In this document: positions 1 through 64,000 of the stretch, piece after piece | Layout of the letters: each line of letters opens with the position of its first letter | How positions within the stretch are numbered: the first letter of the stretch is position 1 | From: an uncultured delta proteobacterium | GTDB lineage: Bacteria > Desulfobacterota > Desulfobacteria > Desulfobacterales > SpSt-501 | Length of the DNA stretch: 64,000 nucleotides | Direction: 5' to 3' | NCBI GenBank assembly: GCA_963700055.1 | Contig: CAVOWH010000023.1 | Location: 64,201-128,200, forward strand | The notes under the pieces: model-generated | Told to the model about the DNA's origin: nothing | The model's input: only the letters and a program-made list of their open reading frames with translations | Databases searched by the model: none | Translations under genes and position numbers: made by a program

Positions 1-2110
1 TGCTGCGGAAGGATTTGGCGAAGGCCAGCTGGATGTGGAAGACAGCTCCTCGATTAGCGACCGCAAAGATGAAATCGGCGCGCTGGCCAGAGCGTTCCAT
101 CGGATGCGGCTGCAGATCAAAGGACAGTTTCAAACGCTTGAAAGCAATTACACCCAATTGAAGTCCACCCAAGACGCCTTAAAGAAAAGCGAAGCGCATT
201 ACCGCAGCCTGTTCAACAACCTGCCCATCGGGCTCTACCGAACCACGCCCGAAGGGCTCGTTCTCGACGCCAACCCGATGCTCGTCCAAATGTTTGGCTA
301 TCCGGACAAAGAGACGTTTCTTTCGCGCCGGGCCGAGGAGCTGTATGTGACGACCGAGGATCGCGAAGTGTTCAAGCGAACGGTCAGCAGCCAGCCTTTC
401 GGCAGCCATTATGAATGCGAAATGCGCCGCTTTGACGGCGCCACCCTATGGGTTGAAAACCAATCAACCGCTTTTCGCGACAGCGAAGGGCGTGTCCTGT
501 ATTTCGAAGGCAGCCTCAAGGACATCACGGAGCGAAAGCGCTCGGAGGAGGCGCTCAGAAACAGCGAGGCACGATTTCGGACCGCCTTTGAAAATGCGTC
601 GGTCGGGATGACCTTGGTGGACCTGCACGGGGTTTATTTTGAGGTCAATCCGGCGCTGGGCGGGATGGTCGGCTACCGCCCGGCCGAAATGATCGGGCGG
701 CCGGTAGCCGATTTTACCCATCCGGACGACATTGGCCTGCGGGCTCAGTTCCTGGACGATCTCTTGGAAGGCAGGATCTCTTCCGGTGAACAGGAACGAC
801 GCTTTGTTCACAAAGATGGTTCAACGGTTTGGACGCTGATTTGGGCCAGCCTGCATCGGGATCAAAATGGGCGACCCCTCTATTTCATTTCATTGGTCCA
901 GGATCTTACGGCTCGCAAGAAAGCCGATGAAGAAAGGGGGAAACTCGAATCGCAGCTGCTCCAAGCTCAGAAAATGGAGGCGATCGGGGCCCTGGCCGGA
1001 GGGATCGCCCACGATTTCAACAACATTCTGTCGGCCATCATCGGGTACACGGAATTGTCCACGCTCGGCGATGGAGCGCCGGTCGACTATCTGCAGGAGG
1101 TCTTGAAGGCGGCCAACCGGGCCAAAGATTTGGTCAAGCAGATTCTATCCTTCAGCCGGCAGACAGAAGAAGAAAGAATGCCGGTTCATGTCGGCATGGT
1201 CGTCAAAGAAGTTGCGAAGTTTTTAAGAGCCAGCATTCCCACCACCATCGACATCAACTGTCACATCGACGAAAAAGCCGGTTCGGTGCTGGCGAATTCG
1301 GTTGAGTTGCATCAAATCATGATGAACCTCTGTACCAACGCGGTGCATGCCATCGGTGGGCAGGCGGGTGTCGTTGAGATTCGAGTTCGGCGGGTTGAAA
1401 TCACCGCGAGGCAAAGAAATGCATGCCCCGATTTGGATCCGGGGTTCTACGTAGAGCTTTCGGTCAAGGATACGGGACAAGGAATTCGCCCGGAGATCAT
1501 GGAACGAATATTCGATCCCTACTTTACCACGAAGGAAAAGGGGGTCGGCACCGGCCTGGGGCTCGCGGTCGTTCATGGTATCGTCAAGAAATCGAACGGA
1601 ACCATTGGGGTCGAAAGCCACCTGAATGAGGGTTCAATTTTCTATATCTATCTGCCTCAGATTGAGATGCCGTCCGCTACCCTGCCCCATCCGTCCTTAG
1701 TTCCGCTGGGAGGTTCTGGCAGGATTCTGTTTGTGGATGATGAAAAAATGATCGCGGATATCGGCGAAAAAATTCTTAGACGTTTAGGCTATGATGTCGT
1801 TTCGCGAACCAGCCCGGTCGAGGCCCTTGAACTGTTCAAGGTCAAATCCAGGGCGTTTGATCTTGTCATTTCGGATCAGACGATGCCTGGAATGACCGGG
1901 GACGCGCTCGCAAGAGAATTAATGCAAATCAACCCGGAAATCCCGGTCATTCTCTGTACCGGCTATAGCCAATTGATCGACGCGGAAAAGGCCAAAAAAA
2001 AGGGGATCAAAGCGCTCGTAATGAAACCCATTTTGATCAACGAGATGGATGACGCCATTCGCCGGGTTCTCAAAGAGGGTCCGTCCGCACCGGCACGCCC
2101 GCTCTCTTAG
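1..2110 (+). CDS. Hybrid sensor histidine kinase/response regulator (HAMP-PAS-PAS-HisKA-HATPase-REC), 5'-partial
   Basis: HAMP end (DEIGALARAF), two PAS domains, H-box AGGIAHDFNNIL, G-boxes DTGQG and GTGLGL, receiver LFVDDE...SDQTMP. The frame is open to the window start. Confidence 0.93.
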   Translation, partial: AAEGFGEGQLDVEDSSSISDRKDEIGALARAFHRMRLQIKGQFQTLESNYTQLKSTQDALKKSEAHYRSLFNNLPIGLYRTTPEGLVLDANPMLVQMFGYPDKETFLSRRAEELYVTTEDREVFKRTVSSQPFGSHYECEMRRFDGATLWVENQSTAFRDSEGRVLYFEGSLKDITERKRSEEALRNSEARFRTAFENASVGMTLVDLHGVYFEVNPALGGMVGYRPAEMIGRPVADFTHPDDIGLRAQFLDDLLEGRISSGEQERRFVHKDGSTVWTLIWASLHRDQNGRPLYFISLVQDLTARKKADEERGKLESQLLQAQKMEAIGALAGGIAHDFNNILSAIIGYTELSTLGDGAPVDYLQEVLKAANRAKDLVKQILSFSRQTEEERMPVHVGMVVKEVAKFLRASIPTTIDINCHIDEKAGSVLANSVELHQIMMNLCTNAVHAIGGQAGVVEIRVRRVEITARQRNACPDLDPGFYVELSVKDTGQGIRPEIMERIFDPYFTTKEKGVGTGLGLAVVHGIVKKSNGTIGVESHLNEGSIFYIYLPQIEMPSATLPHPSLVPLGGSGRILFVDDEKMIADIGEKILRRLGYDVVSRTSPVEALELFKVKSRAFDLVISDQTMPGMTGDALARELMQINPEIPVILCTGYSQLIDAEKAKKKGIKALVMKPILINEMDDAIRRVLKEGPSAPARPLS

Positions 2111-2210
2111 CCGCGCGGAAGAGCTTCGCCGTCGACCATCAGCCGCAGGATTCCGAACTCAGAGGTGTCGGCCAGCGCCAACGCCCGGAAGTTGATCCCC
2201 ATCGCCGCGG
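2107..2210 (-). pseudogene. Fragment of an ACT-domain protein
   Basis: The translation GINFRALALADTSEFGILRLMVD resembles the ACT-domain motif GINIRALSLADTxDFGILRLIV. No start codon or full gene. Confidence 0.5.
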
Positions 2211-2326
2211 CCCGCCCGGGCGGGCATGGCCAGGAGGCGCTCCTTGACAGACAGGGGCGGAGCCCATAGTAATGCAACGAAAAATCATGGTTTGCGGGTG
2301 CCATTCGAAGCCGGAGCTTTGCCACC

Positions 2327-4150
2327 ATGCCCCAGATGAGTTTTCTAGAAGTTTACGGCCGGGTGCTCGGCCTGCTCAAGCCTGTGCGTGGGCTGGCGCT
2401 CGGCCTTACCTTCGCCAACCTGGGATTGGCGGCCGTGCCCTTTTTGGACCCCATCCTGTTCGGCAAGGCGATCGACCTGCTCACCCAGGCCTCCACGCGC
2501 GGGGCCGAGGCGACCTTCAAAGACGGCGTGAAGATTTTTGGTTTGTGGACGGCGGTCGGAGTGGGGGGCATCGTAGCCGGGATCCTGGTGTCTCTGCACG
2601 CAGACCGGCTGGCCCACCGCCAGCGCCACCATGTCAGCGCGCAATTCTTCGAACACGTGCTGCAGTTGCACTTGGCGTATCACCGCAGCTCCCACTCCGG
2701 CCGGTTGCTGAAGATCATGCTGCAAGGCGCGGACCACCTCTTCGGGTTGTGGCTCTCCATGTTCCGGGAGCACTTGTCCACGCTGGTGTCCATGCTGGTG
2801 CTGCTGCCCATGACCCTGTTCCTCAACTGGCGGCTCGCCTTGGTGCTGATGATCCTGCTGCTGGTCTCGGCGCTGCTCACCGGCTACGTCACGCGTCGTA
2901 CCCTCACGGCCCAGGGAGAGGTGGAGGCGCGTCGCAGCAACCTGGCGGAACGGGCGGGAGATGCCATCGGCAACGTGGTGTTGGTGCAAAGCTTCGTGCG
3001 ACTGTCGGCGGAGATGCGCATGATGCGCGAGGAGATCGAGCGCCTGCTCTCCGCCCAGTTCCCGGTGCTCAACTGGTGGGCGGTGGTGAGTGTCCTTCAG
3101 GGCGCGGTCGCGACCATCACGGTCATCAGTATTTTCGCCATGGGCGCCTGGCTCAACCTGAAGGGCGAGGCGACGGTGGGCGAGATCGTCACCTTCATGG
3201 GGTTCGCCACCCACCTCATCGGCCGCATGAACCAAGTGGTGGGATTTGTGAACAGCCTGTTCATGGACGCCCACGGCCTGGTGGAGTTTTTCGATGTGCT
3301 GGACATCGAGTCTGCCGTGCGCGACAAGCCCGGTGCGCGGCCGCTCGCCCCGGTCCAGGGCCGGGTGGAGTTCGACCACGTCAGCTTCGGCTACACCAGC
3401 CAGCGCAACGCCCTGGAGGATATCTCCTTCTTGGCCGAGCCGGGCCGGACCGTGGCCCTGGTGGGCGAGACCGGGGCCGGCAAGAGCACCGCGATGGGTC
3501 TGCTGCACCGGCAGCAGGATCCGCATTCGGGAACGATCCGCATCGACGGCATCGATATCCGCGATGTCACCCTTGACTCGCTGCGCGCGAACATCGGGGT
3601 GGTGTTTCAGGAAAGCATGCTGTTTTACCGCAGCATCGCCGACAACCTGCGCGTCGGCAAGCCGGACGCCAGCGACGCCGAACTAGAAGAGGCGGCGCGC
3701 CTTGCCTGTGCTCACGACTTCATTCTCTTACAACCCCGCGGCTACCAAACCCGCATCGGCGAGCGCGGTTCCACCCTGAGCGGCGGCGAGCGCCAGCGCC
3801 TCGCCATTGCCCGCGTGCGGCTCAAGAACCCGCCCATCCTCATTCTGGACGAGGCCACGAGCGCCCTGGACGCCACCACCGAAGCCCTGGTGCAGCAGGC
3901 CCTCCAGACCCTGATGCGGGGGCGCACCACATTTGTCATCGCCCATCGCCTCGCCACCATCCGCAGCGCGGACATGATCCTGGTATTCCAGAAGGGCCGC
4001 GTCATCGAGCGCGGGAGCTTTCAGGACTTGGTGCGACAGGGCGGCTTCTTCGCTCAGATGGTGGCGACACAGTTCCAGAACCCGGCGGCGGCTGATGGCA
4101 ACCCCTCTGACGGCTCGGCGGCCTTTAACACCCCCTCCGACAACATGTGA
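2327..4150 (+). CDS. ndvA: Cyclic beta-1,2-glucan exporter-like ABC transporter, fused permease/ATPase (NdvA/ChvA-like)
   Basis: N-terminus MSFLEVYGRVLGLL...DPILFGKAID and LFGLWLSMFREHL resemble NdvA/ChvA. Walker A GETGAGKST, signature LSGGERQ, Walker B ILILDE. Alternative start at 2336. Confidence 0.8.
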   Translation: MPQMSFLEVYGRVLGLLKPVRGLALGLTFANLGLAAVPFLDPILFGKAIDLLTQASTRGAEATFKDGVKIFGLWTAVGVGGIVAGILVSLHADRLAHRQRHHVSAQFFEHVLQLHLAYHRSSHSGRLLKIMLQGADHLFGLWLSMFREHLSTLVSMLVLLPMTLFLNWRLALVLMILLLVSALLTGYVTRRTLTAQGEVEARRSNLAERAGDAIGNVVLVQSFVRLSAEMRMMREEIERLLSAQFPVLNWWAVVSVLQGAVATITVISIFAMGAWLNLKGEATVGEIVTFMGFATHLIGRMNQVVGFVNSLFMDAHGLVEFFDVLDIESAVRDKPGARPLAPVQGRVEFDHVSFGYTSQRNALEDISFLAEPGRTVALVGETGAGKSTAMGLLHRQQDPHSGTIRIDGIDIRDVTLDSLRANIGVVFQESMLFYRSIADNLRVGKPDASDAELEEAARLACAHDFILLQPRGYQTRIGERGSTLSGGERQRLAIARVRLKNPPILILDEATSALDATTEALVQQALQTLMRGRTTFVIAHRLATIRSADMILVFQKGRVIERGSFQDLVRQGGFFAQMVATQFQNPAAADGNPSDGSAAFNTPSDNM

Positions 4151-4151
4151 G

Positions 4152-4193
4152 CAAAAAATTAGCGGCAGCGTGTAACCATACTGCCGCCGCTTT
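4152..4193. terminator. Hairpin between convergent genes, probable terminator
   Basis: Stem GCGGCAG...CTGCCGC with an A-tract before it and a short T-tract after it, immediately after the ndvA-like stop. Confidence 0.55.
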
Positions 4194-4251
4194 GGTGGGC
4201 TTCTCCTTGGCTTTGTTCGGTCAGGCGTTTTTGGTTCTTGTGAGCTACTCC

Positions 4252-5706
4252 CAATACTGTTCACTTAATAAAAAATTCGTGCTATCCTACTCCAACTCTA
4301 ACCGGGAGGTGGGCGTATGGCACGAACAATCGCAGAGCTCCCCAGAGGGAGCCGGATAACGGACTACATCAGTCTTGGGTTGATTGCCAAGGTATTTCCA
4401 CGGGAGAAGCTGCAATCGGTTTTGGCCGAAACAGGCAAAGAAAGCCTCCGGCAGCGGGAACTGCCAGCACACGTGGTGATTTACTATGTGATTGCGCTGG
4501 CTCTTTACATGAACAGCTCCTACCGCGAGGTTCTGCGCTGTCTGTTGGAGGGTGTCCAATGGTTGCAACTGCATCCGGGTGGTATCAAAGTGACTGGCAA
4601 ATCGGGCATTTCCAAAGCCCGCAGCCGACTGGGATCGGAGCCGATGCGGCGGTTGCATGATCAGACGGTCCGACCGATCGCCACGGCTGAGACACGCGGG
4701 GCGTTTTACCGCCAGTGGCAGATAGTGAGCATTGACGGAGCCACACTGGATGTCGCCGATGAGATCAGTACTGCGAAGACCTTCGGCCGTCCCGGGGCGA
4801 GCCGAGGAGCAAGTGCGTATCCGCAAATTCGGTTTGTTTCGCTGGTTGAAAACGGCACCCACGTTTTGTTCGGAACTCAGGTGGGAGCTTGCCGCTGCAG
4901 TGAAATTGCTCTGGCGCGTCAGACCATCACGCATCTGCGAACCGGGATGTTGTGTTTGGCAGACCGTAACTTCTTTAGCTATGAGCTTTGGCAACAGGCT
5001 CGGGCGACGGGCGCTGAGCTGCTGTGGCGGGTCAAAAAGAACCTGCGCTTGGCCTGCGAGCAGCGTTTGCCCGACGGTTCGTTTCTGAGCCGCATCTATG
5101 CTTCGCCGAGAGATCGCAGGCACCAGAGAAATGCTGTGCTCGTGCGCGTGATCGAGTATCGGCTGGAGGGGGTAGAGCAAAGCGAGCCCATCTATCGGCT
5201 GCTGACGAGCATTTTGGACCCTCAACAGGCACCGGCTCAGGAGCTGGCGGCGCTCTATCACGAACGCTGGGAGATTGAGACCGCCCTTGATGAGTTCAAG
5301 ACGCATCTGCGCGGAGCCCAGATTGTTTTGCGCAGCAAGACCCCGGAGCTGGTCTACCAGGAGTTCTATGGTTTGATGATGGCGCATTTTGCCATCCGGG
5401 GCCTGATGCACGAAGCGGCCCTGAAGGCCGATGAGGACCCAGACAGGTTGTCGTTCTTGCACGCCGTGCGGGTTATGCGCCGCAAACTGCCTTTGTCCAG
5501 CGCTATTCCCCCCTGCGGGGTGGATCGCTTTCCATGAGGCGGTCTTACAAGAAATCTTGCAGGAGCGAGTGGTTTCCAGTCGCAATCGGAGTATTCCGCG
5601 AGGCGTCAAGCGCAAAATGAGCAAATTTCCGCTGCGGAAACGGCATGCAAAATTGAAGTCCGTCTGTGTAGAAAAGTGCATTCAAATAATAAAGTGAACA
5701 GTATTG
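4252..5706 (+). mobile_element. IS4-family insertion sequence, 1455 bp
   Basis: Perfect 15-bp terminal inverted repeats CAATACTGTTCACTT (4252-4266 and 5692-5706). 10-bp target duplication GAGCTACTCC (4242-4251 and 5707-5716). Confidence 0.96.
4317..5537 (+). CDS. IS4-family DDE transposase; probable C-terminal extension in the +1 frame to 5697
   Basis: DDE motifs SIDGA and LADRNF, and YHERWEIE (YREK-like). Enclosed by the IS4 inverted repeats. Confidence 0.93.
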   Translation: MARTIAELPRGSRITDYISLGLIAKVFPREKLQSVLAETGKESLRQRELPAHVVIYYVIALALYMNSSYREVLRCLLEGVQWLQLHPGGIKVTGKSGISKARSRLGSEPMRRLHDQTVRPIATAETRGAFYRQWQIVSIDGATLDVADEISTAKTFGRPGASRGASAYPQIRFVSLVENGTHVLFGTQVGACRCSEIALARQTITHLRTGMLCLADRNFFSYELWQQARATGAELLWRVKKNLRLACEQRLPDGSFLSRIYASPRDRRHQRNAVLVRVIEYRLEGVEQSEPIYRLLTSILDPQQAPAQELAALYHERWEIETALDEFKTHLRGAQIVLRSKTPELVYQEFYGLMMAHFAIRGLMHEAALKADEDPDRLSFLHAVRVMRRKLPLSSAIPPCGVDRFP

Positions 5707-5709
5707 GAG

Positions 5710-6132
5710 CTACTCCCTTACTTCCGCTTTCATCTCCAGCTGTACATGTCCCCAGCCACCGCACATGGGTCCGACATCGAAACAGCCTGTCCGGTTGAAC
5801 ATCACCTCATTGGGGTCCCTGCCGTTCATTAGATTCTCAAAAAATGCATTTATTAGCACCGTCAGATTCGGCATCAAAAAGGCGCAAACGCGATCGGGAG
5901 ATTCCTGGGTCAACAGGTTGCCGGCGGAGTCGAAGACGATGCGCTGTCCGACCACATGCCCTGAATGGCATCCTTTTGAAGCTACGACCTCCGCTACAAG
6001 ACGGTAACGCGACCCTTTTGCAGCATTTTCAAATAGCCGCTTGTATTTAGGGTTCCCCAGAACAGCAACCAGTTCCTCTCCTTCCAATGCTAATCGTCTC
6101 TTGATAATCTGGACCAATGTGTCTTTCTCCAT
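5710..6132 (-). CDS. Cassette-borne Cys-rich hypothetical protein (TIGR04076-like)
   Basis: Start MEKDTL after purine-rich AGGAAGGGAAG. Motifs GCHSGHVVGQ, DRVCAF, GCFDVGPMCGG. The longer ORF start runs through the attC site. Confidence 0.7.
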   Translation of the reverse strand: MEKDTLVQIIKRRLALEGEELVAVLGNPKYKRLFENAAKGSRYRLVAEVVASKGCHSGHVVGQRIVFDSAGNLLTQESPDRVCAFLMPNLTVLINAFFENLMNGRDPNEVMFNRTGCFDVGPMCGGWGHVQLEMKAEVRE

Positions 6133-6209
6133 TTGTCTTCCCTTCCTTGACTCAGATGGTTGGCTGAACGAACCCATTTTATCATGTGAGATACGGCGAA
6201 GGCGGAAAA

Positions 6210-6277
6210 TGCGAACGGAAAGCTGAGCTATAGGCGGGCGCCCTTTTCCGCCGATCCGCTCCAGCGCCTGGTTGGGC
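6210..6277 (-). other. Integron attC site
   Basis: Minus strand GCCCAAC-CAGGCGCTGGAGCGGA...AGCTCAGCTTTCC-GTTCGCA, an imperfect palindrome starting 3 nt after the upstream stop codon. Confidence 0.8.
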
Positions 6278-6280
6278 AAT

Positions 6281-7012
6281 TCATGCTTTTGTTGCTCTCA
6301 GTGCTTGAAAAGCCATGGCGGCTTTGAGAAAGGCCACAATAACAGGATGAGGGTTGCCCGGCTCTGAAGACAACTGAGGAAGGAAGAGAGTTGCCAAAAA
6401 GAACGGATGAGAGACAAGCTCTACGATTCTTGCATTCCCATCAGAGTCCCTACCTACGGTGCTGAGATTGCCCCTCATGATATCGTGGCGGTAGTTTTCA
6501 TTGAGTCCGTAGTTGCAACTGAACTGCTCAGTGGCACGGTCCTTTCCAAATGTTTTGAAAGCTAAAGTGCCCGGCGTGATGAAAACCTCTTGTTGAATAC
6601 CGGCAAGAGAGCACGCAAGACGACTTATGACGAGAGCGGGAGAAGTGGGCGCTGTCTCCTCAAAATCAGCATCTCGTATGCCTGCAACATTTCGTGCATG
6701 CTCTACCAGAGCATACTGAAAACCACTTCAAGTTCCCAGAAATGGCAAGCTTAGCTCCCTGGCAAATCGGATTGCTTCCAATGCGCCGTTCATGCTCCTA
6801 TAAGGGCCTCCGGGAGCACAGAAAATACCATCGTATTCCACCAACTTAATTCGTGCTCGGTCGGCCTCCAACGTCTGCGTGGGAATCCATTCAGTACTGA
6901 CACCAAGAACCAGGGTTTCCGCCCCGTGACGCAGAGCTTCATTAGTTGCCCTGTGTGACGGTCGCTCTGCCTCATAGTCCCCGACAACCGCAATTGCTAC
7001 GCCAGAGTTCAT
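6281..7012 (-). CDS. CTP synthase C-terminal-like class I glutamine amidotransferase family protein; probable selenoprotein (UGA at codon 95)
   Basis: ORFs 6728..7012 and 6281..6478 share one frame and are interrupted only by TGA (6728-6730) in PFLGT*SGFQYA, the position of the nucleophile Cys in GTCGGFQ. A SECIS-like hairpin follows. Confidence 0.85.
6696..6716 (-). promoter_or_regulatory. Putative bacterial SECIS element
   Basis: Minus strand GTATGCTCT-GGT-AGAGCATGC: a 9-bp stem (one G-U pair) with a GGU loop, beginning 11 nt after the UGA. Confidence 0.75.
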
Positions 7013-7031
7013 CTTGTCCTTACATTTCGTT

Positions 7032-7088
7032 GCCTAACGCCGAGTTAATTGGCAGTCGTAGGCTGTCCGCTTGAACGACTGGTTGGCT
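7032..7088 (-). other. Integron attC site
   Basis: Minus strand AGCCAAC-CAGTCGTTCAAGCGGAC...ATTAACTCGGC-GTTAGGC. Its R'' (AGCCAAC) is the exact complement of the cassette's entry R' (GTTGGCT, 7962-7968). Confidence 0.88.
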
Positions 7089-7170
7089 CTTACTGTACTT
7101 TGAATAACTGCCGATTCTCCAAATTCGCCAGTAATATCAGAACTGACCGACATGGACGAAATGAATCACG

Positions 7171-7935
7171 CTAAAGCGTTTCTAATTTTTCAAGCAGCTT
7201 TTTCCTTGTCAGCAGCACGTAATCCCTGTCCGGTGCGAAAATTTCGAGCGTAATCGTGCCGTCATAACAGCCTTTCAGTGTCCTGATAAGATGTTCCCAT
7301 CGGATTAAGCCGACACCCATCGGCAGATGAAGGTCAGCCTGCCCGTTGTTGTCATGCAGGTGAACATGCGACAACCGGTCTTTGAACTCAACAATACACG
7401 CTGCCGGATCTTTGCCGTACAGGTTCAGATGCCCGGTATCAGCGTGAAAATCAATTTCCGGGTTCAGTTCCAGAATTTTTCGGATGTTTTTGATGCTGTC
7501 CCGCGGAGAGTCTGTAGATTCGTAAATGATTTTGACGCCAAAGTCCCTGGCAAAGGCTGAAAGGGTCTGAAGGGATTCCGTCTGATACGCGATGGCCTCG
7601 TCAGCCGTGAACAGTCCAAATGCCCAGTGAGCATGGACTGTGAGCTTATAACACCGAATGTTGCTGCAAAGCACCACATAGCGTTTCAGGATTTCAACCG
7701 CATTTTCTCTGAGGGGTTTGGACGGCGAGCCAATCGGCAGATACCAAGCGGTATGCCCGACGGCATCCAGCCCGTATTCATCCAGTGCGTTTCTCACACC
7801 TGCCGGATCAATCTGATGCGCTTCAGCTTTGTCTGCTTCAAAAAAGAGGTCGGCAAAGTCAAACCCGTTTTTGCCAATCCAATGAATTTCATCAACCATA
7901 TTGTTTCGGGGATACGTGGGGAATCCGATTTTCAT
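7171..7935 (-). CDS. Cassette-borne sugar phosphate isomerase/epimerase family (xylose isomerase-like TIM barrel)
   Basis: Start MKIGFPTYP. Metal-binding motifs DTGHL, HVHLHDN, DLHLPMG, TLEIF. Confidence 0.85.
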   Translation of the reverse strand: MKIGFPTYPRNNMVDEIHWIGKNGFDFADLFFEADKAEAHQIDPAGVRNALDEYGLDAVGHTAWYLPIGSPSKPLRENAVEILKRYVVLCSNIRCYKLTVHAHWAFGLFTADEAIAYQTESLQTLSAFARDFGVKIIYESTDSPRDSIKNIRKILELNPEIDFHADTGHLNLYGKDPAACIVEFKDRLSHVHLHDNNGQADLHLPMGVGLIRWEHLIRTLKGCYDGTITLEIFAPDRDYVLLTRKKLLEKLETL

Positions 7936-7961
7936 AGCACACTCTTGAGATTTTGGATTTG

Positions 7962-8092
7962 AGCCAACACTGCGCTTCACCCGCCGGACGGGCATCGCAG
8001 AAACCTTTGTAAAAAGAGATAAACTTTGATCTGCATCACCCTTGCAAAAAGCGCCGATGGAGCCCGGTCGGATATGCAAGCGCTTGTTATAA
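7962..8092 (-). other. Integron attC site (131 bp)
   Basis: Minus strand TTATAAC-AAGCGCTTGCA...GGTGAAGCGCAGT-GTTGGCT. R'' overlaps the TAA stop of the upstream gene. Confidence 0.88.
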
Positions 8093-8443
8093 GCCTTTCA
8101 ATTTAACTGTAAAAAAACGAAAGCCTTTGGATTTCATTTCCTCGAAGTTAGCTTCCGAAACGGGCAATCCTTCTTTGCGTGCAAGTGGATAAAAATTCTT
8201 ATACGACTCCTCATCAAAACCATAGGACGCACCAAGTTTAAGGCCTCTTAATATTTCTCCGAATCTGGTCTTTTTTACGGTGTGTCTTTTTTGCCCATCC
8301 GGTTCGATTTCTGACAGAAAAGCTTTCATAGCTCGAAGAGATCCAGATATTACACAGGCATCACCAGCATCTCCTGTGCATACAACTTCAGTAGGAGAAA
8401 CAAAGGCAAAATATCCAATTACCTTTCGACTGCGATCAGCCAT
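8087..8443 (-). CDS. Cassette-borne hypothetical protein
   Basis: AT-rich 118-aa ORF whose stop lies inside the attC R''. It fills the cassette. Confidence 0.75.
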
Positions 8444-8480
8444 ATGATTTTCAACTCTTTGTTTATCGATTGGCTTATAA

Positions 8481-8706
8481 TAAGGCGATCAAGGCCGCTG
8501 TGCGCCGTGTGGGTTTGACCAAGCGCATCAGCGCCCATACGTTTCGCCATTCCTTTGCCACCCACCTGCTCCAGCGCGGCACCGACATCCGCACGATTCA
8601 AGCCCTGTTGGGACATAGCGATCTTGCCACCACCATGATCTACACCCACATCCTGCAGCAAGGCGGCCATGGCGTACCCAGCCCTCTTGACGACCTCGGT
8701 GTGTGA
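8481..8706 (+). pseudogene. intI: 3' remnant of integron integrase
   Basis: [73 protein letters not shown] contains the tyrosine recombinase HxxR/H/Y residues and an IntI-type C-terminus. It is divergent from the attC cassettes and the N-terminal part is absent. Confidence 0.88.
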
Positions 8707-9123
8707 TCGGCTCTGTGGAAGCAGACAAAGTGCTTCACCAGATGCGGGGTGCATTGGCTGTAATGGCGAATACACGGCAACTTGCAGTTTTGCTCTGGTG
8801 CTCCATGAGCGGGCATCACCCGGCGGGGATGAGGCTGCGGGCTGGAATCGGGATGGTCGCGGACGGATGACGGTGCTTGCGTTCTGCATGACACCACTTT
8901 GGAGCGTCCTCTTGCCACAAGCCGAACGGTTAATGGATCGGAGAGGAAAATGCGTATGAAGGCTATAATGAGGGTCTGGAAAAGGCAAGCGGGTTATGGC
9001 GGAAATCCGAATGATGGCTTGGTCTGACCCAAGGAGCCCCGGAATTTCAGAATCCAGCGCAAGGTGATCACAGCCCAAGCCACACTGAACCCGAATTTCC
9101 AGCTCCCTCAGACAGTATGTGAA

Positions 9124-9171
9124 CAAAAAGAATTGGCGGCAGCAAGCATGCGCTGCCGCCAATTCTTTTTG
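9124..9171. terminator. Perfect 20-bp inverted repeat, probable bidirectional terminator
   Basis: CAAAAAGAATTGGCGGCAGC-aagcatgc-GCTGCCGCCAATTCTTTTTG. Confidence 0.75.
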
Positions 9172-9222
9172 CACGTCCATGCTTAAAATAAAAATGCGCC
9201 GCCCGCGCAGCAGGCGGCGTTT

Positions 9223-9804
9223 TTATTTTACACGTTCGGCCTTGAGGATCATGACGGTGTCGGCGGGCACGTCCTGGTGACCGCCGCGGTTGGTCGTCTT
9301 GACCTTGGCGATGGCGTCCACGACCTCCATGCCCTCCACCACCTTGCCGAAAACAGCATAGCCCCAGCCCTGAACGGTCTTGTTCTTAAAATCCAGGAAA
9401 TCGTTGTCCACCAGGTTGATGAAGAACTGGGCCGTCGCGCTGTCCGGCACCTGGGTGCGGGCCATGGCGATCGCGCCGCGTTGGTTCTTCAGGCCGTTGT
9501 CAGCCTCGTTTTTGACCGGAGACTTGGTCGGTTTCTCCTTCATGCCGGCGGTCATTCCGCCGCCCTGGATCATGAAGTTGGGGATGACACGGTGGAAGAT
9601 GGTGCTGTTGTAGTGGCCGGCATCCACGTAGTCCAAAAAGTTCTGGACGGTCTTGGGTGCCTTGTCCGGGTAAAGCTCGATCACGATCTTGCCCTTGTCG
9701 GTCTCCAGCGCAACCTTGGGACTGTCGCCGGCGGCCGCCGGCGACACGGCAGCCAGGACGCTGAGTGCTGAAATCCATGCAAATTTCATAATCACGTTCT
9801 CCAT
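9223..9804 (-). CDS. ppiA: Exported cyclophilin-type peptidyl-prolyl cis-trans isomerase
   Basis: [19 protein letters not shown]...[18 protein letters not shown]-terminal signal peptide. Confidence 0.93.
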
Positions 9805-9992
9805 TCGGTGAATTTAAATGCCCCTGCAAAATAACCGATAATCCCGTCAAGTCAAGCTATCTGCCGGAGAGCAATTGACGCCGGCAGCCGGTGCTGATAG
9901 AGTCCGTATCCAGCCGACCCTGCGTCCGTTTTTCGGAGAGGGGCGGTGTTCGCCCCTCGCCCCGCCCGACTTACAGAAAGGGGTGGCCTCCC

Positions 9993-11504
9993 ATGAACGC
10001 GCTGCTCATTCACCCGGCTTTCCCGCTGACCTTCTGGAGCTACAAATACGCGATTCCTTTCATCCGCAAGAAGGCCGCCCTGCCACCCCTGGGGCTGCTG
10101 ACGGTGGCGGCGATGCTGCCGGCCGATTGGCCGAAGCGTCTCGTGGACCTCAACGTGGAAGCGCTGACACCGGCGGATTTGGCCTGGGCGGATTACGCTT
10201 TCATCAGCGCCATGGCCGTCCAGCGGCGATCGGCCAAAGAGGTGCTCGCAAGCTGCCGGTCGGCCGGCGTCAAAGTCGTTGTCGGAGGCCCGCTCTTTAC
10301 CGTTGAACATGAGCTCTTTCCGGAGGTCGACCACTTCATACTGAACGAGGCCGAACTCACCCTGCCCCCTTTTTTGGAGGACCTGCGGGCAGGACGTCCG
10401 CAACGGATATACGCCTCCCGGGATTTCCCCGCTCTGAGCCTCACTCCGCCGCCGTTGTGGGGGCTGATCGATCTGAAGCGTTACGCCACCATGAGCATCC
10501 AGTTCTCGCGCGGCTGCCCGTTCAACTGCGACTTCTGCAACGTCACCGCCCTGTTCGGCCACCGGCCGCGGCAGAAGGGCGCCGCGCAGGTCATCTGCGA
10601 GCTTGACGACTTATATCGGCGCGGATGGCGAGGGGCCGTCTTTTTCGTGGACGACAATTTCATCGGCAACAAAGGATACCTGCGCGAGGTGCTTCTGCCG
10701 GCGCTAATCGAGTGGCGCAAGGGCAAGAGGGGCCTGCCGTTCAACACCGAGGTGTCCATCAACCTGGCCGATGATCGCGTCTTGATGGAGCTGATGGTGG
10801 CGGCCGGATTCAATTCCGTCTTCGTGGGCATCGAAACCCCGGAGGAGGACAGCTTGGCGGAGTGCAACAAGCTCCAGAACCGCCGCCGCGACCTGATGGC
10901 CAGCGTCAAGCGCATCCAACGCGCGGGGTTGCAGGTCCAGGGCGGATTCATCGTGGGTTTTGACAGCGACCCCTTGTCCATCTTCCAGCGGCAGATCGAT
11001 TTCATTCAAAGCAGCGGCATCGTCACCGCCATGGTCGGTCTGCTGCAGGCCCCGCCCGGAACCGGCCTGTTCGAGCGCCTGCGGCGGGAAAACCGGCTGA
11101 TCGGACTGATTTCCGGCGACAATGCGGACGGCACCACCAACATCATTCCCAAAATGGGATTGAATGTCCTGCTCGATGGCTACCGGACCATCCTGAGTCA
11201 GATCTACGCGCCGCGTTACTACTACCAGCGAGTGGTGACGTTTTTGCGCGAATTCAAAACCACCGGCGTGGACACTCCCATGGATCTCCAGCGGTTCCTG
11301 GCGTTTTTCCGATCCTGCCTGCGGCTGGGCATCATCGGCCGGGAACGCGCGCATTACTGGAAACTGATGGTGTGGACGCTCTTGCGCCGGCCCCGGCTTT
11401 TCTCCCTGGCGATGACCCTCGCCATCCAAGGCTACCACTTCCGCAAGGTCAGCGAGCTCCACCTTCTCAATACGTCGGGCAAACGCCGCGGATGCCATGC
11501 TTGA
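9993..11504 (+). CDS. B12-binding radical SAM protein with DUF4070 (HpnP-like)
   Basis: PPLGLLTVAA B12-binding N-terminus, RGCPFNCDFC, FVDDNFIG, GFIVGFDSD. Confidence 0.9.
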   Translation: MNALLIHPAFPLTFWSYKYAIPFIRKKAALPPLGLLTVAAMLPADWPKRLVDLNVEALTPADLAWADYAFISAMAVQRRSAKEVLASCRSAGVKVVVGGPLFTVEHELFPEVDHFILNEAELTLPPFLEDLRAGRPQRIYASRDFPALSLTPPPLWGLIDLKRYATMSIQFSRGCPFNCDFCNVTALFGHRPRQKGAAQVICELDDLYRRGWRGAVFFVDDNFIGNKGYLREVLLPALIEWRKGKRGLPFNTEVSINLADDRVLMELMVAAGFNSVFVGIETPEEDSLAECNKLQNRRRDLMASVKRIQRAGLQVQGGFIVGFDSDPLSIFQRQIDFIQSSGIVTAMVGLLQAPPGTGLFERLRRENRLIGLISGDNADGTTNIIPKMGLNVLLDGYRTILSQIYAPRYYYQRVVTFLREFKTTGVDTPMDLQRFLAFFRSCLRLGIIGRERAHYWKLMVWTLLRRPRLFSLAMTLAIQGYHFRKVSELHLLNTSGKRRGCHA

Positions 11505-11664
11505 CGGGTGCCCGGCCGGCTCGCGGCTGCGGATGCACCGACGCACTGCTAAAGGGTGCTCTACCCAAACAGCCGGATTTGGTCTATCATGGCCACACAG
11601 ATCATGTTCGACTGGGCCGGTGGGGTGCCCCTGCGTGCCTCCGGCATTTTTAGGAGGCGGCGAC

Positions 11665-12198
11665 ATGCATGAGGCTCTTATTGCTTCGGAATTGAGTCAG
11701 GCCAAAGCGCGCCAGCAGCGGCGCGTTCAGGCCGGGGCCGACCCGGCAGTGGCCGGTTGGCAGCGCTTTCTCGAGGGCATGCTCATCCGCTTAGAGGATT
11801 ACCTGCGGCCGGGAAGCCTGGTGACGTTCCAATCGCTTGCACCCGACGAAAAAGTTTTTTTCGAAAAGTTGAGCAAGGCCGTCGCTATTCCTCCAAACGT
11901 TAGCGCAGTCTTCATCCCGCCCAGCGTTCGGCAGGGCATGATGTTCAATCCGGATTCGGGGCCGGCCCCCGCGCGCATCCCAAACGATTCCGGCATCCTG
12001 CTGGCCATCCGTCAGCGCGATTACGCGATCGTGCTCAATACATTCTTTGCTCTGCCGCCTTACGCCGCCGGGATCGATGTCTATGAAGAGGGCCGGCTGC
12101 TGGCGGGCTACAGCTATGCAACCGTTAGCGAATGCCGGGACAACCTCGCTCGAATCATTAACACCTATCTAAAGCCCCGCAAACCAGTCTCCGTTTGA
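11665..12198 (+). CDS. Hypothetical protein
   Basis: RBS AGGAGG before ATG 11665 (MHEALIAS). 177 aa, no family recognised. Confidence 0.65.
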   Translation: MHEALIASELSQAKARQQRRVQAGADPAVAGWQRFLEGMLIRLEDYLRPGSLVTFQSLAPDEKVFFEKLSKAVAIPPNVSAVFIPPSVRQGMMFNPDSGPAPARIPNDSGILLAIRQRDYAIVLNTFFALPPYAAGIDVYEEGRLLAGYSYATVSECRDNLARIINTYLKPRKPVSV

Positions 12199-12274
12199 TC
12201 CGATCGCCTGGAAGGCGATGCCATTCACCGGAAGCTAAATTCCAAAATCAGCCGCAGGCCAAGCGTTACGCCGC

Positions 12275-13699
12275 CTAAAGGGGGCTACGGCGCGCTGCCG
12301 CAGGCGGCCGCAGCGAGAGACCATATTTTTTGAGCTTCTTGTAAAACAGCGAGCGATGGATGCCCAGCATTTGGGCCGCACGGGCTTTGTTGAATTCCGC
12401 GGCTTCCAGAGCCCGCCGCAGGGCTTCCTTCTCGGCCGAGTGCTGGACCTGCTTGAGTGGCTCGGGGGCCGGAGTGCCTGGCCGCTTGCCCTTCTGCAAT
12501 AGATAGCGAGGCAGATCGGAAAGATCCACCCGGTCATGCTCGGCATAGTGCACGGCCCGCTCCAAGACGTTGGAAAGCTCGCGGACATTGCCGGGCCAGG
12601 CGTAACTCCTCAGGGCATCCTCGGCCTCCGAGCTCAGGACCACCTCTGCCAGGCCACAATCTTGACCGATCTGCTGAAGCAGGTGGCGGGCGATGGGCAG
12701 AATGTCCTCTTGGCGCTCCCGCAGGGGAGGTATCTGCAGGGTGATGACGTTCAGTCGGTAAAACAGATCGGTCCGGAAACGGTTTTCGGCAAGCATGTTC
12801 TCCAGGTTGTGGTTGGTCGCCGCCAGCAGACGAAAATCGGATTTGACCAAGGAAGTGCCGCCGACCCGTTCGAAGTCCTTTTCCTCCAACACCCGCAACA
12901 GCTTCGGCTGCATCTCGAGCGGCAGATCGCCGATTTCATCCAGAAACAAGGACCCGTGGTGGGCCAGTTCGATCTTGCCGGGCTTTCCGGTCGCCTTGGC
13001 GCCGGTGAAGGCCCCCTTGTCGTAGCCGAAGAGCTCGGATTCGAACAGCTCCCGGGGAATGGCCGCACAGTTCACGCGCACGAAGGGATGAAACTTGCGC
13101 GGGCTGGCGTTGTGAACGGCCTGGGCGAAAAGTTCCTTGCCGGTTCCGGACTCGCCCACGATCACCACCGGCAGACTTGTAGCGGCGGCTTTGATGGCCT
13201 GCCATTTCAATGCCGTCATGGCCTTGCTCGCTCCAACGATGCTGTCCATGGTGTAGCGGGTCGAACGCAGGGAGAGCAGTTCATTCTCGTAAAGGTGGAC
13301 CTTCGATTCCAAGAAGGAGACCTTCTCCGCCAGGCGGCTGGCCGTGCTCGCGCTGTCGAACAGCACCAGGCCCGCGACGGCGATCACACGGCCATCTTCC
13401 TTGATCGGGACCCGGTGGACCAGAAAGCCGTGCTCCTTGAATTGATGCGGATAGTTGATTTCCATCTGACCGGTCTTGGCCACGATGTGCAGGCGCGTGT
13501 TGGCGACCACGTCGGTGGCGTGTTTGCCGATCTCCGCCCGGGGGTCGATGTCGAGGAAGCGGGCATAGGTGTCGTTGATGTAGATGATGCGGCCTTCGTG
13601 GTCGGAGATGATGACGCCGATCTGCAAATTATCCACAATTTTCTTGAAGAAATCCAGACGGTGAACAGGCGAATCAGGGGGGACCGCCGCAGTCTCCAT
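12275..13699 (-). CDS. Sigma-54-dependent transcriptional activator (PAS-AAA+-Fis HTH)
   Basis: GESGTGKE, ESELFGYDKGAFTGA, LFLDEIG, WPGNVREL and a C-terminal HTH. Confidence 0.95.
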   Translation of the reverse strand: METAAVPPDSPVHRLDFFKKIVDNLQIGVIISDHEGRIIYINDTYARFLDIDPRAEIGKHATDVVANTRLHIVAKTGQMEINYPHQFKEHGFLVHRVPIKEDGRVIAVAGLVLFDSASTASRLAEKVSFLESKVHLYENELLSLRSTRYTMDSIVGASKAMTALKWQAIKAAATSLPVVIVGESGTGKELFAQAVHNASPRKFHPFVRVNCAAIPRELFESELFGYDKGAFTGAKATGKPGKIELAHHGSLFLDEIGDLPLEMQPKLLRVLEEKDFERVGGTSLVKSDFRLLAATNHNLENMLAENRFRTDLFYRLNVITLQIPPLRERQEDILPIARHLLQQIGQDCGLAEVVLSSEAEDALRSYAWPGNVRELSNVLERAVHYAEHDRVDLSDLPRYLLQKGKRPGTPAPEPLKQVQHSAEKEALRRALEAAEFNKARAAQMLGIHRSLFYKKLKKYGLSLRPPAAARRSPL

Positions 13700-13729
13700 G
13701 CGTACCTCCAAAGTCTCTTTCTGTAGACA

Positions 13730-13747
13730 TGTCTCAATTTTGAGTCT
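13730..13747. promoter_or_regulatory. Palindromic site, candidate enhancer (UAS) for the adjacent activator
   Basis: TGTCTCAATTTTGAGTCT, about 125 bp upstream of the sigma-54 promoter. Confidence 0.5.
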
Positions 13748-13869
13748 TATCAACTCGTATACACTTCGATCCGGAGGGAATCAAGGGTGATTAATGGGCA
13801 CCCAATAACAAATTGAAATATATAGATATGGTTGTCCATATCGAAACCTTTAAGATTTTCTCCGCGGAA

Positions 13870-13885
13870 TGGTACGCTATTCGCT
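13870..13885 (+). promoter_or_regulatory. Sigma-54 -24/-12 promoter
   Basis: TGGTACGCTATTCGCT has GG-N10-GC spacing, lies about 80 bp before the ligase start and is divergent from a sigma-54 activator. Confidence 0.7.
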
Positions 13886-13963
13886 ATAAAACCAGCCGGC
13901 AGGTCTCCGCATCGGGGTTGGATCCTCTTTCTTTCATCCACTGAGATTTTCGAGGAGAAGCGG

Positions 13964-15511
13964 ATGAACATCGGATCCCTGTTTTCCAGGCACGCCAAAT
14001 ACCGTCCCGATCATCTGGCGGCCGTCTTCGGCGCGCGGCGCCTGACCTTTCTGCAGTTCAACCGCGAAATCAACCGCATAGCCAACGCCCTGCTGGCCCT
14101 CGGGGTGAACAAAGGCGAGAAGATCGCCACCCTCCTTCCCAACTGCATGGAGCTTCTGGAGGTTTATTGGGCCTGCGCCAAGATCGGGGCCGTGGTGGTG
14201 CCCTTGAGCACCTTGCTGCGGGAGCAGGCCGTCGTCGCCCTGCTCAACGACGCCGATGCCGTGATGCTGGTGACAAACTCCGGCTTTGCCGTGGCCGTCG
14301 AGTCCGTGAAGGCCGAGCTGCCGGGGATCGCGCACGACCGTTATCTCCTCACTGACGGGCAACGCAACGGCTTCCGGGACTACCATGGGCTGAAGGCGGC
14401 AGCCAGCGACCAAGAGCCCGAAGCCGAAACGGTCGCGGATGATGATCCCTTCAACATCATGTACAGCAGCGGGACCACCGGTCTTCCGAAAGGAATCGTT
14501 AACACCCACCGCATCCGCGCGGCCTACGCCACCTCCTTCGCAGCGGCCTTCCGCATGACGCCCGAAAGCATCACCATGCACGGCGGCGCGATCGTATTCA
14601 ACGGCGCCTTCGTGGACCTCATGCCGGCCGTTTTCACGGGCGGGACGTACATTCTGCTGCCCCAGTTCGACCCCGGAGACTACATTCGAACCATCGCCCG
14701 CGAACGCGTCACGCATGTCATCATGGTGCCCTCTCAGATCGTCGCCGTGCTCAACCATCCCGCCTTCTCCGCCGATGCCCTCAGCTCGCTCGAAATGATC
14801 TTGGCGCTCGGCGCACCCTTGCACGGCGAGCACAAGGAGCGGCTCAACCGGCTTCTCCCCGGCCGCTTTTATGAACTTTATGGCCTGACCGAGGGGTTCG
14901 TGACGGTTCTGGATAAGAACGATTATGCCTGGAAGCCGGGTTCGGTCGGCGCGCCGCCTCCATTTTTCGAAATGTGCATCCAGGATCCCGACGGCAATCC
15001 CCTGCCGCCCGGCGAAATCGGCGAGATCTGCGGCCGCGGCCCTATTCTCATGCCGGGATACTACAAGCGCCCCGATCTGACCCGGCAGGCCGTCCGGGAA
15101 GGGTGGCTGCACTCCGGCGACCTGGGGTACATGGACGAAGACGGGTTTCTCTATCTGGTCGACCGCGTGAAAGACATGATCATCTCCGGCGGGGTCAACG
15201 TCTACCCGCGGGACATCGAGGAGGTGGTCGTCCAGCATCCGCGCGTGCGGGAGGCGGCCGTCTTCGGCGCGGCGCACGACAAGTGGGGCGAAACCCCTGT
15301 GGCTGCCGTCATTTTGAAGCAGGCCGGCTCGATCACGGCCGATGCGCTCAAGGGCTGGATCAACGAGCGGGTCGCCGCCAAGTTTCAGCGCGTGTCCGAC
15401 GTCATGATTCTGGACGATTTTCCCCGCAATGTGGCCGGCAAGATCCTCAAGCGCGACATGCGGGAGCGCTACCGGCGGGGGTCATCGAGGCTGAAAGCCT
15501 CTACCACATAA
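13964..15511 (+). CDS. Acyl-CoA synthetase (AMP-forming), long-chain-fatty-acid-CoA ligase family
   Basis: YSSGTTGLPKG, YGLTE, SGDLG, DRVKDMIISGG, PRNVAGKI. Confidence 0.93.
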   Translation: MNIGSLFSRHAKYRPDHLAAVFGARRLTFLQFNREINRIANALLALGVNKGEKIATLLPNCMELLEVYWACAKIGAVVVPLSTLLREQAVVALLNDADAVMLVTNSGFAVAVESVKAELPGIAHDRYLLTDGQRNGFRDYHGLKAAASDQEPEAETVADDDPFNIMYSSGTTGLPKGIVNTHRIRAAYATSFAAAFRMTPESITMHGGAIVFNGAFVDLMPAVFTGGTYILLPQFDPGDYIRTIARERVTHVIMVPSQIVAVLNHPAFSADALSSLEMILALGAPLHGEHKERLNRLLPGRFYELYGLTEGFVTVLDKNDYAWKPGSVGAPPPFFEMCIQDPDGNPLPPGEIGEICGRGPILMPGYYKRPDLTRQAVREGWLHSGDLGYMDEDGFLYLVDRVKDMIISGGVNVYPRDIEEVVVQHPRVREAAVFGAAHDKWGETPVAAVILKQAGSITADALKGWINERVAAKFQRVSDVMILDDFPRNVAGKILKRDMRERYRRGSSRLKASTT

Positions 15512-15596
15512 AAACAAACTTCTTTACACCATAGGCTGGCGCCAAGCGCCACACCGGCTGTTACGAAGCCATCCAGAAAACCAAGGAGGAAAAGCC

Positions 15597-16685
15597 ATGA
15601 AGACACTGAAAAAGGGAATCATTCTTTCGTTGGCCTGCGCCTGTATGCTGGCAATGGTCGCCGCGGATGCCGCGGCCCAGCAGAAAGCCGCCGAGCAGAA
15701 AATCGTCCTTCGGGTGCAAAGCGCCTTTGCCGCCGTCCTGCCGGCCTTGGGCGAATGCTTGCCGTTCTTCAAGGAGTACGTCGATGCGGCCAGCGACGGC
15801 AGCATTGAGGTGAAATACTTCGACCCGGGCAAGCTCGTGCCGGCGTTCGAGATCCACGATGCGGTTTCTACAGGTAAAATTGAAGCCGGCTACACCGCGC
15901 CGGTCTACCTCGCCGGAAAGCTTCCGGCGACCGAGCTGTTCACGTATATCCCCTTCGGCGTCGATGCCCCGGCCTATCTTGGCTGGTTCTATAGCGGCAA
16001 CGGCATGAAGCTCTACCAGGAAGCATACGACAGTGCCGGGTACAACTTGAAAGCGTTTGTCTTCACCATGCTGGCGCCCGAGACAGCCGGCTGGTTTCGC
16101 AAGGCTATCGACAAGCAGGAAGACCTGAAAGGCATGGCCATTCGTTATCCGGGCCTGCCTGGGAAAGTGCTGCAGAAGCTCGGGGCCTCTATCAGCATGG
16201 TCCCCGGCAGCGAAATCTACCAGTCGCTCGAAAAGGGCGCCATCGACGGCACCGAGTTTTCCAACCCGGCCATCGACCAGAAACTCGGCTTCTTCAAGGT
16301 CGCCAAGTACAACTACTTCCCGGGCTGGCACCAGCCGGCCACCAACCTGGAGCTCGTGATCAACAAGGATACCTGGAACAAGATGAGTCCGCGGCAAAAG
16401 GCCGTCATCGAGCTGGCGGTCCGGGCCGTGACCACCTTCACCCTGGCGCGGTCATCGGCGGTGCAAGGCGCGGCCATCCTCGAGAATGCGAAAAACGGTG
16501 TGACCAATGCGGTCTTTTCAAAAGAGCTGCTGGACCTGTTCCGCAAGACCTGGAATGAGGTGATTGCCGAGGAGACGGCCAAGGATCCCATGCTGAAAAA
16601 GATCTGGGACGACTACAAGAGCTATGAAGCCTCCTACAACCCATGGGCTTGCATCGGGTACCTGACGAAACCCGACTGCAAATAG
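15597..16685 (+). CDS. dctP: TRAP transporter substrate-binding protein (DctP, TakP-like)
   Basis: Signal peptide; AGWFRKAI...DLKG, LEKGAIDGTEF, YYFPGWHQP-like motif (YNYFPGWHQP). Confidence 0.92.
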   Translation: MKTLKKGIILSLACACMLAMVAADAAAQQKAAEQKIVLRVQSAFAAVLPALGECLPFFKEYVDAASDGSIEVKYFDPGKLVPAFEIHDAVSTGKIEAGYTAPVYLAGKLPATELFTYIPFGVDAPAYLGWFYSGNGMKLYQEAYDSAGYNLKAFVFTMLAPETAGWFRKAIDKQEDLKGMAIRYPGLPGKVLQKLGASISMVPGSEIYQSLEKGAIDGTEFSNPAIDQKLGFFKVAKYNYFPGWHQPATNLELVINKDTWNKMSPRQKAVIELAVRAVTTFTLARSSAVQGAAILENAKNGVTNAVFSKELLDLFRKTWNEVIAEETAKDPMLKKIWDDYKSYEASYNPWACIGYLTKPDCK

Positions 16686-16693
16686 GGGCGATT

Positions 16694-17224
16694 ATGAATG
16701 CGCGAGCTGAAGGTAAAGGGCAAACCAATGCCATCGACCGGTTCATTCTGCGATTCGGGCACTTCCTGAGCTGGGCCAATTTTCTCCTCATCTTCGTAAT
16801 CGTTCTTCAGGTGGTGCTGCGCTACGGCTTCGGCCGCGGCATGGTGGCCCTGGAGGAGCTGGAATGGCACCTTTACGCTGTGGCCTTCATGTTCGGGCTT
16901 TCCTATGCAGTGGTCACTGACGCGCATGTGCGGGTTGACCTGATATCGAGTCGCATGAGCCCTACCACCCGGGCCTGGGTGGAGATCGTGGGCCTTGCGG
17001 TTCTGCTGCTGCCCTTCATCGTCATCGTCGTCATCTATGGGTGGGAGTTCTTCCTGTCGTCCTGGGTGCGCCATGAACGCTCGCTCGCCCCCATGGGCCT
17101 TCCCTACCGCTGGGCGATAAAGGCCGTCATCCCGCTGAGCTTCATCCTGTTCGGGCTGGCGGCCCTGACGCGCCTGATCCGTACCATCCAACAGCTAAAG
17201 GGGGCAAGCGATGCTGCTCAATGA
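16694..17224 (+). CDS. dctQ: TRAP transporter small permease
   Basis: Four TM segments; QVVLRY, EELEWHLY, HVRVD. Confidence 0.92.
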   Translation: MNARAEGKGQTNAIDRFILRFGHFLSWANFLLIFVIVLQVVLRYGFGRGMVALEELEWHLYAVAFMFGLSYAVVTDAHVRVDLISSRMSPTTRAWVEIVGLAVLLLPFIVIVVIYGWEFFLSSWVRHERSLAPMGLPYRWAIKAVIPLSFILFGLAALTRLIRTIQQLKGASDAAQ

Positions 17225-18599
17225 CTATCTGGTCGTGGCGATGTTCGTCACGTTCATCGCTTTCATGCTGACGGGCTATCCGATTGCCTTCTGCCTGGCG
17301 GGCACGGCCGTCATTTTCACCGTTGCCGGTCACCTGTTCGACGTTTATCTGGGTACCGCCACCGGTGTGGACTTCAACTACTTCGGCATCGTCGTCACCC
17401 GGATTTTCAACACCATGTCCAATTGGGTGCTTATTTCACTGCCCCTGTTCATCTACATGGGGCTGATGCTCGACAAATCCGGCATGGCCGAGAAGCTGAT
17501 GATGTCCGCCCAGGAGTTGTTCGGCAAGCTGCGCGGCGGCCTGGCCATCACGGTGGTCCTGATCGGGGTGGTCATGGCGGCCTCGACCGGAATCGTCGGC
17601 GCCTCCGTGGTGATGCTGGGGCTCCTGACCATCCCCGCCATGCTGCATCAAGGCTACAACAAACGTCTGGCGGTGGGGGTGGTGGCGGCTTCCGGGACCT
17701 TGGGGATACTGATCCCGCCCAGCATCATGCTGGTGGTGATGGGGGACCAGGTGGGCATCTCCGTGGGCGATCTCTTCATGGGGGCCTTCATCCCGGGCTT
17801 CATCCTGGCCGGGCTTTACATGGTGTACCTCGTCATCATTTGCCTGGTGCGGCCGGATGATGCCCCGCTGCCCAAGGACTTGCGGCCGATCACCCGGCAG
17901 GTCCTGAAAGAGGCGATGAAAAGCATCGTCCCGCCGTCGCTGCTGGTACTTTCAGTTCTGGGATCGATCTTCGCCGGCATTGCGACCGTCACCGAAGCCA
18001 GCGGCGTAGGAGCCCTTTTCGCGACGATCCTCGCCTATGTCAACAAAAAGCTCGACATGAGGGTCATGCGGGAGGTGCTCTATGCAACCTTCAAAACCAA
18101 CGCTTACATTTTCGGCATCCTGATCGGCGCCACCTGCTTCGCCCTGGTTCTGAGAGGCTTAGGCGGCGACGAGTTCATCGCCCGCCTGCTCAAGTCCCTA
18201 CCCTTCGGCCCCATGGGGATACTCTGGTTTATCGTGTTTGTGGTTTTCCTGCTGGGTTTTTTCCTGGACTGGATCGAGATCTGCTTCATCATCCTGCCCC
18301 TGATCACGCCGGTGGTAGCGGAGCTCAATTTCAGCGTTAATGGATTCGGGGTGGTAAGCGAGCCTAAGATGGTCTGGTTCCTGCTGATCATCGCGGTTAC
18401 CCTGCAGACCTCGTTCCTGACGCCGCCGGTAGGGTTCTCGCTGTTTTATCTCAAGGGCATCGTGCCCAAGGAAATCACCCTGGGCGACATCTACCGCGGC
18501 ATCATTCCTTTCGTGGTTCTGCAGATGTTGGGGGTGGCCATCATTTCCATCTGGCCGGAGCTGGTCACTTGGCTGCCGGCCGTGGCGTATCGAAAATGA
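17211..18599 (+). CDS. dctM: TRAP transporter large permease
   Basis: GTLGILIPPSI and FLTPPVG; highly hydrophobic. Confidence 0.94.
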   Translation: MLLNDYLVVAMFVTFIAFMLTGYPIAFCLAGTAVIFTVAGHLFDVYLGTATGVDFNYFGIVVTRIFNTMSNWVLISLPLFIYMGLMLDKSGMAEKLMMSAQELFGKLRGGLAITVVLIGVVMAASTGIVGASVVMLGLLTIPAMLHQGYNKRLAVGVVAASGTLGILIPPSIMLVVMGDQVGISVGDLFMGAFIPGFILAGLYMVYLVIICLVRPDDAPLPKDLRPITRQVLKEAMKSIVPPSLLVLSVLGSIFAGIATVTEASGVGALFATILAYVNKKLDMRVMREVLYATFKTNAYIFGILIGATCFALVLRGLGGDEFIARLLKSLPFGPMGILWFIVFVVFLLGFFLDWIEICFIILPLITPVVAELNFSVNGFGVVSEPKMVWFLLIIAVTLQTSFLTPPVGFSLFYLKGIVPKEITLGDIYRGIIPFVVLQMLGVAIISIWPELVTWLPAVAYRK

Positions 18600-18624
18600 T
18601 TGAATAGGTTTAAGGAGGCTGCAT

Positions 18625-19419
18625 ATGGAGATCCGCAATTCGGTGGCGCTCATCACCGGAGGGGCCAACGGCATCGGCGAATGCTGCGCCAAGAGTCTGG
18701 TGCGGGCCGGCGCACGGGTGGCGATCTGCGACATCGTGCAGGAGCAGATCGACCGGGTGGTCAAAGAGATCAGGGACTCCGGCGGCGAGGCCGTCGGCAT
18801 CCAGGGCAACGTGGTCAAGGAGGCCGACCAGGCCCGGTTCATTCAGGAAACGGTCAAGGCGTTCGGCCGGCTTAACATCGTGATCCCTTCGGCCGGCATC
18901 ATCCGCGACGGCACGGTGGTGACCACCGACCGCGAAAGCGGCAAGGTCGTGCGCAAGATGAGCCTGGAGCAATGGCAGCAAGTGATCGACGTCAACCTCA
19001 CCGGCACCTTCCTCACCGTGCGCGATGCCATCGAGGCCATGGTAAACGGCGGCTGGGAGGGGATCATCTGCCTGATGTCCTCGATCAACAAGGAGGGCCA
19101 GGTCGGCCAGCTCAACTACAGCGCCACCAAGGCGGCCGTGGCCCTGATGCCGAAGATCCTGGTGGGTGAGTTCATGATCCGCAAGATCCGCAACATCCGG
19201 GTGGTGGCCATCGCGCCGGGCTATGTGAACACCGCGATCCTGAAAGGCATGAACCAGGAAGCGCTCGCGGCCATCCTGAAGGATGTCCACAGGGGAAAGC
19301 TGGTCGAGCCGGAAGAAATTGCGTCCTGCATCATGCACTGCATAGAGAACGATGCCATCAACGCGACTACCATCGAGGTGACCGGCGGGCTGACCTACGC
19401 CCGCAGCCGGGCGAAATGA
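18625..19419 (+). CDS. SDR oxidoreductase (FabG/PhaB-like 3-oxoacyl reductase)
   Basis: TGGANGIG, AGIIRDG, catalytic YSATK. Confidence 0.9.
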   Translation: MEIRNSVALITGGANGIGECCAKSLVRAGARVAICDIVQEQIDRVVKEIRDSGGEAVGIQGNVVKEADQARFIQETVKAFGRLNIVIPSAGIIRDGTVVTTDRESGKVVRKMSLEQWQQVIDVNLTGTFLTVRDAIEAMVNGGWEGIICLMSSINKEGQVGQLNYSATKAAVALMPKILVGEFMIRKIRNIRVVAIAPGYVNTAILKGMNQEALAAILKDVHRGKLVEPEEIASCIMHCIENDAINATTIEVTGGLTYARSRAK

Positions 19420-19526
19420 ATTCAATTTACACTTACGCTGGCACTATGCAGCTCAACCGTCAGACGCTGTTGGGGAGAATCCCCGAGTTCGGGTAGACGC
19501 TTTTTCAAAAAAAAAGGAGGTGAAAA

Positions 19527-21755
19527 ATGGGAAAACGGTCTGTATTTAAGGGATTATCGCTGTCGGCACTTGGCGCTGCGCTTGTTATTGGGCTTGCGTC
19601 ATGGGCGCTGCCGCAGCTTGTGCAGGCGGTTCAGCCGGCAGAGCAGGCTTATGATCAATATATCGGCCACTTCGGCGCCAATAACGTCAAGCCGCCGTAC
19701 CTCGGGAAAATCAGCGAGAATTACTATGACGGTAACACCGACGATTTGCTGACCGCCGGGCTCGGCAAGACGGGTCTGGCCGCCGGTGCGCCGCTTTTTG
19801 TTGATTCGCTGAAACCCACATCAGCCGAGCTGCGCCGCAACGCCATCCACACCAACTACCGTGCCGTGCTCGACATCACGGCCAAAGGTGGCTACGGGAA
19901 GCTTTACGGCCCCAACCTCACCAATGACGGACAAGACATCCTCGGCGAAGGCAAGATCCCAGGCTGGGAATACATCGCTTACTCGGACGACGGCAGTGGC
20001 CGCAAGAATGTAACGCTGATGGTCCAGGTGCCGGATTCGTTTGACGTCAAGCGACCCTGCATCGTCACGGCGACCTCGTCGGGCTCGCGCGGAATCTACG
20101 GGGCCATCGGCGCCTCGGGCGAGTGGGGGCTCAAGCAGGGCTGCGCCGTTGCTTACACCGACAAGGGCACCGGCAATGGCCTGCACGACCTAAAGGAAAA
20201 CAGTGTCGGACTGATCGACGGCACGCGCACCAAAGCCGTCACGGCCGGCGACGATTCGATCTTCACCGCGGATATCACCGAAGCCGAGCGAGTTGCCTTC
20301 GACAAGGCCACCCCTTATCGCGCGGCTTACAAGCACGCGCACTCGCAGCAGAACCCCGAAAGCGATTGGGGGCAGAACACCCTGCAGGCCATTCGTTTCG
20401 CGTTCTATGTCCTGAACAAAACCTATGGCAAAGAAGGACCGCACGGCAGCACGCGTGTGGTGCTGACTCCGAAGAACACGATCGTCATCGCCTCCGGTAT
20501 CTCGAATGGCGGCACGGGTGGGTTGCAGGCTGCCGAGCAGGACCTGTGGGGCCTGATCGACGGTGTCGCTGTCACCGAGCCCAATGCCCAGCCCACTGAT
20601 ACCCGCAAGCTGAAGATCGTCCAGGGAACTACTCTCCAGCCAACGATCGGAAAGCCACTACTCGACTACTTCACGGTCGCCAACCTTTACCAGCCCTGCG
20701 CGGCGCTGGCCATTCCTCCAGAGGACACGGCAGCCTATGGGGTGATAAATCCGGTGATTATTGCAGGCGGAAGCGAGCGCTGCGCCAGCCTGGCCGAGAA
20801 AAGACTGGTGAGCGGAGCGACGGTTAAGGAGCAGGCACAGAGCGCGCTTTCAAAGCTACGTGGCTATGGCTGGCTGGCGGACAGCAATGCGTTGCAGCTT
20901 TCGCACTACGCGTTTGCGAGCAACGCCATCGCTGTGACGTACAGCAACGCGCATGGCCGGGTGAGCGTGCTCGACAACCTTTGCGGGTACAGCTTTGCCA
21001 ATACCAACCCAGCGGGCGATCCGATCCTGCAGGACGAAGCGTTCGTCAAACGCTCGTTCTCTTTCGGCAACGGCGTGCCGCCCACCTCGGGGCCATTCCC
21101 TCTAACGGGAGCCGTGAACCTGATTTACAACGATGCGGCAAACGGCGGAGGAGTGGGCAAGCGCGACATCCTGGCTTCATCGCCTTCCACCGGCCGACTG
21201 GATTTAGCCTTCGATGGCGCCGTCTGCCACCGCAACCTAATTGAAGGCCAGGATATCACTACCGGCAACCCGCTCTCCAACACAGATGAAGATTACTCGC
21301 AACGGATTCAGGAAGGGCTCGACGAAGTGGTGCTCACAGCCCGCCTGCGCGGCAAGCCGGCGATCATCGTGCACGGCCGGTCGGATACTCTGGTTCCGGT
21401 CAACCACTCCTCGCGCGCCTACTATGGGACGAATCAGCTCGTCGAAGGAGCCGGCCACCGCCGGCTGAGCTACATCGAGGTGACCAATGCCCAGCATTTC
21501 GACGCCTTCCTGGGCTTGCCGGGCTATGATGAGCGTTTCATCCCGCTGCACGTCTATCTGATCCGCGCGCTCAATAAAATGTACGACCATCTGACAAGCG
21601 GGGATGTGCTGCCGCCGAGCCAGGTGGTGCGCACCGTTCCCCGCGGGGCCGGTGCACCGCCGATCGTGGCAGCCAACGTGCCACCGATCGCGGATGACCC
21701 GCTGCCGGGCGACAGGATTCTGTTCAAGAAGCAGACTCTCTACATCCCGGATTAG
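19527..21755 (+). CDS. Secreted D-(-)-3-hydroxybutyrate oligomer hydrolase
   Basis: Signal peptide. Family motifs YDGxxDDLLTAGLGKTGL, ELRRNAIHTNYRA, SSGSRGIYGAIG, KHAHSQQNPE, ISNGG, HGRSDTLVPVNHSSR, VTNAQHFDAF. Confidence 0.88.
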   Translation: MGKRSVFKGLSLSALGAALVIGLASWALPQLVQAVQPAEQAYDQYIGHFGANNVKPPYLGKISENYYDGNTDDLLTAGLGKTGLAAGAPLFVDSLKPTSAELRRNAIHTNYRAVLDITAKGGYGKLYGPNLTNDGQDILGEGKIPGWEYIAYSDDGSGRKNVTLMVQVPDSFDVKRPCIVTATSSGSRGIYGAIGASGEWGLKQGCAVAYTDKGTGNGLHDLKENSVGLIDGTRTKAVTAGDDSIFTADITEAERVAFDKATPYRAAYKHAHSQQNPESDWGQNTLQAIRFAFYVLNKTYGKEGPHGSTRVVLTPKNTIVIASGISNGGTGGLQAAEQDLWGLIDGVAVTEPNAQPTDTRKLKIVQGTTLQPTIGKPLLDYFTVANLYQPCAALAIPPEDTAAYGVINPVIIAGGSERCASLAEKRLVSGATVKEQAQSALSKLRGYGWLADSNALQLSHYAFASNAIAVTYSNAHGRVSVLDNLCGYSFANTNPAGDPILQDEAFVKRSFSFGNGVPPTSGPFPLTGAVNLIYNDAANGGGVGKRDILASSPSTGRLDLAFDGAVCHRNLIEGQDITTGNPLSNTDEDYSQRIQEGLDEVVLTARLRGKPAIIVHGRSDTLVPVNHSSRAYYGTNQLVEGAGHRRLSYIEVTNAQHFDAFLGLPGYDERFIPLHVYLIRALNKMYDHLTSGDVLPPSQVVRTVPRGAGAPPIVAANVPPIADDPLPGDRILFKKQTLYIPD

Positions 21756-21974
21756 CCGCAGGAGGCGCTATTTTCCAAGGAGGTCGATTTCTTTTTATCA
21801 TGGTGGGAGCGGCATCTTGCCGCGATCTCATCGTGGCTGGAGCCTACTTCGCCGAAGTCGCTTTGGCTACGAAGGCCGGAAGCCTCTCCCACCAAAAGCG
21901 AACTTTCTCGCGGATCTAGTGGTACCGAGCACTATGACCCGCTTAGAAGTAGACGACCAATCGGAGGAAAGCGT

Positions 21975-23903
21975 ATGAAGCGCAACAAGCTCGTCACCGC
22001 CGACGTGGCGGTCAACATGGTCCGCGACGGGTGGACATTAGGCGTGGAGGGCTTCGTCGGAAGCGGCACGGCGGACGAACTCTGCCTGGCCATGGAGCAT
22101 CGCTACCTGGAGACGGGCGGCCCCAAGAACCTGACGGTGATCCACTCCTCGGGCCCGGGGGATGCCGGCATGCGCGGGATCAACCGCATGGCCCATCCGG
22201 GCATGTTCAAACGGGTGATTTCGGGGCACTACGGCCTGGTGCCCCAGATCGGCAAACTTGCGCTGGCGAACGATTTCGAGGCCTACAACCTGCCGCAGGG
22301 CATCCTGACCAATTTCTACCGGGCCGTCGCCGCCCGCCGGCCGGGTGTCTTCACCAAGGTGGGCCTGGGCACCTTCGCCGACCCGCGCATCGAGGGTGGC
22401 AAGATCAGCCCCAAGGCCGTGGAAGACATCGTCGAGATCGTCACGATCGGCGGCGAGGAGTGGCTCTTCATGAAGGCCTTTCCGGTGGACTGCGTTTTCA
22501 TCCGCGGGACCACGGCCGACACCCGCGGCAACGTCACCATGGAGCGCGAGGCTTTGATCGTGGATTCGCTCGCCATGGCCATGGCGGCGCGCAACTCCGG
22601 CGGCATCGTGATCGTCCAGGTGGAGCGCGTGGCCAATCCGGAAACCCTCAACCCGCACGCCGTCATCGTACCGGGCATCCTCGTGGACTACGTGGTGATC
22701 GCGCGGCCGGAGCACCATATGCAGACCTTCGGCGGCCAGTTCCGGCCGGAACTGTGCGGCGAGATCCGGGTGCCGCTGACCTCCATGAAGCCGCTGGCCC
22801 TCGACGAGCGCAAGGTCATGGCGCGGCGTGCCAACCTCGAACTCCGGCCGTATGACGTAATCAACCTCGGCATCGGCTACCCCGAGGCGGTGGCGGCGGT
22901 GGCGAACGAGGAGAACATCCTGAGCTACCTCACCATGACCGTGGAGCCCGGGATCATCGGCGGCTTGCCGCTGGGCGGTCTCGACTTCGGTTCCTCCATC
23001 AACCCGGAGGCCGTTGTCAGCATGCCCGACCAGTTCGACTTCTACGACGGCGGGGGACTGGACCTGACCTGTCTCGGCTTTGCCCAGGTGACCGCCGAGG
23101 GCAACGTCAATTCCAGCAAGTTCGGGCCGCGTGTCGCCGGCTGCGGCGGCTTCATCGACATCAGCCAGAACGCCAAGCGGGTGCTCTTCATGGGGACCTT
23201 CACCACCGGCGGGATCCAGCTGGCCGTGGAAGACGGCCGTATGAAGATCCTCTCGGAGGGCAGGATCAAGAAGTTCGTCAAGGGCTGCGACCAGATCACC
23301 TTCTGCTCGCAGTTCGCCGGCCCCCAGGGCCAGGAGGTCTTCTACATCACCGAGCGCTGCGTCTTCAAGCTCAGCGACGGACAGATCGAGCTGATCGAAG
23401 TCGCCCCCGGGATCGACCTCGAAAAAGATATCCTGGCGCACATGGAGTTCCGCCCCGTGATCCGCCAGGTGGCCCCCATGGACCCGCGGCTGTTTGCCGA
23501 GAACTCGATGGGAATTCGCAAGGAGTTCCTCCTGAAGGAGCTGAAAACCCGGGTGCGCTATTCGGCCGACCGGAACCTGTTGCGCTTGAATTTCAACGGG
23601 CTTGAGATCGACAGCACCGAAGACGTCGAGAACATCAAGAAGATCGTCGAGGACGTCTGCACCGCCGCCGGCCGGAAAGTGAACACCGTGGTCAACTACG
23701 ACGCCTTCAAGGTCAGCGACGGCCTTCTCAACGATTACCTTGAGATGGGACAGTACATCATCCAGAAATTCTATCGCAAGGTCGCCCGGCATACCACCAG
23801 CAAGGAGGCCATGGCCAAGTTCACTGAGCAGTTTCAGGAGCGGAGCCTGGCGGTGAATATGTTCGCTTCCGAGGAGGAGGCTGTTAAATTCGTGCTCGAA
23901 TAA
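21975..23903 (+). CDS. Family I CoA-transferase (propionate/acetate CoA-transferase, YdiF/Pct-like) with a C-terminal extension
   Basis: NLPQG, NLGIGYPE, catalytic VEPG, QFDFYDGGGLD, GCGGFIDISQ, YITERCVF. Confidence 0.92.
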   Translation: MKRNKLVTADVAVNMVRDGWTLGVEGFVGSGTADELCLAMEHRYLETGGPKNLTVIHSSGPGDAGMRGINRMAHPGMFKRVISGHYGLVPQIGKLALANDFEAYNLPQGILTNFYRAVAARRPGVFTKVGLGTFADPRIEGGKISPKAVEDIVEIVTIGGEEWLFMKAFPVDCVFIRGTTADTRGNVTMEREALIVDSLAMAMAARNSGGIVIVQVERVANPETLNPHAVIVPGILVDYVVIARPEHHMQTFGGQFRPELCGEIRVPLTSMKPLALDERKVMARRANLELRPYDVINLGIGYPEAVAAVANEENILSYLTMTVEPGIIGGLPLGGLDFGSSINPEAVVSMPDQFDFYDGGGLDLTCLGFAQVTAEGNVNSSKFGPRVAGCGGFIDISQNAKRVLFMGTFTTGGIQLAVEDGRMKILSEGRIKKFVKGCDQITFCSQFAGPQGQEVFYITERCVFKLSDGQIELIEVAPGIDLEKDILAHMEFRPVIRQVAPMDPRLFAENSMGIRKEFLLKELKTRVRYSADRNLLRLNFNGLEIDSTEDVENIKKIVEDVCTAAGRKVNTVVNYDAFKVSDGLLNDYLEMGQYIIQKFYRKVARHTTSKEAMAKFTEQFQERSLAVNMFASEEEAVKFVLE

Positions 23904-23938
23904 AATTCTGCGCGGCCTGAGGGCCGCGCAGAATTTTA
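23901..23938. terminator. Strong hairpin after the CoA-transferase
   Basis: TAAAATTCTGCGCGGCC-tgag-GGCCGCGCAGAATTTTA. Confidence 0.75.
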
Positions 23939-24023
23939 TATTCAATAAAGACAAGGAAAGGACCTGTAAAAAAAAGCGACTTTTTTGCTGCTTGCGATAG
24001 GGGATAACTTTGGGAGGTGAAGC

Positions 24024-25286
24024 ATGAAAAAACGAAGGCTCGGACGCGGGGTGGCCATCGTCGGCGCCGGGATGACGAAGTTCGGCATGTTCAAGGACCG
24101 GGACTCCAAGGATCTGTTCGCGGAGGCCTTCACCGAGATGCTCGCCTCGGTGGACAAGGGAGTCGATCCGGCCGACATCGATGCGCTTTATCTCGGCAAT
24201 TTTTCCAATGACTATTTCACCCGCCAATCCCACTGGGGGCCGATCATCGCCGAGATCATCGGCCATTCCCCGAAGCCGGCCACCCGTACGGAAGGCGCCT
24301 GCGCTTCGAGCGCGCTCGCTTTCCGCGAGGGGGTGTTCGCCATCGCCTCCGGCTTTTATGATTTGGTGCTGGTAGGCGGGGTCGAGGACATGTCCAAGCG
24401 CACCACCGAGGAGGTGGCCGAGGGGCTGGCACTGGCGACGGTTCCCTACGAGGGCCGCGTGGGGTTCACCTTCCCGGGCGTGTTCGGGGCCGCGGCGACC
24501 GCCTATTTCGCCAAGTACGGCGCCAATCGTGAACACCTGATGAACGTCACGATCAAAAGCCATCTCAACGCACCCTTGAATCCAAAGGCCCAGTTCCCAT
24601 TGACGATCCGGGACATGATGCAGGCCAAGATGGAGAGTCTCAAGAAACGAAGCCAACCCCTGCCCGACTGGAAGGACGAGAAGGATTTCCTAAGGGACAC
24701 GGCGGCCAATCCGGCGGTCGCCTGGCCGATCCATCTTTTTGACTGCTGCCCGATTAGCGACGGGGCGAGCTGTCTTCTGCTGGCGGGGGAGGACATCGCC
24801 CGCAACTTCACCGATGATCCCATCCACGTCGTCGGACTGGGCCAGGGCAGCGGCCGCGGCTTCCACGCCAGCGCGGACATGACCTATTTCGAAGCCACCC
24901 GCTACGCGGCTCAGGAGGCCTACGGCATGTCCGAGCTGACGTCCAAGGACATCCAGTTTGCCGAGGTTCACGACTGTTTTTCCATCGCCGAGCTGCTGCA
25001 CATCGAGGACCTCGGCTTCTTCAAGCCGGGCGAGGGATATAAGGCCGTGGCCGATGGGGCGACCCGTCTGGACGGCCCCAAGCCGATCAACACATCCGGC
25101 GGGCTTAAATGCAAGGGGCATCCGGTAGGCGCGACCGGGACCTCCCAGCTCTACGAGGTCTGGACCCAGCTGCGGGGCAAGGCCGGCAAGCGTCAGGTCC
25201 CCATCAAGGATTTGCGCATCGGCGGCGCCCACAACCTGGGGGGCACCGGCGGGACCTGCACGTTCACCATCCTGGAAAGGAGATAG
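24024..25286 (+). CDS. Thiolase-domain protein (SCP-x/archaeal-type acetyl-CoA acyltransferase)
   Basis: EGACASS, CCPISDGA, EVHDCF, KGHPVGATG. Confidence 0.9.
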   Translation: MKKRRLGRGVAIVGAGMTKFGMFKDRDSKDLFAEAFTEMLASVDKGVDPADIDALYLGNFSNDYFTRQSHWGPIIAEIIGHSPKPATRTEGACASSALAFREGVFAIASGFYDLVLVGGVEDMSKRTTEEVAEGLALATVPYEGRVGFTFPGVFGAAATAYFAKYGANREHLMNVTIKSHLNAPLNPKAQFPLTIRDMMQAKMESLKKRSQPLPDWKDEKDFLRDTAANPAVAWPIHLFDCCPISDGASCLLLAGEDIARNFTDDPIHVVGLGQGSGRGFHASADMTYFEATRYAAQEAYGMSELTSKDIQFAEVHDCFSIAELLHIEDLGFFKPGEGYKAVADGATRLDGPKPINTSGGLKCKGHPVGATGTSQLYEVWTQLRGKAGKRQVPIKDLRIGGAHNLGGTGGTCTFTILERR

Positions 25287-25290
25287 GGCC

Positions 25291-25707
25291 ATGGCGGCAA
25301 GACCGTTCAACGATATCGCCTACAATCAATTTTTGAACGAGGAGAAGCTGATGGGTTGCCGCTGCCGGAAATGCGGCGAGCGCTACGTGCCGCCCCGGCC
25401 GCTGTGCGTCAAATGCTTTTCTCAGGAATTGGAATGGGTGGGAATGAAGGGGCGCGGCCGACTGGTGGCCTTCACCTGCATCTCGATTGCCCCGCCCTTC
25501 ATGATGGCCCAGGGCTACGATCGCAAGCATCCCTACATCTCCGGAGTCGTGGAGCTGGACGAGGGCGGCCGGGTGGACGCGCGCATCGAGGGCGTAGACC
25601 CCCTGAAGCCCGAATCAATCCGCATCGGCATGCCCATGAAGGCCGCCTTCATCCACCGCAAGGATGTCGAAGTGCCGGAAACCTACCTGGCTTTCTGGCC
25701 GGTCTGA
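25291..25707 (+). CDS. DUF35 Zn-ribbon/OB-fold thiolase partner
   Basis: CRKCG...PPRPLCVKC followed by an OB-fold; directly after the thiolase. Confidence 0.9.
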   Translation: MAARPFNDIAYNQFLNEEKLMGCRCRKCGERYVPPRPLCVKCFSQELEWVGMKGRGRLVAFTCISIAPPFMMAQGYDRKHPYISGVVELDEGGRVDARIEGVDPLKPESIRIGMPMKAAFIHRKDVEVPETYLAFWPV

Positions 25708-25858
25708 CGGTCCAATGAAGCGTGCAGCCATTAACTGACTCCACATCGCAACATATAAAGCAGGAAAGCAATACCGTTTGCAGTTCTATATGGTCCTTTA
25801 TTTTGAGGGCTTGCTGCGCTATTGTTAAATTGGTATGAATTTTTGCCTGGAGGTTTCC

Positions 25859-26086
25859 ATGAGACAACTAAAGCGTATAACAGTTGACCCCCAGGTCATG
25901 GGCGGAAAACCATGTATACGAGATTTGCGTGTGACGGTTGGCACCATCGTCGGGTTAATTGGAGCCGGCAGAACCACAGAGGATGTTCTCGAAGCCTATC
26001 CCTATTTGGAACGCGAGGACATTCTGGAGGCTATTTCCTACGCTGCATGGCGGGCTGAGGAAATAGAGGTCGCGCTGGCGTTGTGA
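25859..26086 (+). CDS. DUF433 antitoxin
   Basis: RITVDPQVMGGKPCIRDLRVTV...YPYLEREDI. Confidence 0.92.
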   Translation: MRQLKRITVDPQVMGGKPCIRDLRVTVGTIVGLIGAGRTTEDVLEAYPYLEREDILEAISYAAWRAEEIEVALAL

Positions 26087-26451
26087 TCAGGATTATCGTC
26101 GATATGAACCTGCCGCCTCGCTGGGTGCCGGTGCTGAAAGCCGAAGGCTGGGATGCGGTGCATTGGTCCTCAATTGGCACACCGGGAGCGGCCGATGCCG
26201 ATATCATGAAATATGCGAAGCGTGGTGGCTACACAGTCTTGACTCATGATCTTGATTTCGGAGCTATACTTGCTGCCACGGCCGGTAACGCACCCAGCGT
26301 GATACAAGTTCGAACGCAGGATGTTTTTCCGGAAGCTATTGGGCGGCTGGTCACCGCAGCGATCCACCAATTCAAGAACGAGATCGAAAAGGGCGTACTG
26401 ATATCAGTTGATGAAAACCGATCCCGGGCCCGTCTGCTTCCCTTGGAATGA
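26083..26451 (+). CDS. DUF5615 PIN-like toxin
   Basis: IIVDMNLP, AADADI, LTHDLDFG; 4-nt overlap with DUF433. Confidence 0.9.
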   Translation: MIRIIVDMNLPPRWVPVLKAEGWDAVHWSSIGTPGAADADIMKYAKRGGYTVLTHDLDFGAILAATAGNAPSVIQVRTQDVFPEAIGRLVTAAIHQFKNEIEKGVLISVDENRSRARLLPLE

Positions 26452-26607
26452 CAAGGCCCAGCGGTCAAACCAAGCATGCCGACCTATCCAACCAGGGGAC
26501 CAATCTAATTCCCTCCATTCCTTTGCAACGGAATTAAAGCAACAATGCAAGAACGTACCTCCTGATGTTCCATCCCCCATGAAGGAACGATCCCGGACGA
26601 CGCCTGC

Positions 26608-26700
26608 ATATACGATTTCTAAGTTCCGGCCGATGTGACCGACGCGAACGGGCTCATCAGCAATATCGACTACATGTGCTGGATGATCGAGGCTGGTCAC
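26608..26700 (+). pseudogene. Relic of an acyl-CoA thioesterase N-terminus
   Basis: IYDF*VPADVTDANGLISNIDYMCWMIEA resembles the hot-dog motif DxNGHVNNxxYxxW; internal stop. Confidence 0.45.
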
Positions 26701-26782
26701 TGGCCTTCGAGCCGGCCTGATGCGCCGATCCAAGGCTTTAATATAAATCCTTTATTGTTAATTTCCTACCCGATTCCTGACG

Positions 26783-27490
26783 TTATGTCGTCAACAAACG
26801 CCGCTGCTCGACTCTGACATTCACCGAGAACAGACGGATATTCTCTTCAATTCCCCGAAGCTGACTCTCGACTGCTTCAGCCGGAACACCCGTGGGCGCG
26901 TACTCAACATAAAGCACGTGGGAAGTCCCAGGGGAAATCGGCGACCGAGCATCTTGTCCGTAAATGATCGAGCAACAAATTCCCTCCGCATCGCGCATAA
27001 TCATGTCGCCTGACCGAATGGCTTTGGACATGCCATTCATCTGTGTCATCTGTTCGCCTTCGCGAGACACATCCATCACGATCGGCCCGACCAATTTCCG
27101 GCAGTCATGTCCAGCCGTCAGAACCAATGTTTCGAGTTCAGCCATGAAGTTCGCATCAACTGCCGGTGACACCTCCGGAAGATGTTTTCCCTTCAAGACG
27201 ATCGACTCAAGCTGGAGCAATACGTGATAGGTCTTATTGAAGCGTTTGTAATACCGGTTGTATTCGGCCATCACCGGGAGCGTCAGGAAATCCTGCCGGG
27301 TGAAATCTTTGTAGCGTTCCCGCAAGCGTGCTTCGATTTCGCGTTTGCACTCATTCAGCCTGGAAAACGAGCCGGTGTCCTCTAAGCCCGACAGTTCCAA
27401 CAGGCCAATGATTGCTCCAGGGTGCGCTGTTCGCCATTCTACGGTTGCTGAAATCGCAAGCATTTCAAGCTCCAGGCTGCCAAATGACAT
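26783..27490 (-). CDS. B3/B4 (PheT editing-like) domain protein, cassette-borne
   Basis: YNRYYKRF, LPEVSPAVD, GHD, GDMIMRDAEG. Begins 10 nt after an attC R'. Alternative start at MLAISAT. Confidence 0.8.
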   Translation of the reverse strand: MSFGSLELEMLAISATVEWRTAHPGAIIGLLELSGLEDTGSFSRLNECKREIEARLRERYKDFTRQDFLTLPVMAEYNRYYKRFNKTYHVLLQLESIVLKGKHLPEVSPAVDANFMAELETLVLTAGHDCRKLVGPIVMDVSREGEQMTQMNGMSKAIRSGDMIMRDAEGICCSIIYGQDARSPISPGTSHVLYVEYAPTGVPAEAVESQLRGIEENIRLFSVNVRVEQRRLLTT

Positions 27491-27500
27491 CGCAAGAGCC

Positions 27501-27590
27501 GGCTAACGCCTTGTTGAGCCGCGCGGGGCACGGGCACGACAGGAAACGGTGCGCTGTCTCACCGCGTCGGCATCAAACGAGATGTTAGGC
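27501..27590 (-). other. Integron attC site (90 bp)
   Basis: Minus strand GCCTAAC-ATCTCGTTTGATGCCGACGCGG...CCGCGCGGCTCAACAAGGC-GTTAGCC. R'' overlaps the upstream stop. Confidence 0.88.
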
Positions 27591-28361
27591 GTCGTCACGG
27601 TAGTATCTATCAATGGACATCTGCATCATTGTGATGCTGCCAATTGAATGGAGCATCCCGTTGACGAAGTTGAGAAGTGCATCTCCTTCGGTAGCCTGGT
27701 ACTTAGGCGAATCCTCTGCGTATGCTTCCTGCGTCACGTACCAATCAGAATCGAGTACAGCCAAGCCGTGTATGTGCGCCGGAATCTCACGGGCCGCCTC
27801 CCTAAGACTATCCAAAAACTCAGAGAGCGTTTGCCAACCCCTCTGTTCATATGCAAACACGAACGCCCTTGGAGGAACTCCGGAATGATGCTCGGTTTGT
27901 CCAACAACCAGCTTTGTTGGTTGCGCGTCGGATTTGGCAACAGCCCTATACTTTATGTAATAACGATATTCTCCGAGAGCCCGGATTTTGGCTATGTCCT
28001 CACAGATCTTCTTAAGATCGCGCTTCTCAAGTCGCCCCTTTACCTCAACTGTTCCGTAGACCATCTCGACAGGATAAACATGAGAAGCAAGCTCTCTATG
28101 TATCGGCGAATTGTGAAACTCATCGAATAGGACAACATCAGTTTGGCTACTGACTGGTACCGATGGTTCCGAACAAACAACGAAGCCTGAACCAACCGAG
28201 TATTTTTTCGGCAGTATTCGACTCAAGAATTCGCGAAGCCGCTCCTCGTTATTGCGGCCGCGATCACCCGAGTGCGGGAGCACGTCTGTCAGGATGCTGG
28301 ACTGGAGCCTAAATTGCTTTTGAAGCGCGGAATAGTAATTTCTTATGCTTGGAGTCTTCAC
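27585..28361 (-). CDS. DUF6602-like protein (PD-(D/E)xK nuclease-like), cassette-borne
   Basis: HSGDRGRNNE..LREFL..ILP.KYSVGSG, SSQTDVVLFD, PVEMVYGTVEVK. RBS GGGAGG. Confidence 0.75.
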   Translation of the reverse strand: MKTPSIRNYYSALQKQFRLQSSILTDVLPHSGDRGRNNEERLREFLSRILPKKYSVGSGFVVCSEPSVPVSSQTDVVLFDEFHNSPIHRELASHVYPVEMVYGTVEVKGRLEKRDLKKICEDIAKIRALGEYRYYIKYRAVAKSDAQPTKLVVGQTEHHSGVPPRAFVFAYEQRGWQTLSEFLDSLREAAREIPAHIHGLAVLDSDWYVTQEAYAEDSPKYQATEGDALLNFVNGMLHSIGSITMMQMSIDRYYRDDA

Positions 28362-28373
28362 TGTCCTCCCTTA

Positions 28374-28397
28374 GACGCTTAACAAGTGATTCAGTGG
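28374..28397 (-). other. Cassette entry site, candidate attI
   Basis: Minus strand CCACTGAATCACTT-GTTAAGCGTC. GTTAAGCGTC pairs 9/10 with the cassette end GACGCCTAAC. No attC palindrome lies upstream. Confidence 0.55.
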
Positions 28398-28507
28398 TTT
28401 CCGGTGGTCTCCAGGAAGGCAACGAGGTATACGATCCCGGAGGGTCAAACGCTTTCTGCTCAGGAATCGGCATTCAACTCTTACTAGTTCGAATGATTGA
28501 TAATTTA

Positions 28508-28535
28508 ATTATACTATTTGAAAAGATCTTGACAA
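28508..28535 (-). promoter_or_regulatory. Sigma-70-type promoter facing the cassettes (Pc-like)
   Basis: Minus strand TTGTCA-N16-TATAAT. Confidence 0.6.
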
Positions 28536-28696
28536 GCTCTTTCCGATAGCTTGGAAAACCGCTTTCTGGATATCGTGCGGAAGGAATGGGCGGCCTTTAG
28601 CTACCGGATATTTACAATCGGCTTTTTCTCCAGCGTTTGCATTTCAACCTCAAAGAAATTAAACTGCATTAGATATAAACAAGGTTGAGACGACGT

Positions 28697-28921
28697 ATGA
28701 GCACTGTTATTTCCATCCGGATACCCGACGGGCTCGCTGCAAAGCTGGCTGAGATTGCGAAACAGACCAAAAGGCCCGAGTCTTTTCACATCCAAAAAGC
28801 GATCGAATCCTATCTGAGCGAATTGGCTGATCTTCAGGTCGCGCTGGACAGGCTGCATGATGCGAGTGATCCGGTAGTCGCACTCAAGGACATGAGGAAA
28901 TCGATTTCAAAATCCCCCTAG
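28697..28921 (+). CDS. Ribbon-helix-helix antitoxin (RelB/CopG-like); C-terminus altered by an inserted repeat
   Basis: MSTVISIRIPDGL...TKRPESFHIQKAIESYLSELADL. Confidence 0.8.
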   Translation: MSTVISIRIPDGLAAKLAEIAKQTKRPESFHIQKAIESYLSELADLQVALDRLHDASDPVVALKDMRKSISKSP

Positions 28922-29005
28922 CCCCCTTTTGTTAAAGGGGGAAACGGAAGGAATGGCGCCGATTGTTTTCGTTTGTGACAGAATGGCACTGGGCGCCATA
29001 GCCCG

Positions 29006-29184
29006 CTTTTTACGAGTTCGTCAAATTTGATGGGCTCGTAAAAAGTCATCCGGATCGATGACTTCGTAAAGAGGCCAAGATCAAGGCGCGCGAATCGCGT
29101 GTCGTGAGGCGTTCTTGCAGTACGCCGCAGCGGCAACGCGATGAAGCGCAACGCAGAGATTGGACTATTTACGAAGTCATCAAA
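29006..29184. repeat. Cluster of MITE/REP-like elements
   Basis: A 125-bp unit with perfect 14-bp inverted repeats GATGACTTCGTAAA (29057-29070) and TTTACGAAGTCATC (29168-29181). Related ends at 29006-29024 and 29027-29045. Confidence 0.8.
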
Positions 29185-29187
29185 TTT

Positions 29188-29247
29188 GAGTTCAAGAAAG
29201 CGGCCAGGCGGGATCTCAGAAGGATTAACAAGGCTCAACGGTCTTGA
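29188..29247 (+). pseudogene. Relic of a RelE/ParE toxin N-terminus
   Basis: EFKKAARRDLRRINKAQRS* lies downstream of the antitoxin, separated from it by the repeats. Confidence 0.5.
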
Positions 29248-29327
29248 TTCTTCGCGTCAGCCATCGCAAAGATGCATACCGATAGAAAAATTAGGCAAGT
29301 TAGCCGCTGATCGAATGTCTGCGGCCC

Positions 29328-30860
29328 CTACTTCTTCAGCAGAAACGAGCTGCGGGTCATGCCGGCGCCGACCGAGTCGTAGAGGACCAGGCGCGCGTCC
29401 CTGAGGCGCTCCAGGTTGCGGTTGATGGGGAAGCCCTGGATGGTGTCGGACGTGAGGGCCCCGCGGGCGAGGTCGTAGGGCAGACGCTGCATGCAGACCA
29501 CCGAGCAGTTGCCGCGCTCGTGGATGTTGACGACCATCTTTTCTGCCAGGAAGCGGGCGACATCCGCGCGCTCCGGGGCTTTGCCGTCCGCCAGGAGTTG
29601 TTCGAGGGTCAGGGGCAGCATGGCGAAATTGGCCTGGTGCTCGATCAGAAGGTCGATGTCCTCCAGGGCGAGGCGGTTGGGGGTGAGCAGGGCCGCGAGG
29701 TGCGGCTTGGCTCCCCGGGTGGCATACAGAAACACCCCCTTGCCGTCCATCGCACCGTAGACCTCCCCGTGCTCGAAATTGGCTTCGATGAAGCTCGCGA
29801 AGCAGCCGTGGCTGCAGGTCAGGGTGTCGACGACTCCCTTGCCGGGGGAGACGACCGCGCCGGCCGTGCCTTCGATGAGGCTGAGCCGCACGGGTTCCCC
29901 GTTCTTCAGAAAAACCGCCGCCAGCCGGCGGTATCTGCCCGAGGCCGTGTAGGCGCTCACGATCCGCTGCACGGTCTGCGGGTCGCCGCCGGCGGTCATG
30001 AGGTCGTAGGCGAAGCCGGCTTTGTACCCCTCGTAGATCTCGAACGCTGCGCGGAAATTCTGGAAGGCCCCGGCGGCCGCCTCTTTCGGAAAAAGCTGTT
30101 TCATCAGGACGTGCTGGACCCGCGCGGCGGTCGCCGGCACCCGGCATTCGACCCGGCCCAGCTGGTTGTCGACGATGATGCCGTCCAGGCGCCCCTCCTG
30201 CACCCAGGGCAGAAGCGCCGCCGCAATGGCTTCGATGAAGTGATCGCCCGCGTCGACGGCCGTCTCGGCCACGACCCGGCCGGGGGCGGAACGGCCGGCG
30301 CAGGCGCCGATTTCAAGCGCCGTGGCCAGTGCGTCGTCGCCGAAAATGATGTTGGCGGTGTCCTGGGTCGGGAAGGCTCGGGCGCGGTGGATGTTCTCGG
30401 CGCCGACGATCACGGCCAGATCGCCGGGGGCAAGCATCCCCGCAAGCGCCAGCATGTAAAGCGCCTCCACGCTCACGTTGAAGCCCGGGCAGCCGGCATA
30501 GAGGTCGAACACCAGCGCCTGCGGGCAGAATGAGCGGATGCGGTCATAAAGAAAGAGGCTGGTCGGTCCGGGGTCGAACTTGTCCTCGCCGACGTTGGTG
30601 GCCGCGATGAGCACCCGGATGCGCGCCGGGTCGAGGCCGGAGGTGTCGAGCAGGTCTTGAAACGCCAAAACCCCGATGCGCTCGTCCAGCGGAGCGACTT
30701 TGCGGGTGCGAACCCCGATGCGCTCGGCGATGGTTTCGCGGGTGACCGGGATGCCGCCTTTAAACACCATGCCCTTGTTTTCATACATCGCATTGTCCAC
30801 CAAGGCGCCGCCGTTCCAGGCCCCCTGGGCGATGATGTCTAAAACACAATCCCGGCTCAT
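29328..30860 (-). CDS. Extended 3-oxoacyl-ACP synthase III (FabH)-like protein
   Basis: ERIGVRTR, YAGCPGF (Cys), IFGD, MDGKGVF, EHQAN (His), RGNCS (Asn). About 510 aa. Confidence 0.8.
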   Translation of the reverse strand: MSRDCVLDIIAQGAWNGGALVDNAMYENKGMVFKGGIPVTRETIAERIGVRTRKVAPLDERIGVLAFQDLLDTSGLDPARIRVLIAATNVGEDKFDPGPTSLFLYDRIRSFCPQALVFDLYAGCPGFNVSVEALYMLALAGMLAPGDLAVIVGAENIHRARAFPTQDTANIIFGDDALATALEIGACAGRSAPGRVVAETAVDAGDHFIEAIAAALLPWVQEGRLDGIIVDNQLGRVECRVPATAARVQHVLMKQLFPKEAAAGAFQNFRAAFEIYEGYKAGFAYDLMTAGGDPQTVQRIVSAYTASGRYRRLAAVFLKNGEPVRLSLIEGTAGAVVSPGKGVVDTLTCSHGCFASFIEANFEHGEVYGAMDGKGVFLYATRGAKPHLAALLTPNRLALEDIDLLIEHQANFAMLPLTLEQLLADGKAPERADVARFLAEKMVVNIHERGNCSVVCMQRLPYDLARGALTSDTIQGFPINRNLERLRDARLVLYDSVGAGMTRSSFLLKK

Positions 30861-30974
30861 CGATGACTCCTCTGAATCCCTTGCCAGCACGCGCCGCTTA
30901 TCCGTACAGGAAGTAAAGGTAGTTATGTTTTTAGGTGTTTAGCATTGTACCTCGCCCGCGGGCGGGGTACAACG

Positions 30975-31985
30975 CTAAACGTTGAACCGGAAATTGATGA
31001 TATCGCCGTCGCGGACCTCGTAGGTTTTCCCCTCCAGGCGGAAGGTTCCACGGCGGCGTGCTTCGGCGGTCGAGCCGGCCGCCATCAAATCCTCGTAGGC
31101 GATCACCTCGGCGCGGATGAACCCTTTCTGCATGTCGCTGTGGACCGCTCCGGCCGCCTCCACCGCCGGCGTTTCGCGGCGGATCGTCCAGGCGCGCACC
31201 TCGTCACTGCCGACGGTAAAAAAGGACATCAGCCCCATGACCTCGTAGGACAGACGGATCATGCGGTCCATCGCGGAGTCGGCGATCTTGTACTCCTTGA
31301 GGAACTCCGCGGCCTCCTCCGGCTGCATGCGGGCGAGCTCCTGTTCGATCTTGGCGCGCAGGGCCAGGCAGGTTTCCTGTCCGGCCAGCGCGCCGACGTC
31401 CGGCACGTCCGGATCGGATTCCTCGTTGTTGAAGACCACCAGCATGGGCTTGGCGGTGAGCAGCGCAAAGCCCCTCAGCGCCTTGGCCTCCATTAGATCG
31501 CGGCGGCGGCGCAGCGGGGTTTCGGTTTCCAGCAGGCGGCGGCATTCAATCAGCAGCGCATGCTCCTCGGCATTCATCTTCTTGCCGCGGCGGTGGTCCT
31601 GCTCGATGCGCTCCAGGCGCTTATCCGCCTGAACGAGGTCCGAAAGGATCAATTCCTGGTTGACCGTGTTGAAGTCCGCGGCCGGGTGGCAGATGGGGCC
31701 GAAGTTGCGGATCACCAGGATCAGGGCGTCGCAGTCCTTCACGGGCAGCCAGGGATTGGCCTCCTTTTTCTGGCTGCCCGGGCCGGCCAGGAAATACTCC
31801 ACTTGGGCATAAATGGTCTTCTCGGGGTCGAACATCCGGCTGAGCCGGTCCACGCGTTCATCCGGCACGCGCACCATGGCCAGGCGGTCCTCTCCGTGGG
31901 CGGCGGACTCGCCGTCCTGGCGGGTCAGCGCGTCAAAGGTCGTTGAGCGTCCGGACAGAGGAAGCCCGATGATTCCAAGTTTCAT
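30975..31985 (-). CDS. ychF: YchF/Ola1-like ATPase with divergent P-loop
   Basis: VPDERVDRL, LLTAKPML, SFFTVGSDEVRAW, AAGAVHSDMQKGFIRAEV, YEVRDGDII. Confidence 0.85.
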   Translation of the reverse strand: MKLGIIGLPLSGRSTTFDALTRQDGESAAHGEDRLAMVRVPDERVDRLSRMFDPEKTIYAQVEYFLAGPGSQKKEANPWLPVKDCDALILVIRNFGPICHPAADFNTVNQELILSDLVQADKRLERIEQDHRRGKKMNAEEHALLIECRRLLETETPLRRRRDLMEAKALRGFALLTAKPMLVVFNNEESDPDVPDVGALAGQETCLALRAKIEQELARMQPEEAAEFLKEYKIADSAMDRMIRLSYEVMGLMSFFTVGSDEVRAWTIRRETPAVEAAGAVHSDMQKGFIRAEVIAYEDLMAAGSTAEARRRGTFRLEGKTYEVRDGDIINFRFNV

Positions 31986-32003
31986 GGTGGTTTACCTGCA
32001 GAT

Positions 32004-33605
32004 TCAAGCGGCGGCGCCGGCGGATCGCCTCCGGCTCCAGCGGTTGACGAGCAGAACGGTCGCGATGGGGATGATCAAGCCGATGAGGTTCACGGCGATC
32101 ATCAAGCGGCCCAGCGCGCCGTAGCTGCCGCGTTCGACGATATAAATTTGGTTCATATAGTTGGTGCCGAGGCTGGCGCCGGAAAGCGCCAGATTGGTGA
32201 AGGCCGCCATGACGGCAAAATAAGTGGCTTTCTGCTCCTGGGGCGCCTCCCGGGCGATCCAGGCCAGCATGGGCACCATGGCGACCTGCCCCAGCGGGGA
32301 GTCGGCCATGGTGTCGATCAGGGCGATGGTGCGTGCGCCGAACCCGAACATGCGCTCCGTCCATTCATGCAGCCCGTAGTACAATCCGATGAAGGGCAGC
32401 ATCATCACCGAGCCGTAAAGCGACAGGAACACCACGAGGTAGGGGATCGGACGACGGCTCATCCAGCCCCGCAGGGCGAACAACCCCACAATGGCCAGGA
32501 TCGCTGAAATCTGGCGCAGCGTGCCGAAGAAGGCTTCGTCGAACTGGAGCACGTCGATCTGCCACCAGCTGGCCCCTGCGCCGATCCCGGGCATGGCGCG
32601 GAAGACGAAGACGATCACGGCGATGCCGATGATCTCCCGACGCTTGTCCGGTTCCATGCTGCGCAGGAGCTGGTGGATAAGATAGCCGATGATGGCGAGC
32701 GAGCCGAGGAAGATCGCCTCCATCTTCGCCGCCAGATCGGACAGACCCAACAGCAGGCTCATGGCGACAAAGACCGCGCTGCCGGCCAGGATGTACCAGT
32801 TCGGTGCGAGGGCCGGCTTTTCGGCGTGCAGCATCCTTCCTATGTCTGCTTCGGAAAAACCCTGGCGGCGGTAGCGCCGGCGGCGCAGCCCCAGGCTGAC
32901 GTCACCCAGGGTCACACCCAACACCGAAATCAACGGGATGGCAAGCGAGGCCCAGTACATCACGACATAGGAAAGCGTTGTGGCCAGCCAGCCACCGATT
33001 CCGGCCACCAGCGCGGCGCCGCCGATGATGGCGATCCGTCCGAGCGTCTGCATGGTGATGTGCATGCGCTGGAGATCCTTGTCCGGAATCGATTCGCCCT
33101 CAGGGGTGTGCCGGGGGACGGCCTCCACCGTCATGGCGTCGGCCACCACGTCCTGAAAGACGAAGCCGACGGGCGATATCAGCGCCGAGATGACGTACCA
33201 AACGTCCGGCGGCAGAAAACCCGCCATCCATTCCTTATGCCCGGTGAGCCCCACCATAATCAACAGGCCGGCCGCCATCAGCAGCGCTCCGAAATAAACA
33301 AAGACCGACTTGCGCTGCCAGTAGATATCGACCAGATGCCCGATCGGCATCTTGAGCGCCCAGGGCAATCCGGCCCAAAACCCTAAACTGGCAAGGAATG
33401 CGGCCGACAGCCCCAGCTGATCCTTGACGAAGAAGCTCTCGATGATCCCCGTGAACCCCGAGACGCCGGCCGCCAGGTAGACCATCAGCGGCGGGAGATA
33501 GCTCAGGCGCATTTCCCGGACGATGCCGAGGAAATCAACGCTGAACCATTGCCACATGCGGCTGAAATGGCCGGAGGCATGATGTGCAGTCACTGCCGGT
33601 GTCAT
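32004..33605 (-). CDS. BT1/folate-biopterin family MFS transporter
   Basis: LPWALKMPIG, QDVVADAMTVE, ATYFAVMA; about 12 TM segments. Confidence 0.8.
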   Translation of the reverse strand: MTPAVTAHHASGHFSRMWQWFSVDFLGIVREMRLSYLPPLMVYLAAGVSGFTGIIESFFVKDQLGLSAAFLASLGFWAGLPWALKMPIGHLVDIYWQRKSVFVYFGALLMAAGLLIMVGLTGHKEWMAGFLPPDVWYVISALISPVGFVFQDVVADAMTVEAVPRHTPEGESIPDKDLQRMHITMQTLGRIAIIGGAALVAGIGGWLATTLSYVVMYWASLAIPLISVLGVTLGDVSLGLRRRRYRRQGFSEADIGRMLHAEKPALAPNWYILAGSAVFVAMSLLLGLSDLAAKMEAIFLGSLAIIGYLIHQLLRSMEPDKRREIIGIAVIVFVFRAMPGIGAGASWWQIDVLQFDEAFFGTLRQISAILAIVGLFALRGWMSRRPIPYLVVFLSLYGSVMMLPFIGLYYGLHEWTERMFGFGARTIALIDTMADSPLGQVAMVPMLAWIAREAPQEQKATYFAVMAAFTNLALSGASLGTNYMNQIYIVERGSYGALGRLMIAVNLIGLIIPIATVLLVNRWSRRRSAGAAA

Positions 33606-33759
33606 AGCTTAAAAAACGACCTGCGCCAGGAGGGCGCAGGCAGATTCGGGCGGATTGCGGTTACCAACGCAAGCTCGTTTATATCATAGGTGCTCCTCGA
33701 ATCAACCCCGGCTCAGATCACCGCCGGCGGCAAGCTTGTTTTTCATCCACCGCCGCCGG

Positions 33760-34254
33760 TCAGGATGGGCCGCGCTTGCCGACGGACAATTCCTTGACGG
33801 AAATGGAACCCTGGGAATCGAACGGCAGCGAGGACGGCAGGAACGCGCCGCCGCTCATACGCACCTTGCCCTTCACCTGGTACGTCAGATCATCGCGCCC
33901 CTGGAGGTTGAGCAGTCCTCTGAAAATATCGACCACCGACGTATAGACCTTGACCGGCACGATATCGGATCCAAAGGCCGGAATTCGGACTTGGGTGTTG
34001 GACATGCCGTAGGCGAACGGCTTGCCGTTGATCTCAACGTCGCATTCCACCCCCCGGATGTCCAGGTCCACCTCATTCGGGTTCTGGACCCGCAGCTGGA
34101 CCAAAAAAGCGGACTCCATGCCGCTGGTCTCCTGCATCTGGATGTTGGAAAGGGAAATGCGCGGCGATTCGAGCGGCTTGCCCAGTCCGGCGCAGCCGGT
34201 CACCGATGCGAACAGGATTACAGCCAAGGCTGAAATCAGAAACGGTCTAACCAT
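33760..34254 (-). CDS. LEA type 2 (WHy domain) lipoprotein
   Basis: Lipobox VTGC; LRVQNPN motif. Confidence 0.85.
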   Translation of the reverse strand: MVRPFLISALAVILFASVTGCAGLGKPLESPRISLSNIQMQETSGMESAFLVQLRVQNPNEVDLDIRGVECDVEINGKPFAYGMSNTQVRIPAFGSDIVPVKVYTSVVDIFRGLLNLQGRDDLTYQVKGKVRMSGGAFLPSSLPFDSQGSISVKELSVGKRGPS

Positions 34255-34303
34255 GCGGGTTCCTTTCTTCCCTGAAATCGGCAACCGACCCCTTTTTACC
34301 ATC

Positions 34304-36268
34304 TCACTTCTTGCCGGGCAAGATGCCCTTGATGAGGTCGCTCGCCTTTTCTTTGATCGGTGTCGAGCCTGTTTCGGAGGGTTGGAGAAGTTGTTTGAGC
34401 TTGTCCTTGGCCAGGCTCTCCACGTCGGGCCGGAAGCTGGGGCTGGTAAAAGTTCCCGAAACGATCACCGGCACCCCGATGCCGGCGCGGTCCTTTTCGT
34501 CCCCTTGTCCCTTGATGGTTCCGACCACCTTGGGGTCCACCCGGAAATCCAGGGTTTCTTTCACCAGATCCGCCTTGCCGGACGCCTGCAGCCGCAGCAG
34601 CGGCGATTTCAGAACGGATTCCGAAGTGTGGAAGACCCCGTTTTCAATCGTGAACGGGACGACCAGTTCAGCGAAGTCCGTGCGCGGTTTCGCACCTGTC
34701 CTCGCCTCTCCACCGAAAGCCGCCTTGACGTTGCGCGCCATGTTAGCCAGATCGACCCCGACGATAGCGCCGTCGCTCAGGGTCAGGCTGCCCTTGCCGT
34801 TCAAGGTCTGCTTGATTCGGACGGGGTCCTCGCCGCTGCTGGAAAGTGCGATCCGGGCTTGGGCGGCGCCTTCCAGAAAGTCTTTATCCGACAGGTCCTT
34901 CAGCAGCGGGTTCACCTGCACATGGTCCAGGTTCAGCTGGGCAGCGGTCTCCGGGCGCTCGCCCTTGACGTTGATCACGGTCTTTCCGGCGGCCGTTCCC
35001 TGATATAGCTTCATCGAGAACGGGTCAAGCGTGAGAACACCGTCCTTCGCCGCGATCTTCAAACTCACGTCTTCTGCCTTGGCATGGGCGACGGTCAGCT
35101 TGCCGACCTTGGCATTTCCGTTCAGCACCAGTTTGCGCAGCAGCGTGTAGTCGGTCTTTTGCGGAGGCGGACCGGCCGATGGGCCGGCGGGCGGCGGACC
35201 GGCCCCAGCCGAGGATTTGGGCGGCAGGTAGCGGTCGATGTCAATCTGGTCGAGGTGGAGGTCGAAAGCGATGTTGGGTTTGGCAAACTCCGTGGTCTTG
35301 ACGGTGAAGTCCAATTTTGAATCGTCCAGAACCAGAATCGCGTCGGAAACCGCTACGCTCTTGGCATCCGCACTCACGCGGGCTTTGAGGGACACACGCT
35401 CCAGTACCTTGGGATCCGCAGTGGGCGGAACGGGCTGCCCGATTTCAGCTAAGAGCCTGCGGGGCGAGAACTCCGCCACTTCCGCATCGATGCGTGCCAA
35501 AGGGGCGACCAGAAGGTTTTCCAGTGTGCCCGTGGCCTTCAGCTTCAACAGCCCGAAGGCGTCGGCCGTCAACTCCAGGGGCACGCTGCCCTGCCCTATG
35601 TTCTGGCCCAGCGGTCCGAAGCGGCCCTCGGCCGATAGGGGCTTTTTGTTCACCGCAGCCGAAAGCGTCATCCGCACCGGCCGGTCGAAAGACACATCCC
35701 GCAGCGCCGCGTTCAGCTCTGTTATTTCCTGGCGCGATTCCTTGCCGTGATCGATCATCACGATCCGCCCGTTTTGGAGGGACAGCTCGCCGACCAGCAG
35801 CGATGCGATGGGCAACCCGGCTTCGGAGCCGGCTTCGGTCTTGGGCGAAGGCTTGACCTGCGCTGGCTGGGCGCCGAAGTCCCAGTTGGCGCCGCCGTCC
35901 TTGTTCGTTATCAGCCACAAGTGAGGCTCGTCTACGACCAATCGATCCACTTCGACCCGTTTGGAGAGCAGCGGCCAGAGCTTTACCCGTACGTCAAAGG
36001 ATTTTACGGTGAGGAAGTCCTTTTCGACGAACGCCGGGATATTGCCCAGCCGGAGGGCGGAGAAAGACACGCCGGCCCAGGGGAATAGGCTCAGCCGGAC
36101 GTCGCCCCCCACGGTGAGCGGCCGGCCGGTCGCTTCCAGGACGTAGCGCTCCAACTCGGGTTTGTAACGGTTGGCGTCAAGGAACTTGGGAATGACCAGA
36201 AGGGCGCCTATCGCGACAACGATCAGCGCGATCACCGCGAGGGCCGACCACTTTAAGGCTTGTTTCAT
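34304..36268 (-). CDS. asmA: AsmA family protein
   Basis: N-terminal TM, ATGRPLTVGG..LSLFPW, LYQG, TDFAEL, SPLLRL. Confidence 0.88.
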   Translation of the reverse strand: MKQALKWSALAVIALIVVAIGALLVIPKFLDANRYKPELERYVLEATGRPLTVGGDVRLSLFPWAGVSFSALRLGNIPAFVEKDFLTVKSFDVRVKLWPLLSKRVEVDRLVVDEPHLWLITNKDGGANWDFGAQPAQVKPSPKTEAGSEAGLPIASLLVGELSLQNGRIVMIDHGKESRQEITELNAALRDVSFDRPVRMTLSAAVNKKPLSAEGRFGPLGQNIGQGSVPLELTADAFGLLKLKATGTLENLLVAPLARIDAEVAEFSPRRLLAEIGQPVPPTADPKVLERVSLKARVSADAKSVAVSDAILVLDDSKLDFTVKTTEFAKPNIAFDLHLDQIDIDRYLPPKSSAGAGPPPAGPSAGPPPQKTDYTLLRKLVLNGNAKVGKLTVAHAKAEDVSLKIAAKDGVLTLDPFSMKLYQGTAAGKTVINVKGERPETAAQLNLDHVQVNPLLKDLSDKDFLEGAAQARIALSSSGEDPVRIKQTLNGKGSLTLSDGAIVGVDLANMARNVKAAFGGEARTGAKPRTDFAELVVPFTIENGVFHTSESVLKSPLLRLQASGKADLVKETLDFRVDPKVVGTIKGQGDEKDRAGIGVPVIVSGTFTSPSFRPDVESLAKDKLKQLLQPSETGSTPIKEKASDLIKGILPGKK

Positions 36269-36392
36269 TATACGTTCCTTTCAGTTACATGCCCGATTCT
36301 AACCATTGATCCCCCGGATTCAACCATCGACCCGGCAGGCGGCTTTGGCTGCGGGGCGCCAAAGAAAAATTTTTCGCCAATAATTCAAGTAA

Positions 36393-36449
36393 ATGCAATA
36401 TATAGCGGTTCTGGTTAAATTGACATACCAGATAAAGGAGGTGTAGAAT
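36393..36449 (+). promoter_or_regulatory. Tandem NrdR-box-like sites overlapping a sigma-70 promoter
   Basis: ATGCAATATATAGCGG (36393) and a weaker ATACCAGATAAAGGAG (36425), 32 bp apart. TTGACA (36420)-N18-TAGAAT (36444). Confidence 0.65.
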
Positions 36450-36486
36450 TTTTCAAGATCTTCTTTCAGCAGCAGAGGGTGAGACC

Positions 36487-36846
36487 ATGATGACGATTCA
36501 AAGGCTGCACGAGCTGTTCGACGAGAATCCTGAAAAGGAAATGCTGTGCTTTGTGGGAAACTGCCATGACTGCGGCAAAGGGGTGAGTGTTACCGCTGCG
36601 CTCACCGAAGAGGGCTTCGCGATCAGCGGCGGCGCGCTGTACGAGCCGGAGCCCGGCAGATTCGCCAACAAGTGCGAGGTGTGTTTCCAGCAGAACCCGG
36701 AGCTGACGAACTTTCGGCGATGCGAAGTGTACAGCCGGGTGGTGGGATACCTGCGGCCGGTGATGCAATGGAACGAAGGCAAGCAAGCGGAGTTTAAGGG
36801 GCGCAAGGCGTACCGCGTGCAGGCGGGCGGCGCGGCCCGGGGATAG
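36487..36846 (+). CDS. Small stand-alone NrdD C-terminal-like protein (Zn-ribbon plus glycyl-radical loop)
   Basis: CHDC...CEVC, then CEVYSRVVGYLRPVMQWNEGKQAEF. Confidence 0.82.
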   Translation: MMTIQRLHELFDENPEKEMLCFVGNCHDCGKGVSVTAALTEEGFAISGGALYEPEPGRFANKCEVCFQQNPELTNFRRCEVYSRVVGYLRPVMQWNEGKQAEFKGRKAYRVQAGGAARG

Positions 36847-36897
36847 CGAAAAGGGGGCCTCGATCGATCGCGGAACCCGCCGGCCGGATCGAGGTGG

Positions 36898-38353
36898 CTA
36901 CCTGGATGGCTTCTGCGCAGAAATCGCGCTCTGCAGCTTTTCGGCCAGTGAACCGAGGGACGACCCGCGGCTGTTGGGCGTAAAGCGCTGCCATTCGCCC
37001 TCGTCCGCGGAGCTGGCCGGGGCGAGCGAAATGCGGCGCCGCTGCAAGTTGATCTCCTCGATGGCCACGTTCAGGGTGTCGCCTTCCTTGGATTTCTCCA
37101 GGGCGGCGGCGGACGTGGAGCGGCGAATGCTGCTCATCGGAAGCAGTCCGGTGATGCCCGGCGCCAGCCGGATGAAAAAGCCGAACTTCTCCTTCTTTTC
37201 GAGGACGCCGTCCACCCGCTGGCCCGCGGAAAAGCGCTCAAGGACTTCGACCCATGGATCTCCCTCGGCATCGCGCAGGCTGAGAGAGATGCGTTTTTTC
37301 TCCGCATCCACGGCCTTGACCGCCACGTTCACGATGTCTCCCGGGTTGACGATGTCCTCGGTCTTGTGAACCCGGCGGGTGTAGCTGAGTTCACTGATGT
37401 GGATCATGCCCTCGATGCCCGGGGCGATTTCGACGAAGGCCCCGAAGTTCATGCAGCGCGTGACCCTGCCCCTGACCACATCCCCCTCCCGGAACTTATC
37501 CTCCACGGTGAGCCAGGGATCCTCCTCGAGCTGCTTGAGGGAAAGGCCGATGCGCGGCTGGCCTTTTTCGCCGGCCGCTTCGATCCCCAGCACCTTGACC
37601 CGCAGGCGATCCCCGGGTTTGAGAACCTCGTCCGGGCTCGTTGATTTGGACCAGCTGATCTCGGAAACGTGGACCATGCCCTCCACCCCCGGGGTGAGTT
37701 CCACGAAGGCCCCGAAGGGCAGGATGCGGGTCACCCGGCCGTCGAGCACATCTCCCGCCGCCAGGGTATCCAGGAACCGCTTGCGTTCGGCCTCGAGCTC
37801 CACGGCTGAGCAGCGCGCGCCGGGACACGACGATGTTGCGGCCTTTGTCCTCGAAGCGGGTGATCAAAAACTGGTAGGTCGCGCCGACATGCGCGGCAGG
37901 GTCCGGCACCGGGGATATGTCGATCTGGCTGATCGGGCAGAAAGCCCGGCGCTGCAGGATGTCGATATGGAAGCCGCCTTTGCAGGTTTCCTTGACCTTG
38001 CCTTCGACCGGAGCCGATTTTTGGTGCGCCTCGCGCAGGAGCTGCGTTCCGCCGATTCCGGAGATGGCCCGAGAGAGGCGGATTTCGTTCTCTCCTACCG
38101 CGGCCACATAAAGCTCGATCTCGTCGCCCTCGGCGCAGGTGAGGTTCTGGTCCGAGTCCAGCAGCTCGCTGCGGTCGACCACCGCATCGATTTTCATTCC
38201 GGTGTCGACGAATACCGCATCCTTGCCGATCGAAATGACCCGGCCCTTTACCCGGTCGCCGATGCGGGCGTCGGAGCGCGCAGCCGGGCTGAAGGCTTCG
38301 AGGAGCGCGGCAAAATTTTCTTCCGGTGCAGGTGCCTCTGGATGATCCGTCAT
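36898..38353 (-). pseudogene. rpsA: 30S ribosomal protein S1 homolog with a 1-nt frameshift near 37802 (real lesion or sequence error)
   Basis: AFCPISQI and NIVVSRRALL lie in one frame; ELEAERKRFL and the FGAFVE repeats lie in another. Removing one base from CGTGGAG restores LLSRELEAER. Confidence 0.8.
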
Positions 38354-38522
38354 GAACGTTCTTCCTCCCCAACTGAAAAGCAGAAGGCACCCCATAGCAG
38401 AAACAGCGATCAATTACAAGCGCGGTCGAAACCCGGCGGGCTGGGACCGGGCCTTGGCCCTGCTGAACGGACCGAGGCCTATCGGATTGACAAAAGCAAC
38501 GGCCTGGGATACCTCACCCCCC

Positions 38523-39353
38523 ATGACTCGAGAGATACAAGGCCCGGCGGAAGGCGGGTATTTGATGGAAAGCGGTGACGAGGCCATCCGATTGGACGTC
38601 AAGACGGAGGGCCGGACGGTGGAGGAGCATGCCCGCTGGGCGGGTTTGGCGCCCGGGCAGCGCGTGGCGGATCTGGGCTGCGGTTCGGGCAAGACCAGCT
38701 TTCACTTGAACCGCCTGGCTCAGCCCGGCGGCCGCACGCTGGGCGTGGATATCGCCGCCCAGCGCATCGATTTTGCCCGGCGGCACTACCGGGCCGAGGG
38801 GCTCGAATTCCGCGTCAAGGACATCCGCGAACCCCTCGAAGACTTGGGTCGGTTCGACTTCATCTGGATCCGGTTTGTGCTGGAGTACTATCGCGCGCAG
38901 AGCTGCGAGCTCGTTCGCCACGTGGCCGACGCGCTCTCGCCCGGCGGCACCCTGTGTCTGATCGATCTGGATTGCAATTGCCTGCGGTTTCACGGCTTCC
39001 CGCCGCGGACCGAGAAAGCCGTACACCGCATCATGGAGCGACTGGAAGCGCACCGTAATTTCGACCCCTATGTGGGGCTCAAGCTCTATGCCTATCTCTA
39101 CGATCTGGGCTTCGAGGACATCCAAGTCAAGGTGGCGCCCCACAACCTCATCTACGGAACCTTTCAAGAGAACGAAAAATTCAACTGGCGCAAGAAGGCG
39201 GAGATTGCCGGAAAGCTTTCGGGATACGATTTCGAGGAATACCCGGGAGGCTATTCCGAGTTCATCTCCGAATTGGACCAGCTGTTCGCCGATCCGCGGG
39301 TCTTTACCTATACGCCGCTGGTGATCTGCCGGGGGCGCAGGCCGGGGGCGTGA
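38523..39353 (+). CDS. Class I SAM-dependent methyltransferase
   Basis: VADLGCGSG, GVD, FDFIWIRFVLEY, LSPGG. Start at 38523 or 38564. Confidence 0.88.
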   Translation: MTREIQGPAEGGYLMESGDEAIRLDVKTEGRTVEEHARWAGLAPGQRVADLGCGSGKTSFHLNRLAQPGGRTLGVDIAAQRIDFARRHYRAEGLEFRVKDIREPLEDLGRFDFIWIRFVLEYYRAQSCELVRHVADALSPGGTLCLIDLDCNCLRFHGFPPRTEKAVHRIMERLEAHRNFDPYVGLKLYAYLYDLGFEDIQVKVAPHNLIYGTFQENEKFNWRKKAEIAGKLSGYDFEEYPGGYSEFISELDQLFADPRVFTYTPLVICRGRRPGA

Positions 39354-39416
39354 AACGTTTCGCTGGAGGGGGTCGCAATGACCGGGCACTGCGATCTTGG
39401 CGGAATCAATGCGCGC

Positions 39417-41573
39417 CTAAACGTATTTTGTCAGACGGCTGAGGTACTTGTAGTAGGCTTGGCTGTTGGCGTCAAAAATGTGGAACGCCCAAAGGTGGTA
39501 GACTTTCTCGATCGGGATCCCGTTCTCCTCGGCGTAGGACAGCGGGAAAATCAGGGCTGGAATGCCGTGCTGACGGGTGGCTCTTAACGCCAGCCGCAGC
39601 GCGGACAAAAGAACTTCCGGCGGCAGGTCTCGAGGTTCCAAGATCAAGGCGTTGAGGCAATGGACCAGATCCGAGAGGTTCAGGCCGATGTCCGAAACGT
39701 TGACAATAATAAAGGCCTTAAGGCGACCGTCCTCTTTCAGCGCAAACAGGTGTCTTTCGCGCGTGAAGCCGTGATTTTGAAATTCCCGGGATAGCCGTTC
39801 TTCCCGGTCACCGGCGGGATCGAGGTCCATGGCCTTTATCAGGAGTCCGCCGGAGACGCGATCGTAGTTAGCGGCCAGCATTTCGAGATCCGTGGCTGTG
39901 GCCGCTTCGATCTGCCACCCGGCCGGCAGGACGGGAGCCTCTTCTATGGGGTCCTCCATCCTCACGTACGCAAACGGGTCTACCGAGCAGCTTCGGGGGT
40001 TGTTGATGTAACGGGCTACCCCGCCGAAAACGCGGCTCGGGAAACGGTTCTGGGGGCGGTAGTAGCAGACCATGTAGTCCATGCGCAGCCCGCGGATCCG
40101 GAACGTGTCGTGCACGAATCGGCCGATCTGGTCGAGCACGACCAAGCCCGCCTTGGGCAGCGCGGATTTTCGGGCCGCATGGTGGTGGATCAGCCAGGTC
40201 CTTTCCCAGAAACGGATCGTGGCCATGTGGCCGAGAATCACCCCGTTGTCCTGGTAGACAAAATGGCGGGCGATGTCCGGACTCCGCTGGTACAGGTTGG
40301 CGTAGGTCGCTTTGATGGCGCTCTTGTTTTTTTCAATCAGGGCGTATTTGGCGGGGTAAATGAAGCCCGTCTCAAAAAGAAAATCCCACAGGGCCTCCAA
40401 ATCAATGTCGTTGCAGATATAGGCGTTTCTGTCTTTTACCTGATGCAGAATCCCCAACAACTTGATGTGGTCCTGGGCGGTCACGTCGATCAATGCCAAC
40501 CCGCAACGCACGCGCTGCCGCTTCGTATGGTTGGTTAGCGGCTTGCGAAACACGACTTGTAAGCCGCATTTGATCTTGAAGATGTTTCCGAAAGAAAGCT
40601 CGACTTCGGGCAAGGTCAAGCCGGGGAGCAGGACGCTTGCGGTTTCATCCTCTTCCACGGCTACGCCCGAGCCGGAGAGATCGATCACCTTTAGATCCAC
40701 ACGTTTCTGCGTGAGCGGATGGCGGAAGATGATGTTCGGAGAAGGATTCAGAACCTGGCGATCGCTTCGAAACTCGGCTTTGCGGTAGCGCTGGATCTCC
40801 TGCTTCAATGGCTCCAGCACATAGCCGCGTGTGTCGCGTCCCGATGTCGTTCGCATGATGTGGCATTCGCTCGAATAAAGCGTCTGCCTGCCGGAGTGGA
40901 AAACAACGAGCACCGGCAGCGCTGGGTCGATCCAGTCCAAGCACTGGGGGGGTAGCGCCTTGAGCTCGACTCGGAAAGAGGAGGCGGTAAAATCCAAGAG
41001 CGAACCCGAAAAAGAAGAGCTGTTTTGAATCAGGTGAACGGTGATGCCGCAACAGCGCTGACGTTCGATGCGGCGATGGCTGACTTCGCGGCTGATGTTC
41101 GGCAGCGCCAGTCGGCAACCCCCGGCGTGGATCTCGATCACTTCGGGGATGGATTGAATAAGTTTTTCGCCGCGCGGCACCAGAATGTAACTCAGTTCAT
41201 GGGTTTGACTCAGCCATGTTCCATCGGTTTCTTCTGGCCATACGCATTCCAAAACGGGACCGGAGCAGGGCAGAGGAAAGGCCGGGATGAGCAGGCTGCG
41301 GCCGGAGTGGCGATGGGTAAAATGCAGCTGGATGCGACTTTCCTGGAAATTGACGAAATTCAGCCGATTGATCAGATGATCCATAGCGATCTTCCGGCCA
41401 GCATCTTCTGAGGCGGATTCAGAGCTGCCCGGGACGGCGCGTGCCAATAGCTCCTTCTCCTGGCCGGTAACCTCGGTCGAGCCGCTGCAGTCCGGCACTA
41501 CGGGGAGGTGGCCTTTCAAAGGAGCATCTTCGCTGAGTCCGGGAAGCGCGTTTACTGCGGTCGTTTTTTTCAT
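39417..41573 (-). CDS. PilZ-domain protein with a C-terminal GNAT-like region
   Basis: RRIER...DFTASS and RSDR...DLSGSG PilZ-like motifs. C-terminus has LWDFLFETGFIYPAKY, GHMATIR, WLIHH. Confidence 0.7.
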   Translation of the reverse strand: MKKTTAVNALPGLSEDAPLKGHLPVVPDCSGSTEVTGQEKELLARAVPGSSESASEDAGRKIAMDHLINRLNFVNFQESRIQLHFTHRHSGRSLLIPAFPLPCSGPVLECVWPEETDGTWLSQTHELSYILVPRGEKLIQSIPEVIEIHAGGCRLALPNISREVSHRRIERQRCCGITVHLIQNSSSFSGSLLDFTASSFRVELKALPPQCLDWIDPALPVLVVFHSGRQTLYSSECHIMRTTSGRDTRGYVLEPLKQEIQRYRKAEFRSDRQVLNPSPNIIFRHPLTQKRVDLKVIDLSGSGVAVEEDETASVLLPGLTLPEVELSFGNIFKIKCGLQVVFRKPLTNHTKRQRVRCGLALIDVTAQDHIKLLGILHQVKDRNAYICNDIDLEALWDFLFETGFIYPAKYALIEKNKSAIKATYANLYQRSPDIARHFVYQDNGVILGHMATIRFWERTWLIHHHAARKSALPKAGLVVLDQIGRFVHDTFRIRGLRMDYMVCYYRPQNRFPSRVFGGVARYINNPRSCSVDPFAYVRMEDPIEEAPVLPAGWQIEAATATDLEMLAANYDRVSGGLLIKAMDLDPAGDREERLSREFQNHGFTRERHLFALKEDGRLKAFIIVNVSDIGLNLSDLVHCLNALILEPRDLPPEVLLSALRLALRATRQHGIPALIFPLSYAEENGIPIEKVYHLWAFHIFDANSQAYYKYLSRLTKYV

Positions 41574-41913
41574 TGTGATCCGGCGGATAGCGGTGAAGAT
41601 TGCTGCCGCGCTGGCATTCCGGCTCTGAGGGTCAACTCAAGCGGTCTATTTTTTCCCGAGCCGTACAAGGCTATTCCAATTTGGATCAAGAATAAAAATA
41701 CACAAAAATAGGAATTAAAATTATTACCAGATGAAAACCAATCATGCAAGAATAATTTTCAGCCCAGCAATTGATCTAATATTTTGCATATATTGATAAT
41801 TCTTACTAAGTTGCCTTTTGGATAGCCTGGACTATTTTATGAGGATACAACAACCAGTGTGGCCGAGGAGTCGGCGGTCACAATAAGACCTGCGTTTGAA
41901 AGGAGTATCAGCG

Positions 41914-42852
41914 ATGGGCAATCAGATCCGGACCACGGTTTTGATGGCGTTGTTAACCGTTTTGATCCTGCTGATCGGACAGTGGATCGGCGGCCGTCAG
42001 GGAATGGTGATCGCCCTATTGGTTGCCGCAGGCATGAATTTTTTCAGCTACTGGTTCTCCGACAAAATCGTTCTGAGGATGTACAACGCCCAGGAGGTGG
42101 GGCCGCAGGAAGGACCTGAGCTCTATGGAATGGTAAAGGAGCTTTGCCGCCGCGCCAACCTGCCGATGCCAAGGGTATATGTCATCCCCCAGGAGGCGCC
42201 CAACGCCTTCGCCACCGGACGCAATCCGGAGCATGCCGCCGTGGCGGTGACCGAAGGTCTTCTGAAGCGTATGACCCGCGAGGAGGCAATGGGGGTCCTG
42301 GCGCACGAGCTGGCGCACGTGAAGAACCGGGACATTCTGATCGGCAGCATTGCTGCCACCATGGCGGGCGCCATCATGATGCTGGCCGACATGGCACGCT
42401 GGTCGGCCATATTCGGCGGCGGCCATCGTGACCGCGAGGATGGCGGCGGAGGCGGCGGACTGAGTTTGATCTTGATGTCGATCATCGCCCCTCTGGCGGC
42501 CATGCTGATCCAGATGGCGATCTCCCGTTCGCGCGAGTACCTGGCCGATGCCACGGGGGCGGCTTTTGCCGGCACGCCGGAAGGGCTGGCGCGGGCGCTT
42601 GAAAAACTAGGGGCCTACTCCAAGCAGCTGCCGATGAATGCCAGTCCATCGACCGCGCACATGTTCATCGTCAACCCCTTGTCCGGACGCAGCCTGATGC
42701 ATCTTTTTTCCACGCACCCGCCGTTGGAAGAGCGGATTGCGCGCCTGCGCGGTCAGCGCCTGAATAGCACTCCGGAGCCTCCGAATGCAGGTCCGGTAGA
42801 TCGCCAGGACCGGGCGCGCGCAGTGTGGGATCGGCTTTCAGGCAAGGAATAG
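41914..42852 (+). CDS. htpX: Zinc metalloprotease HtpX
   Basis: [31 protein letters not shown]. Confidence 0.95.
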
Positions 42853-42861
42853 ACCGGTCGG

Positions 42862-43980
42862 TCAGCTTCTCTTTGGTCGCGTCCCGCAGGACGGGAGCAT
42901 GCCCTCCAGCCAGTCGCGAACCGCAGCGCATTCCAGGCCGAACGGCAGATATCCGGAATACCCGAGCAGCGGCATGGCGAACAGCTCAAACCGGTGAACG
43001 AAGGGGATGCTGTACCGCCACTGGGCCAGGCTGAAGGCATTCCACATTTCCCAGAAAAAGCCGCATATCAAGGCCGCCAGCATGGCCGAGGCAGGGTCCG
43101 TCCAATCCGTGCTGGTCAGATGCTGCAGCGGGTGCGATTCCTTTCGCAGGCTCCTCAGTGCCACCATGATCAGCAGCGGCGCTACCCACACCAAGGAATA
43201 CAAGTAGCTCGGCCATACCCCGATGGCAGCCAGCCCTGCGGCAGAGGCCGCCAGGAGAGCCGCCGACAGGACGGTGGGGTGGCCGCCGGGAAGCGGTCGG
43301 ATTCGGCCGAAAGCGCGTTGGGCCCAGCCGAAGGACCGGATGAGTTCCTGCGTGCTCAGGACCGCCGGCAGAACCGTGGCAAATGGCAGGGTGGCGTACC
43401 AGAAATACTCCCAGGGGCCAAAGCCGGGCCCCGTATAGTACCAGTTCTGCACGAAGCGGTTGAGGTACTCGAAGAACCACCAGAACAAGGCGCTCACCGG
43501 AAACAGGCTGTAGAAGAACAACGGCCGGTGGGTCAAGAGCGAACGGCCCGTGCGGCGGCAGCACAGCGCATTGACCACGACGATATAGGCGAGCCAGAGC
43601 GGCGTAAAGGAGTGGGGCTGGCAGGCGGCAAACCAGGCCAGGCGGGTCCAGGCCAGCAGCCAGGCCAAGGCGCCGGCAGCCGCAGCGGCCCAGCCCCACC
43701 ACGGAAAGGGGTAAATGCGTGCCGGGGCTCCAGGGGGAGTCCGGCGGTAGGACTGAATGGCGCGACGGCCGAGCATCAGAAGCGTTGCGGCAATCAGCGC
43801 CGCATAGGAAAAGAACGCCGCCCAGGAGAAAGGAGCTGGCGGCACGAAGCGGGTCTGCGGCGGGAACTCAACGTATGGATCCAGGGGCCTACCGGTTAGC
43901 CAGACGCCAAAAAGCGGCAGACCGGTCAGCATCGCGGCCAGAGGAATAAATGTCAGCAGAAAGCTCTTCAGGCGGGACAT
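42862..43980 (-). CDS. Conserved multi-pass membrane protein
   Basis: Hydrophobic; FWWFFEYLN..VQNWYY, GFFWEMWN, MPLLGY.GYLPFG. Confidence 0.8.
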   Translation of the reverse strand: MSRLKSFLLTFIPLAAMLTGLPLFGVWLTGRPLDPYVEFPPQTRFVPPAPFSWAAFFSYAALIAATLLMLGRRAIQSYRRTPPGAPARIYPFPWWGWAAAAAGALAWLLAWTRLAWFAACQPHSFTPLWLAYIVVVNALCCRRTGRSLLTHRPLFFYSLFPVSALFWWFFEYLNRFVQNWYYTGPGFGPWEYFWYATLPFATVLPAVLSTQELIRSFGWAQRAFGRIRPLPGGHPTVLSAALLAASAAGLAAIGVWPSYLYSLVWVAPLLIMVALRSLRKESHPLQHLTSTDWTDPASAMLAALICGFFWEMWNAFSLAQWRYSIPFVHRFELFAMPLLGYSGYLPFGLECAAVRDWLEGMLPSCGTRPKRS

Positions 43981-43983
43981 AAT

Positions 43984-44073
43984 GGGCATAGAGCATAGGG
44001 CAGAGGGCATAGGGCAGAAGCATAAAAAAGGTTTTTCTTACTCTATGCGCTATGCCCTCTGCCCTCTGCTTCT
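43984..44073. repeat. Inverted arrays of heptamer tandem repeats
   Basis: GRGCAWA five times at 43984-44018, then the complementary TATGCGC/TATGCCC/TCTGCCC/TCTGCTT at 44044-44071. Confidence 0.85.
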
Positions 44074-44075
44074 GG

Positions 44076-45059
44076 TCAGTGGGCCCAGCCGCTTTTCATG
44101 CTCTCCGGCAATTCGCACTCCTGAGCGGCTTTGCGGGCTTCCACGTAGTGAGCCGCCGCCAGGGCCGCGGTGCAACCGTCGGCTGCGGCGATGACGATCT
44201 GGCGGGCATACTTCTCCCTCAGATCGCCGATGACATAGATGCCCGGGATGGTCGTGGCGCACTTGTCATCGGTGACCACGTAACCCTCGGCATTCTTGCG
44301 GATGCCGGCCGGAACCAGACGGTTGTTGGGGATGAAGCCGATGAAGATGAAAACCCCGTCGGTGGCCAGCGCGCGCGTTTCGCCGGTTTGAACATGCTTG
44401 AGGTCCACCGCGCAAACTCCTTCGGCATCGGCCTTGATGGCCGTTGCGACGGAATTCCAAAGGAACTCGATCTTGCATTCCGCCTTGGCCCGCTGCTGGA
44501 GCAGAGCTCCGGCCCGCAGTTGGTCCCGGCGGTGGACGATGTAGACCTGTTTGGCCAGCTTGGCCAGATAGAGCGACTCCTCGATCGCCGAGTCTCCGCC
44601 GCCAACCACCACCACGGTCTTATCGCGGAAGAAGAAGCCGTCGCATACGGCGCAATAGGAAACCCCCTTGCCGTAAAACTCCTTTTCTCCAGGGATCACC
44701 AGTTGGCGGGGGTTACCGCCGGTGGCGAGAATGACGGCATGCCCCTGCAGGCATTCGCCGCCCGCCAGGCGGACGGTGTGAAGATCCAATCCCGGCTCGA
44801 TGGCGACGACCTCGTCGGAGCGGACCTCCAACCCGTAGGACTGCGCGTGATTGTACATTTTCATTGAAAGTTCCGCGCCGCCGATGTGCTCATCTCCCGG
44901 CCAGTTTTCAACACTGTCCGAAAGGTTGACCTGCCCTCCCGGGGCTCCCATTTCCACCAGAACGGCTTTGAGCGCCGCACGCATGGCGTAGATTCCAGCG
45001 GTCAGACCGCCGGGCCCGCCGCCGATAATGATCAGGTCATAAATCCCAAGGCAGGTCAT
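44076..45059 (-). CDS. trxB: Thioredoxin-disulfide reductase
   Basis: GGGPGG, GVSYCAVCDG, GGGDSA, HRRDQLRA. Confidence 0.95.
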   Translation of the reverse strand: MTCLGIYDLIIIGGGPGGLTAGIYAMRAALKAVLVEMGAPGGQVNLSDSVENWPGDEHIGGAELSMKMYNHAQSYGLEVRSDEVVAIEPGLDLHTVRLAGGECLQGHAVILATGGNPRQLVIPGEKEFYGKGVSYCAVCDGFFFRDKTVVVVGGGDSAIEESLYLAKLAKQVYIVHRRDQLRAGALLQQRAKAECKIEFLWNSVATAIKADAEGVCAVDLKHVQTGETRALATDGVFIFIGFIPNNRLVPAGIRKNAEGYVVTDDKCATTIPGIYVIGDLREKYARQIVIAAADGCTAALAAAHYVEARKAAQECELPESMKSGWAH

Positions 45060-45072
45060 AAAGTACTCCTTC

Positions 45073-45918
45073 TCAGGTGCTGGATTTGGAGAGCCGGTCG
45101 GTGAAATCGGCGAAGGCCTGCATGACGGCCCGGGTCCTTCCACCGGGCTGGCCGGCGCCGATGACCTCGTCGTCCACGCGGACGATGGGCACAATGAGCC
45201 GGTTGGAGGAGGTGATGAAGACTTCAGCGGCACGGACGAGTTCGTCGCGATGGATGTCGCGGATGTCGACGGAATATCTTCCTTCGGCCAGGCCAAGCAC
45301 CTTCTGGCGCGTGACCCCGCTCAATATCTCCGTGCCCGGGGTGACCAAGCGATCGCCGATAAAGGCGAAGATGTTGCTGGTCGTGCCCTCGCGGACTTGG
45401 CCGGCGGGGTCGACGTACAGCGCCTCGATCGCGCCTTTCTGCCGGGCCTCTGCCAAGACCATGATGGCGCGGATGTAATCGATGCTTTTTGCGCCGGGAA
45501 TGGCGCGGGTATGGGCCACGGTGACGATTTTGGCTCCTTCCCGGTACCACGCCTGGGGGTATTGACTGAGGGCGGACACCATGATGGCGAGCCGCGGCCG
45601 TCCCTGAGGGGTAATGAAATCCGGACTGGAGCCCCCCGTAACCAGGATGCGGATACTGGATTCCACCGGCGGGTTGCGATTTAAGGTCTCATTTACCAAT
45701 TGGGTCAATTCGCTTTCGGAAACCAGCAGCTCGATACCGATCTGCCTGGCCGAGCGAAACAGGCGCTGGACATGGTCTTTGATGAAGATCACCCGGCCGT
45801 TATAAGTGCGCATGAAATCGAAACACCCGTGCCCTCGCAACAGGCCGAGGTCGTTGATGGGGAACACCGCCTCAGAATCGGGGACGAATTCTCCATCTAC
45901 GTAATAGATATTCGCCAT
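45073..45918 (-). CDS. Class IV PLP-dependent aminotransferase (Dat/IlvE-like)
   Basis: DLGLLRGHG, AKSIDY, EGTTSNIF, ILSGVTR, EVFITSS. Confidence 0.9.
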   Translation of the reverse strand: MANIYYVDGEFVPDSEAVFPINDLGLLRGHGCFDFMRTYNGRVIFIKDHVQRLFRSARQIGIELLVSESELTQLVNETLNRNPPVESSIRILVTGGSSPDFITPQGRPRLAIMVSALSQYPQAWYREGAKIVTVAHTRAIPGAKSIDYIRAIMVLAEARQKGAIEALYVDPAGQVREGTTSNIFAFIGDRLVTPGTEILSGVTRQKVLGLAEGRYSVDIRDIHRDELVRAAEVFITSSNRLIVPIVRVDDEVIGAGQPGGRTRAVMQAFADFTDRLSKSST

Positions 45919-46332
45919 AGCCGGCCGCCGCCTCTCGTTTCTCTTGAAATGATAAAAGTGGGCGCATTATACGACTGGAACCGCCAGGTGACAAGCCCGG
46001 AATGCGGCCGTTCGGTCAAGGCGGCGCCGGCGGTGGCTTTGATGGCTCATTTCAGCCTTGGTGACGCATCTAAAGACTTCTTTGATTAGTGCCGATACCA
46101 TCTCCAGGGTGCGATTTATACCGGCCGGAGCGTTGGCGAAGAACGATTTCCGGCGGCGGAGTCCTCGCCGGCAGCGCGCTGCCGGATTCATCCCCAAAAA
46201 AATAAGCCGATCCAATCCGTCGGCACACGCCGAGGCCGCCGAGACCGTTGCGGCCGGCCCATCCAACACCGCCGGACCGGAAACTGCTTTCCGGGGCCTT
46301 GTGGAGCACGCGCACGCAATGGGGATCAAGAA

Positions 46333-47502
46333 GTGAAGAACGCTCAACTCGAAACGGCACGCAGCCATTCCGGCAGCTGGGTGATCACCGCAGGCCAGCC
46401 GGTTCGTCTGGATCCCACCGAGTTCGATCCGGAGGCCGAAAAAAGCCTCGTGAAGGAATACCGCATCTCCGAGATCGGCCGCTACCTGCTAAATCCGGGG
46501 CCGATCGAAATCCGCAAACGGCTGGTAGGCTGTGAGGCGCACTCGTTGCCGACTTTGCTGAGCCGGGTGATGCAGCGTTTGCCCGTTTGGGGCAAGGCGC
46601 GGCGCCGCAAACCGGAAGTCCTTCTTTCGGGGTTCAAACTGAAGCTTCCGACCTTCAGGGACCCGGATCTCGACGCGCACTTCAAAAAAATGGTCGACGA
46701 GTTGCGAGGGTTCGACCCCTTTGCCAAGAAATTGGCTCGGCTGGAGCCCCGGCGCCTTTCCCAGCTGATCGGCATCTGTGAAGACATCGGCGGCGGCTAT
46801 TCGTATCTGAAGCTGCAAGGCTCTGCCGACGAAAAGATCCGATACCTTTCCAGCCACGCGGGGCGAACGGTGCGCGTGACCATCCATCGGGCGCTGGTGA
46901 GCGACGGCCTATTTGAGCTTCGGGCCTACCCGGCAACCGGGTTCCATGCGGATCATTCCTACCGCCTTTACGCCTACAGCCGGGATGGGCAGCCGGCCGC
47001 TTGTGTGCTGACCTCCCTTGGAAACCTGGAATACCGTCTGGCCGATCCCCCGGCGGTGAAGTATCTCAGTCTGCTGGAGCACGTGCTGTCATCGAGCCCG
47101 GATTTTCGGCAGTGTTTTGATGCCTGCTTCGCGGGCCCCTTTCGGCCGGTGCGGCTATTCTTCAACCGGCAACTGGAGGTGGATTACTCCAAAGCCAACC
47201 TTCCCGAAGTCTACCGCAACGTCTTTCGGAGCTCCGAGACGGCCCTTTCCAGCCGCCACCTGGTGAAACCGGTGCTGAACTACCTTCAGGTGGCCGTCTC
47301 GCTGAGCTATCTCCCGCCGCCGGACAGCGCGGACCAGCGGCTGTTCACGCACATTTGCATCCTGCACGACCTGCGGGCGCTCGAACCGTTGCGCAAGAGC
47401 CTGCCGGCGGTTTACGCCGAGATGAGCCAGCGGGCCTTCAGCTCGGAGGCCGGCCGGTATTATGTCCTGGATTCGATCACGGGGACCACGCATGCCGACT
47501 GA
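46333..47502 (+). CDS. Hypothetical protein overlapping the Lon-like gene
   Basis: 389-aa ORF with host-like codon bias; 11-nt overlap with the downstream start. Confidence 0.75.
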   Translation: MKNAQLETARSHSGSWVITAGQPVRLDPTEFDPEAEKSLVKEYRISEIGRYLLNPGPIEIRKRLVGCEAHSLPTLLSRVMQRLPVWGKARRRKPEVLLSGFKLKLPTFRDPDLDAHFKKMVDELRGFDPFAKKLARLEPRRLSQLIGICEDIGGGYSYLKLQGSADEKIRYLSSHAGRTVRVTIHRALVSDGLFELRAYPATGFHADHSYRLYAYSRDGQPAACVLTSLGNLEYRLADPPAVKYLSLLEHVLSSSPDFRQCFDACFAGPFRPVRLFFNRQLEVDYSKANLPEVYRNVFRSSETALSSRHLVKPVLNYLQVAVSLSYLPPPDSADQRLFTHICILHDLRALEPLRKSLPAVYAEMSQRAFSSEAGRYYVLDSITGTTHAD

Positions 47503-49774
47503 TTACAAAGAGACCGACTACGATTGGATTCGGGAGCTGCTCGACTATCCCCGTGTCCTGGAGGAGCGTCTGGCGTTTTTTGACGACACCTCTCAGATTC
47601 ATATGCCTGCAGACCCGATCGAACGCGTCATCTTCCAGGAACGGGCCAAGATGGCCATTCGCAAAGTCGCCCAGAACCGAGGGCACATGCTGATGGTCGG
47701 CCGCCCCGGCACCGGCAAATCCATGCTGGCGGACATGTTCCGGGAGGTGCTGGATCGGTCCGTCGGGGATTACCTGCGGCCCCAGGACGCCATCGTGGCC
47801 TTCCCGGGCAAGGACAAGAACCATATTCGAGTGGCCTACGATCACCCGGAAAAGATCGACGGCGTGTTGCAGGATATCCACCAAGCGCTCGATATCGCCC
47901 AGAACAACGGCGAGGAATTCAGCCTGGAGGAACAAATCGGCTCTATCCGCAAGACCAAGCGCTGGCTGCTGGCCGCCGCCGCCGCCAGTGCGGTGGCCGG
48001 CACCTGGTTTGCGCCGGCATTCATCGCCGCTGGCTTAGCCGGGATGGGCGCCATTTTTCTGTATCTCCAAGAAAACAACCACCGGGTCCAGGAGAAAGTC
48101 CAGCGCGAGACCACCGGCAGCCTGCGTCCGGACCTCAAGCATCTCTATGACATGGTGCCGGAGGTGCTCTACGACCCGCGCAAGGAAAAGGATATCATGG
48201 CGCGCGTCTCCGAGCCGAGCGCGCGCAACATGAAGGGCGGATTCCGGCACGATCCTTACCAGTCCGGCAATCTTCACACCCCCTGCCACAAGCGCGCCTA
48301 CCTGGGGGCGCACGCCACGGCGCCCATCATCTACATCGACGAGCTCAAGACCCTGATCAAGATGCATTACATGGCCGATCTGCTGGAGATCATGCAAAAC
48401 CAGCAGTATCTATTGGAAGGCGGCAGGAACGCGGGCAGCGGGGCCGCCGACCGCTCCGAGAATTCCTTGCGTGCGGAGAACATCATCGTGGCGTGCTGTA
48501 ACCACGATACGTTGGCCTACCTCCAGGAAGAAGGGGACGGTGCCTTTCTCTCCCGGATCGAGGACAAGGGCGAGGTGGTGCACATGGAGAGCGCCGTGGC
48601 CGAGAGCCCGGAAATCATCCGGCACGTGGCGCAGTATGTGAAGCAGGAGATCGTCAACCTCGGCCGCGATTTCCAGCGTTCCTGGGGCGAGGTGATCACT
48701 CACGAGGGGCACGCGAGCGTGCGCGAGCGCAGCGAGCATATTTTCGGCCGTCGGCTGCCGGCGGATTTTCGCTTGCAGGAGCGCGAATTCTCGCGCAATG
48801 CGGTCATGGAGATCATCAAGGAGATGCGCTGCCGGGCCGCCGACGGCAAATTGAGCGCGATTCTGCGGCCGATCAACGGGATCATCAAATCAGCGGAGTT
48901 TGAAGCCATCCTGGAGAACTCGCCCCGGGTGGAGCCGGTCCACGTCCGCAAAGCGATCGAGGAGCACCTCAGCCTGGAGGGCAGTCTTTCGCGGGAGATC
49001 GGCGAGCACAAGAAATACCTGAAGAAATACATCACGTCGATGACCGACTCGATCGGCTATGTTGTCGGCTTGGCCGTCATCTACGCCAAGTCGAGCGGAC
49101 AGATGCACGGCCAGCCGCTACCGATTCACTGCCAGATCAACGTGGGCAGCGCGGACAAGGTGGCGGCGCCGGGGAAAATGGGCGAGATCGCCAAGGCGGC
49201 CGCTCAGAACGTGAGGGCCTCCATCAAGAAAGTGCTGAAGAAAATCGGCGCGCCGAACGTGGGCTATGAGATGCACGTGGAGTACATCCAGGCGCACGGC
49301 GGAGTGGAAGGCGACAGCGCCTCGGTGGCCATGGACATCGCGCTCATATCGGATTTCATCAAACAGCCGGTCAACCAGCGCTATGGCGTGACCGGTTCGC
49401 TCACCGGCGATATCATTTTGGCGGTCGGCGGGGTGACTGAGAAGATTCGTTCGATCATGGACCCCGAGCTGGGCATGGAAGGCGCATGCATCCCCTGGCT
49501 GAACAAACATGACGTCGAGCCGCTGCTGGTCAACGCTCAGGCCGAGTTCATCCAGAACGCGGGGATCCCGGGCATCCGCATCTATCGTCGAGGAGGCCGG
49601 GCGGAACCGTTTGACATCTATTTCTGCAAAACGAAGTCCCACGTCTACCAGATTCTCATGGGCCTCGATAAGGAGGCGGTGGAAGCCCGCATGGTCGAGC
49701 GCAGCCGCCGGGACCTTGAATTTACAAGGTCCGCCTACCCGATGAACGGGACCAATTATAGCCTTCCCGCTTAA
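47492..49774 (+). CDS. LonB-type (archaeal-like) membrane-anchored ATP-dependent protease
   Basis: Walker A GRPGTGKS, a hydrophobic hairpin, Walker B IIYIDE, VEGDSASVA (Ser) and VGGVTEK (Lys). No LonA N-domain. Confidence 0.85.
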   Translation: MPTDYKETDYDWIRELLDYPRVLEERLAFFDDTSQIHMPADPIERVIFQERAKMAIRKVAQNRGHMLMVGRPGTGKSMLADMFREVLDRSVGDYLRPQDAIVAFPGKDKNHIRVAYDHPEKIDGVLQDIHQALDIAQNNGEEFSLEEQIGSIRKTKRWLLAAAAASAVAGTWFAPAFIAAGLAGMGAIFLYLQENNHRVQEKVQRETTGSLRPDLKHLYDMVPEVLYDPRKEKDIMARVSEPSARNMKGGFRHDPYQSGNLHTPCHKRAYLGAHATAPIIYIDELKTLIKMHYMADLLEIMQNQQYLLEGGRNAGSGAADRSENSLRAENIIVACCNHDTLAYLQEEGDGAFLSRIEDKGEVVHMESAVAESPEIIRHVAQYVKQEIVNLGRDFQRSWGEVITHEGHASVRERSEHIFGRRLPADFRLQEREFSRNAVMEIIKEMRCRAADGKLSAILRPINGIIKSAEFEAILENSPRVEPVHVRKAIEEHLSLEGSLSREIGEHKKYLKKYITSMTDSIGYVVGLAVIYAKSSGQMHGQPLPIHCQINVGSADKVAAPGKMGEIAKAAAQNVRASIKKVLKKIGAPNVGYEMHVEYIQAHGGVEGDSASVAMDIALISDFIKQPVNQRYGVTGSLTGDIILAVGGVTEKIRSIMDPELGMEGACIPWLNKHDVEPLLVNAQAEFIQNAGIPGIRIYRRGGRAEPFDIYFCKTKSHVYQILMGLDKEAVEARMVERSRRDLEFTRSAYPMNGTNYSLPA

Positions 49775-49784
49775 GCGCCGGCCT

Positions 49785-50545
49785 TCATTTTTCCGTCACA
49801 GACGTCAGCAGCGCCGCCAGAAATTCCCCGATGCGGGTGAGCGAAGGCGCGTGCAGCCGCTCGCCCGGCGAATGGGCATTTTCCGTCGTTGGGCCGATCG
49901 AGATCATATCCATGTCCGGGTAGGCGTGGCCGATGATCGCGCATTCCAGACCGGCATGGATGGCCCGCACCTCCGGCTCCTTGCGGTAAAGGCCCCGGTC
50001 GACGACGCGGCAACGAGCCAGCAGCGGCGATGCGAGGTTCGGCATCCAGGGCGGATAATCCGATTCGGTGTGCGTTCTTGCGCCGGCCAGGGCCGCTGTC
50101 GCCCGCACCTGATCGGACACGGCGTCCAGCCCAAGCGGGCTGAGGCTGCGCTGGCTGGCGGCGATCTCGATCCGGCTGTCTACGGTCGCGACGACGGCTA
50201 GGTTGTTTGAGGTCAGCACCAGGTCGGCGAAATCGGGCGCCATCTGGGCGACCCCGTGCGGCAGGGCCAGCAGAAGGTTGACGACGAGCGCGGCATCCTC
50301 GGGCGTCATGGCTGCTGGCGCAGAGGTTCCCGCCGGCAGGTCGTTCAGGCGGAGGTCCAACGACGTCGCGGATGGAAACTCGCTGCGGAACCGTTCGGCG
50401 CCGGATCGCGCCTGGACGGCCAGCGGTGCTGGAGGGCCCAGTCTTCGAACCATCGGGTGACGGCTTCCTCGTTTTTGGAGCAGCGCGGGATGCGGCTAAT
50501 TTGCTCGAACAGCTCCAGAATGCGGTGAATGCGTTTAGCGATCAT
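49785..50545 (-). pseudogene. pepD: Aminoacyl-histidine dipeptidase with internal deletion and frameshift
   Basis: The N-terminus FEQISRIPRCSKNEE is joined out of frame to the C-terminus LPHGV, TSNNLA, IHAGLEC, SIGPT..AHSPGER. The central metal-binding part is missing. Confidence 0.85.
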
Positions 50546-50670
50546 TGGACGCTCCCGAGTCATGGCGGGTTGGCTTCCGAGTCGGCTGTCCGCGGCAGCG
50601 TTGACTTTGCCTTGGGGTTTGTCATAAAAAAGTCCCAACCACAAGGATTATCGGCGCTTCGAGGTGACGA

Positions 50671-51831
50671 ATGTCGGGGTTCGATCTGACGGAGTTCTTT
50701 AAACTGTCTTCGGTGCTCAATTACAACTTGAGTGCGGCGTCGCTGAACCGCTATAATGTGCTCTTGTACATCCTCGGCGGCAAGCGCCTGGACCCCGACG
50801 AACGGCTGGAACTGGACAAGAAAAGCCTCATGATGGAGGCCCTGGGGTATCTGTTCAGCGCTTACAGCCACAAGCGCCGGCGCCTTGGTCCCATGGCTGT
50901 TTTGCACCCGCTGCGGGCCGCCGCCCTGATGACGCGCGCCAGGGAGTTTCCCAACCTGGACAGCCTTCTGACCGTGCTCTTCCACGACATCCTGGAAGAC
51001 GTGCAATCCGTCGATTTCGAGGCCCAGGAGTGGCGGGACATGGAGCAACGGCTCTTCGAGATGCTGGAGCACATGCCACCGGAGGAGGAGTCCCAGCTCA
51101 TTCAGCGCCTGAAATGCCTCACCCGTACCAAGTCCGAGTCCTACTACCGCTACATCGGGAGGATGCTGGAATGCTCGACCGCTTTTCCCGATGTGGTGGA
51201 GGTGAAGCTGGCGGACCGGCTGGACAACACGCTGGACATGCGCATCGACCTCGAGGACCCGCTGGTCGGCATCGACTGCTTCCAGAACATTTTTCAGCTG
51301 CTGTTCGTGAATAATTATCCCGGCTACGTGCCGCGGACCGAGCACCAGCCGGCGACCGCCATGAACGGTGCTCGGCGGCTGCAACAGCTTTACAAAAACG
51401 CCGTGCTCCTGTCGCTCATCCGGCAGTTGACCTTCACCGCTGAAACTCCGGCGCGCCGAACGCTGTTCAACGCCGTGGCCGAGGCGAGCCTCAAGGAAGC
51501 CCAGCGCACCTTCATGCACCTGCTGGGGTATCATTTCAAAGACCACCGCGCCCAGCGCCAGCTGATCCTGGACGCCATGGACTACTGCTTCAGCGGCCGC
51601 AGCGACCTGGTCACCAAACCGGACGGACAGCGGACGCTGGATGGGCTGTTTGCAACCTATTTCGCTCCTACGGACGGAAAGGTCCTGAAACAGCAGCTGG
51701 ACGGCCTTTACCAGGACAAGCCTTTGATGATCCAGGCCTCCATCGCGTTCATCGTCATCTTCCTGGGCTTCCTCAACGATTCGCGCTACTTCATCCGCGG
51801 CATCAGCATCGAAGGCATCGAGGCCGCCTGA
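50671..51831 (+). CDS. HD-domain protein resembling RelA/SpoT/Mesh1 hydrolases, with a C-terminal extension
   Basis: LHPLRAA, LFHDILED, VKLADRLDN. Confidence 0.75.
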   Translation: MSGFDLTEFFKLSSVLNYNLSAASLNRYNVLLYILGGKRLDPDERLELDKKSLMMEALGYLFSAYSHKRRRLGPMAVLHPLRAAALMTRAREFPNLDSLLTVLFHDILEDVQSVDFEAQEWRDMEQRLFEMLEHMPPEEESQLIQRLKCLTRTKSESYYRYIGRMLECSTAFPDVVEVKLADRLDNTLDMRIDLEDPLVGIDCFQNIFQLLFVNNYPGYVPRTEHQPATAMNGARRLQQLYKNAVLLSLIRQLTFTAETPARRTLFNAVAEASLKEAQRTFMHLLGYHFKDHRAQRQLILDAMDYCFSGRSDLVTKPDGQRTLDGLFATYFAPTDGKVLKQQLDGLYQDKPLMIQASIAFIVIFLGFLNDSRYFIRGISIEGIEAA

Positions 51832-52039
51832 AGTTCCCGGCCGACGTCGCCGAGCCGGCTCGAGGGCAAGGTCTTTTTCCCGTCTTGCCAGGATCGCCGA
51901 GAGAGCTTATCCTTCCGATACCATTCGCCTTGGATGGTGCATGCCGGTATGCCTCCAGAGGCAATCTTTTGATCCGAAACTGCGCAAGGCGGAGATTACT
52001 CAGCCACCTGAATCCACCATTGAAAGGAGAAAGAGACCC

Positions 52040-52564
52040 ATGAACGCGACCAAGACTCTATCGCTGACGGCGGTTATCGCTGTTTTGCTTTCGGGATGCT
52101 GTTTGAAGTTCAACGATCTCGCTCCAGGAACGACCTATCCGGTCGGCAGCACCATCTCGACCGGAGGAAAGACCGTCACTGTGGAGCAGTTCCAGTGGGC
52201 GAACGGGACCTGGTCGTCTGCGGGCTCCGCCAAGGTCGATGCATCCAACTTCGCGGGGGGCTCCGGCAACGAGCTGAGGGCCAACAACGTCAATTTCAAC
52301 TTTCAACTCGGTTATCCGCTATCGAAGATCACCTTCAAGTTTGCGGATTACGGAGGCAATGAAAACATCAAGGTGAATAACGATTTCCGGAACGTGCCGA
52401 ACTTTCTCGGCCTGAACAACACCACCATCGGCGGCGTACAGGTGACCGTCACCGCCGTGCAGACCACGAGCAGCATCCGCGGCGAAATGGTCCTGCAGGG
52501 TCCCATCAACGGGTTCACCGTCGGCGGCCAGGAGTTCTGGATCGACGAGGTCTGCACCGAATAA
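52040..52564 (+). CDS. Beta-rich lipoprotein of unknown function
   Basis: RBS AAGGAG, lipobox LSGC, Asn/Gly/Thr-rich. Confidence 0.8.
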   Translation: MNATKTLSLTAVIAVLLSGCCLKFNDLAPGTTYPVGSTISTGGKTVTVEQFQWANGTWSSAGSAKVDASNFAGGSGNELRANNVNFNFQLGYPLSKITFKFADYGGNENIKVNNDFRNVPNFLGLNNTTIGGVQVTVTAVQTTSSIRGEMVLQGPINGFTVGGQEFWIDEVCTE

Positions 52565-52662
52565 CTGGCGGCGGATGCGGGATGGCCGCTTGAACAGCGG
52601 TTTCTAAAAACGCAGGGCCTCCCTCATGCTCCGAATTCGGGCAATTGTTTCGGCCCAACCTC

Positions 52663-52857
52663 CACCCCATCGGGGGCGCGGTTCTCGAGCGGTGAGAAGA
52701 ACCGCGCCCACTTTTTGCTTTAGAATAATTTGATTGCTGCTCCGAGCTATGGTAAATTAAAATCGGTTCTCAGCGCCAAAATCCGTGGCATGGTCCTCCA
52801 TTCATTTGTCCACAACCCATCGCTCGACAGGCTCCACCAGCATCACATTTGTTAGAC
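52663..52857 (+). repeat. Copy 1 of a ~195-bp module (hairpin, promoter, attI-like end)
   Basis: Aligns end to end with 56971-57163. TTGATT-N17-TAAATT; ends GCATCACATTT-GTTAGAC. Confidence 0.8.
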
Positions 52858-52984
52858 AGCACCATGGAAAAGCGTTTCACCGTGCGCGACCATAAGATGC
52901 TTGCCCATATCCGTTTTTTTAGGAATAATTGTGGCCGGTTGTTGGAGCAAGCCCCGACCGGGAACGAACGTAATAGGAGGAATC

Positions 52985-53110
52985 ATGGCGGATCGACGAG
53001 CGACGATTGCAGCCGAGCTCGAAAAAGGGCTGGCGGAGACCGTATCGTTTTTCAAAGCGCTGAGTCGTCGAACTTCGGAGGTCCGGATTTCTTCAGCGAG
53101 GCGTTCATAA
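52985..53110 (+). pseudogene. Truncated gene, possibly a DinB-like N-terminus
   Basis: Strong RBS AGGAGG, then MADRRATIAAELEKGLAETVSFFKALS, ending after about 40 aa. Confidence 0.4.
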
Positions 53111-53160
53111 CGTTCGATGTGCTCGAATGAGCCGGCCGGCCGCCTGCAAGGGCCCATAGC

Positions 53161-54444
53161 ATGAACATGGTCGGCATCTTCATCCTCATCGCTTTGATCT
53201 TCGAGTTTGCCCTGCACCGGCTGTCGGAAGTGCTGAACCTCAGGTCGGCCTCCACCGAGTTGCCTGACGTCTTCAAGGACCTATTCGACCCGCAGCATTA
53301 CGCCCGGGCTCAGGACTATCTGAGGGTGCGCACCCGGTTCGTATGGATTTCCTCTGGTGTTTTTCTGGCGGCGACCCTGGCCTTCTGGTTGAGCGGAGGC
53401 TTTGGCTTTTTGGACGACGGAGTGAGATCTCTGGACCGCGGACCGATTCTGTCCGGTCTGATCTACGTCGGCGCTCTTTGGATAGGCCGCTCCATCCTCG
53501 CCGTTCCCTTTCAGGCCTACACCGTTTTCGTGATCGAGGAGCGCTTCGGGTTCAACCGGACGAACCTCAAGACGTTTCTGACGGACGGGGTCAAGGCCCT
53601 GTTTGTCTCCGTCCTCCTCGGGGCACCGCTTCTGGCCGGCGTTCTGGCCCTCTTCGAGCATGCCGGGCCTCGGGCTTGGTTGTATGGTTGGGCGCTTGCG
53701 GTCTTTTTCATGGCCGGCATTCAGTTCGTGACGCCGCGTTTCATCCTGCCGCTTTTCAACAAGTTCACGTCGCTCGAGGAGGGCGAGCTGCGAGCGGCTA
53801 TCTTCCATTACGCCCGCTCGATCCGATTCCCCCTGGAAAACGTTTTCGTCATGGACGGTTTCCGGCGCAGCACCAAGAGCAACGCCTTCTTCACCGGCTT
53901 CGGAAAGCACCGGCGCATCGTGCTCTTCGACACCTTGATCCGGGCCCACACGATCCCGGAGCTCGTAGCCATCCTGGCTCACGAAACAGGGCACTACCGG
54001 AAGAACCACGTCTTGAAGAATCTGGCATTCGGCGCGGTTCACAGCGGGGCGCTGCTCTTCGTCTTTTCGTACGCCCTTCGCTCTCCGGTCCTCTTTGAGG
54101 CGTTCTTTGTGCAGCAGCCTTCGGTGTACGCCGGTCTGGCCTTGTTCTTCTTGCTGCTCCGGCCCGTCGAGCTGCTTTTGGGCTTGCTGCTGAACATTGT
54201 TTCGCGCTCGCACGAGCGCGAAGCGGACCGCTTCGCCGTCGAGACGACCAATGACAGGAACGCCCTCGTAAGCGCCCTAAAAAAGCTTTCCGCCGACAAC
54301 CTCTCCAACCTCTCGCCGCACCCGCTGTATGTCGCCTTGAGCTATTCCCACCCACCGATACAGCAACGCATCCGGGCAATCGAAGACATCCCAGCAGCAG
54401 CGGGCGTATCGATGGACACTCTTGACCGCAGGGGGAAAAACTGA
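53161..54444 (+). CDS. M48 metallopeptidase, Ste24-like
   Basis: IEERFGFN, STKSNAFFTGFG..RIVLFDTL, HETGH, EREAD, YSHPP. Confidence 0.93.
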   Translation: MNMVGIFILIALIFEFALHRLSEVLNLRSASTELPDVFKDLFDPQHYARAQDYLRVRTRFVWISSGVFLAATLAFWLSGGFGFLDDGVRSLDRGPILSGLIYVGALWIGRSILAVPFQAYTVFVIEERFGFNRTNLKTFLTDGVKALFVSVLLGAPLLAGVLALFEHAGPRAWLYGWALAVFFMAGIQFVTPRFILPLFNKFTSLEEGELRAAIFHYARSIRFPLENVFVMDGFRRSTKSNAFFTGFGKHRRIVLFDTLIRAHTIPELVAILAHETGHYRKNHVLKNLAFGAVHSGALLFVFSYALRSPVLFEAFFVQQPSVYAGLALFFLLLRPVELLLGLLLNIVSRSHEREADRFAVETTNDRNALVSALKKLSADNLSNLSPHPLYVALSYSHPPIQQRIRAIEDIPAAAGVSMDTLDRRGKN

Positions 54445-54585
54445 ATTTTGATCTCGTGCCGGCCCATCTAAAACCGACGCGCTGCCTGTCGGCCACTTAT
54501 TGGCAGCTGCCATCCCGCCCGATGTCACAACCAATTTCTCACAACCTGACAACAAAGCAACTACGTACCTGTCTGTCCTGTGGTT

Positions 54586-54621
54586 AATTTGGTTGCTGCC
54601 CGGATTCAGGGTAATATAAAA
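54586..54621 (+). promoter_or_regulatory. Third, partial copy of the module promoter
   Basis: AATTTGGTTGCTGCCCGGATTCAGGGTAATATAAAA (TTGGTT-N17-TAATAT), a mosaic of copies 1 and 2. Confidence 0.65.
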
Positions 54622-54859
54622 TTTGTTCCAAGCATCTGTGACCGGATCTGTCTCAACGGCGTGTTAAGCTGAGAACAACTTTCGCCGGAACGGACGACAG
54701 CGGCTGCAAGATTCGGCTGGACTCTGGCGGGCAACGTAGGACAAGCAGCCTGGGGGAACCATTGTGAAAAAGGCAAAAAGATCCAGCGGCAATTTGGCAA
54801 TCCATTACGATTCCATTCTCGGAGGCATCTCCCAATCCAAAGACAATTGAGAGGTACTT

Positions 54860-55345
54860 ATGGCCAACATTGAAAAGAAGCTGCTATTACTTGGTCTGAC
54901 GCTACCGCCGCCGGTCAAGCCGCCTGCCGGGGTTCTTCTGCCGTTTCAGTTCGTCCGAGTTGCTGGTAATCGTGCCTACATCTCAGGGCATGGCCCTCAA
55001 AACCCGGATGGTTCGATAGCCGCCCCGTTCGGAAAGCTTGGACGTGACCTAAACATCGAGCAAGGGTACGCAGCCGCAAGATTGACCGGCCTATCCATCC
55101 TGGGAAGCCTCAAGAGGGCACTGGGTGATTTGGATCGAGTCACACACTGGTGCCGTGTTTTTGGAATGGTAAACTCTGCCGCCGGGTTTAACATGCAGCC
55201 ATCGGTGATCAATGGGTTCTCGGACCTCTTGCTGGAGCTTTACGGCCCGGGTGCAGGCGGGCACGCCCGCAGTGCCTTAGGCATGGCCGAGCTTCCCTTC
55301 AATATTCCTGTTGAAATTGAGGCGGAAGTGCAACTTGCGCCATAG
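54860..55345 (+). CDS. RidA/YjgF family protein
   Basis: YISGHGP, LGDLDRV, VINGFSDLL, HARSALG, LPFNIPVEIE. Confidence 0.9.
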   Translation: MANIEKKLLLLGLTLPPPVKPPAGVLLPFQFVRVAGNRAYISGHGPQNPDGSIAAPFGKLGRDLNIEQGYAAARLTGLSILGSLKRALGDLDRVTHWCRVFGMVNSAAGFNMQPSVINGFSDLLLELYGPGAGGHARSALGMAELPFNIPVEIEAEVQLAP

Positions 55346-55599
55346 CTGCAAACAAGTAACAAAATCTAAAGGACGTATTTTAAAAAGTAATTTTCACAAT
55401 GATTTTACTTTTGGTTTGGGATGCAATGCCACGTCAGGCTTAGATAGACGCCCGCAGTGCCCTGCACTTAATATTGTGCAAATACGCAGTCTTCTATATG
55501 CAGCCGTTGAATTTGGAGTAAGCAGCGGAGAGGCTTTCGGTGGTCCGGCGCGTCAAGTGGCGGGCCAAAGAAAGTATCAGTTTAAAACTTATAATCTAA

Positions 55600-56946
55600 G
55601 GTTCTTCTCCGAATCAGTTGTAGCAAGCTTGGAATATTTTAAGGGTAAAGTAGCGCAAGTCGTGAAAGCCGTAAGCTTTTCTTTTGATGACTTTGATCTT
55701 GTTGTTGACCCCTTCCAGTTTGCCGGTGTGGATGGGGTAGTCACAGTGGTTTAAGATGCCGTAGCGGTGGCGCTCGAGCATCGTGGCAAACTTGTTCAGA
55801 GCGCGGTGATTCAGCGAACGGGCCAGCGCGCACCATTCATCCAGAGCTTTACCGGCCCAGGTGCGGGACTGATAAGACCAGATATGCTTGAGCTGGTCTT
55901 TTAAGATCATCACCGTGTTGATCACCTCGTTTAGGTTCAGCAGCTCTTTGAGTTGCTGACGGTGTTTTTTGCGGCGCACATTGGCTCGGTTCTTCAACAA
56001 CAGATACTTTGAGCCTTTAAAGACCTGCTTGTTGTGTGCAGCCGCTTTACGGTACTCGCTGTTTCGGATCTTATCGATGACGCGGCCAAAGGCGGCCACG
56101 ACATGAAACTGGTCAAAGACGATCTGAGCCTGTGGCAGTTTTTTTTAACGGCCTTGATGTAGGGATCCCACATGTCCATGGCGACGGCTTCAATTGATTT
56201 TCGCTGTTTGGCCGTAAGTTGATTAAAGAAACGGTTTAGGGTCCTGAACTTGCGCTCTTTGCCAACATAAACGACCTGGCCGGTTTCGTAGTTTAGCACC
56301 ACGGTCAGGTAGCTGTGTCCCTTGCGGATGGAGATCTCATCGACTGCTAAGAGGCGAAGCCCATTTAGATCCGGCTGACCATACTGGGCTTCCAGATACT
56401 GCTTATCGATGTCCTTGACCGTTTTCCAGTCCAGCTGAAAGTGCCGGGCAACATCGGTAACCGTCATGACCTTGCACAGCTGATGGATCGCAGCAGCTAA
56501 CCGCCGGGTCACTCGTAGGTACGGATGAAAAAGCTCCAAATCCTCGATGCTGATTCTTTGGCAATGAGCACACAGCAGTTTGCGGTAATCGCAGCGCAGC
56601 CAGACCTGAGTGCCAGCCAGGTTCAGATCCCGTACCGAGCGCTGAGTCCAGCTGTGGACGCTGGGAGCCTTCTTCCCGCACAAATGACAAACGGGCTGAA
56701 AGCGTTGGTCAGGAACAACATCGATTACCGTTTTGGTTGCGGCGCCATCCAGCGCCTGTTTGGTAATTTTGATTCGACGAAAGGGGAAATACGGTGATAT
56801 AGAGATACCGGACATCGCAGGCCTCCTTCTTCGGATATGGTTTTTCGTCGCTGATCAACCTATATCCTCGGAGATACCGGATGTCCATTCTGCTTGATAT
56901 CACTCCTTATTGCCCCCTTTCGGTTCAACTAACTCGGAGATGATCC
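55600..56946 (-). mobile_element. ISL3-family insertion sequence, 1347 bp
   Basis: Inverted repeats GGTTCTTCTCCGAATCAGTTG and GGATCATCTCCGAGTTAGTTG (17/21). 8-bp target duplication TAATCTAA (55592-55599 and 56947-56954). Confidence 0.95.
55614..56815 (-). CDS. ISL3 transposase split at an A8 run (56139-56146)
   Basis: Zn-finger CHLC/CAHC, LAVDE, AMDMW.PY in ORF1; EGVNNKIK...RKAYG in ORF2. A9 would restore KKKLPQAQIVFDQFHV. Confidence 0.88.
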
Positions 56947-56970
56947 TAATCTAAAGACCCTCCCTAAACT

Positions 56971-57163
56971 CACCCATCGGGGGTGCGGTTATCGAGCGAT
57001 CAGGAGAGCCGCGCCCCCTCCTGCCTTAGAAAAATTTGATCCCCGCCCCGATTCAGGGTAACATAAAACCTGTTTTCAGCACCCAAATCAGGTGCATTGT
57101 CCTCCATTTGTTTTTCCATAACGCATCGCGCGACAGTCTCCATCCGCATCACATTGGTTAGGC
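56971..57163 (+). repeat. Copy 2 of the ~195-bp module
   Basis: TTGATC-N17-TAACAT; ends GCATCACATTG-GTTAGGC, 36 nt before the next gene. Confidence 0.8.
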
Positions 57164-57199
57164 TCAACCGAACGCATACCCGTCAAGGGAGAGCACGCC

Positions 57200-57700
57200 A
57201 TGACCTATGCCCGATTCGAGGACATCCCCGCCTGGCAGGAGGCCATCCGCTTGGCCGAAGGGGTCTACGACATGACCGCAAGCAAGGCCTGGCCCAGCAG
57301 CCGGAGCCTGCAGGATCAACTGGAGCGGGCCGCGCTTTCGGTTTCGAACAACATCGCCGAGGGTTTCGAGCGCGGCACCACGAACGAGCTGTTGGCGTTC
57401 ATCTATATCGCGCGCGGCTCGGCCGGCGAAGTCCGCTCCATGCTTTGTTTCCTGGAACGCCGCCCTGCCTTTGCCAATTTGAAATCTCAAATTTCACATT
57501 TGAAATCCACCGCGGAGAGTTGCTCGCGCCAGTTGCGCGGATGGGCGGATTACCTGCAGAACTCGGAGATCAAAGGCCAGCGGCATTTGAACGATAAATC
57601 GCGGAGGCACTATGATGCGGGGAAAGCGGCCGGCGAATTTCAGCAAGAATTATTGGAACGACTGCCGCCGGATCATCCCCTGCGGAAACGTCCGCGGTAA
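57200..57700 (+). CDS. Four-helix-bundle protein (23S rRNA IVP-like)
   Basis: FEDIPAWQ, DQLERAALSVSNNIAEGFER, IARGSAGEVRS. Confidence 0.9.
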   Translation: MTYARFEDIPAWQEAIRLAEGVYDMTASKAWPSSRSLQDQLERAALSVSNNIAEGFERGTTNELLAFIYIARGSAGEVRSMLCFLERRPAFANLKSQISHLKSTAESCSRQLRGWADYLQNSEIKGQRHLNDKSRRHYDAGKAAGEFQQELLERLPPDHPLRKRPR

Positions 57701-57728
57701 TTGTGATCGGCCTGGTAAAAAGTTTTGC

Positions 57729-57943
57729 TCAGAGCAACTTCCAGAATTCAGCGATGCTGAGGCCGGCGTCTGTGGCGATGCCGCCCATGGTATAGGCGTT
57801 GATGGGATTGTTGCGGGGAATCGTGAGGAAGCGTTGGCCGTCTGACATTACAACATGTTGTTCCCTTGTCGGACGACTTTAAAGCCGGCCTTCTCCAAGG
57901 CTCTTATGGCATGCAGGTGTTGGATACCGGCAAGTTTGGGCAT
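57729..57943 (-). pseudogene. hicA: HicA toxin, frameshifted
   Basis: MPKLAGIQHLHAIRALEKAGFKVVRQG continues in another frame as HVVMSDGQRFLTIPRNNPINAYTMGGIATDAGLSIAEFWKLL. Confidence 0.8.
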
Positions 57944-57944
57944 C

Positions 57945-58132
57945 TCAAACGGCCACTTCGATTTCGCGCACGTCCGTATCCTTAATGGAATCATACACAG
58001 CGGCGAGGTACTCCTAAATGGCATCTTTTTTATTTTCGATAGCCTCGGCTTCTGTATCACCCTGAGACCAGCATCCGGGCAGCGGACGCTGTAGCCTTCT
58101 TCGCTCTGATGCAAGACGATTTTGTATTTCAT
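57945..58132 (-). pseudogene. hicB: HicB antitoxin, frameshifted with a premature stop
   Basis: MKYKIVLHQSEEGYSVRCP, then in another frame LPGCWSQGDTEAEAIENKKDAI*EYLAAV...EIEVAV. Confidence 0.8.
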
Positions 58133-58324
58133 GGCAACCTCTCGGCCAAAAGAGTGACGAACAGCAGGTTTTATTGAAAAGCCAGTGACCAAATGTTGCA
58201 AGGGCGATCCATGGCAAGATCTTCGTTAAGATGCTTTCCCGTCTCAATTTTTTGAGCAACCGTGACCGGATCTGTCACAGGAACGTGATAGGCTGAAATA
58301 AACCTGAGCCGGGAATTGCCGGGC

Positions 58325-58450
58325 ATGGCCAGAACAGGCGAAATCGTTGCCTTTGACGTGGAGACGACGGGGCTGTCGCCCCATAGAGGCTGCCGGGTCG
58401 TTGAAATCGGCGCCGTCCGATGGGTTGGGAAAAGGATTCGACCGCACTAA
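58325..58450 (+). pseudogene. 5' fragment of a DEDDh (DnaQ-like) exonuclease
   Basis: MARTGEIVAFDVETTGLSPHRGCRVVEIGAV (ExoI motif); stops after 41 aa. Confidence 0.7.
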
Positions 58451-58825
58451 CCTCCAGCTCATCCGGCCGTTTTTCTCGCGATTCCCAATTATCGACGCAC
58501 TGCGTCGATAATTGATTTTAGCCTATTACCGGTTTCTTCTTTGATTCGAAAAGGTCAATTCCCTGCACTTCGAATCTGAGGGAGTGAAAGGTCTCGGAAA
58601 TGGAATCGGCGCTATCGGGTAAGGTCAGAAGAACAAGATCCCGTAAAGGAGATACCTGAGAAAGAGATATGGGAGCGGGCCAGGCGAACTATGCGGTGTC
58701 ATAATGAATAATCAAGAGGCTGCGTTGGCCCAACCCCAGGCCAAAGGATGGATTGCGCTAGACTTAACTGAAATCGCGTGGAAGACCTTTATAAAGCCTA
58801 TTTGAGTGTGCCAAAAGGAGGTAAA

Positions 58826-59512
58826 ATGGCTCAACCTTACGAAGTTCAGTTTGAAGTCGAGGGGCCTGCTGCCATGTTTACTCGGCCGGATACGGGATCT
58901 ACACCTATTTCGTATCCTGTTCCAACTTTTTCTGCCGCAAAAGGCTTGTTTGAGGCCGTACTGAGACGACCTCAGGTTTACGTCCATCCAACACTGGTCG
59001 AGATCTGCAAGCCCATCCGATTTGAGCGGTATGTTACGAACTACGGCGGGCCGCTTCGCAAAGGGAAAGATATTAGAGCCAAAAACAGCTACCAATTTAT
59101 AGCCACCATCCTCGTGGAGGTGTGCTACCGCATCCACGGTGAAGTGCGGATGAAAAAAATGAGCACACGCGGAAAGGGAGAGGCTCAGTTGCGTCGCCGA
59201 CGTGGTCAGGATTGGCGACCACGGTTCAAGGAGCTGTTTGACGAGCGACTGGAGCGTGGCCAGACCTTTTACACACCATGTTTGGGCTGGAAGGAGTTCG
59301 TGCCCACCTACTTCGGTCCGTTTCGAGACCGGGACGACCACGGTCAGAAAATCAGGGCGGTGACAACAGGCGAGATCCATATTCCAGCCATGCTGATTTC
59401 GATGTGGGACCATCGGCAATACAAACCGTCCTTCGCCGAGAGATGGATCGTCGATGGTGTGATGTCCTACGAGCAAGAGAGACCGCCGAAGGAGGTGCGC
59501 GATGCTGAGTGA
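58826..59512 (+). CDS. cas5: Type I-C-like Cas5
   Basis: GPAAMFTRP...SYPVPTFSAAKGLFEAV, VCYRI, PCLGWKEF. RBS AAGGAGG. Confidence 0.92.
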   Translation: MAQPYEVQFEVEGPAAMFTRPDTGSTPISYPVPTFSAAKGLFEAVLRRPQVYVHPTLVEICKPIRFERYVTNYGGPLRKGKDIRAKNSYQFIATILVEVCYRIHGEVRMKKMSTRGKGEAQLRRRRGQDWRPRFKELFDERLERGQTFYTPCLGWKEFVPTYFGPFRDRDDHGQKIRAVTTGEIHIPAMLISMWDHRQYKPSFAERWIVDGVMSYEQERPPKEVRDAE

Positions 59513-61607
59513 AGGTTATGATTTGCTGCGCAGTCTCAAAGAGGCAGGAATCGTTATCCCAATGGCCTACGGTGATGTCAAAAAACCTGGGAAAAATCCG
59601 GGCTATCGGGTGGGTCTTGGCGATGACGGATTCCCGCAGATTATAGAGGAAATGGATGGGGAATCAATGGGAAGGCTTTGGTATCACAGGGAAGGTAAGC
59701 AGAACGCTTTTCCGGTCGTAAAGATACAGCATGCCCTATTGTCGGTCCCAATTGACGATGCGCTGAGAAAACGGGCTGACGCGCTAAAAAGGACCGAACA
59801 GACTCAACGGCTTGCATTACTAAGTGTAGCAATCGCAAACCGGGAGCTTCAGCTTCCCGAGCACGATGAGCAAACTTGGTATCGGTTGCGAAATAAGGCG
59901 CTCGACTGGTTAGACATCTTTGCAGAAATAGATGAGCGCTACCTTGCCCTGCCTTGCATGTTGCGCCGTTTCGTCGAGTCAATGGTGACACCAGCGAATG
60001 TGCTATGCCGTCTAAGTCAGTTGATCGTCCAGCGCCTCGAACAGGGACGACTGCAAAACGTGGCGCTCGCTGAGAAGCTGTTAGTAGGGGTACCCGACAG
60101 GGAAAGTCCAGGGAAACCGGCGAAGGCGCAAATTCCTGTGGTTTTCGACGTCGCGGAACTAAACTACCCTGTACCGGTAACCCATCCGAAAATGCGTTCG
60201 TACGTGATTGGTCGTCTCCGTGCGAGTGAGAGAAGAGAGCCTAACGGCATTTGTGCTTTGCAGGGCGTGCTGCAGCCTTTGTTGAAAAAGAGATTTCCTG
60301 AACCAAACCTGGGTGCGCTTGGAGAGACGAAACTCTTTTCAAAGAACAAGGATACGCCCTGCGAATTTCGGTACATTAAGAATCCGTTGGACTGGGAAGA
60401 CGCGTCAAAGTCATTCGCGGTTGGTCAATGGCTTGCGGATGATATAGCTGCTGGGCTAAGAACCCTCACTGAGCCAAATCTCAGGGGCAAAACCTGGCGC
60501 ATGGTTGCCAATGGCAAATGGGAGGGAAGCGGTCGAAGCAAAAAAGAGAAAAAGGACTTGTTGCTTGTTTACTGTGAAGGGCAACCCATTATCAGCGACG
60601 AAGCAGCGGACACGTTTGGGAGTGATGAAAGAGAAAAACGTGATCAGTTCGAGAATGACGCAAATGCGCTTTGTCGAGCCCTGGAGGGCGTCATCAAACA
60701 CCACCCCCAATCTTGTCTTCATCTCTTGCTGATCGGCAAGGCTGATAAGGAAAAAAAGCAGATTCTTATGCACTTGGCGCCAACACCACAAGAGGTGCTC
60801 GGCGCAGCCGAAAGGTGGCAAAAAGGGGTTCAAAGGAATTTACCGACAGTGAAGTTGCCGTTCCCTCCAGAGGAGAAGGGTCAAAATGCCTTTGAGGCTC
60901 AGCCCCTTCCGCCGTATCCCGACCGGGTGGTACGTCTACTCTCATCGGAATGGATCCGTGGCGGTACGGTTGAAATGAAGTTGCAAGGGCCGACGCTTCA
61001 CCACGTTTTGGATATGATGTTGCGAAGCCCCGGAAAATGGGAGCAGGCTGCGGATAATCTGCTTCAACTCACGATTAAACGGATAGGACCGCTGTTGATT
61101 GGTGTTGCTGCGGCTTTCCATTCAGGAGAAAAAGAACAAATCGAGAAATTCAAACCGCCTGCGCGAGAGACAGCGCTGCGTGCTGTCGCACTGCTTGGCA
61201 TCCTGCTCGATGCGCTTGGCCGAGAAAAGGAGATTTACATGGGCGAAACGGCATTCCAGTTGGGCCGCCTGCTATCACTGGCGGATACGCTGCACCGCGA
61301 GTACTGTGTGCACGTACGGAAAGACAGTATCCCACCTCAGTTGATAGGCAACGCCCTCATGCCAGCGGCTGCCGATAATCCTGAGGACGCCATCGATCGA
61401 CTGAGAGAGCGCATGAACATCTATCAGGCGTGGGCTACAAAGGTGCCTGGTGAAGAGGAAAAGTACCGTTTGGCAAAATGGGCCGTGGGGCAGATGGGAG
61501 AGATTTGTCACGCTATCAAGCGACCACTCCCGACAAAAACGGACCAAACTTTTCGTGCAGAGTTGTTTTTAGGCTATTTGGCCCGACCGCCTAAACAAAA
61601 CGAATAG
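59502..61607 (+). CDS. cas8c: Divergent Cas8c-like large subunit
   Basis: Lies between cas5 and cas7. CALQG; C-terminal AFQLGRLL...FLGY. Confidence 0.8.
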   Translation: MLSEGYDLLRSLKEAGIVIPMAYGDVKKPGKNPGYRVGLGDDGFPQIIEEMDGESMGRLWYHREGKQNAFPVVKIQHALLSVPIDDALRKRADALKRTEQTQRLALLSVAIANRELQLPEHDEQTWYRLRNKALDWLDIFAEIDERYLALPCMLRRFVESMVTPANVLCRLSQLIVQRLEQGRLQNVALAEKLLVGVPDRESPGKPAKAQIPVVFDVAELNYPVPVTHPKMRSYVIGRLRASERREPNGICALQGVLQPLLKKRFPEPNLGALGETKLFSKNKDTPCEFRYIKNPLDWEDASKSFAVGQWLADDIAAGLRTLTEPNLRGKTWRMVANGKWEGSGRSKKEKKDLLLVYCEGQPIISDEAADTFGSDEREKRDQFENDANALCRALEGVIKHHPQSCLHLLLIGKADKEKKQILMHLAPTPQEVLGAAERWQKGVQRNLPTVKLPFPPEEKGQNAFEAQPLPPYPDRVVRLLSSEWIRGGTVEMKLQGPTLHHVLDMMLRSPGKWEQAADNLLQLTIKRIGPLLIGVAAAFHSGEKEQIEKFKPPARETALRAVALLGILLDALGREKEIYMGETAFQLGRLLSLADTLHREYCVHVRKDSIPPQLIGNALMPAAADNPEDAIDRLRERMNIYQAWATKVPGEEEKYRLAKWAVGQMGEICHAIKRPLPTKTDQTFRAELFLGYLARPPKQNE
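61239..61607 (+). CDS. cas11: Internally translated Cas11 small subunit (122 aa)
   Basis: In-frame ATG at 61239 with AAGGAG 6 nt upstream, starting MGETAFQLGRLL. Confidence 0.7.
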   Translation: MGETAFQLGRLLSLADTLHREYCVHVRKDSIPPQLIGNALMPAAADNPEDAIDRLRERMNIYQAWATKVPGEEEKYRLAKWAVGQMGEICHAIKRPLPTKTDQTFRAELFLGYLARPPKQNE

Positions 61608-61624
61608 AGAAAGGAGCTACCATT

Positions 61625-62647
61625 ATGTCAAATGAGCAAAAGCAATCTATTCCACGCGCAACAGGGCTTCTTGTTATTGCTGTAGAGAACGTGAACCCCA
61701 ATGGCGACCCAGACCGAGAAAGTGATCCTCGCCAACGTAGTCACGACAGGCGTGGCTATATATCTGGAGTTTCGTTTAAGCGAAAGCTTCGGGATCTCGT
61801 TGAACTGAAAGAAGGCCCGGTGTGGCAGTACACAAAGGAGAAGCTGCGCCTTACCGATGACACATACTGCATTCTTGAATCTCGGGAGCGTGGATTCTCA
61901 GAGGTTAAAGATGCCGGGGAAGCTTGGCGCAAGGTTCTTGAGTTGATCGATAGAGGGAACAAAGGGGGTGCTGTTGCCAACAAGTATTGGGATGCGCGGG
62001 TTTTCGGTGCGACCTTTTTGGAAAAGGGTGAGGATGCTCCGCAAAAAGAAGGGGGGGCGGGCTCAAGCGACCGCAAGTATATACGCACCGGTGTCGCCCA
62101 GTTTGGGATTGCCGTTTCCGTAGCGCCAGTTCGAATCCATCGCGACACAAACACCAAGAAAGCGTCTGCCCAAGAGTCGAAAGATCGCGGGATGGCTCCT
62201 TTGGCTTGTAGATATGTGGAGCACGGCATCTATTGTATGCCCTTTTTCATAAACCCTACGGCCGCGTTACAGAGCGGGTGTGCTGTACCGGATATTGCCC
62301 TTCTCCTAAGTCTGATCAAGCAGGCTTATCCAAATACGAGATCGGTAGCTCGAAGCCACGGGCTCATCGAAATCCGTCACGCCTGGTACGCTGAGCATGA
62401 GGATGCCCTGGGCTCATTCTCTGAGTTTGAGTTCATTGAAAAGCTAACACCAAGGCGCAAGGGCGGAGATACGGAAACACCCTCGGTGAGTGGTATCCCG
62501 CTTGATGACCAGTACACCATACCGGTTGCTCTGCCAAGCGAAGGACCCCGTATATTTCGAGGTAAGCTTAAGGGCAGGCTGTATGACCTGTGCATGGAAA
62601 TGCCTGAATGGTGCAGCCAAATCAAGGGAGCGGGCGAGAATGGATAG
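61625..62647 (+). CDS. cas7: Type I-C-like Cas7
   Basis: NPNGDPD...PR, SGVSFKRKLRD, YWDARVFG, RTGVAQF. Confidence 0.92.
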   Translation: MSNEQKQSIPRATGLLVIAVENVNPNGDPDRESDPRQRSHDRRGYISGVSFKRKLRDLVELKEGPVWQYTKEKLRLTDDTYCILESRERGFSEVKDAGEAWRKVLELIDRGNKGGAVANKYWDARVFGATFLEKGEDAPQKEGGAGSSDRKYIRTGVAQFGIAVSVAPVRIHRDTNTKKASAQESKDRGMAPLACRYVEHGIYCMPFFINPTAALQSGCAVPDIALLLSLIKQAYPNTRSVARSHGLIEIRHAWYAEHEDALGSFSEFEFIEKLTPRRKGGDTETPSVSGIPLDDQYTIPVALPSEGPRIFRGKLKGRLYDLCMEMPEWCSQIKGAGENG

Positions 62648-64000
62648 AGATGTCCCTTTGGCCCATAGTCCTCGCGGGGGGGTCTCAGCGCAAACCTATT
62701 TTGAGCACGTAACAAACGTGCGACAGGAAGCAATCCGCAATGCGAGGAGCGCTGCTGCTTTTTATGACGGCGGCCGCGAAGCGTTTGTTGGCTGGGTCGA
62801 AGCTGCTGCCCTGTATCACGACCTGGGCAAGCTCGATAACGCAAATCAGGATGTCCTCGAACGGGCTTCACGAAATCCCCTGCTTATCGCTCACGAAGAT
62901 GCAGGTGTGGCCTCACTGTGGGGGCTCCGGCGGAAAGAATCAGCGGTGCTCGTTGCGGCCCACCATGCTGGACTATTCAGTAAGAGCGAAGAGAGTCCAC
63001 CAAACAAGAAGCGGCTGTTTCGAGACGAGCGAATTCCGCCTGACCTATACGGCTGCGCCGTCGACAAGCATGTCGATGGTCATCTCCATGAGTACCTATC
63101 CGTCCATGAGAAAGCCGGTCTTTGCAAGGCTGCCGAAACGAGCAATGAACGACTCCACCGCTGTGGTTTCACCCGCCGTATCGCCCTCTCCTGCCTCGTG
63201 GATGCCGATCACGGGGACACCGCTCGTCATTACGGTAACGAGGTCGAGGTTCCAGAAATCGAACCGCGATGGAAGGAGCGACTCGCGGCATTGCAGCGAT
63301 ACGTGGATGGACTGCCGGAGGGTAACACGGAGCCTGAGAGGAATCGCAACTTCTTGCGCAAGCGACTGTTCGATGCGTGCCGTGACGCTCCACTCAATCC
63401 ACCGATTCGTGCCTGCGACGCTCCCGTGGGCAGCGGCAAAACGACGGCAGTGATGGCCCACTTATTGCGAGTTGCGGCAGAACGAAAGCCCAAACTGCGG
63501 CACATCATCGTAGTTCTCCCCTACACAAACATTATCACCCAATCGGTTGAAACTTATCGAAAGGCGCTGGTGTTGGAGGGGGAACGCCCTGAGGACGTGG
63601 TGGCGGAGCATCATCATCGGGCGGACTTCACTGACTTGGAACTACGCCAACTTGCCACCCTCTGGAAAGCCCCGATTATCGTCACCACCGCTGTGCAGTT
63701 CTTTGAGACGATAGGCAGCCACCATCCAGCAAGGCTGCGGAAGCTGCATGAACTGCCTGGCTCGGCGGTATTTGTGGATGAAACGCATGCGGCGATTCCA
63801 TCTCATCTATGGCCGCAGATGTGGCGGTGGCTCGAAACCTGGACCCGCGACTGGGGTGGGCATCTGGTGTTGGCGAGCGGATCCTTGCCGCGATTCTGGG
63901 AACTGGACGAATACAAAGATGTCATTCGCGGCAATGGTCAGACGCCCATGCCTGGAGTGCCAGATTTGGTTACGGACGATCCCCTTCGCGATGACCTGAA
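62640..64000 (+). CDS. cas3: Cas3 HD nuclease-helicase, 3'-partial (absent from the ORF track because no stop falls in the window)
   Basis: Manual translation: LAHS, EHV, YHDLGK, HED, HHAG, LVDADH, APVGSGKT, LPYTNII, EHHH, TTAVQFFE, DETH. Confidence 0.92.
   Translation, partial: MDRDVPLAHSPRGGVSAQTYFEHVTNVRQEAIRNARSAAAFYDGGREAFVGWVEAAALYHDLGKLDNANQDVLERASRNPLLIAHEDAGVASLWGLRRKESAVLVAAHHAGLFSKSEESPPNKKRLFRDERIPPDLYGCAVDKHVDGHLHEYLSVHEKAGLCKAAETSNERLHRCGFTRRIALSCLVDADHGDTARHYGNEVEVPEIEPRWKERLAALQRYVDGLPEGNTEPERNRNFLRKRLFDACRDAPLNPPIRACDAPVGSGKTTAVMAHLLRVAAERKPKLRHIIVVLPYTNIITQSVETYRKALVLEGERPEDVVAEHHHRADFTDLELRQLATLWKAPIIVTTAVQFFETIGSHHPARLRKLHELPGSAVFVDETHAAIPSHLWPQMWRWLETWTRDWGGHLVLASGSLPRFWELDEYKDVIRGNGQTPMPGVPDLVTDDPLRDDL

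Follow-up and report, generated by a model that had tools for sequence, protein, structure and literature searches.

On the minus strand of the window (the whole 64,000-nucleotide stretch of DNA that was analysed), a predicted selenoprotein gene of family NF004836 occupies positions 6281–7012 and comprises 243 codons and a TGA stop. The frame runs from the ATG at 7012 to position 6284, the terminal TGA lies at 6283–6281, and the single internal stop is a TGA at codon 95 (6728–6730, minus strand), which is read here as selenocysteine (Sec) in a GxUxG motif at the nucleophile elbow. The sequence around this codon is LGT-U-SGFQ, where relatives show GT-C-GGFQ. An ORF call with translation table 11 splits the frame into a piece of 94 residues (6728–7012) and a second piece at 6281–6478, and the proposal of the first-pass annotation that these two short ORFs are one 243-codon frame, with UGA at the position of the class I glutamine amidotransferase (GATase) nucleophile, agrees with both the frame and the motif. 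Since the terminal stop of the gene is itself UGA, decoding of UGA depends on context. A SECIS-type hairpin (6696–6716, minus strand) begins 11 nt past the UGA of codon 95 and lies within the coding frame; its stem of 9 bp is formed by 6716–6708 with 6704–6696, including one G·U pair, and its loop is GGU (6707–6705), which is the geometry that had been described in the first pass.

The gene is contained in a gene cassette of 822 bp (6216–7037, minus strand), which unites the gene and its ribosome-binding site with an attC of its own. The cassette starts with the TTAGGC that follows the crossover G in the upstream attC and extends to the G in the R′ box of its own attC. The attC of this cassette (68 nt; 6210–6277, minus strand) shows the R″/L″/L′/R′ layout and coincides with a homology breakpoint, and the attC of the upstream cassette (57 nt; 7032–7088, minus strand) ends in the R′ box GTTAGGC with its crossover at G7038|T7037. 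The upstream cassette gene (7171–7935, minus strand) encodes a xylose-isomerase-like TIM barrel (PF01261, E 3.4e-33) with only sub-threshold matches in NCBIfam, whereas the downstream gene (5710–6132, minus strand) encodes 140 residues that belong to no family and are 38% identical (E 2e-24) to the product of the first cassette gene of an intact integron on another contig of the genome. An IS4-family insertion sequence (4251–5707, plus strand) with 19-nt terminal inverted repeats is inserted at the stop codon of the 140-residue gene, with the direct repeat GAGTAGCTC at 5715–5707 and 4250–4242.

An integron integrase is represented by a remnant of its last 75 residues (8470–8706, plus strand; TIGR02249 positions 242–315, 117.6 bits), which is divergent from the cassettes, as in the canonical integron orientation, and shares 65% identity with the intact IntI of the genome. 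The intact intI (C4:475450–476394, 475.6 bits) lies on the other contig together with attC-bearing cassettes; a regular-expression scan for attC pairs near it returned noise, and one clear attC was found there by reading the sequence. No attI was recognised near the array in the window, and no intact intI stands beside it. The local integron is decayed and not active; the intact IntI could still mobilise the cassette in trans.

The protein family and its proposed chemistry

The 243-residue protein matches NF004836 with 309.7 bits (cut-off 260; model positions 2–227 of 228), a profile search of the genome with the same model gave 302 bits with one TGA, and the sole Pfam match is to GATase (PF00117). 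It is a stand-alone domain related to the C-terminal region of CTP synthase, with a class I GATase fold. In a Foldseek search with the AF2 model (pLDDT 96.5), the top matches were all GATase domains of CTP synthase (TMq 0.86–0.91). As in the glutaminase domain of the CTP synthase PyrG (for example 3nva, 1s1m and 1vco), with which the identity is 27–32%, the nucleophile is placed at the same elbow; unlike PyrG, the protein has no synthetase domain, and it falls below the cut-offs of the PyrG models (138.6 versus 308). In the NF004836 family the triad His of PyrG is replaced by Leu, Val or Gln and the triad Glu by Gln, and Cys-containing motifs stand where PyrG has its GGTMRLG and RHRHRY loops. 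The family model is itself curated as a (seleno)protein, and the family entry in PMC13188914 gives a selenoprotein with the motif GxUxG, so that the Sec variants mentioned in the first pass belong to a catalogued Sec/Cys family. The selenoprotein family as such is already known.

The window protein shares with other NF004836 members the GxU/CxG motif, T-L-F-x-P-Q in place of HPE and a stand-alone length of about 240 residues, whereas the usual D-A-x-H-A-E is D-A-D-F-E-E in the window copy and at the loci L144, L145 and L151. The family is present in two of the 401 genomes sampled from the phylum of the host, and the only members found in integron cassettes were the window copy, L144, L145, L151 and L152. 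Neighbourhoods of 20 relatives contained no recurring partner among the 58 proteins scanned, from 129 ORFs listed, and offered no hint of the function; one of these relatives (L087), alone among the 20, has pyrG directly upstream.

In the alignment with solved CTP synthases, the F-L-P-Q of the window protein falls opposite (F)-H-P-E, just as the LFvPQ of the family falls opposite HPE (QaHPE, QFHPE). Among the hallmarks of a class I GATase, the fold and the nucleophile elbow are present, and the Cys-His-Glu triad has lost its His and Glu. The first-pass annotation had taken FLPQ as a reason to doubt ordinary glutaminase chemistry in this copy; the loss of His and Glu stands, but it is nothing special to this copy, because T-L-F-x-P-Q is found at every classified locus, Cys forms included. 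The positions of the CTP synthase GGTMRLG and RHRHRY loops are occupied by C134, which is invariant, and C166, which is near-invariant. On the strength of the family-wide loss of His and Glu and the gain of these two Cys residues, we tentatively favour thiol/selenol redox chemistry or chalcogen transfer between Sec95 and C134 or C166, a proposal that draws on the CTP synthase alignment and on general structural knowledge.

A reaction of the amidotransferase kind, in which a hydrolase or transferase forms an acyl-seleno(thio)ester at residue 95, is less likely than redox chemistry and would be our second choice. In place of the triad His, the enzyme would then rely on the low pKa of Sec or on a different base, such as the invariant H222 or H20. 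Such a reaction would be in keeping with the retained GATase fold and nucleophile elbow, with Q99 of GxCxGxQ, with E119, which aligns with the conserved Glu of S-T-E in CTP synthase, and with the His residues that are invariant (H222) or nearly so (H20 and H100) in the family. However, the majority Cys forms also have neither His nor Glu, so that the pKa of Sec cannot account for the family as a whole, and the RHRHRY loop, which in CTP synthase provides the Arg for binding the carboxylate of glutamine, is replaced by y-y-C-n-f-G. Sec/Cys pairs, moreover, are mostly redox sites, which likewise argues against an acyl-enzyme.

Cassette boundaries and array contexts

Both attC sites were read by hand and both follow the order R″–spacer–L″…L′–spacer–R′ with an extra base in L″; that of the selenoprotein cassette was also recovered by a box-and-pairing detector, with seven L-box pairs. 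Read from 6277 to 6210, the latter comprises R″ GCCCAAC, a 5-nt spacer, L″ GCTGGAGC, which has one extra base, and the inner stem, followed in the other half by L′ GCTCAGC, a 5-nt spacer and R′ GTTCGCA, which is non-canonical past GTT (canonical GTTRRRY). In other arrays, the same attC ends in GTTAGGC (L144 and L149) or GTTAGCC (L146–L148). When folded alone as DNA, the two window sites did not differ significantly from shuffles (z = −1.0 and +0.9), and their validation comes from homology breakpoints, not from single-sequence folds. A constrained-fold scan for attC across 5000–9500 of the window was dropped as unspecific, as long stretches always fold well.

The identity of 93–95% between metagenome copies and the window is confined to the segment from the G|TT point of one attC to that of the other, and the flanks are unrelated. 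Loci L146, L147 and L148 match window positions 7040–6211 only (94.6%), L150 ends with its contig, the homology of L144 and L149 stops at 6214, and a contig of sequencing run X2 departs from the window sequence at 7038. These limits, drawn from independent metagenome loci, lie no more than 3 nt from the places where crossover at G|TT is predicted. The upstream flank of L146–L148 and L150 is a different attC with the same GTTAGGC end at the crossover point, and the downstream sequences part right after GTT in three ways; at least three downstream and three upstream array contexts are represented. In L145, whose product has 75% amino-acid identity, the gene is accompanied by another attC and by GTTGGGC upstream. 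The flanks in the metagenome loci are attC sites themselves, and their extra base has the same polarity. The attC sites assigned in the first pass to 7032–7088 and 6210–6277 therefore keep their layout and, by the homology breaks, are true recombination boundaries, and the comparison supports the view that the gene travels in a mobile integron cassette found across different arrays. Sequence words of the cassette are present in 20 sequencing runs from 13 studies of sediments and wetlands; short pieces from runs X12 and X19 (at 6238–6270 and 6687–6721), which are less than 95% alike and come from relatives, were left out, and none of the raw reads of run X21 could be placed on the window.

A survey of attC beside UGA homologues, also suggested in the first pass, gave a divided answer, in that the detector placed an attC after the gene in L144, L145 and L149 (background 0.022 per 180 nt) but after the stop in none of the 21 Sec and none of the 55 Cys homologues of genome contigs. 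This last result, together with the absence of intI above the cut-off from the five genomes with Sec homologues that were searched, the lack of attI and intact intI near the array, the R′ box GTTCGCA and the chance-level folds of both sites, might suggest an ordinary chromosomal gene whose flanks resemble attC by coincidence. Such a gene is, however, very improbable, since the homology ends within 3 nt of the G|TT points with unrelated sequence beyond, several contexts are found on either side, the flanks in those loci are attC sites with a shared extra-base polarity, the intI remnant keeps the canonical divergent orientation, and the family is rare among the sampled genomes of the phylum.

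The mobile cassette resembles those of chromosomal (sedentary) integrons and of integrase-less attC clusters (CALIN) in its single promoterless ORF, its 68-nt attC with the extra L″ base and its G|TT exchange, as well as in its neighbours, namely small cassettes, DUF2442/DUF4160 pairs, IS110 and IS4. Its ATG is 19 nt from R′, and a promoter scan gave two promoter-like sites versus 3.7 expected by chance, so that no promoter was identified. It is unlike those cassettes in that its cargo needs UGA recoding, which would tie expression to the Sec machinery of the host, and this machinery is absent from most bacteria. In one array context, met in four metagenomes (L146, L147, L148 and L150), the gene is frameshifted, and the frameshifted copy also has a damaged attC; the cassette is thus not kept intact everywhere.

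The UGA codon, its hairpin and the host

Across 80 genome loci, the codon-95 column contains TGA in 24, TGC in 34 and TGT in 22, and TAA or TAG in none; in 118 relatives it is Cys in at least 90%. The Cys/UGA pairs sought at this column since the first pass are therefore plentiful (24 TGA versus 56 TGC/TGT), and TGA is retained in all metagenome copies and in the independent contig of run X2. The dN/dS values 3′ of the UGA (0.283, 0.174, 0.110 and 0.084 in four comparisons) indicate that purifying selection persists past this codon, at about 0.08–0.28. In the tree, the Sec label is explained by three changes, and the clade of the window copy is nested in a Sec clade of 17 rows (SH-aLRT 99). 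Comparison of the relatives thus supports the prediction that the minus-strand gene is the UGA-selenocysteine form of a Sec/Cys family. A single metatranscriptome contig of 187 nt is 100% identical to the gene at 6349–6534 and could represent DNA carry-over.

Taken alone, the hairpin of the window folds no better than chance (z = −1.23, with 23 of 200 shuffles folding equally well), and its significance therefore lies in the comparison with relatives. Over 23 Sec forms the local fold energy at +10 to +42 has a mean of −10.3 kcal/mol, compared with −4.1 kcal/mol over 55 Cys forms, and between five and nine contiguous pairs in the register of the window occur in 12 of the 23 Sec forms versus one of the 55 Cys forms. 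In the other 11 Sec forms, of the Rokubacteria type, the hairpin is displaced by 2 nt and has a loop of 5 nt. Cys forms with a nearly identical peptide have a mean of 0.4 contiguous pairs, compared with 8–9. These sequence comparisons tie the hairpin to the TGA forms, the Cys forms being largely without it. An exception among the latter is L106, with a local hairpin of −8.7 kcal/mol. The apical loop is GGU or GUU in all 16 sequences of the non-Rokubacteria group of alignment A3. Two-sided changes were found at none of the nine pairs of the stem, with a covariation score that was reached by 97 of 500 shuffles, and an Rfam scan of 6500–6900 at E values up to 10 gave no matches.

In the SECIS of the Escherichia coli fdhF type, a minimal upper stem-loop lies 11 nt after the UGA, and the G and U of its apical loop are bound by SelB. 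The hairpin of the window is similar in its 11-nt spacing, its short stem inside the ORF and its G-containing apical loop, and differs in its 3-nt loop and the absence of a bulged U. By analogy, SelB would recruit the Sec-tRNA to UGA95 via the hairpin. The genes that this would require, which had been named for a search in the first pass, form a complete Sec machinery in the host genome: selA (621.5 bits), selB (367.3 bits), two selD genes with one in-frame TGA each and tRNA-Sec (74.5 bits), all above their cut-offs. That the TGA is instead a nonsense mutation in a dead gene of two pieces, with the hairpin a by-product of the H/Y-A-L-V-E-H-A codons, would fit the two ORFs of table 11, the chance-level fold, the stem free of compensatory double changes and the frameshifted copy elsewhere, but is hardly credible given the presence of TGA, never TAA or TAG, in every metagenome copy and at 24 of the 80 genome loci, of which the other 56 have Cys at the same column, the low dN/dS past the UGA, Cys forms that keep almost the same peptide without the hairpin and a family model curated as a (seleno)protein.

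A probable selenoprotein gene as integron cargo

As a whole, the locus is very probably an NF004836 gene with an in-frame UGA and a SECIS-type hairpin, carried in a mobile 822 bp cassette of a decayed local integron. Because a bacterial SECIS is part of the coding frame, the cassette would bring along all the cis information that it needs, and the full-length protein would be made only in Sec-decoding hosts, as was reasonably proposed in the first pass. The new point is the combination, that is, a Sec-encoding integron cassette, and the function of its protein is one that we infer. A search of open-access papers and preprints turned up no earlier description of an integron cassette that carries a selenoprotein gene.

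In the databases, the nearest entries are either C-terminal fragments (P0104 and P0121) or have Trp at the Sec column (P0002, P0003 and P0005), much as had been expected of gene callers in the first pass. With half-genes and Trp at the Sec column in the databases, integron cassette inventories probably under-count recoded genes. A wider proposition, possible but rather doubtful, is that Sec-decoding anaerobes of sediments pass selenoprotein genes around as cassettes by means of their integrons. Such genes would form a class of mobile genes with expression gated by a rare host trait, namely SelABCD and tRNA-Sec. If this is true, surveys of cassettes with standard gene callers would systematically miss recoded ORFs, which are split at the UGA, and such a cassette would decay in an unsuitable host in which it lands or stays silent, with which the frameshifted, attC-damaged copy in four metagenomes is consistent.

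Selenoprotein families are patchy across bacteria, and their spread is mostly inferred from trees. The 822 bp cassette, which unites the ORF, the UGA, the SECIS-type hairpin and the attC, offers a concrete transfer vehicle at base-pair resolution, and the locus, with its copies in several sediment metagenomes, illustrates one route by which selenoprotein genes can move among bacteria.

Probable decoding of the in-frame UGA codon

The selenoprotein gene lies on the minus strand and starts with ATG at 7012; its 243-codon frame extends to 6284 and is closed by the stop codon TGA at 6283–6281. The sole stop inside this frame is the TGA of codon 95 (6730–6728), with the surrounding residues PFLGT-U-SGFQ; re-reading of the sequence confirmed the coordinates, the motif and the replacement of HPE by FLPQ reported in the first-pass annotation. 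A reassigned genetic code is ruled out as the reason for the internal TGA, since the same gene also terminates at TGA. Assembly error does not explain it either, since an independent contig from sequencing run X2 covering 6516–6975 agrees across the codon, reading TGA rather than TGC or TGT and differing from the window only by one mismatch at 6811.

Four lines of evidence agree in predicting that this UGA is decoded as selenocysteine (Sec), namely Sec/Cys pairs, a UGA-specific hairpin, selection and the host machinery. Among the best 80 loci in genome contigs, the codon at the Sec column is TGA in 24 and a Cys codon in 56 (TGC in 34 and TGT in 22), with no TAA or TAG, so that Cys and UGA do pair at the nucleophile column.

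The hairpin, noted earlier as SECIS-like, starts 11 nt 3' of the TGA and consists of a 9-bp stem (6716–6708 with 6704–6696, minus strand) with one G·U pair and a GGU loop. Taken on its own it is unremarkable (z = −1.23; 23 of 200 shuffles are equally stable), and two results count against it: none of the nine stem pairs is changed on both sides among the relatives, and an Rfam search of the region gave no match. The peptide that follows the column is near-identical in Sec and Cys forms (FQH-A/T-L-V-E-Y-A-R-N), yet the RNA differs, the local fold energy having a mean of −10.3 kcal/mol for the Sec forms (n = 23) and −4.1 kcal/mol for the Cys forms (n = 55), which makes the hairpin specific to UGA forms. 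Five to nine contiguous pairs in the register of the window are found in 12 of the 23 Sec forms and in one of the 55 Cys forms; the other 11 Sec forms belong to a Rokubacteria-type clade with a distinct hairpin, displaced by two nucleotides. Among loci classified later, L070, L071 and L035 carry the hairpin of the window type, and the Cys form L106 has an unrelated one (−8.7 kcal/mol).

The dN/dS values 3' of the UGA, for the window against four relatives, are 0.28, 0.17, 0.11 and 0.08, in each case no higher than those before it. A search of the host genome recovered the Sec machinery above cut-off: selA (621.5 bits), selB (367.3 bits), tRNA-Sec (74.5 bits) and two selD genes (contig C1, 99838–100764; contig C24, 232442–233362). 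Each selD has one in-frame TGA, and thus selenophosphate synthetase is itself a selenoprotein, present in two copies. A single metatranscriptome contig of 187 nt, identical to 6349–6534, hints at transcription of the gene.

Cassette boundaries and the surrounding integron

The attC site after the stop codon (6277–6210) reads, on the coding strand, R'' GCCCAAC, a 5-nt spacer, L'' GCTGGAGC, the inner stem, L' GCTCAGC, a 5-nt spacer and R' GTTCGCA, L'' being longer than L' by one base. The site before the gene (7088–7032) ends in GTTAGGC, with the ATG 19 nt further on. Folded singly, neither site was better than shuffled sequence, and proof must therefore rest on comparison, for which nine metagenome loci encode relatives at 66–93% identity. 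L146, L147, L148 and L150 are a single locus in four metagenomes (mutual identity 99.4–99.8%) that matches the window at 94.6%, confined to 7040–6211 (L150 ends with its contig); its 5' flank carries a different attC (ACCCAAC ... GTTAGGC), and identity with the window starts at GTTAGGC. The gene's own attC is kept through GTT in three downstream contexts, past which the sequence is CGCATTT in the window, AGCCGGC in L146–148 and AGGCGCA in L144 and L149. L144 has the same upstream attC as the window and a different downstream neighbour, and L145 (75% protein identity) has a different attC after the gene (GCCCAAC ... GTTATAC) and GTTGGGC 5' of it. In run X2, one contig tracks the window through 7038 and another departs exactly at 7038. 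Because homology breaks at GTT and at 7038 between unlike flanks, the breakpoints at the attC ends, judged by comparison of sequences, are those that an integrase leaves when it exchanges cassettes at G|TT. They bear out the proposal that two attC sites bound the gene, and delimit an ordinary integron cassette of 822 bp (7037–6216, minus strand) between G|TT exchange points.

The copy at L146/147/148/150 retains the TGA and the hairpin letters. It is decaying, as seen from a 1-nt deletion near codon 69, which shifts the frame, and from its damaged attC (L' = GCTCATC). Beside it lie an IS110-like transposase, a unit of two genes (221 and 161 aa), an ORF of 235 aa and a pair resembling DUF2442/DUF4160. 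In the L144 and L149 arrays the next unit comprises two large ORFs (342 + 563 aa), where the window has a 140-aa gene.

The local integron is only a remnant. Of its integrase gene, 8470–8706 (plus strand) still encodes the C-terminal 75 residues (TIGR02249 positions 242–315, 117.6 bits, exceeding the score of every Xer model), with 65% identity to the intact IntI of the host (contig C4, 475450–476394, 475.6 bits). The remnant is divergent to the cassettes, which is the usual integron layout, and lacks its 5' part; any attI is gone too. Adjoining the truncation point is a 118-aa ORF (8443–8087, minus strand) with no family match, flanked on both sides by 20-nt inverted repeats (8083–8102 and 8465–8484, 80% complementary); this segment may represent an insertion or rearrangement event by which intI and attI were destroyed. 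An IS4-family element (4251–5707; transposase 4317–5537, Pfam Nterm_IS4 and DDE_Tnp_1; 19-nt inverted ends) is inserted precisely at the stop codon of the gene after the Sec cassette (140 aa, 6132–5710) and is bracketed by the 9-bp direct repeat GAGTAGCTC at 5715–5707 and 4250–4242. With the integrase cut down and IS4 on the neighbour's stop codon, the locus is a decayed array. Without IS4, the array would reach a terminator-like hairpin shared with a convergent ABC transporter gene.

The intact integron on contig C4 (L033:10402–12300) is small. Its first cassette encodes a homologue (38% identity) of the 140-aa gene, followed by a clear attC ending in GTTAGGC that folds well (z = −3.3). After this cassette comes a gene for a rhodanese-RidA fusion, whose matches to rhodanese-type selenoprotein models are sub-threshold and after which no attC was found. 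The intact integrase could in principle still use the attC sites of the decayed array.

Fold, missing triad and possible chemistry

A Pfam search of the selenoprotein gave the class I glutamine amidotransferase domain (PF00117, 35.8 bits) and no other, and true PyrG models scored far under their cut-offs. An AlphaFold2 model built from 118 relatives is confident (pLDDT 96.5), and every one of its top structural matches is the glutaminase domain of a CTP synthase (TMq 0.86–0.91). The protein is a member of an already catalogued selenoprotein family, as the first-pass annotation had suspected: a 2026 review (PMC13188914) lists it as a GxUxG selenoprotein, and in the accessible literature the family name as a phrase occurs in that review alone. 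The full-length database proteins nearest the query after P0004 (P0002, P0003 and P0005) have GT-W-GGFQ at the Sec column; their source pipelines evidently translated TGA as Trp, masking Sec.

The family profile alignment sets L-F-v-P-Q opposite HPE in CTP synthases of solved structure (QaHPE, QFHPE), so that the triad His is Leu, Val or Gln and the triad Glu is Gln. Both residues are absent in every classified locus. The FLPQ of the window thus stands, but it is not peculiar to the Sec copy; triad loss is a trait of the whole family, Cys forms included, without a link to Sec. In the 118 sequences W42, R85, T94, Q99, E104, E119, C134, E162, L209, P212 and H222 are invariant, and C95 and C166 are conserved in at least 90%. 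C134 and C166 align with the GGTMRLG and RHRHRY loops of CTP synthase, which line the glutamine site. Because these two cysteines are conserved and so placed, the favoured proposal is that residue 95 would react with C134 or C166 in redox or chalcogen-transfer chemistry, the main rival being a histidine-independent acyl-enzyme reaction. The neighbourhoods of 20 relatives showed no recurring partner gene. At one of these loci alone, L087 from a Chloroflexota genome, a full-length pyrG (1324–3000) lies directly 5' of a Sec-containing homologue (3001–3702).

Distribution, history and significance

Using a detector of attC boxes and pairing (background 0.022 hits per 180 nt), the survey of UGA homologues suggested earlier found no attC after the gene in 21 Sec loci of genome contigs (22 scanned, one short of 3' flank), nor in 55 Cys loci; L070, L071 and L106, classified afterwards, are outside this count. 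Three of the six metagenome copies with 3' flank have one (L144, L145 and L149), and the remaining three (L146–148) retain the attC, but its L' is mutated. No intI above cut-off was found in five genomes with Sec homologues. Among 401 sampled genomes of the host's phylum, the family occurs in the host and one other, G384, the remaining 68 matches being PyrG. The G384 homologue (L035; contig C30, 158265–158873) has 50% identity and keeps the TGA; with several stops 5' of residue 34 its N-terminus is broken, so the copy itself may be truncated or damaged. In a quick tree search with one outgroup row, five cassette-type sequences cluster (SH-aLRT 84) within a 17-row Sec clade (SH-aLRT 99), and the Sec/Cys label requires three changes. 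As the cassette-type sequences form one group inside the Sec clade, the tree indicates that the gene was ancestrally Sec-encoding and captured in a cassette once. Metagenomes of sediments, wetlands and freshwater, 20 runs from 13 studies in all, contain words of the window, and the best-matching one may be the source sample.

In conclusion, what the first-pass annotation observed is confirmed and its overall reading is supported, with family-wide triad loss and the integron remnant as corrections. Among open-access papers, none was found to describe an integron cassette that carries a selenoprotein gene; the papers retrieved deal with cassettes for selenocysteine lyase or with unrelated topics. 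The novelty is the combination of a catalogued selenoprotein family with an integron cassette, and the locus is a clean, base-resolved case of selenoprotein gene travel. The closest database entries are either broken at UGA or carry Trp at the Sec position, as expected if gene callers mishandle the gene, and for this reason inventories of cassettes probably miss recoded genes.

Follow-up and report, generated by a model that had tools for sequence, protein, structure and literature searches.

Cassette arrays without an integrase occur about as often as complete integrons, and how they arise is debated. The window analyzed here, a stretch of 64,000 nucleotides, holds a short cassette array whose first cassette abuts the tail of an integron integrase gene (intI). 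This raises the question of how the array came to lose its enzyme. The initial annotation had proposed that recombination between an attC site and a secondary site within intI excised attI and most of the integrase gene. Our results make it likely that intI was cut internally by integrase-type recombination, which left the array without its enzyme.

RESULTS

Homology to intact intI begins at the Asn259 codon

The integrase sequence in the window consists of the following features.

8479..8706, plus strand: intI remnant, codons 259-333 and the stop codon of an integron integrase
8479..8481, plus strand: junction codon AAT (Asn259), placed by blastn starts in 58/69 loci and by the cassette start at 13 loci

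The called open reading frame at 8470-8706 (plus strand, 78 amino acids) is this remnant preceded by three foreign codons (L/M-A-Y). Profile TIGR02249 matched it over model positions 242-315 of 315 with 117.6 bits (XerD, 86.9 bits). This is below the curated cutoff of 265 bits, which is exceeded by intact relatives (436 bits for the protein P0001 and 431.6 bits for metagenome locus L039). Because the remnant covers only positions 242-315 of TIGR02249, it is a fragment and not a member protein. The match to Pfam Phage_integrase spans profile positions 110-169 of 172. The remnant keeps MIYTH and one further C-terminal catalytic motif, both invariant in a comparison with 12 relatives, and we take these conserved motifs to be the catalytic motifs of tyrosine recombinases. 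The IntI-specific extra segment between the conserved patches presumably lay upstream of residue 259, in the deleted part.

In a search of a protein collection, intact 333-residue integron integrases were 96-99% identical to the 75 residues of the remnant. When the intact P0001 (333 amino acids) was compared with the whole genome by tblastn, residues 259-333 matched at this locus with 98.7% identity, and there was no match at this locus upstream of residue 259. At the nucleotide level, we compared positions 4100-9300 by blastn with 80 metagenome loci retrieved with P0001, of which 69 matched and 11 did not. The alignment started at 8479 in 54 loci, at 8478 in 4, at 8484 in 1, and at 8510-8553 in 10. 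Thus, with starts at 8478/8479 in 58 of the 69 matching loci, homology to the intact gene begins at the first base of the Asn259 codon. None of the 80 loci had a blastn match within 4100-8477, and the frame of the remnant continues upstream into stop codons and sequence without homology. The initial annotation had named intI homology upstream of 8478 as one of the observations that would count against its reading; the frame check, blastn, and tblastn all found none. Its statement that attI and the 5' part of intI are gone from this locus also stood, as nothing at 4100-8477 matches the intact intI loci.

Of the 59 intact relatives whose alignment reaches codon 259, 54 have AAC there and 5 have AAT, a count from which the 10 later-starting and the 11 unmatched loci are excluded. 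This Asn259 codon is mostly preceded by ATC. With AAC usually following ATC, the cassette strand of the intact gene reads CTTG↓TTGAT (↓, crossover point or boundary). The GTT that had been predicted from an AAC codon at this asparagine is therefore found in 54/59 of the intact relatives aligned. In the intI gene of L039, the triplet AAC occurs 16 times, whereas the hexamer ATCAAC occurs only twice, at codons 103-104 and 258-259.

Relative to intI of L039, the remnant is 93.9% identical in nucleotides and 73/76 in amino acids, with differences of 2/2/10 by codon position. Such differences indicate little decay, as expected of a fairly recent cut. A consensus scan of 7900-9250 gave no sigma-70-like promoter.

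Cassette 1 begins where the intI remnant begins

On the other side of the junction lies the first cassette.

7968..8480, minus strand: cassette 1, starting with TTATAAGCC and ending at the G of G↓TTGGCT (7968)
8087..8443, minus strand: open reading frame of cassette 1, 118 amino acids, with its stop codon inside R''
7968..8095, minus strand: attC of cassette 1, 128 nt, with R'' GGCTTATAAC at 8095-8086 and the 3' end ...GGGTGAAGCGCAGTG

The minus strand reads A↓TTATAAGCC at 8481-8472 and GGCTTATAAC at 8095-8086, exactly as first annotated, and a repeat search recovered the two strings as a 20-nt inverted repeat of 80% identity (pair I20). The cassette start TTATAAGCC is complementary to the cassette's own R'' (GGCTTATAA). 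The terminal stem of this attC, AACAAGCGCTT / AAGCGCAGTGTT, is present in the centroid fold, the energy of which is no better than that of shuffled sequences (z, -0.85 [-0.47]).

Pfam and NCBIfam contained no family for the 118-residue cassette protein. It has 137 homologues of similar length in many phyla, with identities of up to 94%. Two cysteines were invariant among 23 aligned members of this protein family. Scanning one genome per species, we obtained 46 loci of the gene in other genomes from many phyla. The exact sequence TTATAAGCC lies 22-38 nt before the ATG in 10 of the 46 loci and is present with one mismatch in 3 more. In 13 of the 46, the gene stands behind x↓TTATAAGC(C), and the DNA 5' of this boundary is unrelated between loci. 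Across the 13 loci the base before the cassette start is G in 10 and A in 3 (L121, L125, and L129). R'' (GCTTATAAC) overlaps the stop codon of the gene in a dozen loci, and the 4-kb flanks of 6/46 loci contain an IntI gene. At L127, an attC homologous to that of cassette 1 follows the same gene and ends ...GAAGCGAAGCA↓TTAGACC (...GCA↓TTAGACC). Judged by these loci, cassette 1 is evidently a real and widely spread mobile cassette with a canonical integron crossover boundary.

The start of the intI remnant, given by blastn and tblastn, and the start of the first cassette, given by the 13 cassette loci, coincide exactly, which bears out the observation from which the initial annotation had set out. 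The TT of the cassette (8480-8479, minus strand) overlaps the AA of intI (8479-8480, plus strand), and only these two shared bases are ambiguous. This two-base overlap is what a crossover at x↓TT requires. The crossover would lie between 8480 and 8481, with AA coming from the cassette start and T from intI.

The junction is present in another strain

Parts of the stretch occur in 20 public runs; we compared positions 5708-9900 with Logan contigs of four runs from four studies. A 234-nt contig of run X3 (record 22) spans 8280-8513 with 5 mismatches, with 201 letters on one side of the junction and 33 on the other. With 5 mismatches, this contig derives from another strain. The possibility of an assembly chimera, for which confirmation by spanning sequence had been proposed, is thus answered by a metagenome contig that bridges the junction in one piece. 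The junction is real DNA and is not peculiar to one assembly. Two contigs of run X1 match from 8482 on and are preceded by ACCCCAGCGTGATCAAC, which is the intact form with AAC. The contigs of run X2 break at 8474-8481 and are uninformative on the junction.

The triplet in the window is ATT, and it is GTT in 54/59 intact relatives and in the intact form of run X1. The initial annotation had entered this A, in place of G, as a caveat. The A is indeed present, but the objection it raises is weak, since A precedes the cassette in 3 of the 13 other arrays. Frumerie et al. (2010, PMC2811028) found that the two partners need only agree in the first base of the GTT triplet, whichever base it is. The consensus of genomic target sites is given as GWT in the part of the preprint by Loot et al. 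at hand (bioRxiv 10.1101/2022.09.11.507474). With A before TT at 3/13 cassette boundaries and AAT in 5/59 relatives, the odd A may plausibly be explained either by an ATT × ATT event or by a later C-to-T change.

The array lies in a 4.9-kb insert

The remaining features of the array and its surroundings are as follows.

7038..7967, minus strand: cassette 2, starting with TTGGCTC after G 7968 and ending at the G of G↓TTAGGC (7038)
7171-7935, minus strand: xylose-isomerase-like TIM-barrel open reading frame of cassette 2
6271..7037, minus strand: cassette 3 region, starting with TTAGGCAA after G 7038
5710..6132, minus strand: fourth cassette-type open reading frame, 140 amino acids, 38% identical to the first cassette open reading frame of the integron on contig C4
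4251..5707, plus strand: IS4-family element (Nterm_IS4 and DDE_Tnp_1) with 19-nt inverted ends (pair I7)
8707..9104, no strand: ancestral 3' flank of the intI lineage, with homology to genome G007 and to L039
4133..4192, no strand: left copy of a direct repeat, the real 3' end of the ABC transporter gene and a hairpin
9105..9171, no strand: right copy of the direct repeat, the last 18 nt of the ABC transporter gene and a terminator hairpin (pairs I3 and I17)

The block at 5708-8480 has a G+C content of 0.42-0.53, against surroundings near 0.6, and contains four minus-strand open reading frames. The start of cassette 2, TTGGCTC, is complementary to GAGCCAAC (GAGCCAA) at 7089-7082. In cassette 3, the R''-like TTGCCCAAC at 6279-6271 (TTGCCCAA) has one mismatch to the start TTAGGCAA. 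The glutamine-amidotransferase-like gene of this cassette lies in at least two frames (7012-6728 and 6478-6281, minus strand), of which Pfam GATase matched the first (E, 4.3e-4) and not the second. Split over frames and with a weak GATase match to one piece, it looks broken. Contigs from other runs stop matching at 7968 (X4), 7966 (X2), and 7032 (X3). These ends are cassette boundaries, so the cassettes sit in other contexts in other samples. One X1 contig stops at 7083, inside the R'' of cassette 2.

The array thus has three attC-type boundaries (8480, 7967, and 7037), and the intI sequence adjoining it is only the 75-codon remnant. By these boundary sequences, as distinct from an IntegronFinder call, it belongs with the CALINs (at least two attC sites without a nearby integrase). 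The genome also contains a complete integron on contig C4 (L001, C4:473950-477894), with a 318-residue integrase that scores 475.6 bits with TIGR02249 and is 52.7% identical to P0001. The first attC of the C4 integron folds strongly (z, -3.17). The initial annotation had described the array as frozen by the loss of intI. This was too strong: an intact integron integrase is present on C4 and the attC boundaries are still in place, so the array need not be frozen.

The ABC transporter gene (2327-4150) and the peptidyl-prolyl isomerase gene (9223-9804) on either side of the array are direct neighbors at 6 loci of 5 same-genus relatives, spaced by about 80-170 nt and in one by about 480 nt. Because the two genes are adjacent in relatives, approximately 4193-9104 is an insert of 4.9 kb. 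It comprises the IS element, the cassettes, the intI remnant, and the flank and is bounded by the 60- to 67-nt imperfect direct repeat. Candidate origins of this repeat pair would be integration at a classical att site or recombination at a G↓TTCACAT that adjoins the stop codon. The array picture drawn in the initial annotation is to be corrected accordingly, in that the whole unit is an insert absent from relatives. The IS4-family element has a 9-bp target duplication, GAGTAGCTC (minus strand, 5716-5708 and 4250-4242), and identical copies of its ends occur on contigs C12, C8, and C13; it entered the array end later.

Downstream of the remnant, 8743-9010 is 86% identical to G007:C44, and 8707-8890 is homologous to the flank of the intact intI gene of L039. 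A 44-nt core (8890-8847) differs by 0-2 changes among the window, G007, and L039 and is single copy in this genome. The conserved flank is absent from the other 79 intI loci retrieved with P0001, and among 401 genomes of the order, 8707-9100 was found in G007 only. Rfam gave no credible family for the flank in the whole window at gathering thresholds or in 7900-9300 with E up to 1; matches to CsrC and RcsR1 were far below the cutoffs and were discarded. No tRNA or tmRNA was found.

Further remnants break at the same hexamers

The same genome has a second remnant of the lineage, on contig C5. C5:25923-26028 corresponds to intI codons ~70-104, with 81% DNA identity, 64% protein identity, and differences of 2/8/10 by codon position relative to L039. 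Next to it, 25822-25914 matches the attI region of L039 (84%), a region that is homologous to DNA in G007 as well as to C5. The differences of 2/8/10 and a protein identity of only 64% mark the C5 sequence as an old pseudogene. Judged by these substitution patterns, the window remnant is young compared with it. According to one DNA comparator (L039) and a protein alignment, homology on C5 ends exactly after ...CCGATCAAC, that is, at codon 104 in the first ATCAAC. Beyond the junction lie 59 unrelated bases, in which no attC was recognizable, and then a Fic-family gene. The neighbors of the Fic gene differ among relatives, so an empty site is not definable. The stretch C5:25822-26028 (L238:6323-6529) is found with a cassette array that has a BrnT toxin family gene and an IS110-family transposase. 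With breaks at codon 259 in the window and at codon 104 on C5, both remnants of the lineage in the genome break at the two ATCAAC hexamers.

The initial annotation had recommended a search for other remnants cut at the same codon next to cassette starts. We inspected the N termini of the best 120 short relatives of the remnant (42-137 amino acids). In P0241 (97% identical) and P0257 (MRAQYESHTL↓NKAIKVAV), an unrelated N terminus is fused exactly before Asn259, both junctions being read at the protein level. P0344 is fused one residue after this point and P0279 four residues before it. P0261 and P0271 are internal deletions. Many short proteins start at V257/I258 or at other Val/Met codons, and we judged these to be gene-caller starts on broken genes or at contig ends; start-codon choices of this kind are uninformative.

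In 401 genomes of the class, the best 150 TIGR02249 matches were all intact, and 360 matches lay beyond these. Fifteen class genomes with a fragment as the best match were searched again, and the 7 loci aligned showed internal deletions, contig ends, and other breakpoints. L214, a candidate for an Asn259 cut, was an N-terminal piece fused to a C-terminal piece. The 75-residue remnant matched in 111 of 401 genomes of the phylum, and none of the 20 short-frame candidates inspected there was cut at Asn259. The search for similar cuts thus returned two protein fragments and, in 35 genomes that seemed good candidates for fragments (15 of the class, 20 of the phylum), no further Asn259 cut next to a cassette.

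The window's own genome has a third integrase C-terminal fragment, C12:161581-161751 (L003:1453-1815, minus strand), which is 67% identical to P0001 residues 263-319. It was not counted as a cut of the same type, because it begins some 4 codons further on and has a DDE transposase gene, and no cassette, next to it. G007 shows a different loss. Its locus (G007:C44, L037 ~1690-2240), downstream of a permease gene, has the flank, then the first ~30 intI codons, attI, and an array (a DUF4440 protein and others). A deletion without a GTT at its end has removed the remainder of intI together with 36 nt beyond the stop codon. Thus, plain deletions also occur in this lineage.

The breaks in the window, C5, P0241, and P0257 all fall at the two hexamers, which points to a site that may have been used more than once. 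What appears to be new here is the second remnant, on C5, apparently broken at codon 104, together with the two metagenomic fragments whose sequences place a fusion before Asn259.

DISCUSSION

Proposed mechanism

Integron integrases reportedly recombine attC with secondary sites, as described by Recchia, Stokes and Hall in 1994 and by Hansson et al. in 1997. The mechanism proposed in the initial annotation, attC recombining with a secondary site in intI, is supported by our results, in that its predictions on the codon, the limit of homology, and the junction held. The ancestral integron at this locus would have had the order 3' flank, intI, attI, and cassettes, an order that the lineage retains in metagenomes (e.g., L039). 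An integrase, which may have been the product of the gene itself or that of the C4 integron, would have recombined two sites. The first would be the R' before cassette 1 (x↓TTATAAGCC), derived from attI or from the attC of an earlier cassette. The second would be the GTT or ATT of the Asn259 codon on the same strand, in the context CTT G↓TT GAT. Because the intI coding strand corresponds to the cassettes' bottom strand, the two sites form direct repeats, and because both point the same way, the DNA between them would leave as a circle. This circle would carry intI codons 1-258, the promoter region, attI, and any earlier cassettes. Left behind would be intI codons 259-333 and cassette 1, at the head of an array of about four cassettes with neither an integrase nor an attI of its own. 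We found neither the excised circle nor a reciprocal product. A single intramolecular excision of attI and most of intI, as originally proposed, is the most economical reading, and we infer it indirectly, from its products at this locus. In the available text of the preprint by Loot et al., genomic GWT sites serve IntI as recombination partners of attC, and DNA is deleted when excision takes place at genomic sites nearby (bioRxiv 10.1101/2022.09.11.507474).

Alternative explanations

The same end product could have arisen in two steps. A circle of cassettes (1 to 4) would have inserted at the GTT of codon 259, and 5' intI and the original array would have been lost afterwards, either in an unrelated deletion or when the insert formed. 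In the experiments described in the portion consulted of bioRxiv 10.1101/2022.09.11.507474, cassettes insert efficiently at GWT sites. Further rearrangement did occur at this locus, since no clear attC is seen at the array end (near 4193-4250) and the unit as a whole is bounded as an insert. However, this history invokes two events where one suffices. Moreover, the attC of cassette 1 is followed by cassette 2 with its own R'' (GAGCCAAC against TTGGCTC) and not by intI sequence, and there is no 5' intI DNA anywhere in 4100-8477. We regard this course of events as improbable.

An ordinary illegitimate deletion, by microhomology or replication slippage and with no integrase involved, would have to place both of its ends by chance. 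One end is the exact cassette boundary base defined by 13 other arrays, and the other is one of two ATCAAC hexamers in a gene of 1,002 nt. We put the chance of two random ends falling so at about one in ten thousand, which is a rough estimate and not the result of a computed test. The second remnant in the genome and the two protein fragments break at the same hexamers. Although a shared GTT or TT suffices for microhomology joining, and the G007 locus lost intI with no GTT at its deletion ends, these observations make such a deletion decidedly improbable. An assembly chimera of cassette and intI tail is hardly credible: the genome is a draft of 25 contigs and the X2 Logan contigs break at 8474-8481, but the two sides share only 2 bases and so offer no repeat to misjoin, and the 234-nt X3 contig covers 8280-8513 in another strain.

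Cutting of intI by integrase-type recombination therefore remains the likely explanation. Beyond this, we put forward tentatively that the two GTTGAT hexamers in intI (codons 103-104 and 258-259), which have the strand and orientation of cassette sites, might be recurrent targets of self-cutting and that C5 might be a piece of a circle that was inserted again. As recurrent targets, they would mean that the enzyme occasionally cuts the gene that encodes it. The only two remnants that the lineage has in this genome and the two metagenomic fragments point to the same two hexamers. If this were true, each self-cut would leave an integrase-less array and a circle with attI, 5' intI, and the first cassettes, which could insert again elsewhere. 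Integrase-less arrays would then have, in self-cutting, a general origin that can be dated, and integron platforms would have a means of moving.

Comparison with known systems

With remnant and breakpoint both preserved, the locus shows one concrete route to integrase-less arrays, in which a single reaction of the integron's own type would remove attI along with the integrase gene. The question of origin also becomes countable, since genomes and metagenomes can be screened for intI remnants that have one end at a GWT triplet directly against a cassette start.

In sedentary chromosomal integrons with a dead intI, the inactivation is usually described as due to frameshifts, stop codons, or IS insertions. 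The present locus resembles them in being a chromosomal array whose integrase gene is dead, and it differs in the clean cut at a triplet abutting the cassette start. In the literature covered, which comprised sources other than subscription journals and supplements and included the accessible part of PMC12901181, we found no report of an integrase gene cut internally by cassette recombination. As far as their available text goes, Loot et al. favor insertion at genomic sites as the origin of integrase-less arrays (bioRxiv 10.1101/2022.09.11.507474).

Recombination of attC with a genomic site (attG) is similar to the event proposed here, in that the crossover falls at a three-base GWT target outside attI and attC and excision deletes the DNA between. 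In contrast to attG recombination, the target here lies inside the integrase gene and in a natural genome, and its first base is A and not G. Since it is the integrase gene that is hit, the reaction leaves an integron without its own enzyme and attI.

CALINs are defined as attC clusters lacking an integron integrase (Cury et al. 2016, in the consulted portion of PMC4889954), and the window has in common with them a short cassette array without a working integrase beside it. The same portion of that paper lists four routes of origin, "loss of intI" among them, and reports intI pseudogenes near 15/279 CALINs. Within that portion, no mechanism is given for the loss, whereas the remnant described here shows a breakpoint and points to an integron reaction as its possible cause.

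Follow-up and report, generated by a model that had tools for sequence, protein, structure and literature searches.

The E. coli ato system comprises the response regulator AtoC together with AtoDA, AtoE and AtoB and combines a sigma-54 activator with a family I CoA-transferase and a thiolase, serving the use of a C4 keto or short-chain acid. Ilyobacter species belong to the Fusobacteria and live by fermentation, as physiology and enzyme assays have made known; their pathway is said to run at the CoA level, a finding ascribed to Janssen and Schink in 1993, and to our knowledge no gene cluster has been assigned to their PHB and 3-hydroxybutyrate (3HB) fermentation. Anaerobic fermentation of PHB and 3HB is described for Ilyobacter delafieldii and I. 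polytropus (PMC10096456). In P. aeruginosa, catabolism of (R)-3-hydroxybutyrate is controlled by PA2005 (HbcR) and RpoN (Lundgren et al., 2015, as summarized in PMC13390443 and PMC4894688). The key enzyme of that system is the free-acid dehydrogenase BdhA/HbdH. PhaY1 and PhaY2 of Ralstonia eutropha are reported as D-(-)-3-hydroxybutyrate oligomer hydrolases (PMC3430594) and the 3HB-oligomer hydrolase of Alcaligenes faecalis as extracellular (PMC13642032).

Positions 12275 to 25707 of the window, the whole 64,000-nt stretch of DNA from an uncultured delta proteobacterium that was analysed, contain ten genes, an activator on the minus strand and nine co-oriented, presumably co-transcribed genes on the plus strand. 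ORF calls, Pfam and NCBIfam recovered every gene that an initial annotation of this DNA had named, and gene content and family membership are established by the sequence. The intergenic gaps from the first of the nine genes, encoding an acyl-CoA ligase, to the last, encoding a DUF35 protein, are in order 85, -43, -14, 25, 107, 219, 120 and 4 bp. We consider it rather probable that the genes form, in a sulfate reducer, a sigma-54-dependent catabolic operon whose substrates are short 3-hydroxy acids, with (R)-3-hydroxybutyrate the likeliest. As with HbcR in P. aeruginosa, a sigma-54 enhancer-binding protein would turn on genes for 3HB use. Unlike in P. aeruginosa, the gene set consists of a ligase, a CoA-transferase, a FabG-like SDR, a thiolase-DUF35 pair, a TRAP transporter and an oligomer hydrolase with predicted export, and it resides in a sulfate reducer. 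The locus shares with ato a sigma-54 activator, a CoA-transferase and a thiolase but has a PAS-sensor activator, a fused YdiF-type CoA-transferase with an extra C-terminal domain and an SCP-x/DUF35 thiolase; the TRAP transporter, the SDR, the ligase and the hydrolase likewise set it apart. The likeness to Ilyobacter would lie in using 3HB from PHB under anaerobic conditions, probably by way of 3-hydroxybutyryl-CoA, whereas the present host is a sulfate reducer and the evidence here is genomic.

The activator (12275-13699, minus strand) contains a PAS domain (30.9 bits), an AAA+ sigma-54 interaction domain (Sigma54_activat, PF00158, 227.8 bits) with the GAFTGA loop at residues 229-234, and a C-terminal HTH (HTH_8, 46.4 bits). 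The likely ATG at 13699 is preceded by GGAGG, and the open frame extends to 13753. In another genome of the same genus (G020) the orthologous activator is 77% identical and also divergent from the operon. The predicted -24/-12 sigma-54 promoter TGGTACGCTATTCGC (13870-13884, plus strand) has two mismatches to TGGCAC-N5-TTGC, with GG and GC both intact. Matches of this quality are no rarer in the window than chance predicts (44 against 74 expected), and the element was accepted on account of its position and conservation. A GG-N10-GC element lies upstream of the operon in all ten orthologous operons examined, the counterpart in G020 reads TGGTATGGATTTCGC, and rpoN was found in the genome. Together with the GAFTGA loop, these findings bear out the sigma-54 control proposed in the initial annotation. 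A candidate activator-binding palindrome, AGACATGTCT (13725..13734, no strand assigned), was read by eye 136 nt upstream of the -24 element; an ACATGT-centred palindrome was seen in the same place, again by eye, in G020 and in six of eight more distant orthologous regions (G035, G025, L202, L213, L224 and L238).

The hydrolase gene (19527-21755, plus strand) encodes a 3HB-oligomer hydrolase family protein matching PF10605 with 991.5 bits (cut-off 27) over profile positions 14-688 of 688, the one PF10605 copy in the genome. Its 742-aa frame is intact and has a strong RBS (AAAGGAGGTG). The N-terminus, MGKRSVFKGLSLSALGAALVIGLASWALPQLVQA/VQP, reads by eye as a Sec signal peptide, which predicts export. 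The single GxSxG box is GISNG at residues 324-328; S326, N327 and G328 are invariant across 22 aligned sequences of 61-90% identity, and we infer S326 to be the nucleophile. A sequence search found no solved relative, and the AF2 model has a mean pLDDT of 62.1. The full-length match and the single GxSxG box are shared with oligomer hydrolases of Burkholderiales, PhaY1 presumably being a PF10605 member as well, and the export signal fits the extracellular members; the difference is that the present hydrolase gene lies within an anaerobe's operon for catabolism at the CoA level.

On a fuller account, which we put forward tentatively, the sulfate reducer would cross-feed on 3HB oligomers released by foreign depolymerases, with an exported hydrolase captured from Pseudomonadota and wired into an older sigma-54 operon for CoA-level degradation of 3HB, in which CoA transfer that spares ATP is combined with an NAD-linked (R)-3-hydroxyacyl-CoA dehydrogenase (the SDR) and an archaeal-type thiolase-DUF35 pair. 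On the rather probable main reading, the PAS activator would sense the substrate or a derivative, bind the candidate palindrome and open the -24/-12 promoter. The PF10605 esterase, acting in the periplasm or extracellularly, would split 3HB dimers and oligomers that other organisms' PHB depolymerases have probably set free, and 3HB would then be taken up by the TRAP system. 3-Hydroxybutyryl-CoA would be made either by the ATP-dependent ligase or by the YdiF-type CoA-transferase, the latter drawing CoA from acetyl-CoA and saving ATP. The predicted direction of the SDR reaction is from 3-hydroxybutyryl-CoA to acetoacetyl-CoA, which the thiolase-DUF35 pair would split into two acetyl-CoA. If the fuller account is true, the anaerobic turnover of PHA in sediments, linked to sulfate, would have a genetically defined route.

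The suggested link to 3HB rests on four associations, namely the surroundings of DctP orthologs, CoA-transferase loci with PhaZ and PhaR, a locus in Noviherbaspirillum and the control of 3HB catabolism in P. aeruginosa. The TRAP set is complete, with a solute-binding DctP carrying a signal peptide (15597-16685, plus strand, PF03480), the small permease DctQ (16694-17224, plus strand, PF04290) and the large permease DctM (17211-18599, plus strand, PF06808; TIGR00786 with 287 bits, cut-off 268); the dctQ frame opens at 16643, and the choice of ATG at 16694 removes the overlap. Among solved structures, DctP comes closest to the 2hzk/2hzl protein (deposited as SmoM) and to proteins deposited as binding a ketoacid and lactate, respectively; these relatives bind small mono-carboxylates. 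Directly upstream of DctP orthologs of at least 45% identity, a 3HB-dehydrogenase-like SDR gene was found in eight of nine loci, and the six best solved relatives of this SDR are all 3HB dehydrogenases. The family I CoA-transferase of the fused YdiF type (21975-23903, plus strand, PF01144) aligns with YdiF (2ahu) with 438.6 bits over residues 6-514, including fused alpha/beta domains; its Glu324 falls within a TVE(T/P)G motif on YdiF chain residue 333, which we take to be the catalytic glutamate. No Pfam match was obtained for the C-terminal extension of about 125 aa. A PhaZ-type depolymerase and PhaR adjoin the long CoA-transferase in four of 45 loci, from four families; this is a minority pattern, and one of the four loci was the source of the query. 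The AMP-forming acyl-CoA ligase (13964-15511, plus strand; 515 aa; AMP-binding 277.5 bits; true start preceded by GAGGAG) is a proposed 3HB-CoA ligase. An ortholog with 70% identity comes after the orthologous TRAP genes in locus L213, and one with 59% identity lies in the Noviherbaspirillum locus (L011). These independent associations in relatives tie transporter, CoA-transferase and ligase to 3HB and PHB genes.

The Noviherbaspirillum locus, an unpublished genome context, is the nearest parallel gene set that we found: an enhancer-binding protein, a FabG-like SDR, a PF10605 hydrolase, a Liv-type ABC transporter and the ligase are all encoded in one direction. Its host is labelled as a betaproteobacterial genus. 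The initial annotation had known of no description of the gene set. The parallel in Noviherbaspirillum has an ABC instead of a TRAP transporter, and tblastn of the 22-kb locus found no homolog of the CoA-transferase or of thiolase-DUF35.

A different substrate has a small but real chance: the core might serve 3-hydroxyvalerate, other 3-hydroxyalkanoates or a 2-oxo acid, and the PF10605 esterase might act on another ester, such that the PHB reading would be an artefact of the family name. In keeping with this, no substrate-specific NCBIfam cut-off is reached by the ligase, SDR, CoA-transferase or thiolase, and for the ligase no Pfam or NCBIfam model naming a substrate exceeds its cut-off; the ligase relatives in the PDB are FadD-type, the nearest solved ones being feruloyl- and fatty-acyl-CoA synthetases. 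Foldseek of the low-confidence hydrolase model returned weak alpha/beta-hydrolase matches only (feruloyl esterase, tannase, MHETase; TM 0.3-0.4), and DctP of the G020 operon is just 32% identical. However, the 3HB-dehydrogenase-like SDRs beside orthologous TRAP genes, PhaZ and PhaR beside the CoA-transferase, the union of hydrolase, ligase and SDR in Noviherbaspirillum and the full-length PF10605 score all argue for 3HB.

The classical SDR of the operon (18625-19419, plus strand) is the proposed 3-hydroxybutyryl-CoA dehydrogenase. It carries Asp36 and YSATK and, by the established cofactor rule for SDRs, is read as an NAD-type enzyme. The downstream SCP-x/archaeal-type thiolase (24024-25286, plus strand; Thiolase_N and Thiolase_C_1; PRK06064 with 391 bits, cut-off 420) and its partner, a DUF35 protein with zinc ribbon and OB fold (25291-25707, plus strand; zf-ChsH2, OB_ChsH2_C, two CxxC motifs), are separated by 4 bp and have the type and spacing of a thiolase-DUF35 pair. 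It is improbable that the operon follows a classical, ato/SCOT-like route, in which the SDR would be a free-acid 3HB dehydrogenase yielding acetoacetate, the CoA-transferase would activate this product for cleavage of acetoacetyl-CoA by the thiolase, and the ligase would be auxiliary. The solved relatives of the CoA-transferase (YdiF, acetate/acetoacetate CoA-transferases and succinyl-CoA:3-ketoacid transferases) would fit such a route, and the ato paradigm likewise uses a sigma-54 activator, the AAA+ part of the present activator matching the AtoC family of NCBIfam with 322.9 bits. Against it, the SDR scores 230.2 bits with the FabG-like PRK08217, itself below the cut-off of 298, versus 108.2 bits with TIGR01963 (cut-off 307) and 115.8 bits with PRK12429 (cut-off 258), the 3HB dehydrogenase families. 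Among solved structures, a (3R)-hydroxyacyl-CoA dehydrogenase is its best relative, and its orthologs adjoin the thiolase in relatives, whose clusters encode a separate 3HB-dehydrogenase-like SDR. By sequence, the SDR looks like a CoA- or ACP-level enzyme and less like a free-acid 3HB dehydrogenase, in line with the CoA-level step first suggested.

The idea that the host needs no free 3HB dehydrogenase was not borne out. Contig C12 of the same genome encodes a 3HB-dehydrogenase-like SDR, 75% identical to that of the relatives' clusters, beside another TRAP transporter, a 3HCDH protein and a ligase. The C12 locus could be the real 3HB route, and since such a gene is present elsewhere in the genome, a dehydrogenase-free route is not established. 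The host assignment as an anaerobe stood, dsrA (619.6 bits, cut-off 392.85) and aprA (933.8 bits, cut-off 641.75) indicating a sulfate reducer. PhaEC is encoded in the genome, and a search for two PHB depolymerase families found no member there. A gene for a COX1-family oxidase is also present.

Gene order in G020 is the same, with 77% (activator), 83% (SDR), 81% (CoA-transferase), 83% (thiolase) and 67% (DUF35) identity, but its operon has a different TRAP transporter and lacks ligase and hydrolase, which shows that the hydrolase gene was inserted between the SDR and CoA-transferase genes. The initial annotation had named absence of the hydrolase from homologous clusters, together with lack of co-regulation, as counting against its reading, and the first half was found: the hydrolase is missing from G020 and from all 45 homologous CoA-transferase loci of other genomes. 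Hence the core operon does not need it. The sole other carrier of the arrangement is a metagenome contig encoding hydrolase (88% identity), CoA-transferase (87.5%) and thiolase (73%) in succession; judged from these sequences, the insertion is recent and common only to this contig. The family was said to be characterised mainly in aerobic Betaproteobacteria, and it is not confined there: within the host's order, 23 of 400 other genomes hold a homolog. No full-length hydrolase was found in 24 genomes of the host's genus, and the in-order loci fetched had no cluster neighbours (20 of 20). In the hydrolase tree, 18 of 19 in-order homologs form their own clade (support 98), apart from which the present hydrolase is nested among sequences labelled Burkholderiales and Competibacter (support 99-100); its identity to the named Burkholderiales sequences retrieved does not exceed 66%. 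This phylogeny shows a foreign origin, by horizontal acquisition from a Pseudomonadota-type lineage. Among 80 mainly betaproteobacterial hydrolase loci, 77 lack the activator-SDR-hydrolase arrangement. We envisage an older core of activator, TRAP, SDR, CoA-transferase, thiolase and DUF35, into which the hydrolase came by horizontal transfer, with the TRAP exchanged and the ligase added.

That the hydrolase is a recently inserted passenger, not co-regulated or not functional, in an operon acting as in the hydrolase-less relatives, is very improbable: its rare and patchy distribution, its GC3 of 0.74 versus 0.89 in the flanking SDR and CoA-transferase genes, a REP-like repeat downstream and a weak hydrolase-less joint (19415 to 21975) in metagenome contigs would fit, but frame and RBS are intact, no terminator-like site was found between SDR and hydrolase, the junction with the CoA-transferase is retained in the 88%-identical relative, and the SDR-hydrolase junction is bridged in a metagenome of another study. 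The dispersed REP-like repeat (21801..21894, no strand assigned) has 21-nt inverted arms and lies in the spacer between hydrolase and CoA-transferase; elsewhere in the genome, 15 contigs carry 39 partial matches to it, it is present in L110 too, and metagenome contigs show a depth spike and loose ends at this site. The CoA-transferase gene is followed by a perfect 18-bp hairpin and UUUUAU (23900..23939, plus strand; -32.3 kcal/mol, z -7.5), absent from the G020 spacer. This hairpin is a possible attenuator or terminator ahead of the thiolase gene and may uncouple thiolase and DUF35 from the promoter.

The activator and the nine co-oriented genes listed in the initial annotation were all found between positions 12275 and 25707 by ORF calling and searches against Pfam and NCBIfam. 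The activator gene (12275-13699, minus strand) encodes a protein of 474 aa for which Pfam reports a PAS fold, a sigma-54 interaction AAA+ domain (227.8 bits), an AAA lid and a Fis-type HTH, and which carries a GAFTGA loop at residues 229-234. On the plus strand, Pfam and NCBIfam profiles identify an AMP-forming ligase (13964-15511), dctP, dctQ and dctM of a TRAP transporter (15597-18599), a FabG-like short-chain dehydrogenase (SDR, 18625-19419), a 3-hydroxybutyrate (3HB)-oligomer hydrolase of family PF10605 (19527-21755; 991.5 bits versus a cut-off of 27), a CoA-transferase (21975-23903), a thiolase (24024-25286) and a DUF35 protein (25291-25707). The intergenic gaps from the ligase to the DUF35 gene are 85, -43, -14, 25, 107, 219, 120 and 4 bp. 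The N-terminus of the hydrolase, read by eye, consists of a basic and a hydrophobic segment ending in VQA that reads as a predicted Sec signal, and DctP likewise appears to start with a predicted Sec-type signal. An ORF of 124 aa at 21604-21978 overlaps the end of the hydrolase gene, matches no family in Pfam or NCBIfam and was treated as spurious. The cluster borders follow from the flanks, a radical-SAM gene and one unassigned ORF upstream of the activator and a DUF433/DUF5615 (PIN-like) gene pair directly past the operon. This pair, at 25835-26451, is probably a toxin-antitoxin module.

The genome (4.95 Mb, 99.2% complete) encodes dsrA, with a dsrB-like gene adjoining, and aprA, both above cut-off, in line with the anaerobic host originally proposed, and also a COX1-family oxidase. 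A class III PHA synthase locus has the order PhaE-PhaC-GAF-PhaR. On the strength of these marker genes the host is a predicted sulfate reducer which is probably capable of making PHA. Genome searches did not find an extracellular PHB depolymerase of family PF10503, nor a PhaZ (PF06850) above cut-off.

A candidate -24/-12 sigma-54 promoter, TGGTACGCTATTCGC, is located on the plus strand at 13870-13884, 80 nt ahead of the ligase ATG. By itself this match proves nothing because two-mismatch matches to the consensus are no rarer than chance across the window (44 found versus 74 expected); what counts is conservation. A GG-N10-GC element with sigma-54-like flanks was present in 10 of 10 regions upstream of orthologous operons, namely those of G020 (same genus), G385, G025, G035 and six more loci, and its G020 counterpart reads TGGTATGGATTTCGC. 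As rpoN was also detected in the genome (447 bits, cut-off 277), the sigma-54 promoter claimed in the initial annotation is borne out. The activator may bind an ACATGT-centred palindrome, AGACATGTCT, at 13725-13734, which, as judged by eye, has counterparts at the equivalent place in the relatives. A possible internal sigma-54 promoter at 19439 was rejected since the GC following TGGCAC is one base out of register, and inspection of the spacers before the CoA-transferase and thiolase genes revealed nothing canonical for sigma-54. Simple scans for sigma-70 promoters (4 versus 4.3) and for terminators (16 versus 12.5) remained at chance level. A hairpin of a perfect 18-bp stem and a 4-nt loop, followed by UUUUAU, overlaps the CoA-transferase stop codon (23900-23939; -32.3 kcal/mol, z -7.5) and is absent from the same spacer in G020. 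It could be an attenuator, a terminator or an RNA-stabilising end and may attenuate transcription into the thiolase gene. The metatranscriptome X20 yielded only short contigs of 90-95% likeness, on the SDR gene, the 5' end of the hydrolase gene and the CoA-transferase gene, and X19, possibly an RNA run, again gave only short contigs of 90-95% likeness. These contigs come from relatives and do not establish transcription, so they provide no evidence on expression of the operon, and stretches without such contigs are equally uninformative.

We favour a five-step pathway at the CoA level because of the family features of the SDR, the CoA-transferase and the thiolase-DUF35 pair. The exported hydrolase would cleave 3HB oligomers, the TRAP transporter would take up 3HB, either the ligase or the CoA-transferase would form 3-hydroxybutyryl-CoA, the SDR would oxidize it with NAD to acetoacetyl-CoA, and thiolase-DUF35 would yield acetyl-CoA. 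In NCBIfam the SDR reached 108-116 bits with the 3HB-dehydrogenase families, 230 with PRK08217 and 155 with FabG. Among solved structures it best matches the (3R)-hydroxyacyl-CoA dehydrogenase domain of yeast MFE-2; FabGs and 3-hydroxyacyl-CoA dehydrogenases of the SDR type come next. In relatives the SDR adjoins the thiolase. These comparisons indicate that it is not of the 3HB-dehydrogenase type. The protein has the motifs TGGANGIG and YSATK, and Asp36 ends its second strand. By the accepted cofactor rule for SDRs, an Asp in that position favours NAD over NADP, and NAD is thus the predicted cofactor. The CoA-transferase aligns with E. coli YdiF over 509 residues (438.6 bits), and its Glu324 lies opposite Glu333, which we take to be the catalytic glutamate of YdiF. 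Past the YdiF-like body it has a C-terminal extension of about 125 aa (residues about 505-642, window 23487-23900) without any Pfam match even at an E value of 5. The thiolase belongs to the SCP-x/archaeal type, and two CxxC motifs occur in the DUF35 protein that partners it.

One alternative, and an unlikely one, is that the hydrolase is a passenger. The initial annotation had counted on a hydrolase kept in homologous clusters and co-regulated; the first half of this did not hold, as among the homologous clusters of other genomes only L110, a 5.5-kb metagenome contig, has the gene, and the core operon is hence not dependent on it. The gene was found in none of the 24 other genomes of the genus, and the homologs in 23 of 400 other genomes of the order are all at most 53% identical. 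Twenty of these in-order loci, fetched with flanks, had no adjoining cluster homologs except for one generic, 40%-identical activator. The closest proteins are metagenomic (90, 83, 82 and 79% identity), the nearest homologs (P0002-P0013 and P0019) range from 72 to 90%, and named close relatives come from a 'Desulfobacteraceae bacterium' MAG (75%) and Candidatus Competibacter (71%). The matches listed from genome contigs, which are not a census, were mostly from Burkholderiales. In a tree of 80 rows, restricted to matches of more than 600 residues and leaving out every second row of 78 external loci, a single clade (support 98) unites 18 of the 19 in-order sequences, the remaining one being a long-branch outlier. 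The window hydrolase is nested in a clade whose other members are all sequences labelled Burkholderiales and Competibacter (support 99-100).

In G020, the activator (77% identity) is followed by a diverging TRAP transporter (DctP only 32%), SDR (83%), CoA-transferase (81%), thiolase (83%) and DUF35 protein (67%). Ligase and hydrolase are lacking and an 84-bp spacer separates the SDR and CoA-transferase genes, from which it follows that the hydrolase gene occupies this former spacer. Its GC3 is 0.74 versus 0.89 in both neighbours. By phylogeny, synteny and composition the hydrolase gene is evidently a recent foreign insertion of Pseudomonadota type into an older operon. L110 retains the junction of hydrolase (88%) and CoA-transferase (87.5%), spacer included, with two CoA-transferase subunit genes added ahead of the thiolase, and it was the only one of 18 loci from a metagenome scan with the hydrolase to share cluster neighbours. 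The L110 thiolase frame (4543-5490) is broken by a stop after about 152 residues; this stop and the two extra subunit genes may reflect an assembly error or a decaying gene. A freshwater metagenome contig from another study spans the SDR-hydrolase junction at about 93% identity. Joints from 19415 to 21975 and from 15482 to 21803 in the DNA runs X2 and X4 (sides of 25-26 letters, 90% likeness) are weak hints only. The hydrolase/CoA-transferase spacer contains a REP-like element with 21-nt inverted arms (21801-21894), whose 39-nt core is matched in part at 39 places on 15 further contigs of the genome and at which metagenome contigs display a depth spike and many loose ends at 21803 and 21841. 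A 48-residue C-terminal PF10605 remnant (69% identity) exists in the same-genus genome G009 (C47:141710-141853, L083/L084), in an unrelated context where about 6-14 kb of flank on each side carries no cluster gene, and suggests an earlier gain and loss of the hydrolase in the genus.

An independent case of a sigma-54 activator together with a FabG-like SDR, oligomer hydrolase, transporter and ligase is, as far as gene content tells, L011 (Noviherbaspirillum sp. MAG, 7314-19639). It comprises a sigma-54 enhancer-binding protein (EBP), a FabG-like SDR (TIGR01830, 308 bits, above cut-off), a PF10605 hydrolase, a Liv-type ABC transporter with Peripla_BP_6 and a 59%-identical ligase; L032 and L047 have its first three genes.

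The substrate could also be a different hydroxy or keto acid, as no enzyme of the operon scores above a substrate-specific family cut-off in NCBIfam. Against this, the core operon is tied to 3HB by associations of its DctP, CoA-transferase and ligase genes, those of L011 among them, and by a precedent in P. aeruginosa. The best solved relatives of DctP are the 2hzk/2hzl protein (deposited as SmoM), which we take to be the alpha-keto-acid binder TakP, proteins deposited as binders of ketoacid and of lactate, and DctP-family proteins without an assignment, of which some are presumably pyruvate complexes. Hence the DctP family takes small mono-carboxylates. In eight of nine loci from other families of the order with a 45-52%-identical DctP, a 279-aa SDR is encoded directly upstream whose three best NCBIfam matches are 3HB-dehydrogenase families (about 180 bits, below cut-offs); for the copy in the window genome, 75% identical to it, the six best solved relatives are all 3HB dehydrogenases. 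Of 401 genomes from the order, 123 encode a match to the long CoA-transferase (about 640 aa) with an E value of 1e-100 or lower. Among 45 loci examined (the three closest, 40 picked from the rest and two via DctP), the orthologous activator adjoins it in 18, and a PhaZ-type (PF06850) depolymerase and PhaR do so in four from four families (L118, 16138-18058; L198; L237; L238), one of which was the source of the PhaZ and PhaR queries. In G025 and L238 activator, 3HB-dehydrogenase-like SDR, TRAP, SDR and thiolase genes are all nearby. A ligase ortholog (70%) directly follows the orthologous TRAP genes in L213.

A classical route via the free acid is another, less likely alternative. The initial claim that no free 3HB dehydrogenase is needed could not be upheld for the organism. 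A second candidate 3HB locus (contig C12, 38124-49351, L252) holds a 3HB-dehydrogenase-like SDR together with a 3HCDH-type dehydrogenase, an AMP-ligase and two sets of DctPQM, and a CoA_trans gene lies upstream of it in the opposite orientation, so that a dehydrogenase-free route is at most a property of the operon.

PHB and polyesters related to it form a large store of microbial carbon and are also sold as a bioplastic. To our knowledge, most of what is known about how they break down in anoxic sediments comes from bulk measurements and a small number of fermenters. The parts of the favoured CoA-level pathway each belong to known families, and its logic, EBP-controlled 3HB catabolism with an oligomer hydrolase acting ahead of it, is likewise not new; P. 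aeruginosa is established to use (R)-3HB under sigma-54/EBP control, as cited in PMC13390443 and PMC4894688. New are the combination, the sulfate-reducer host, the set of CoA-level enzymes, including thiolase-DUF35 and a YdiF-type transferase of the long form, and the documented insertion into an older operon of an exported hydrolase of Pseudomonadota type. A literature search covering few subscription journals found no account of such a gene cluster in an anaerobe. If correct, this pathway would represent a module of genes, open to test, for the sulfate-linked consumption of PHB fragments, would provide a candidate 3HB-specific TRAP binding protein and a sigma-54 sensor for biosensor use, and would be a clear case of an operon that gained an upstream pathway step when it captured an exported hydrolase horizontally. 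Should it be wrong, we are dealing with an ordinary short-chain acid operon carrying a passenger esterase.

The PF10605 family is a gap in structural coverage: a sequence search with the window hydrolase (P0001) returned no PDB match at E 0.01, and an AF2 model from 22 sequences (pLDDT only 62) was too uncertain for triad geometry. Elsewhere in the window, an ISL3-family transposase, probably no longer intact, is split into two overlapping ORFs (55614-56815); close to the window end, a Cas7 gene (61625-62647) suggests a CRISPR-Cas locus farther on.
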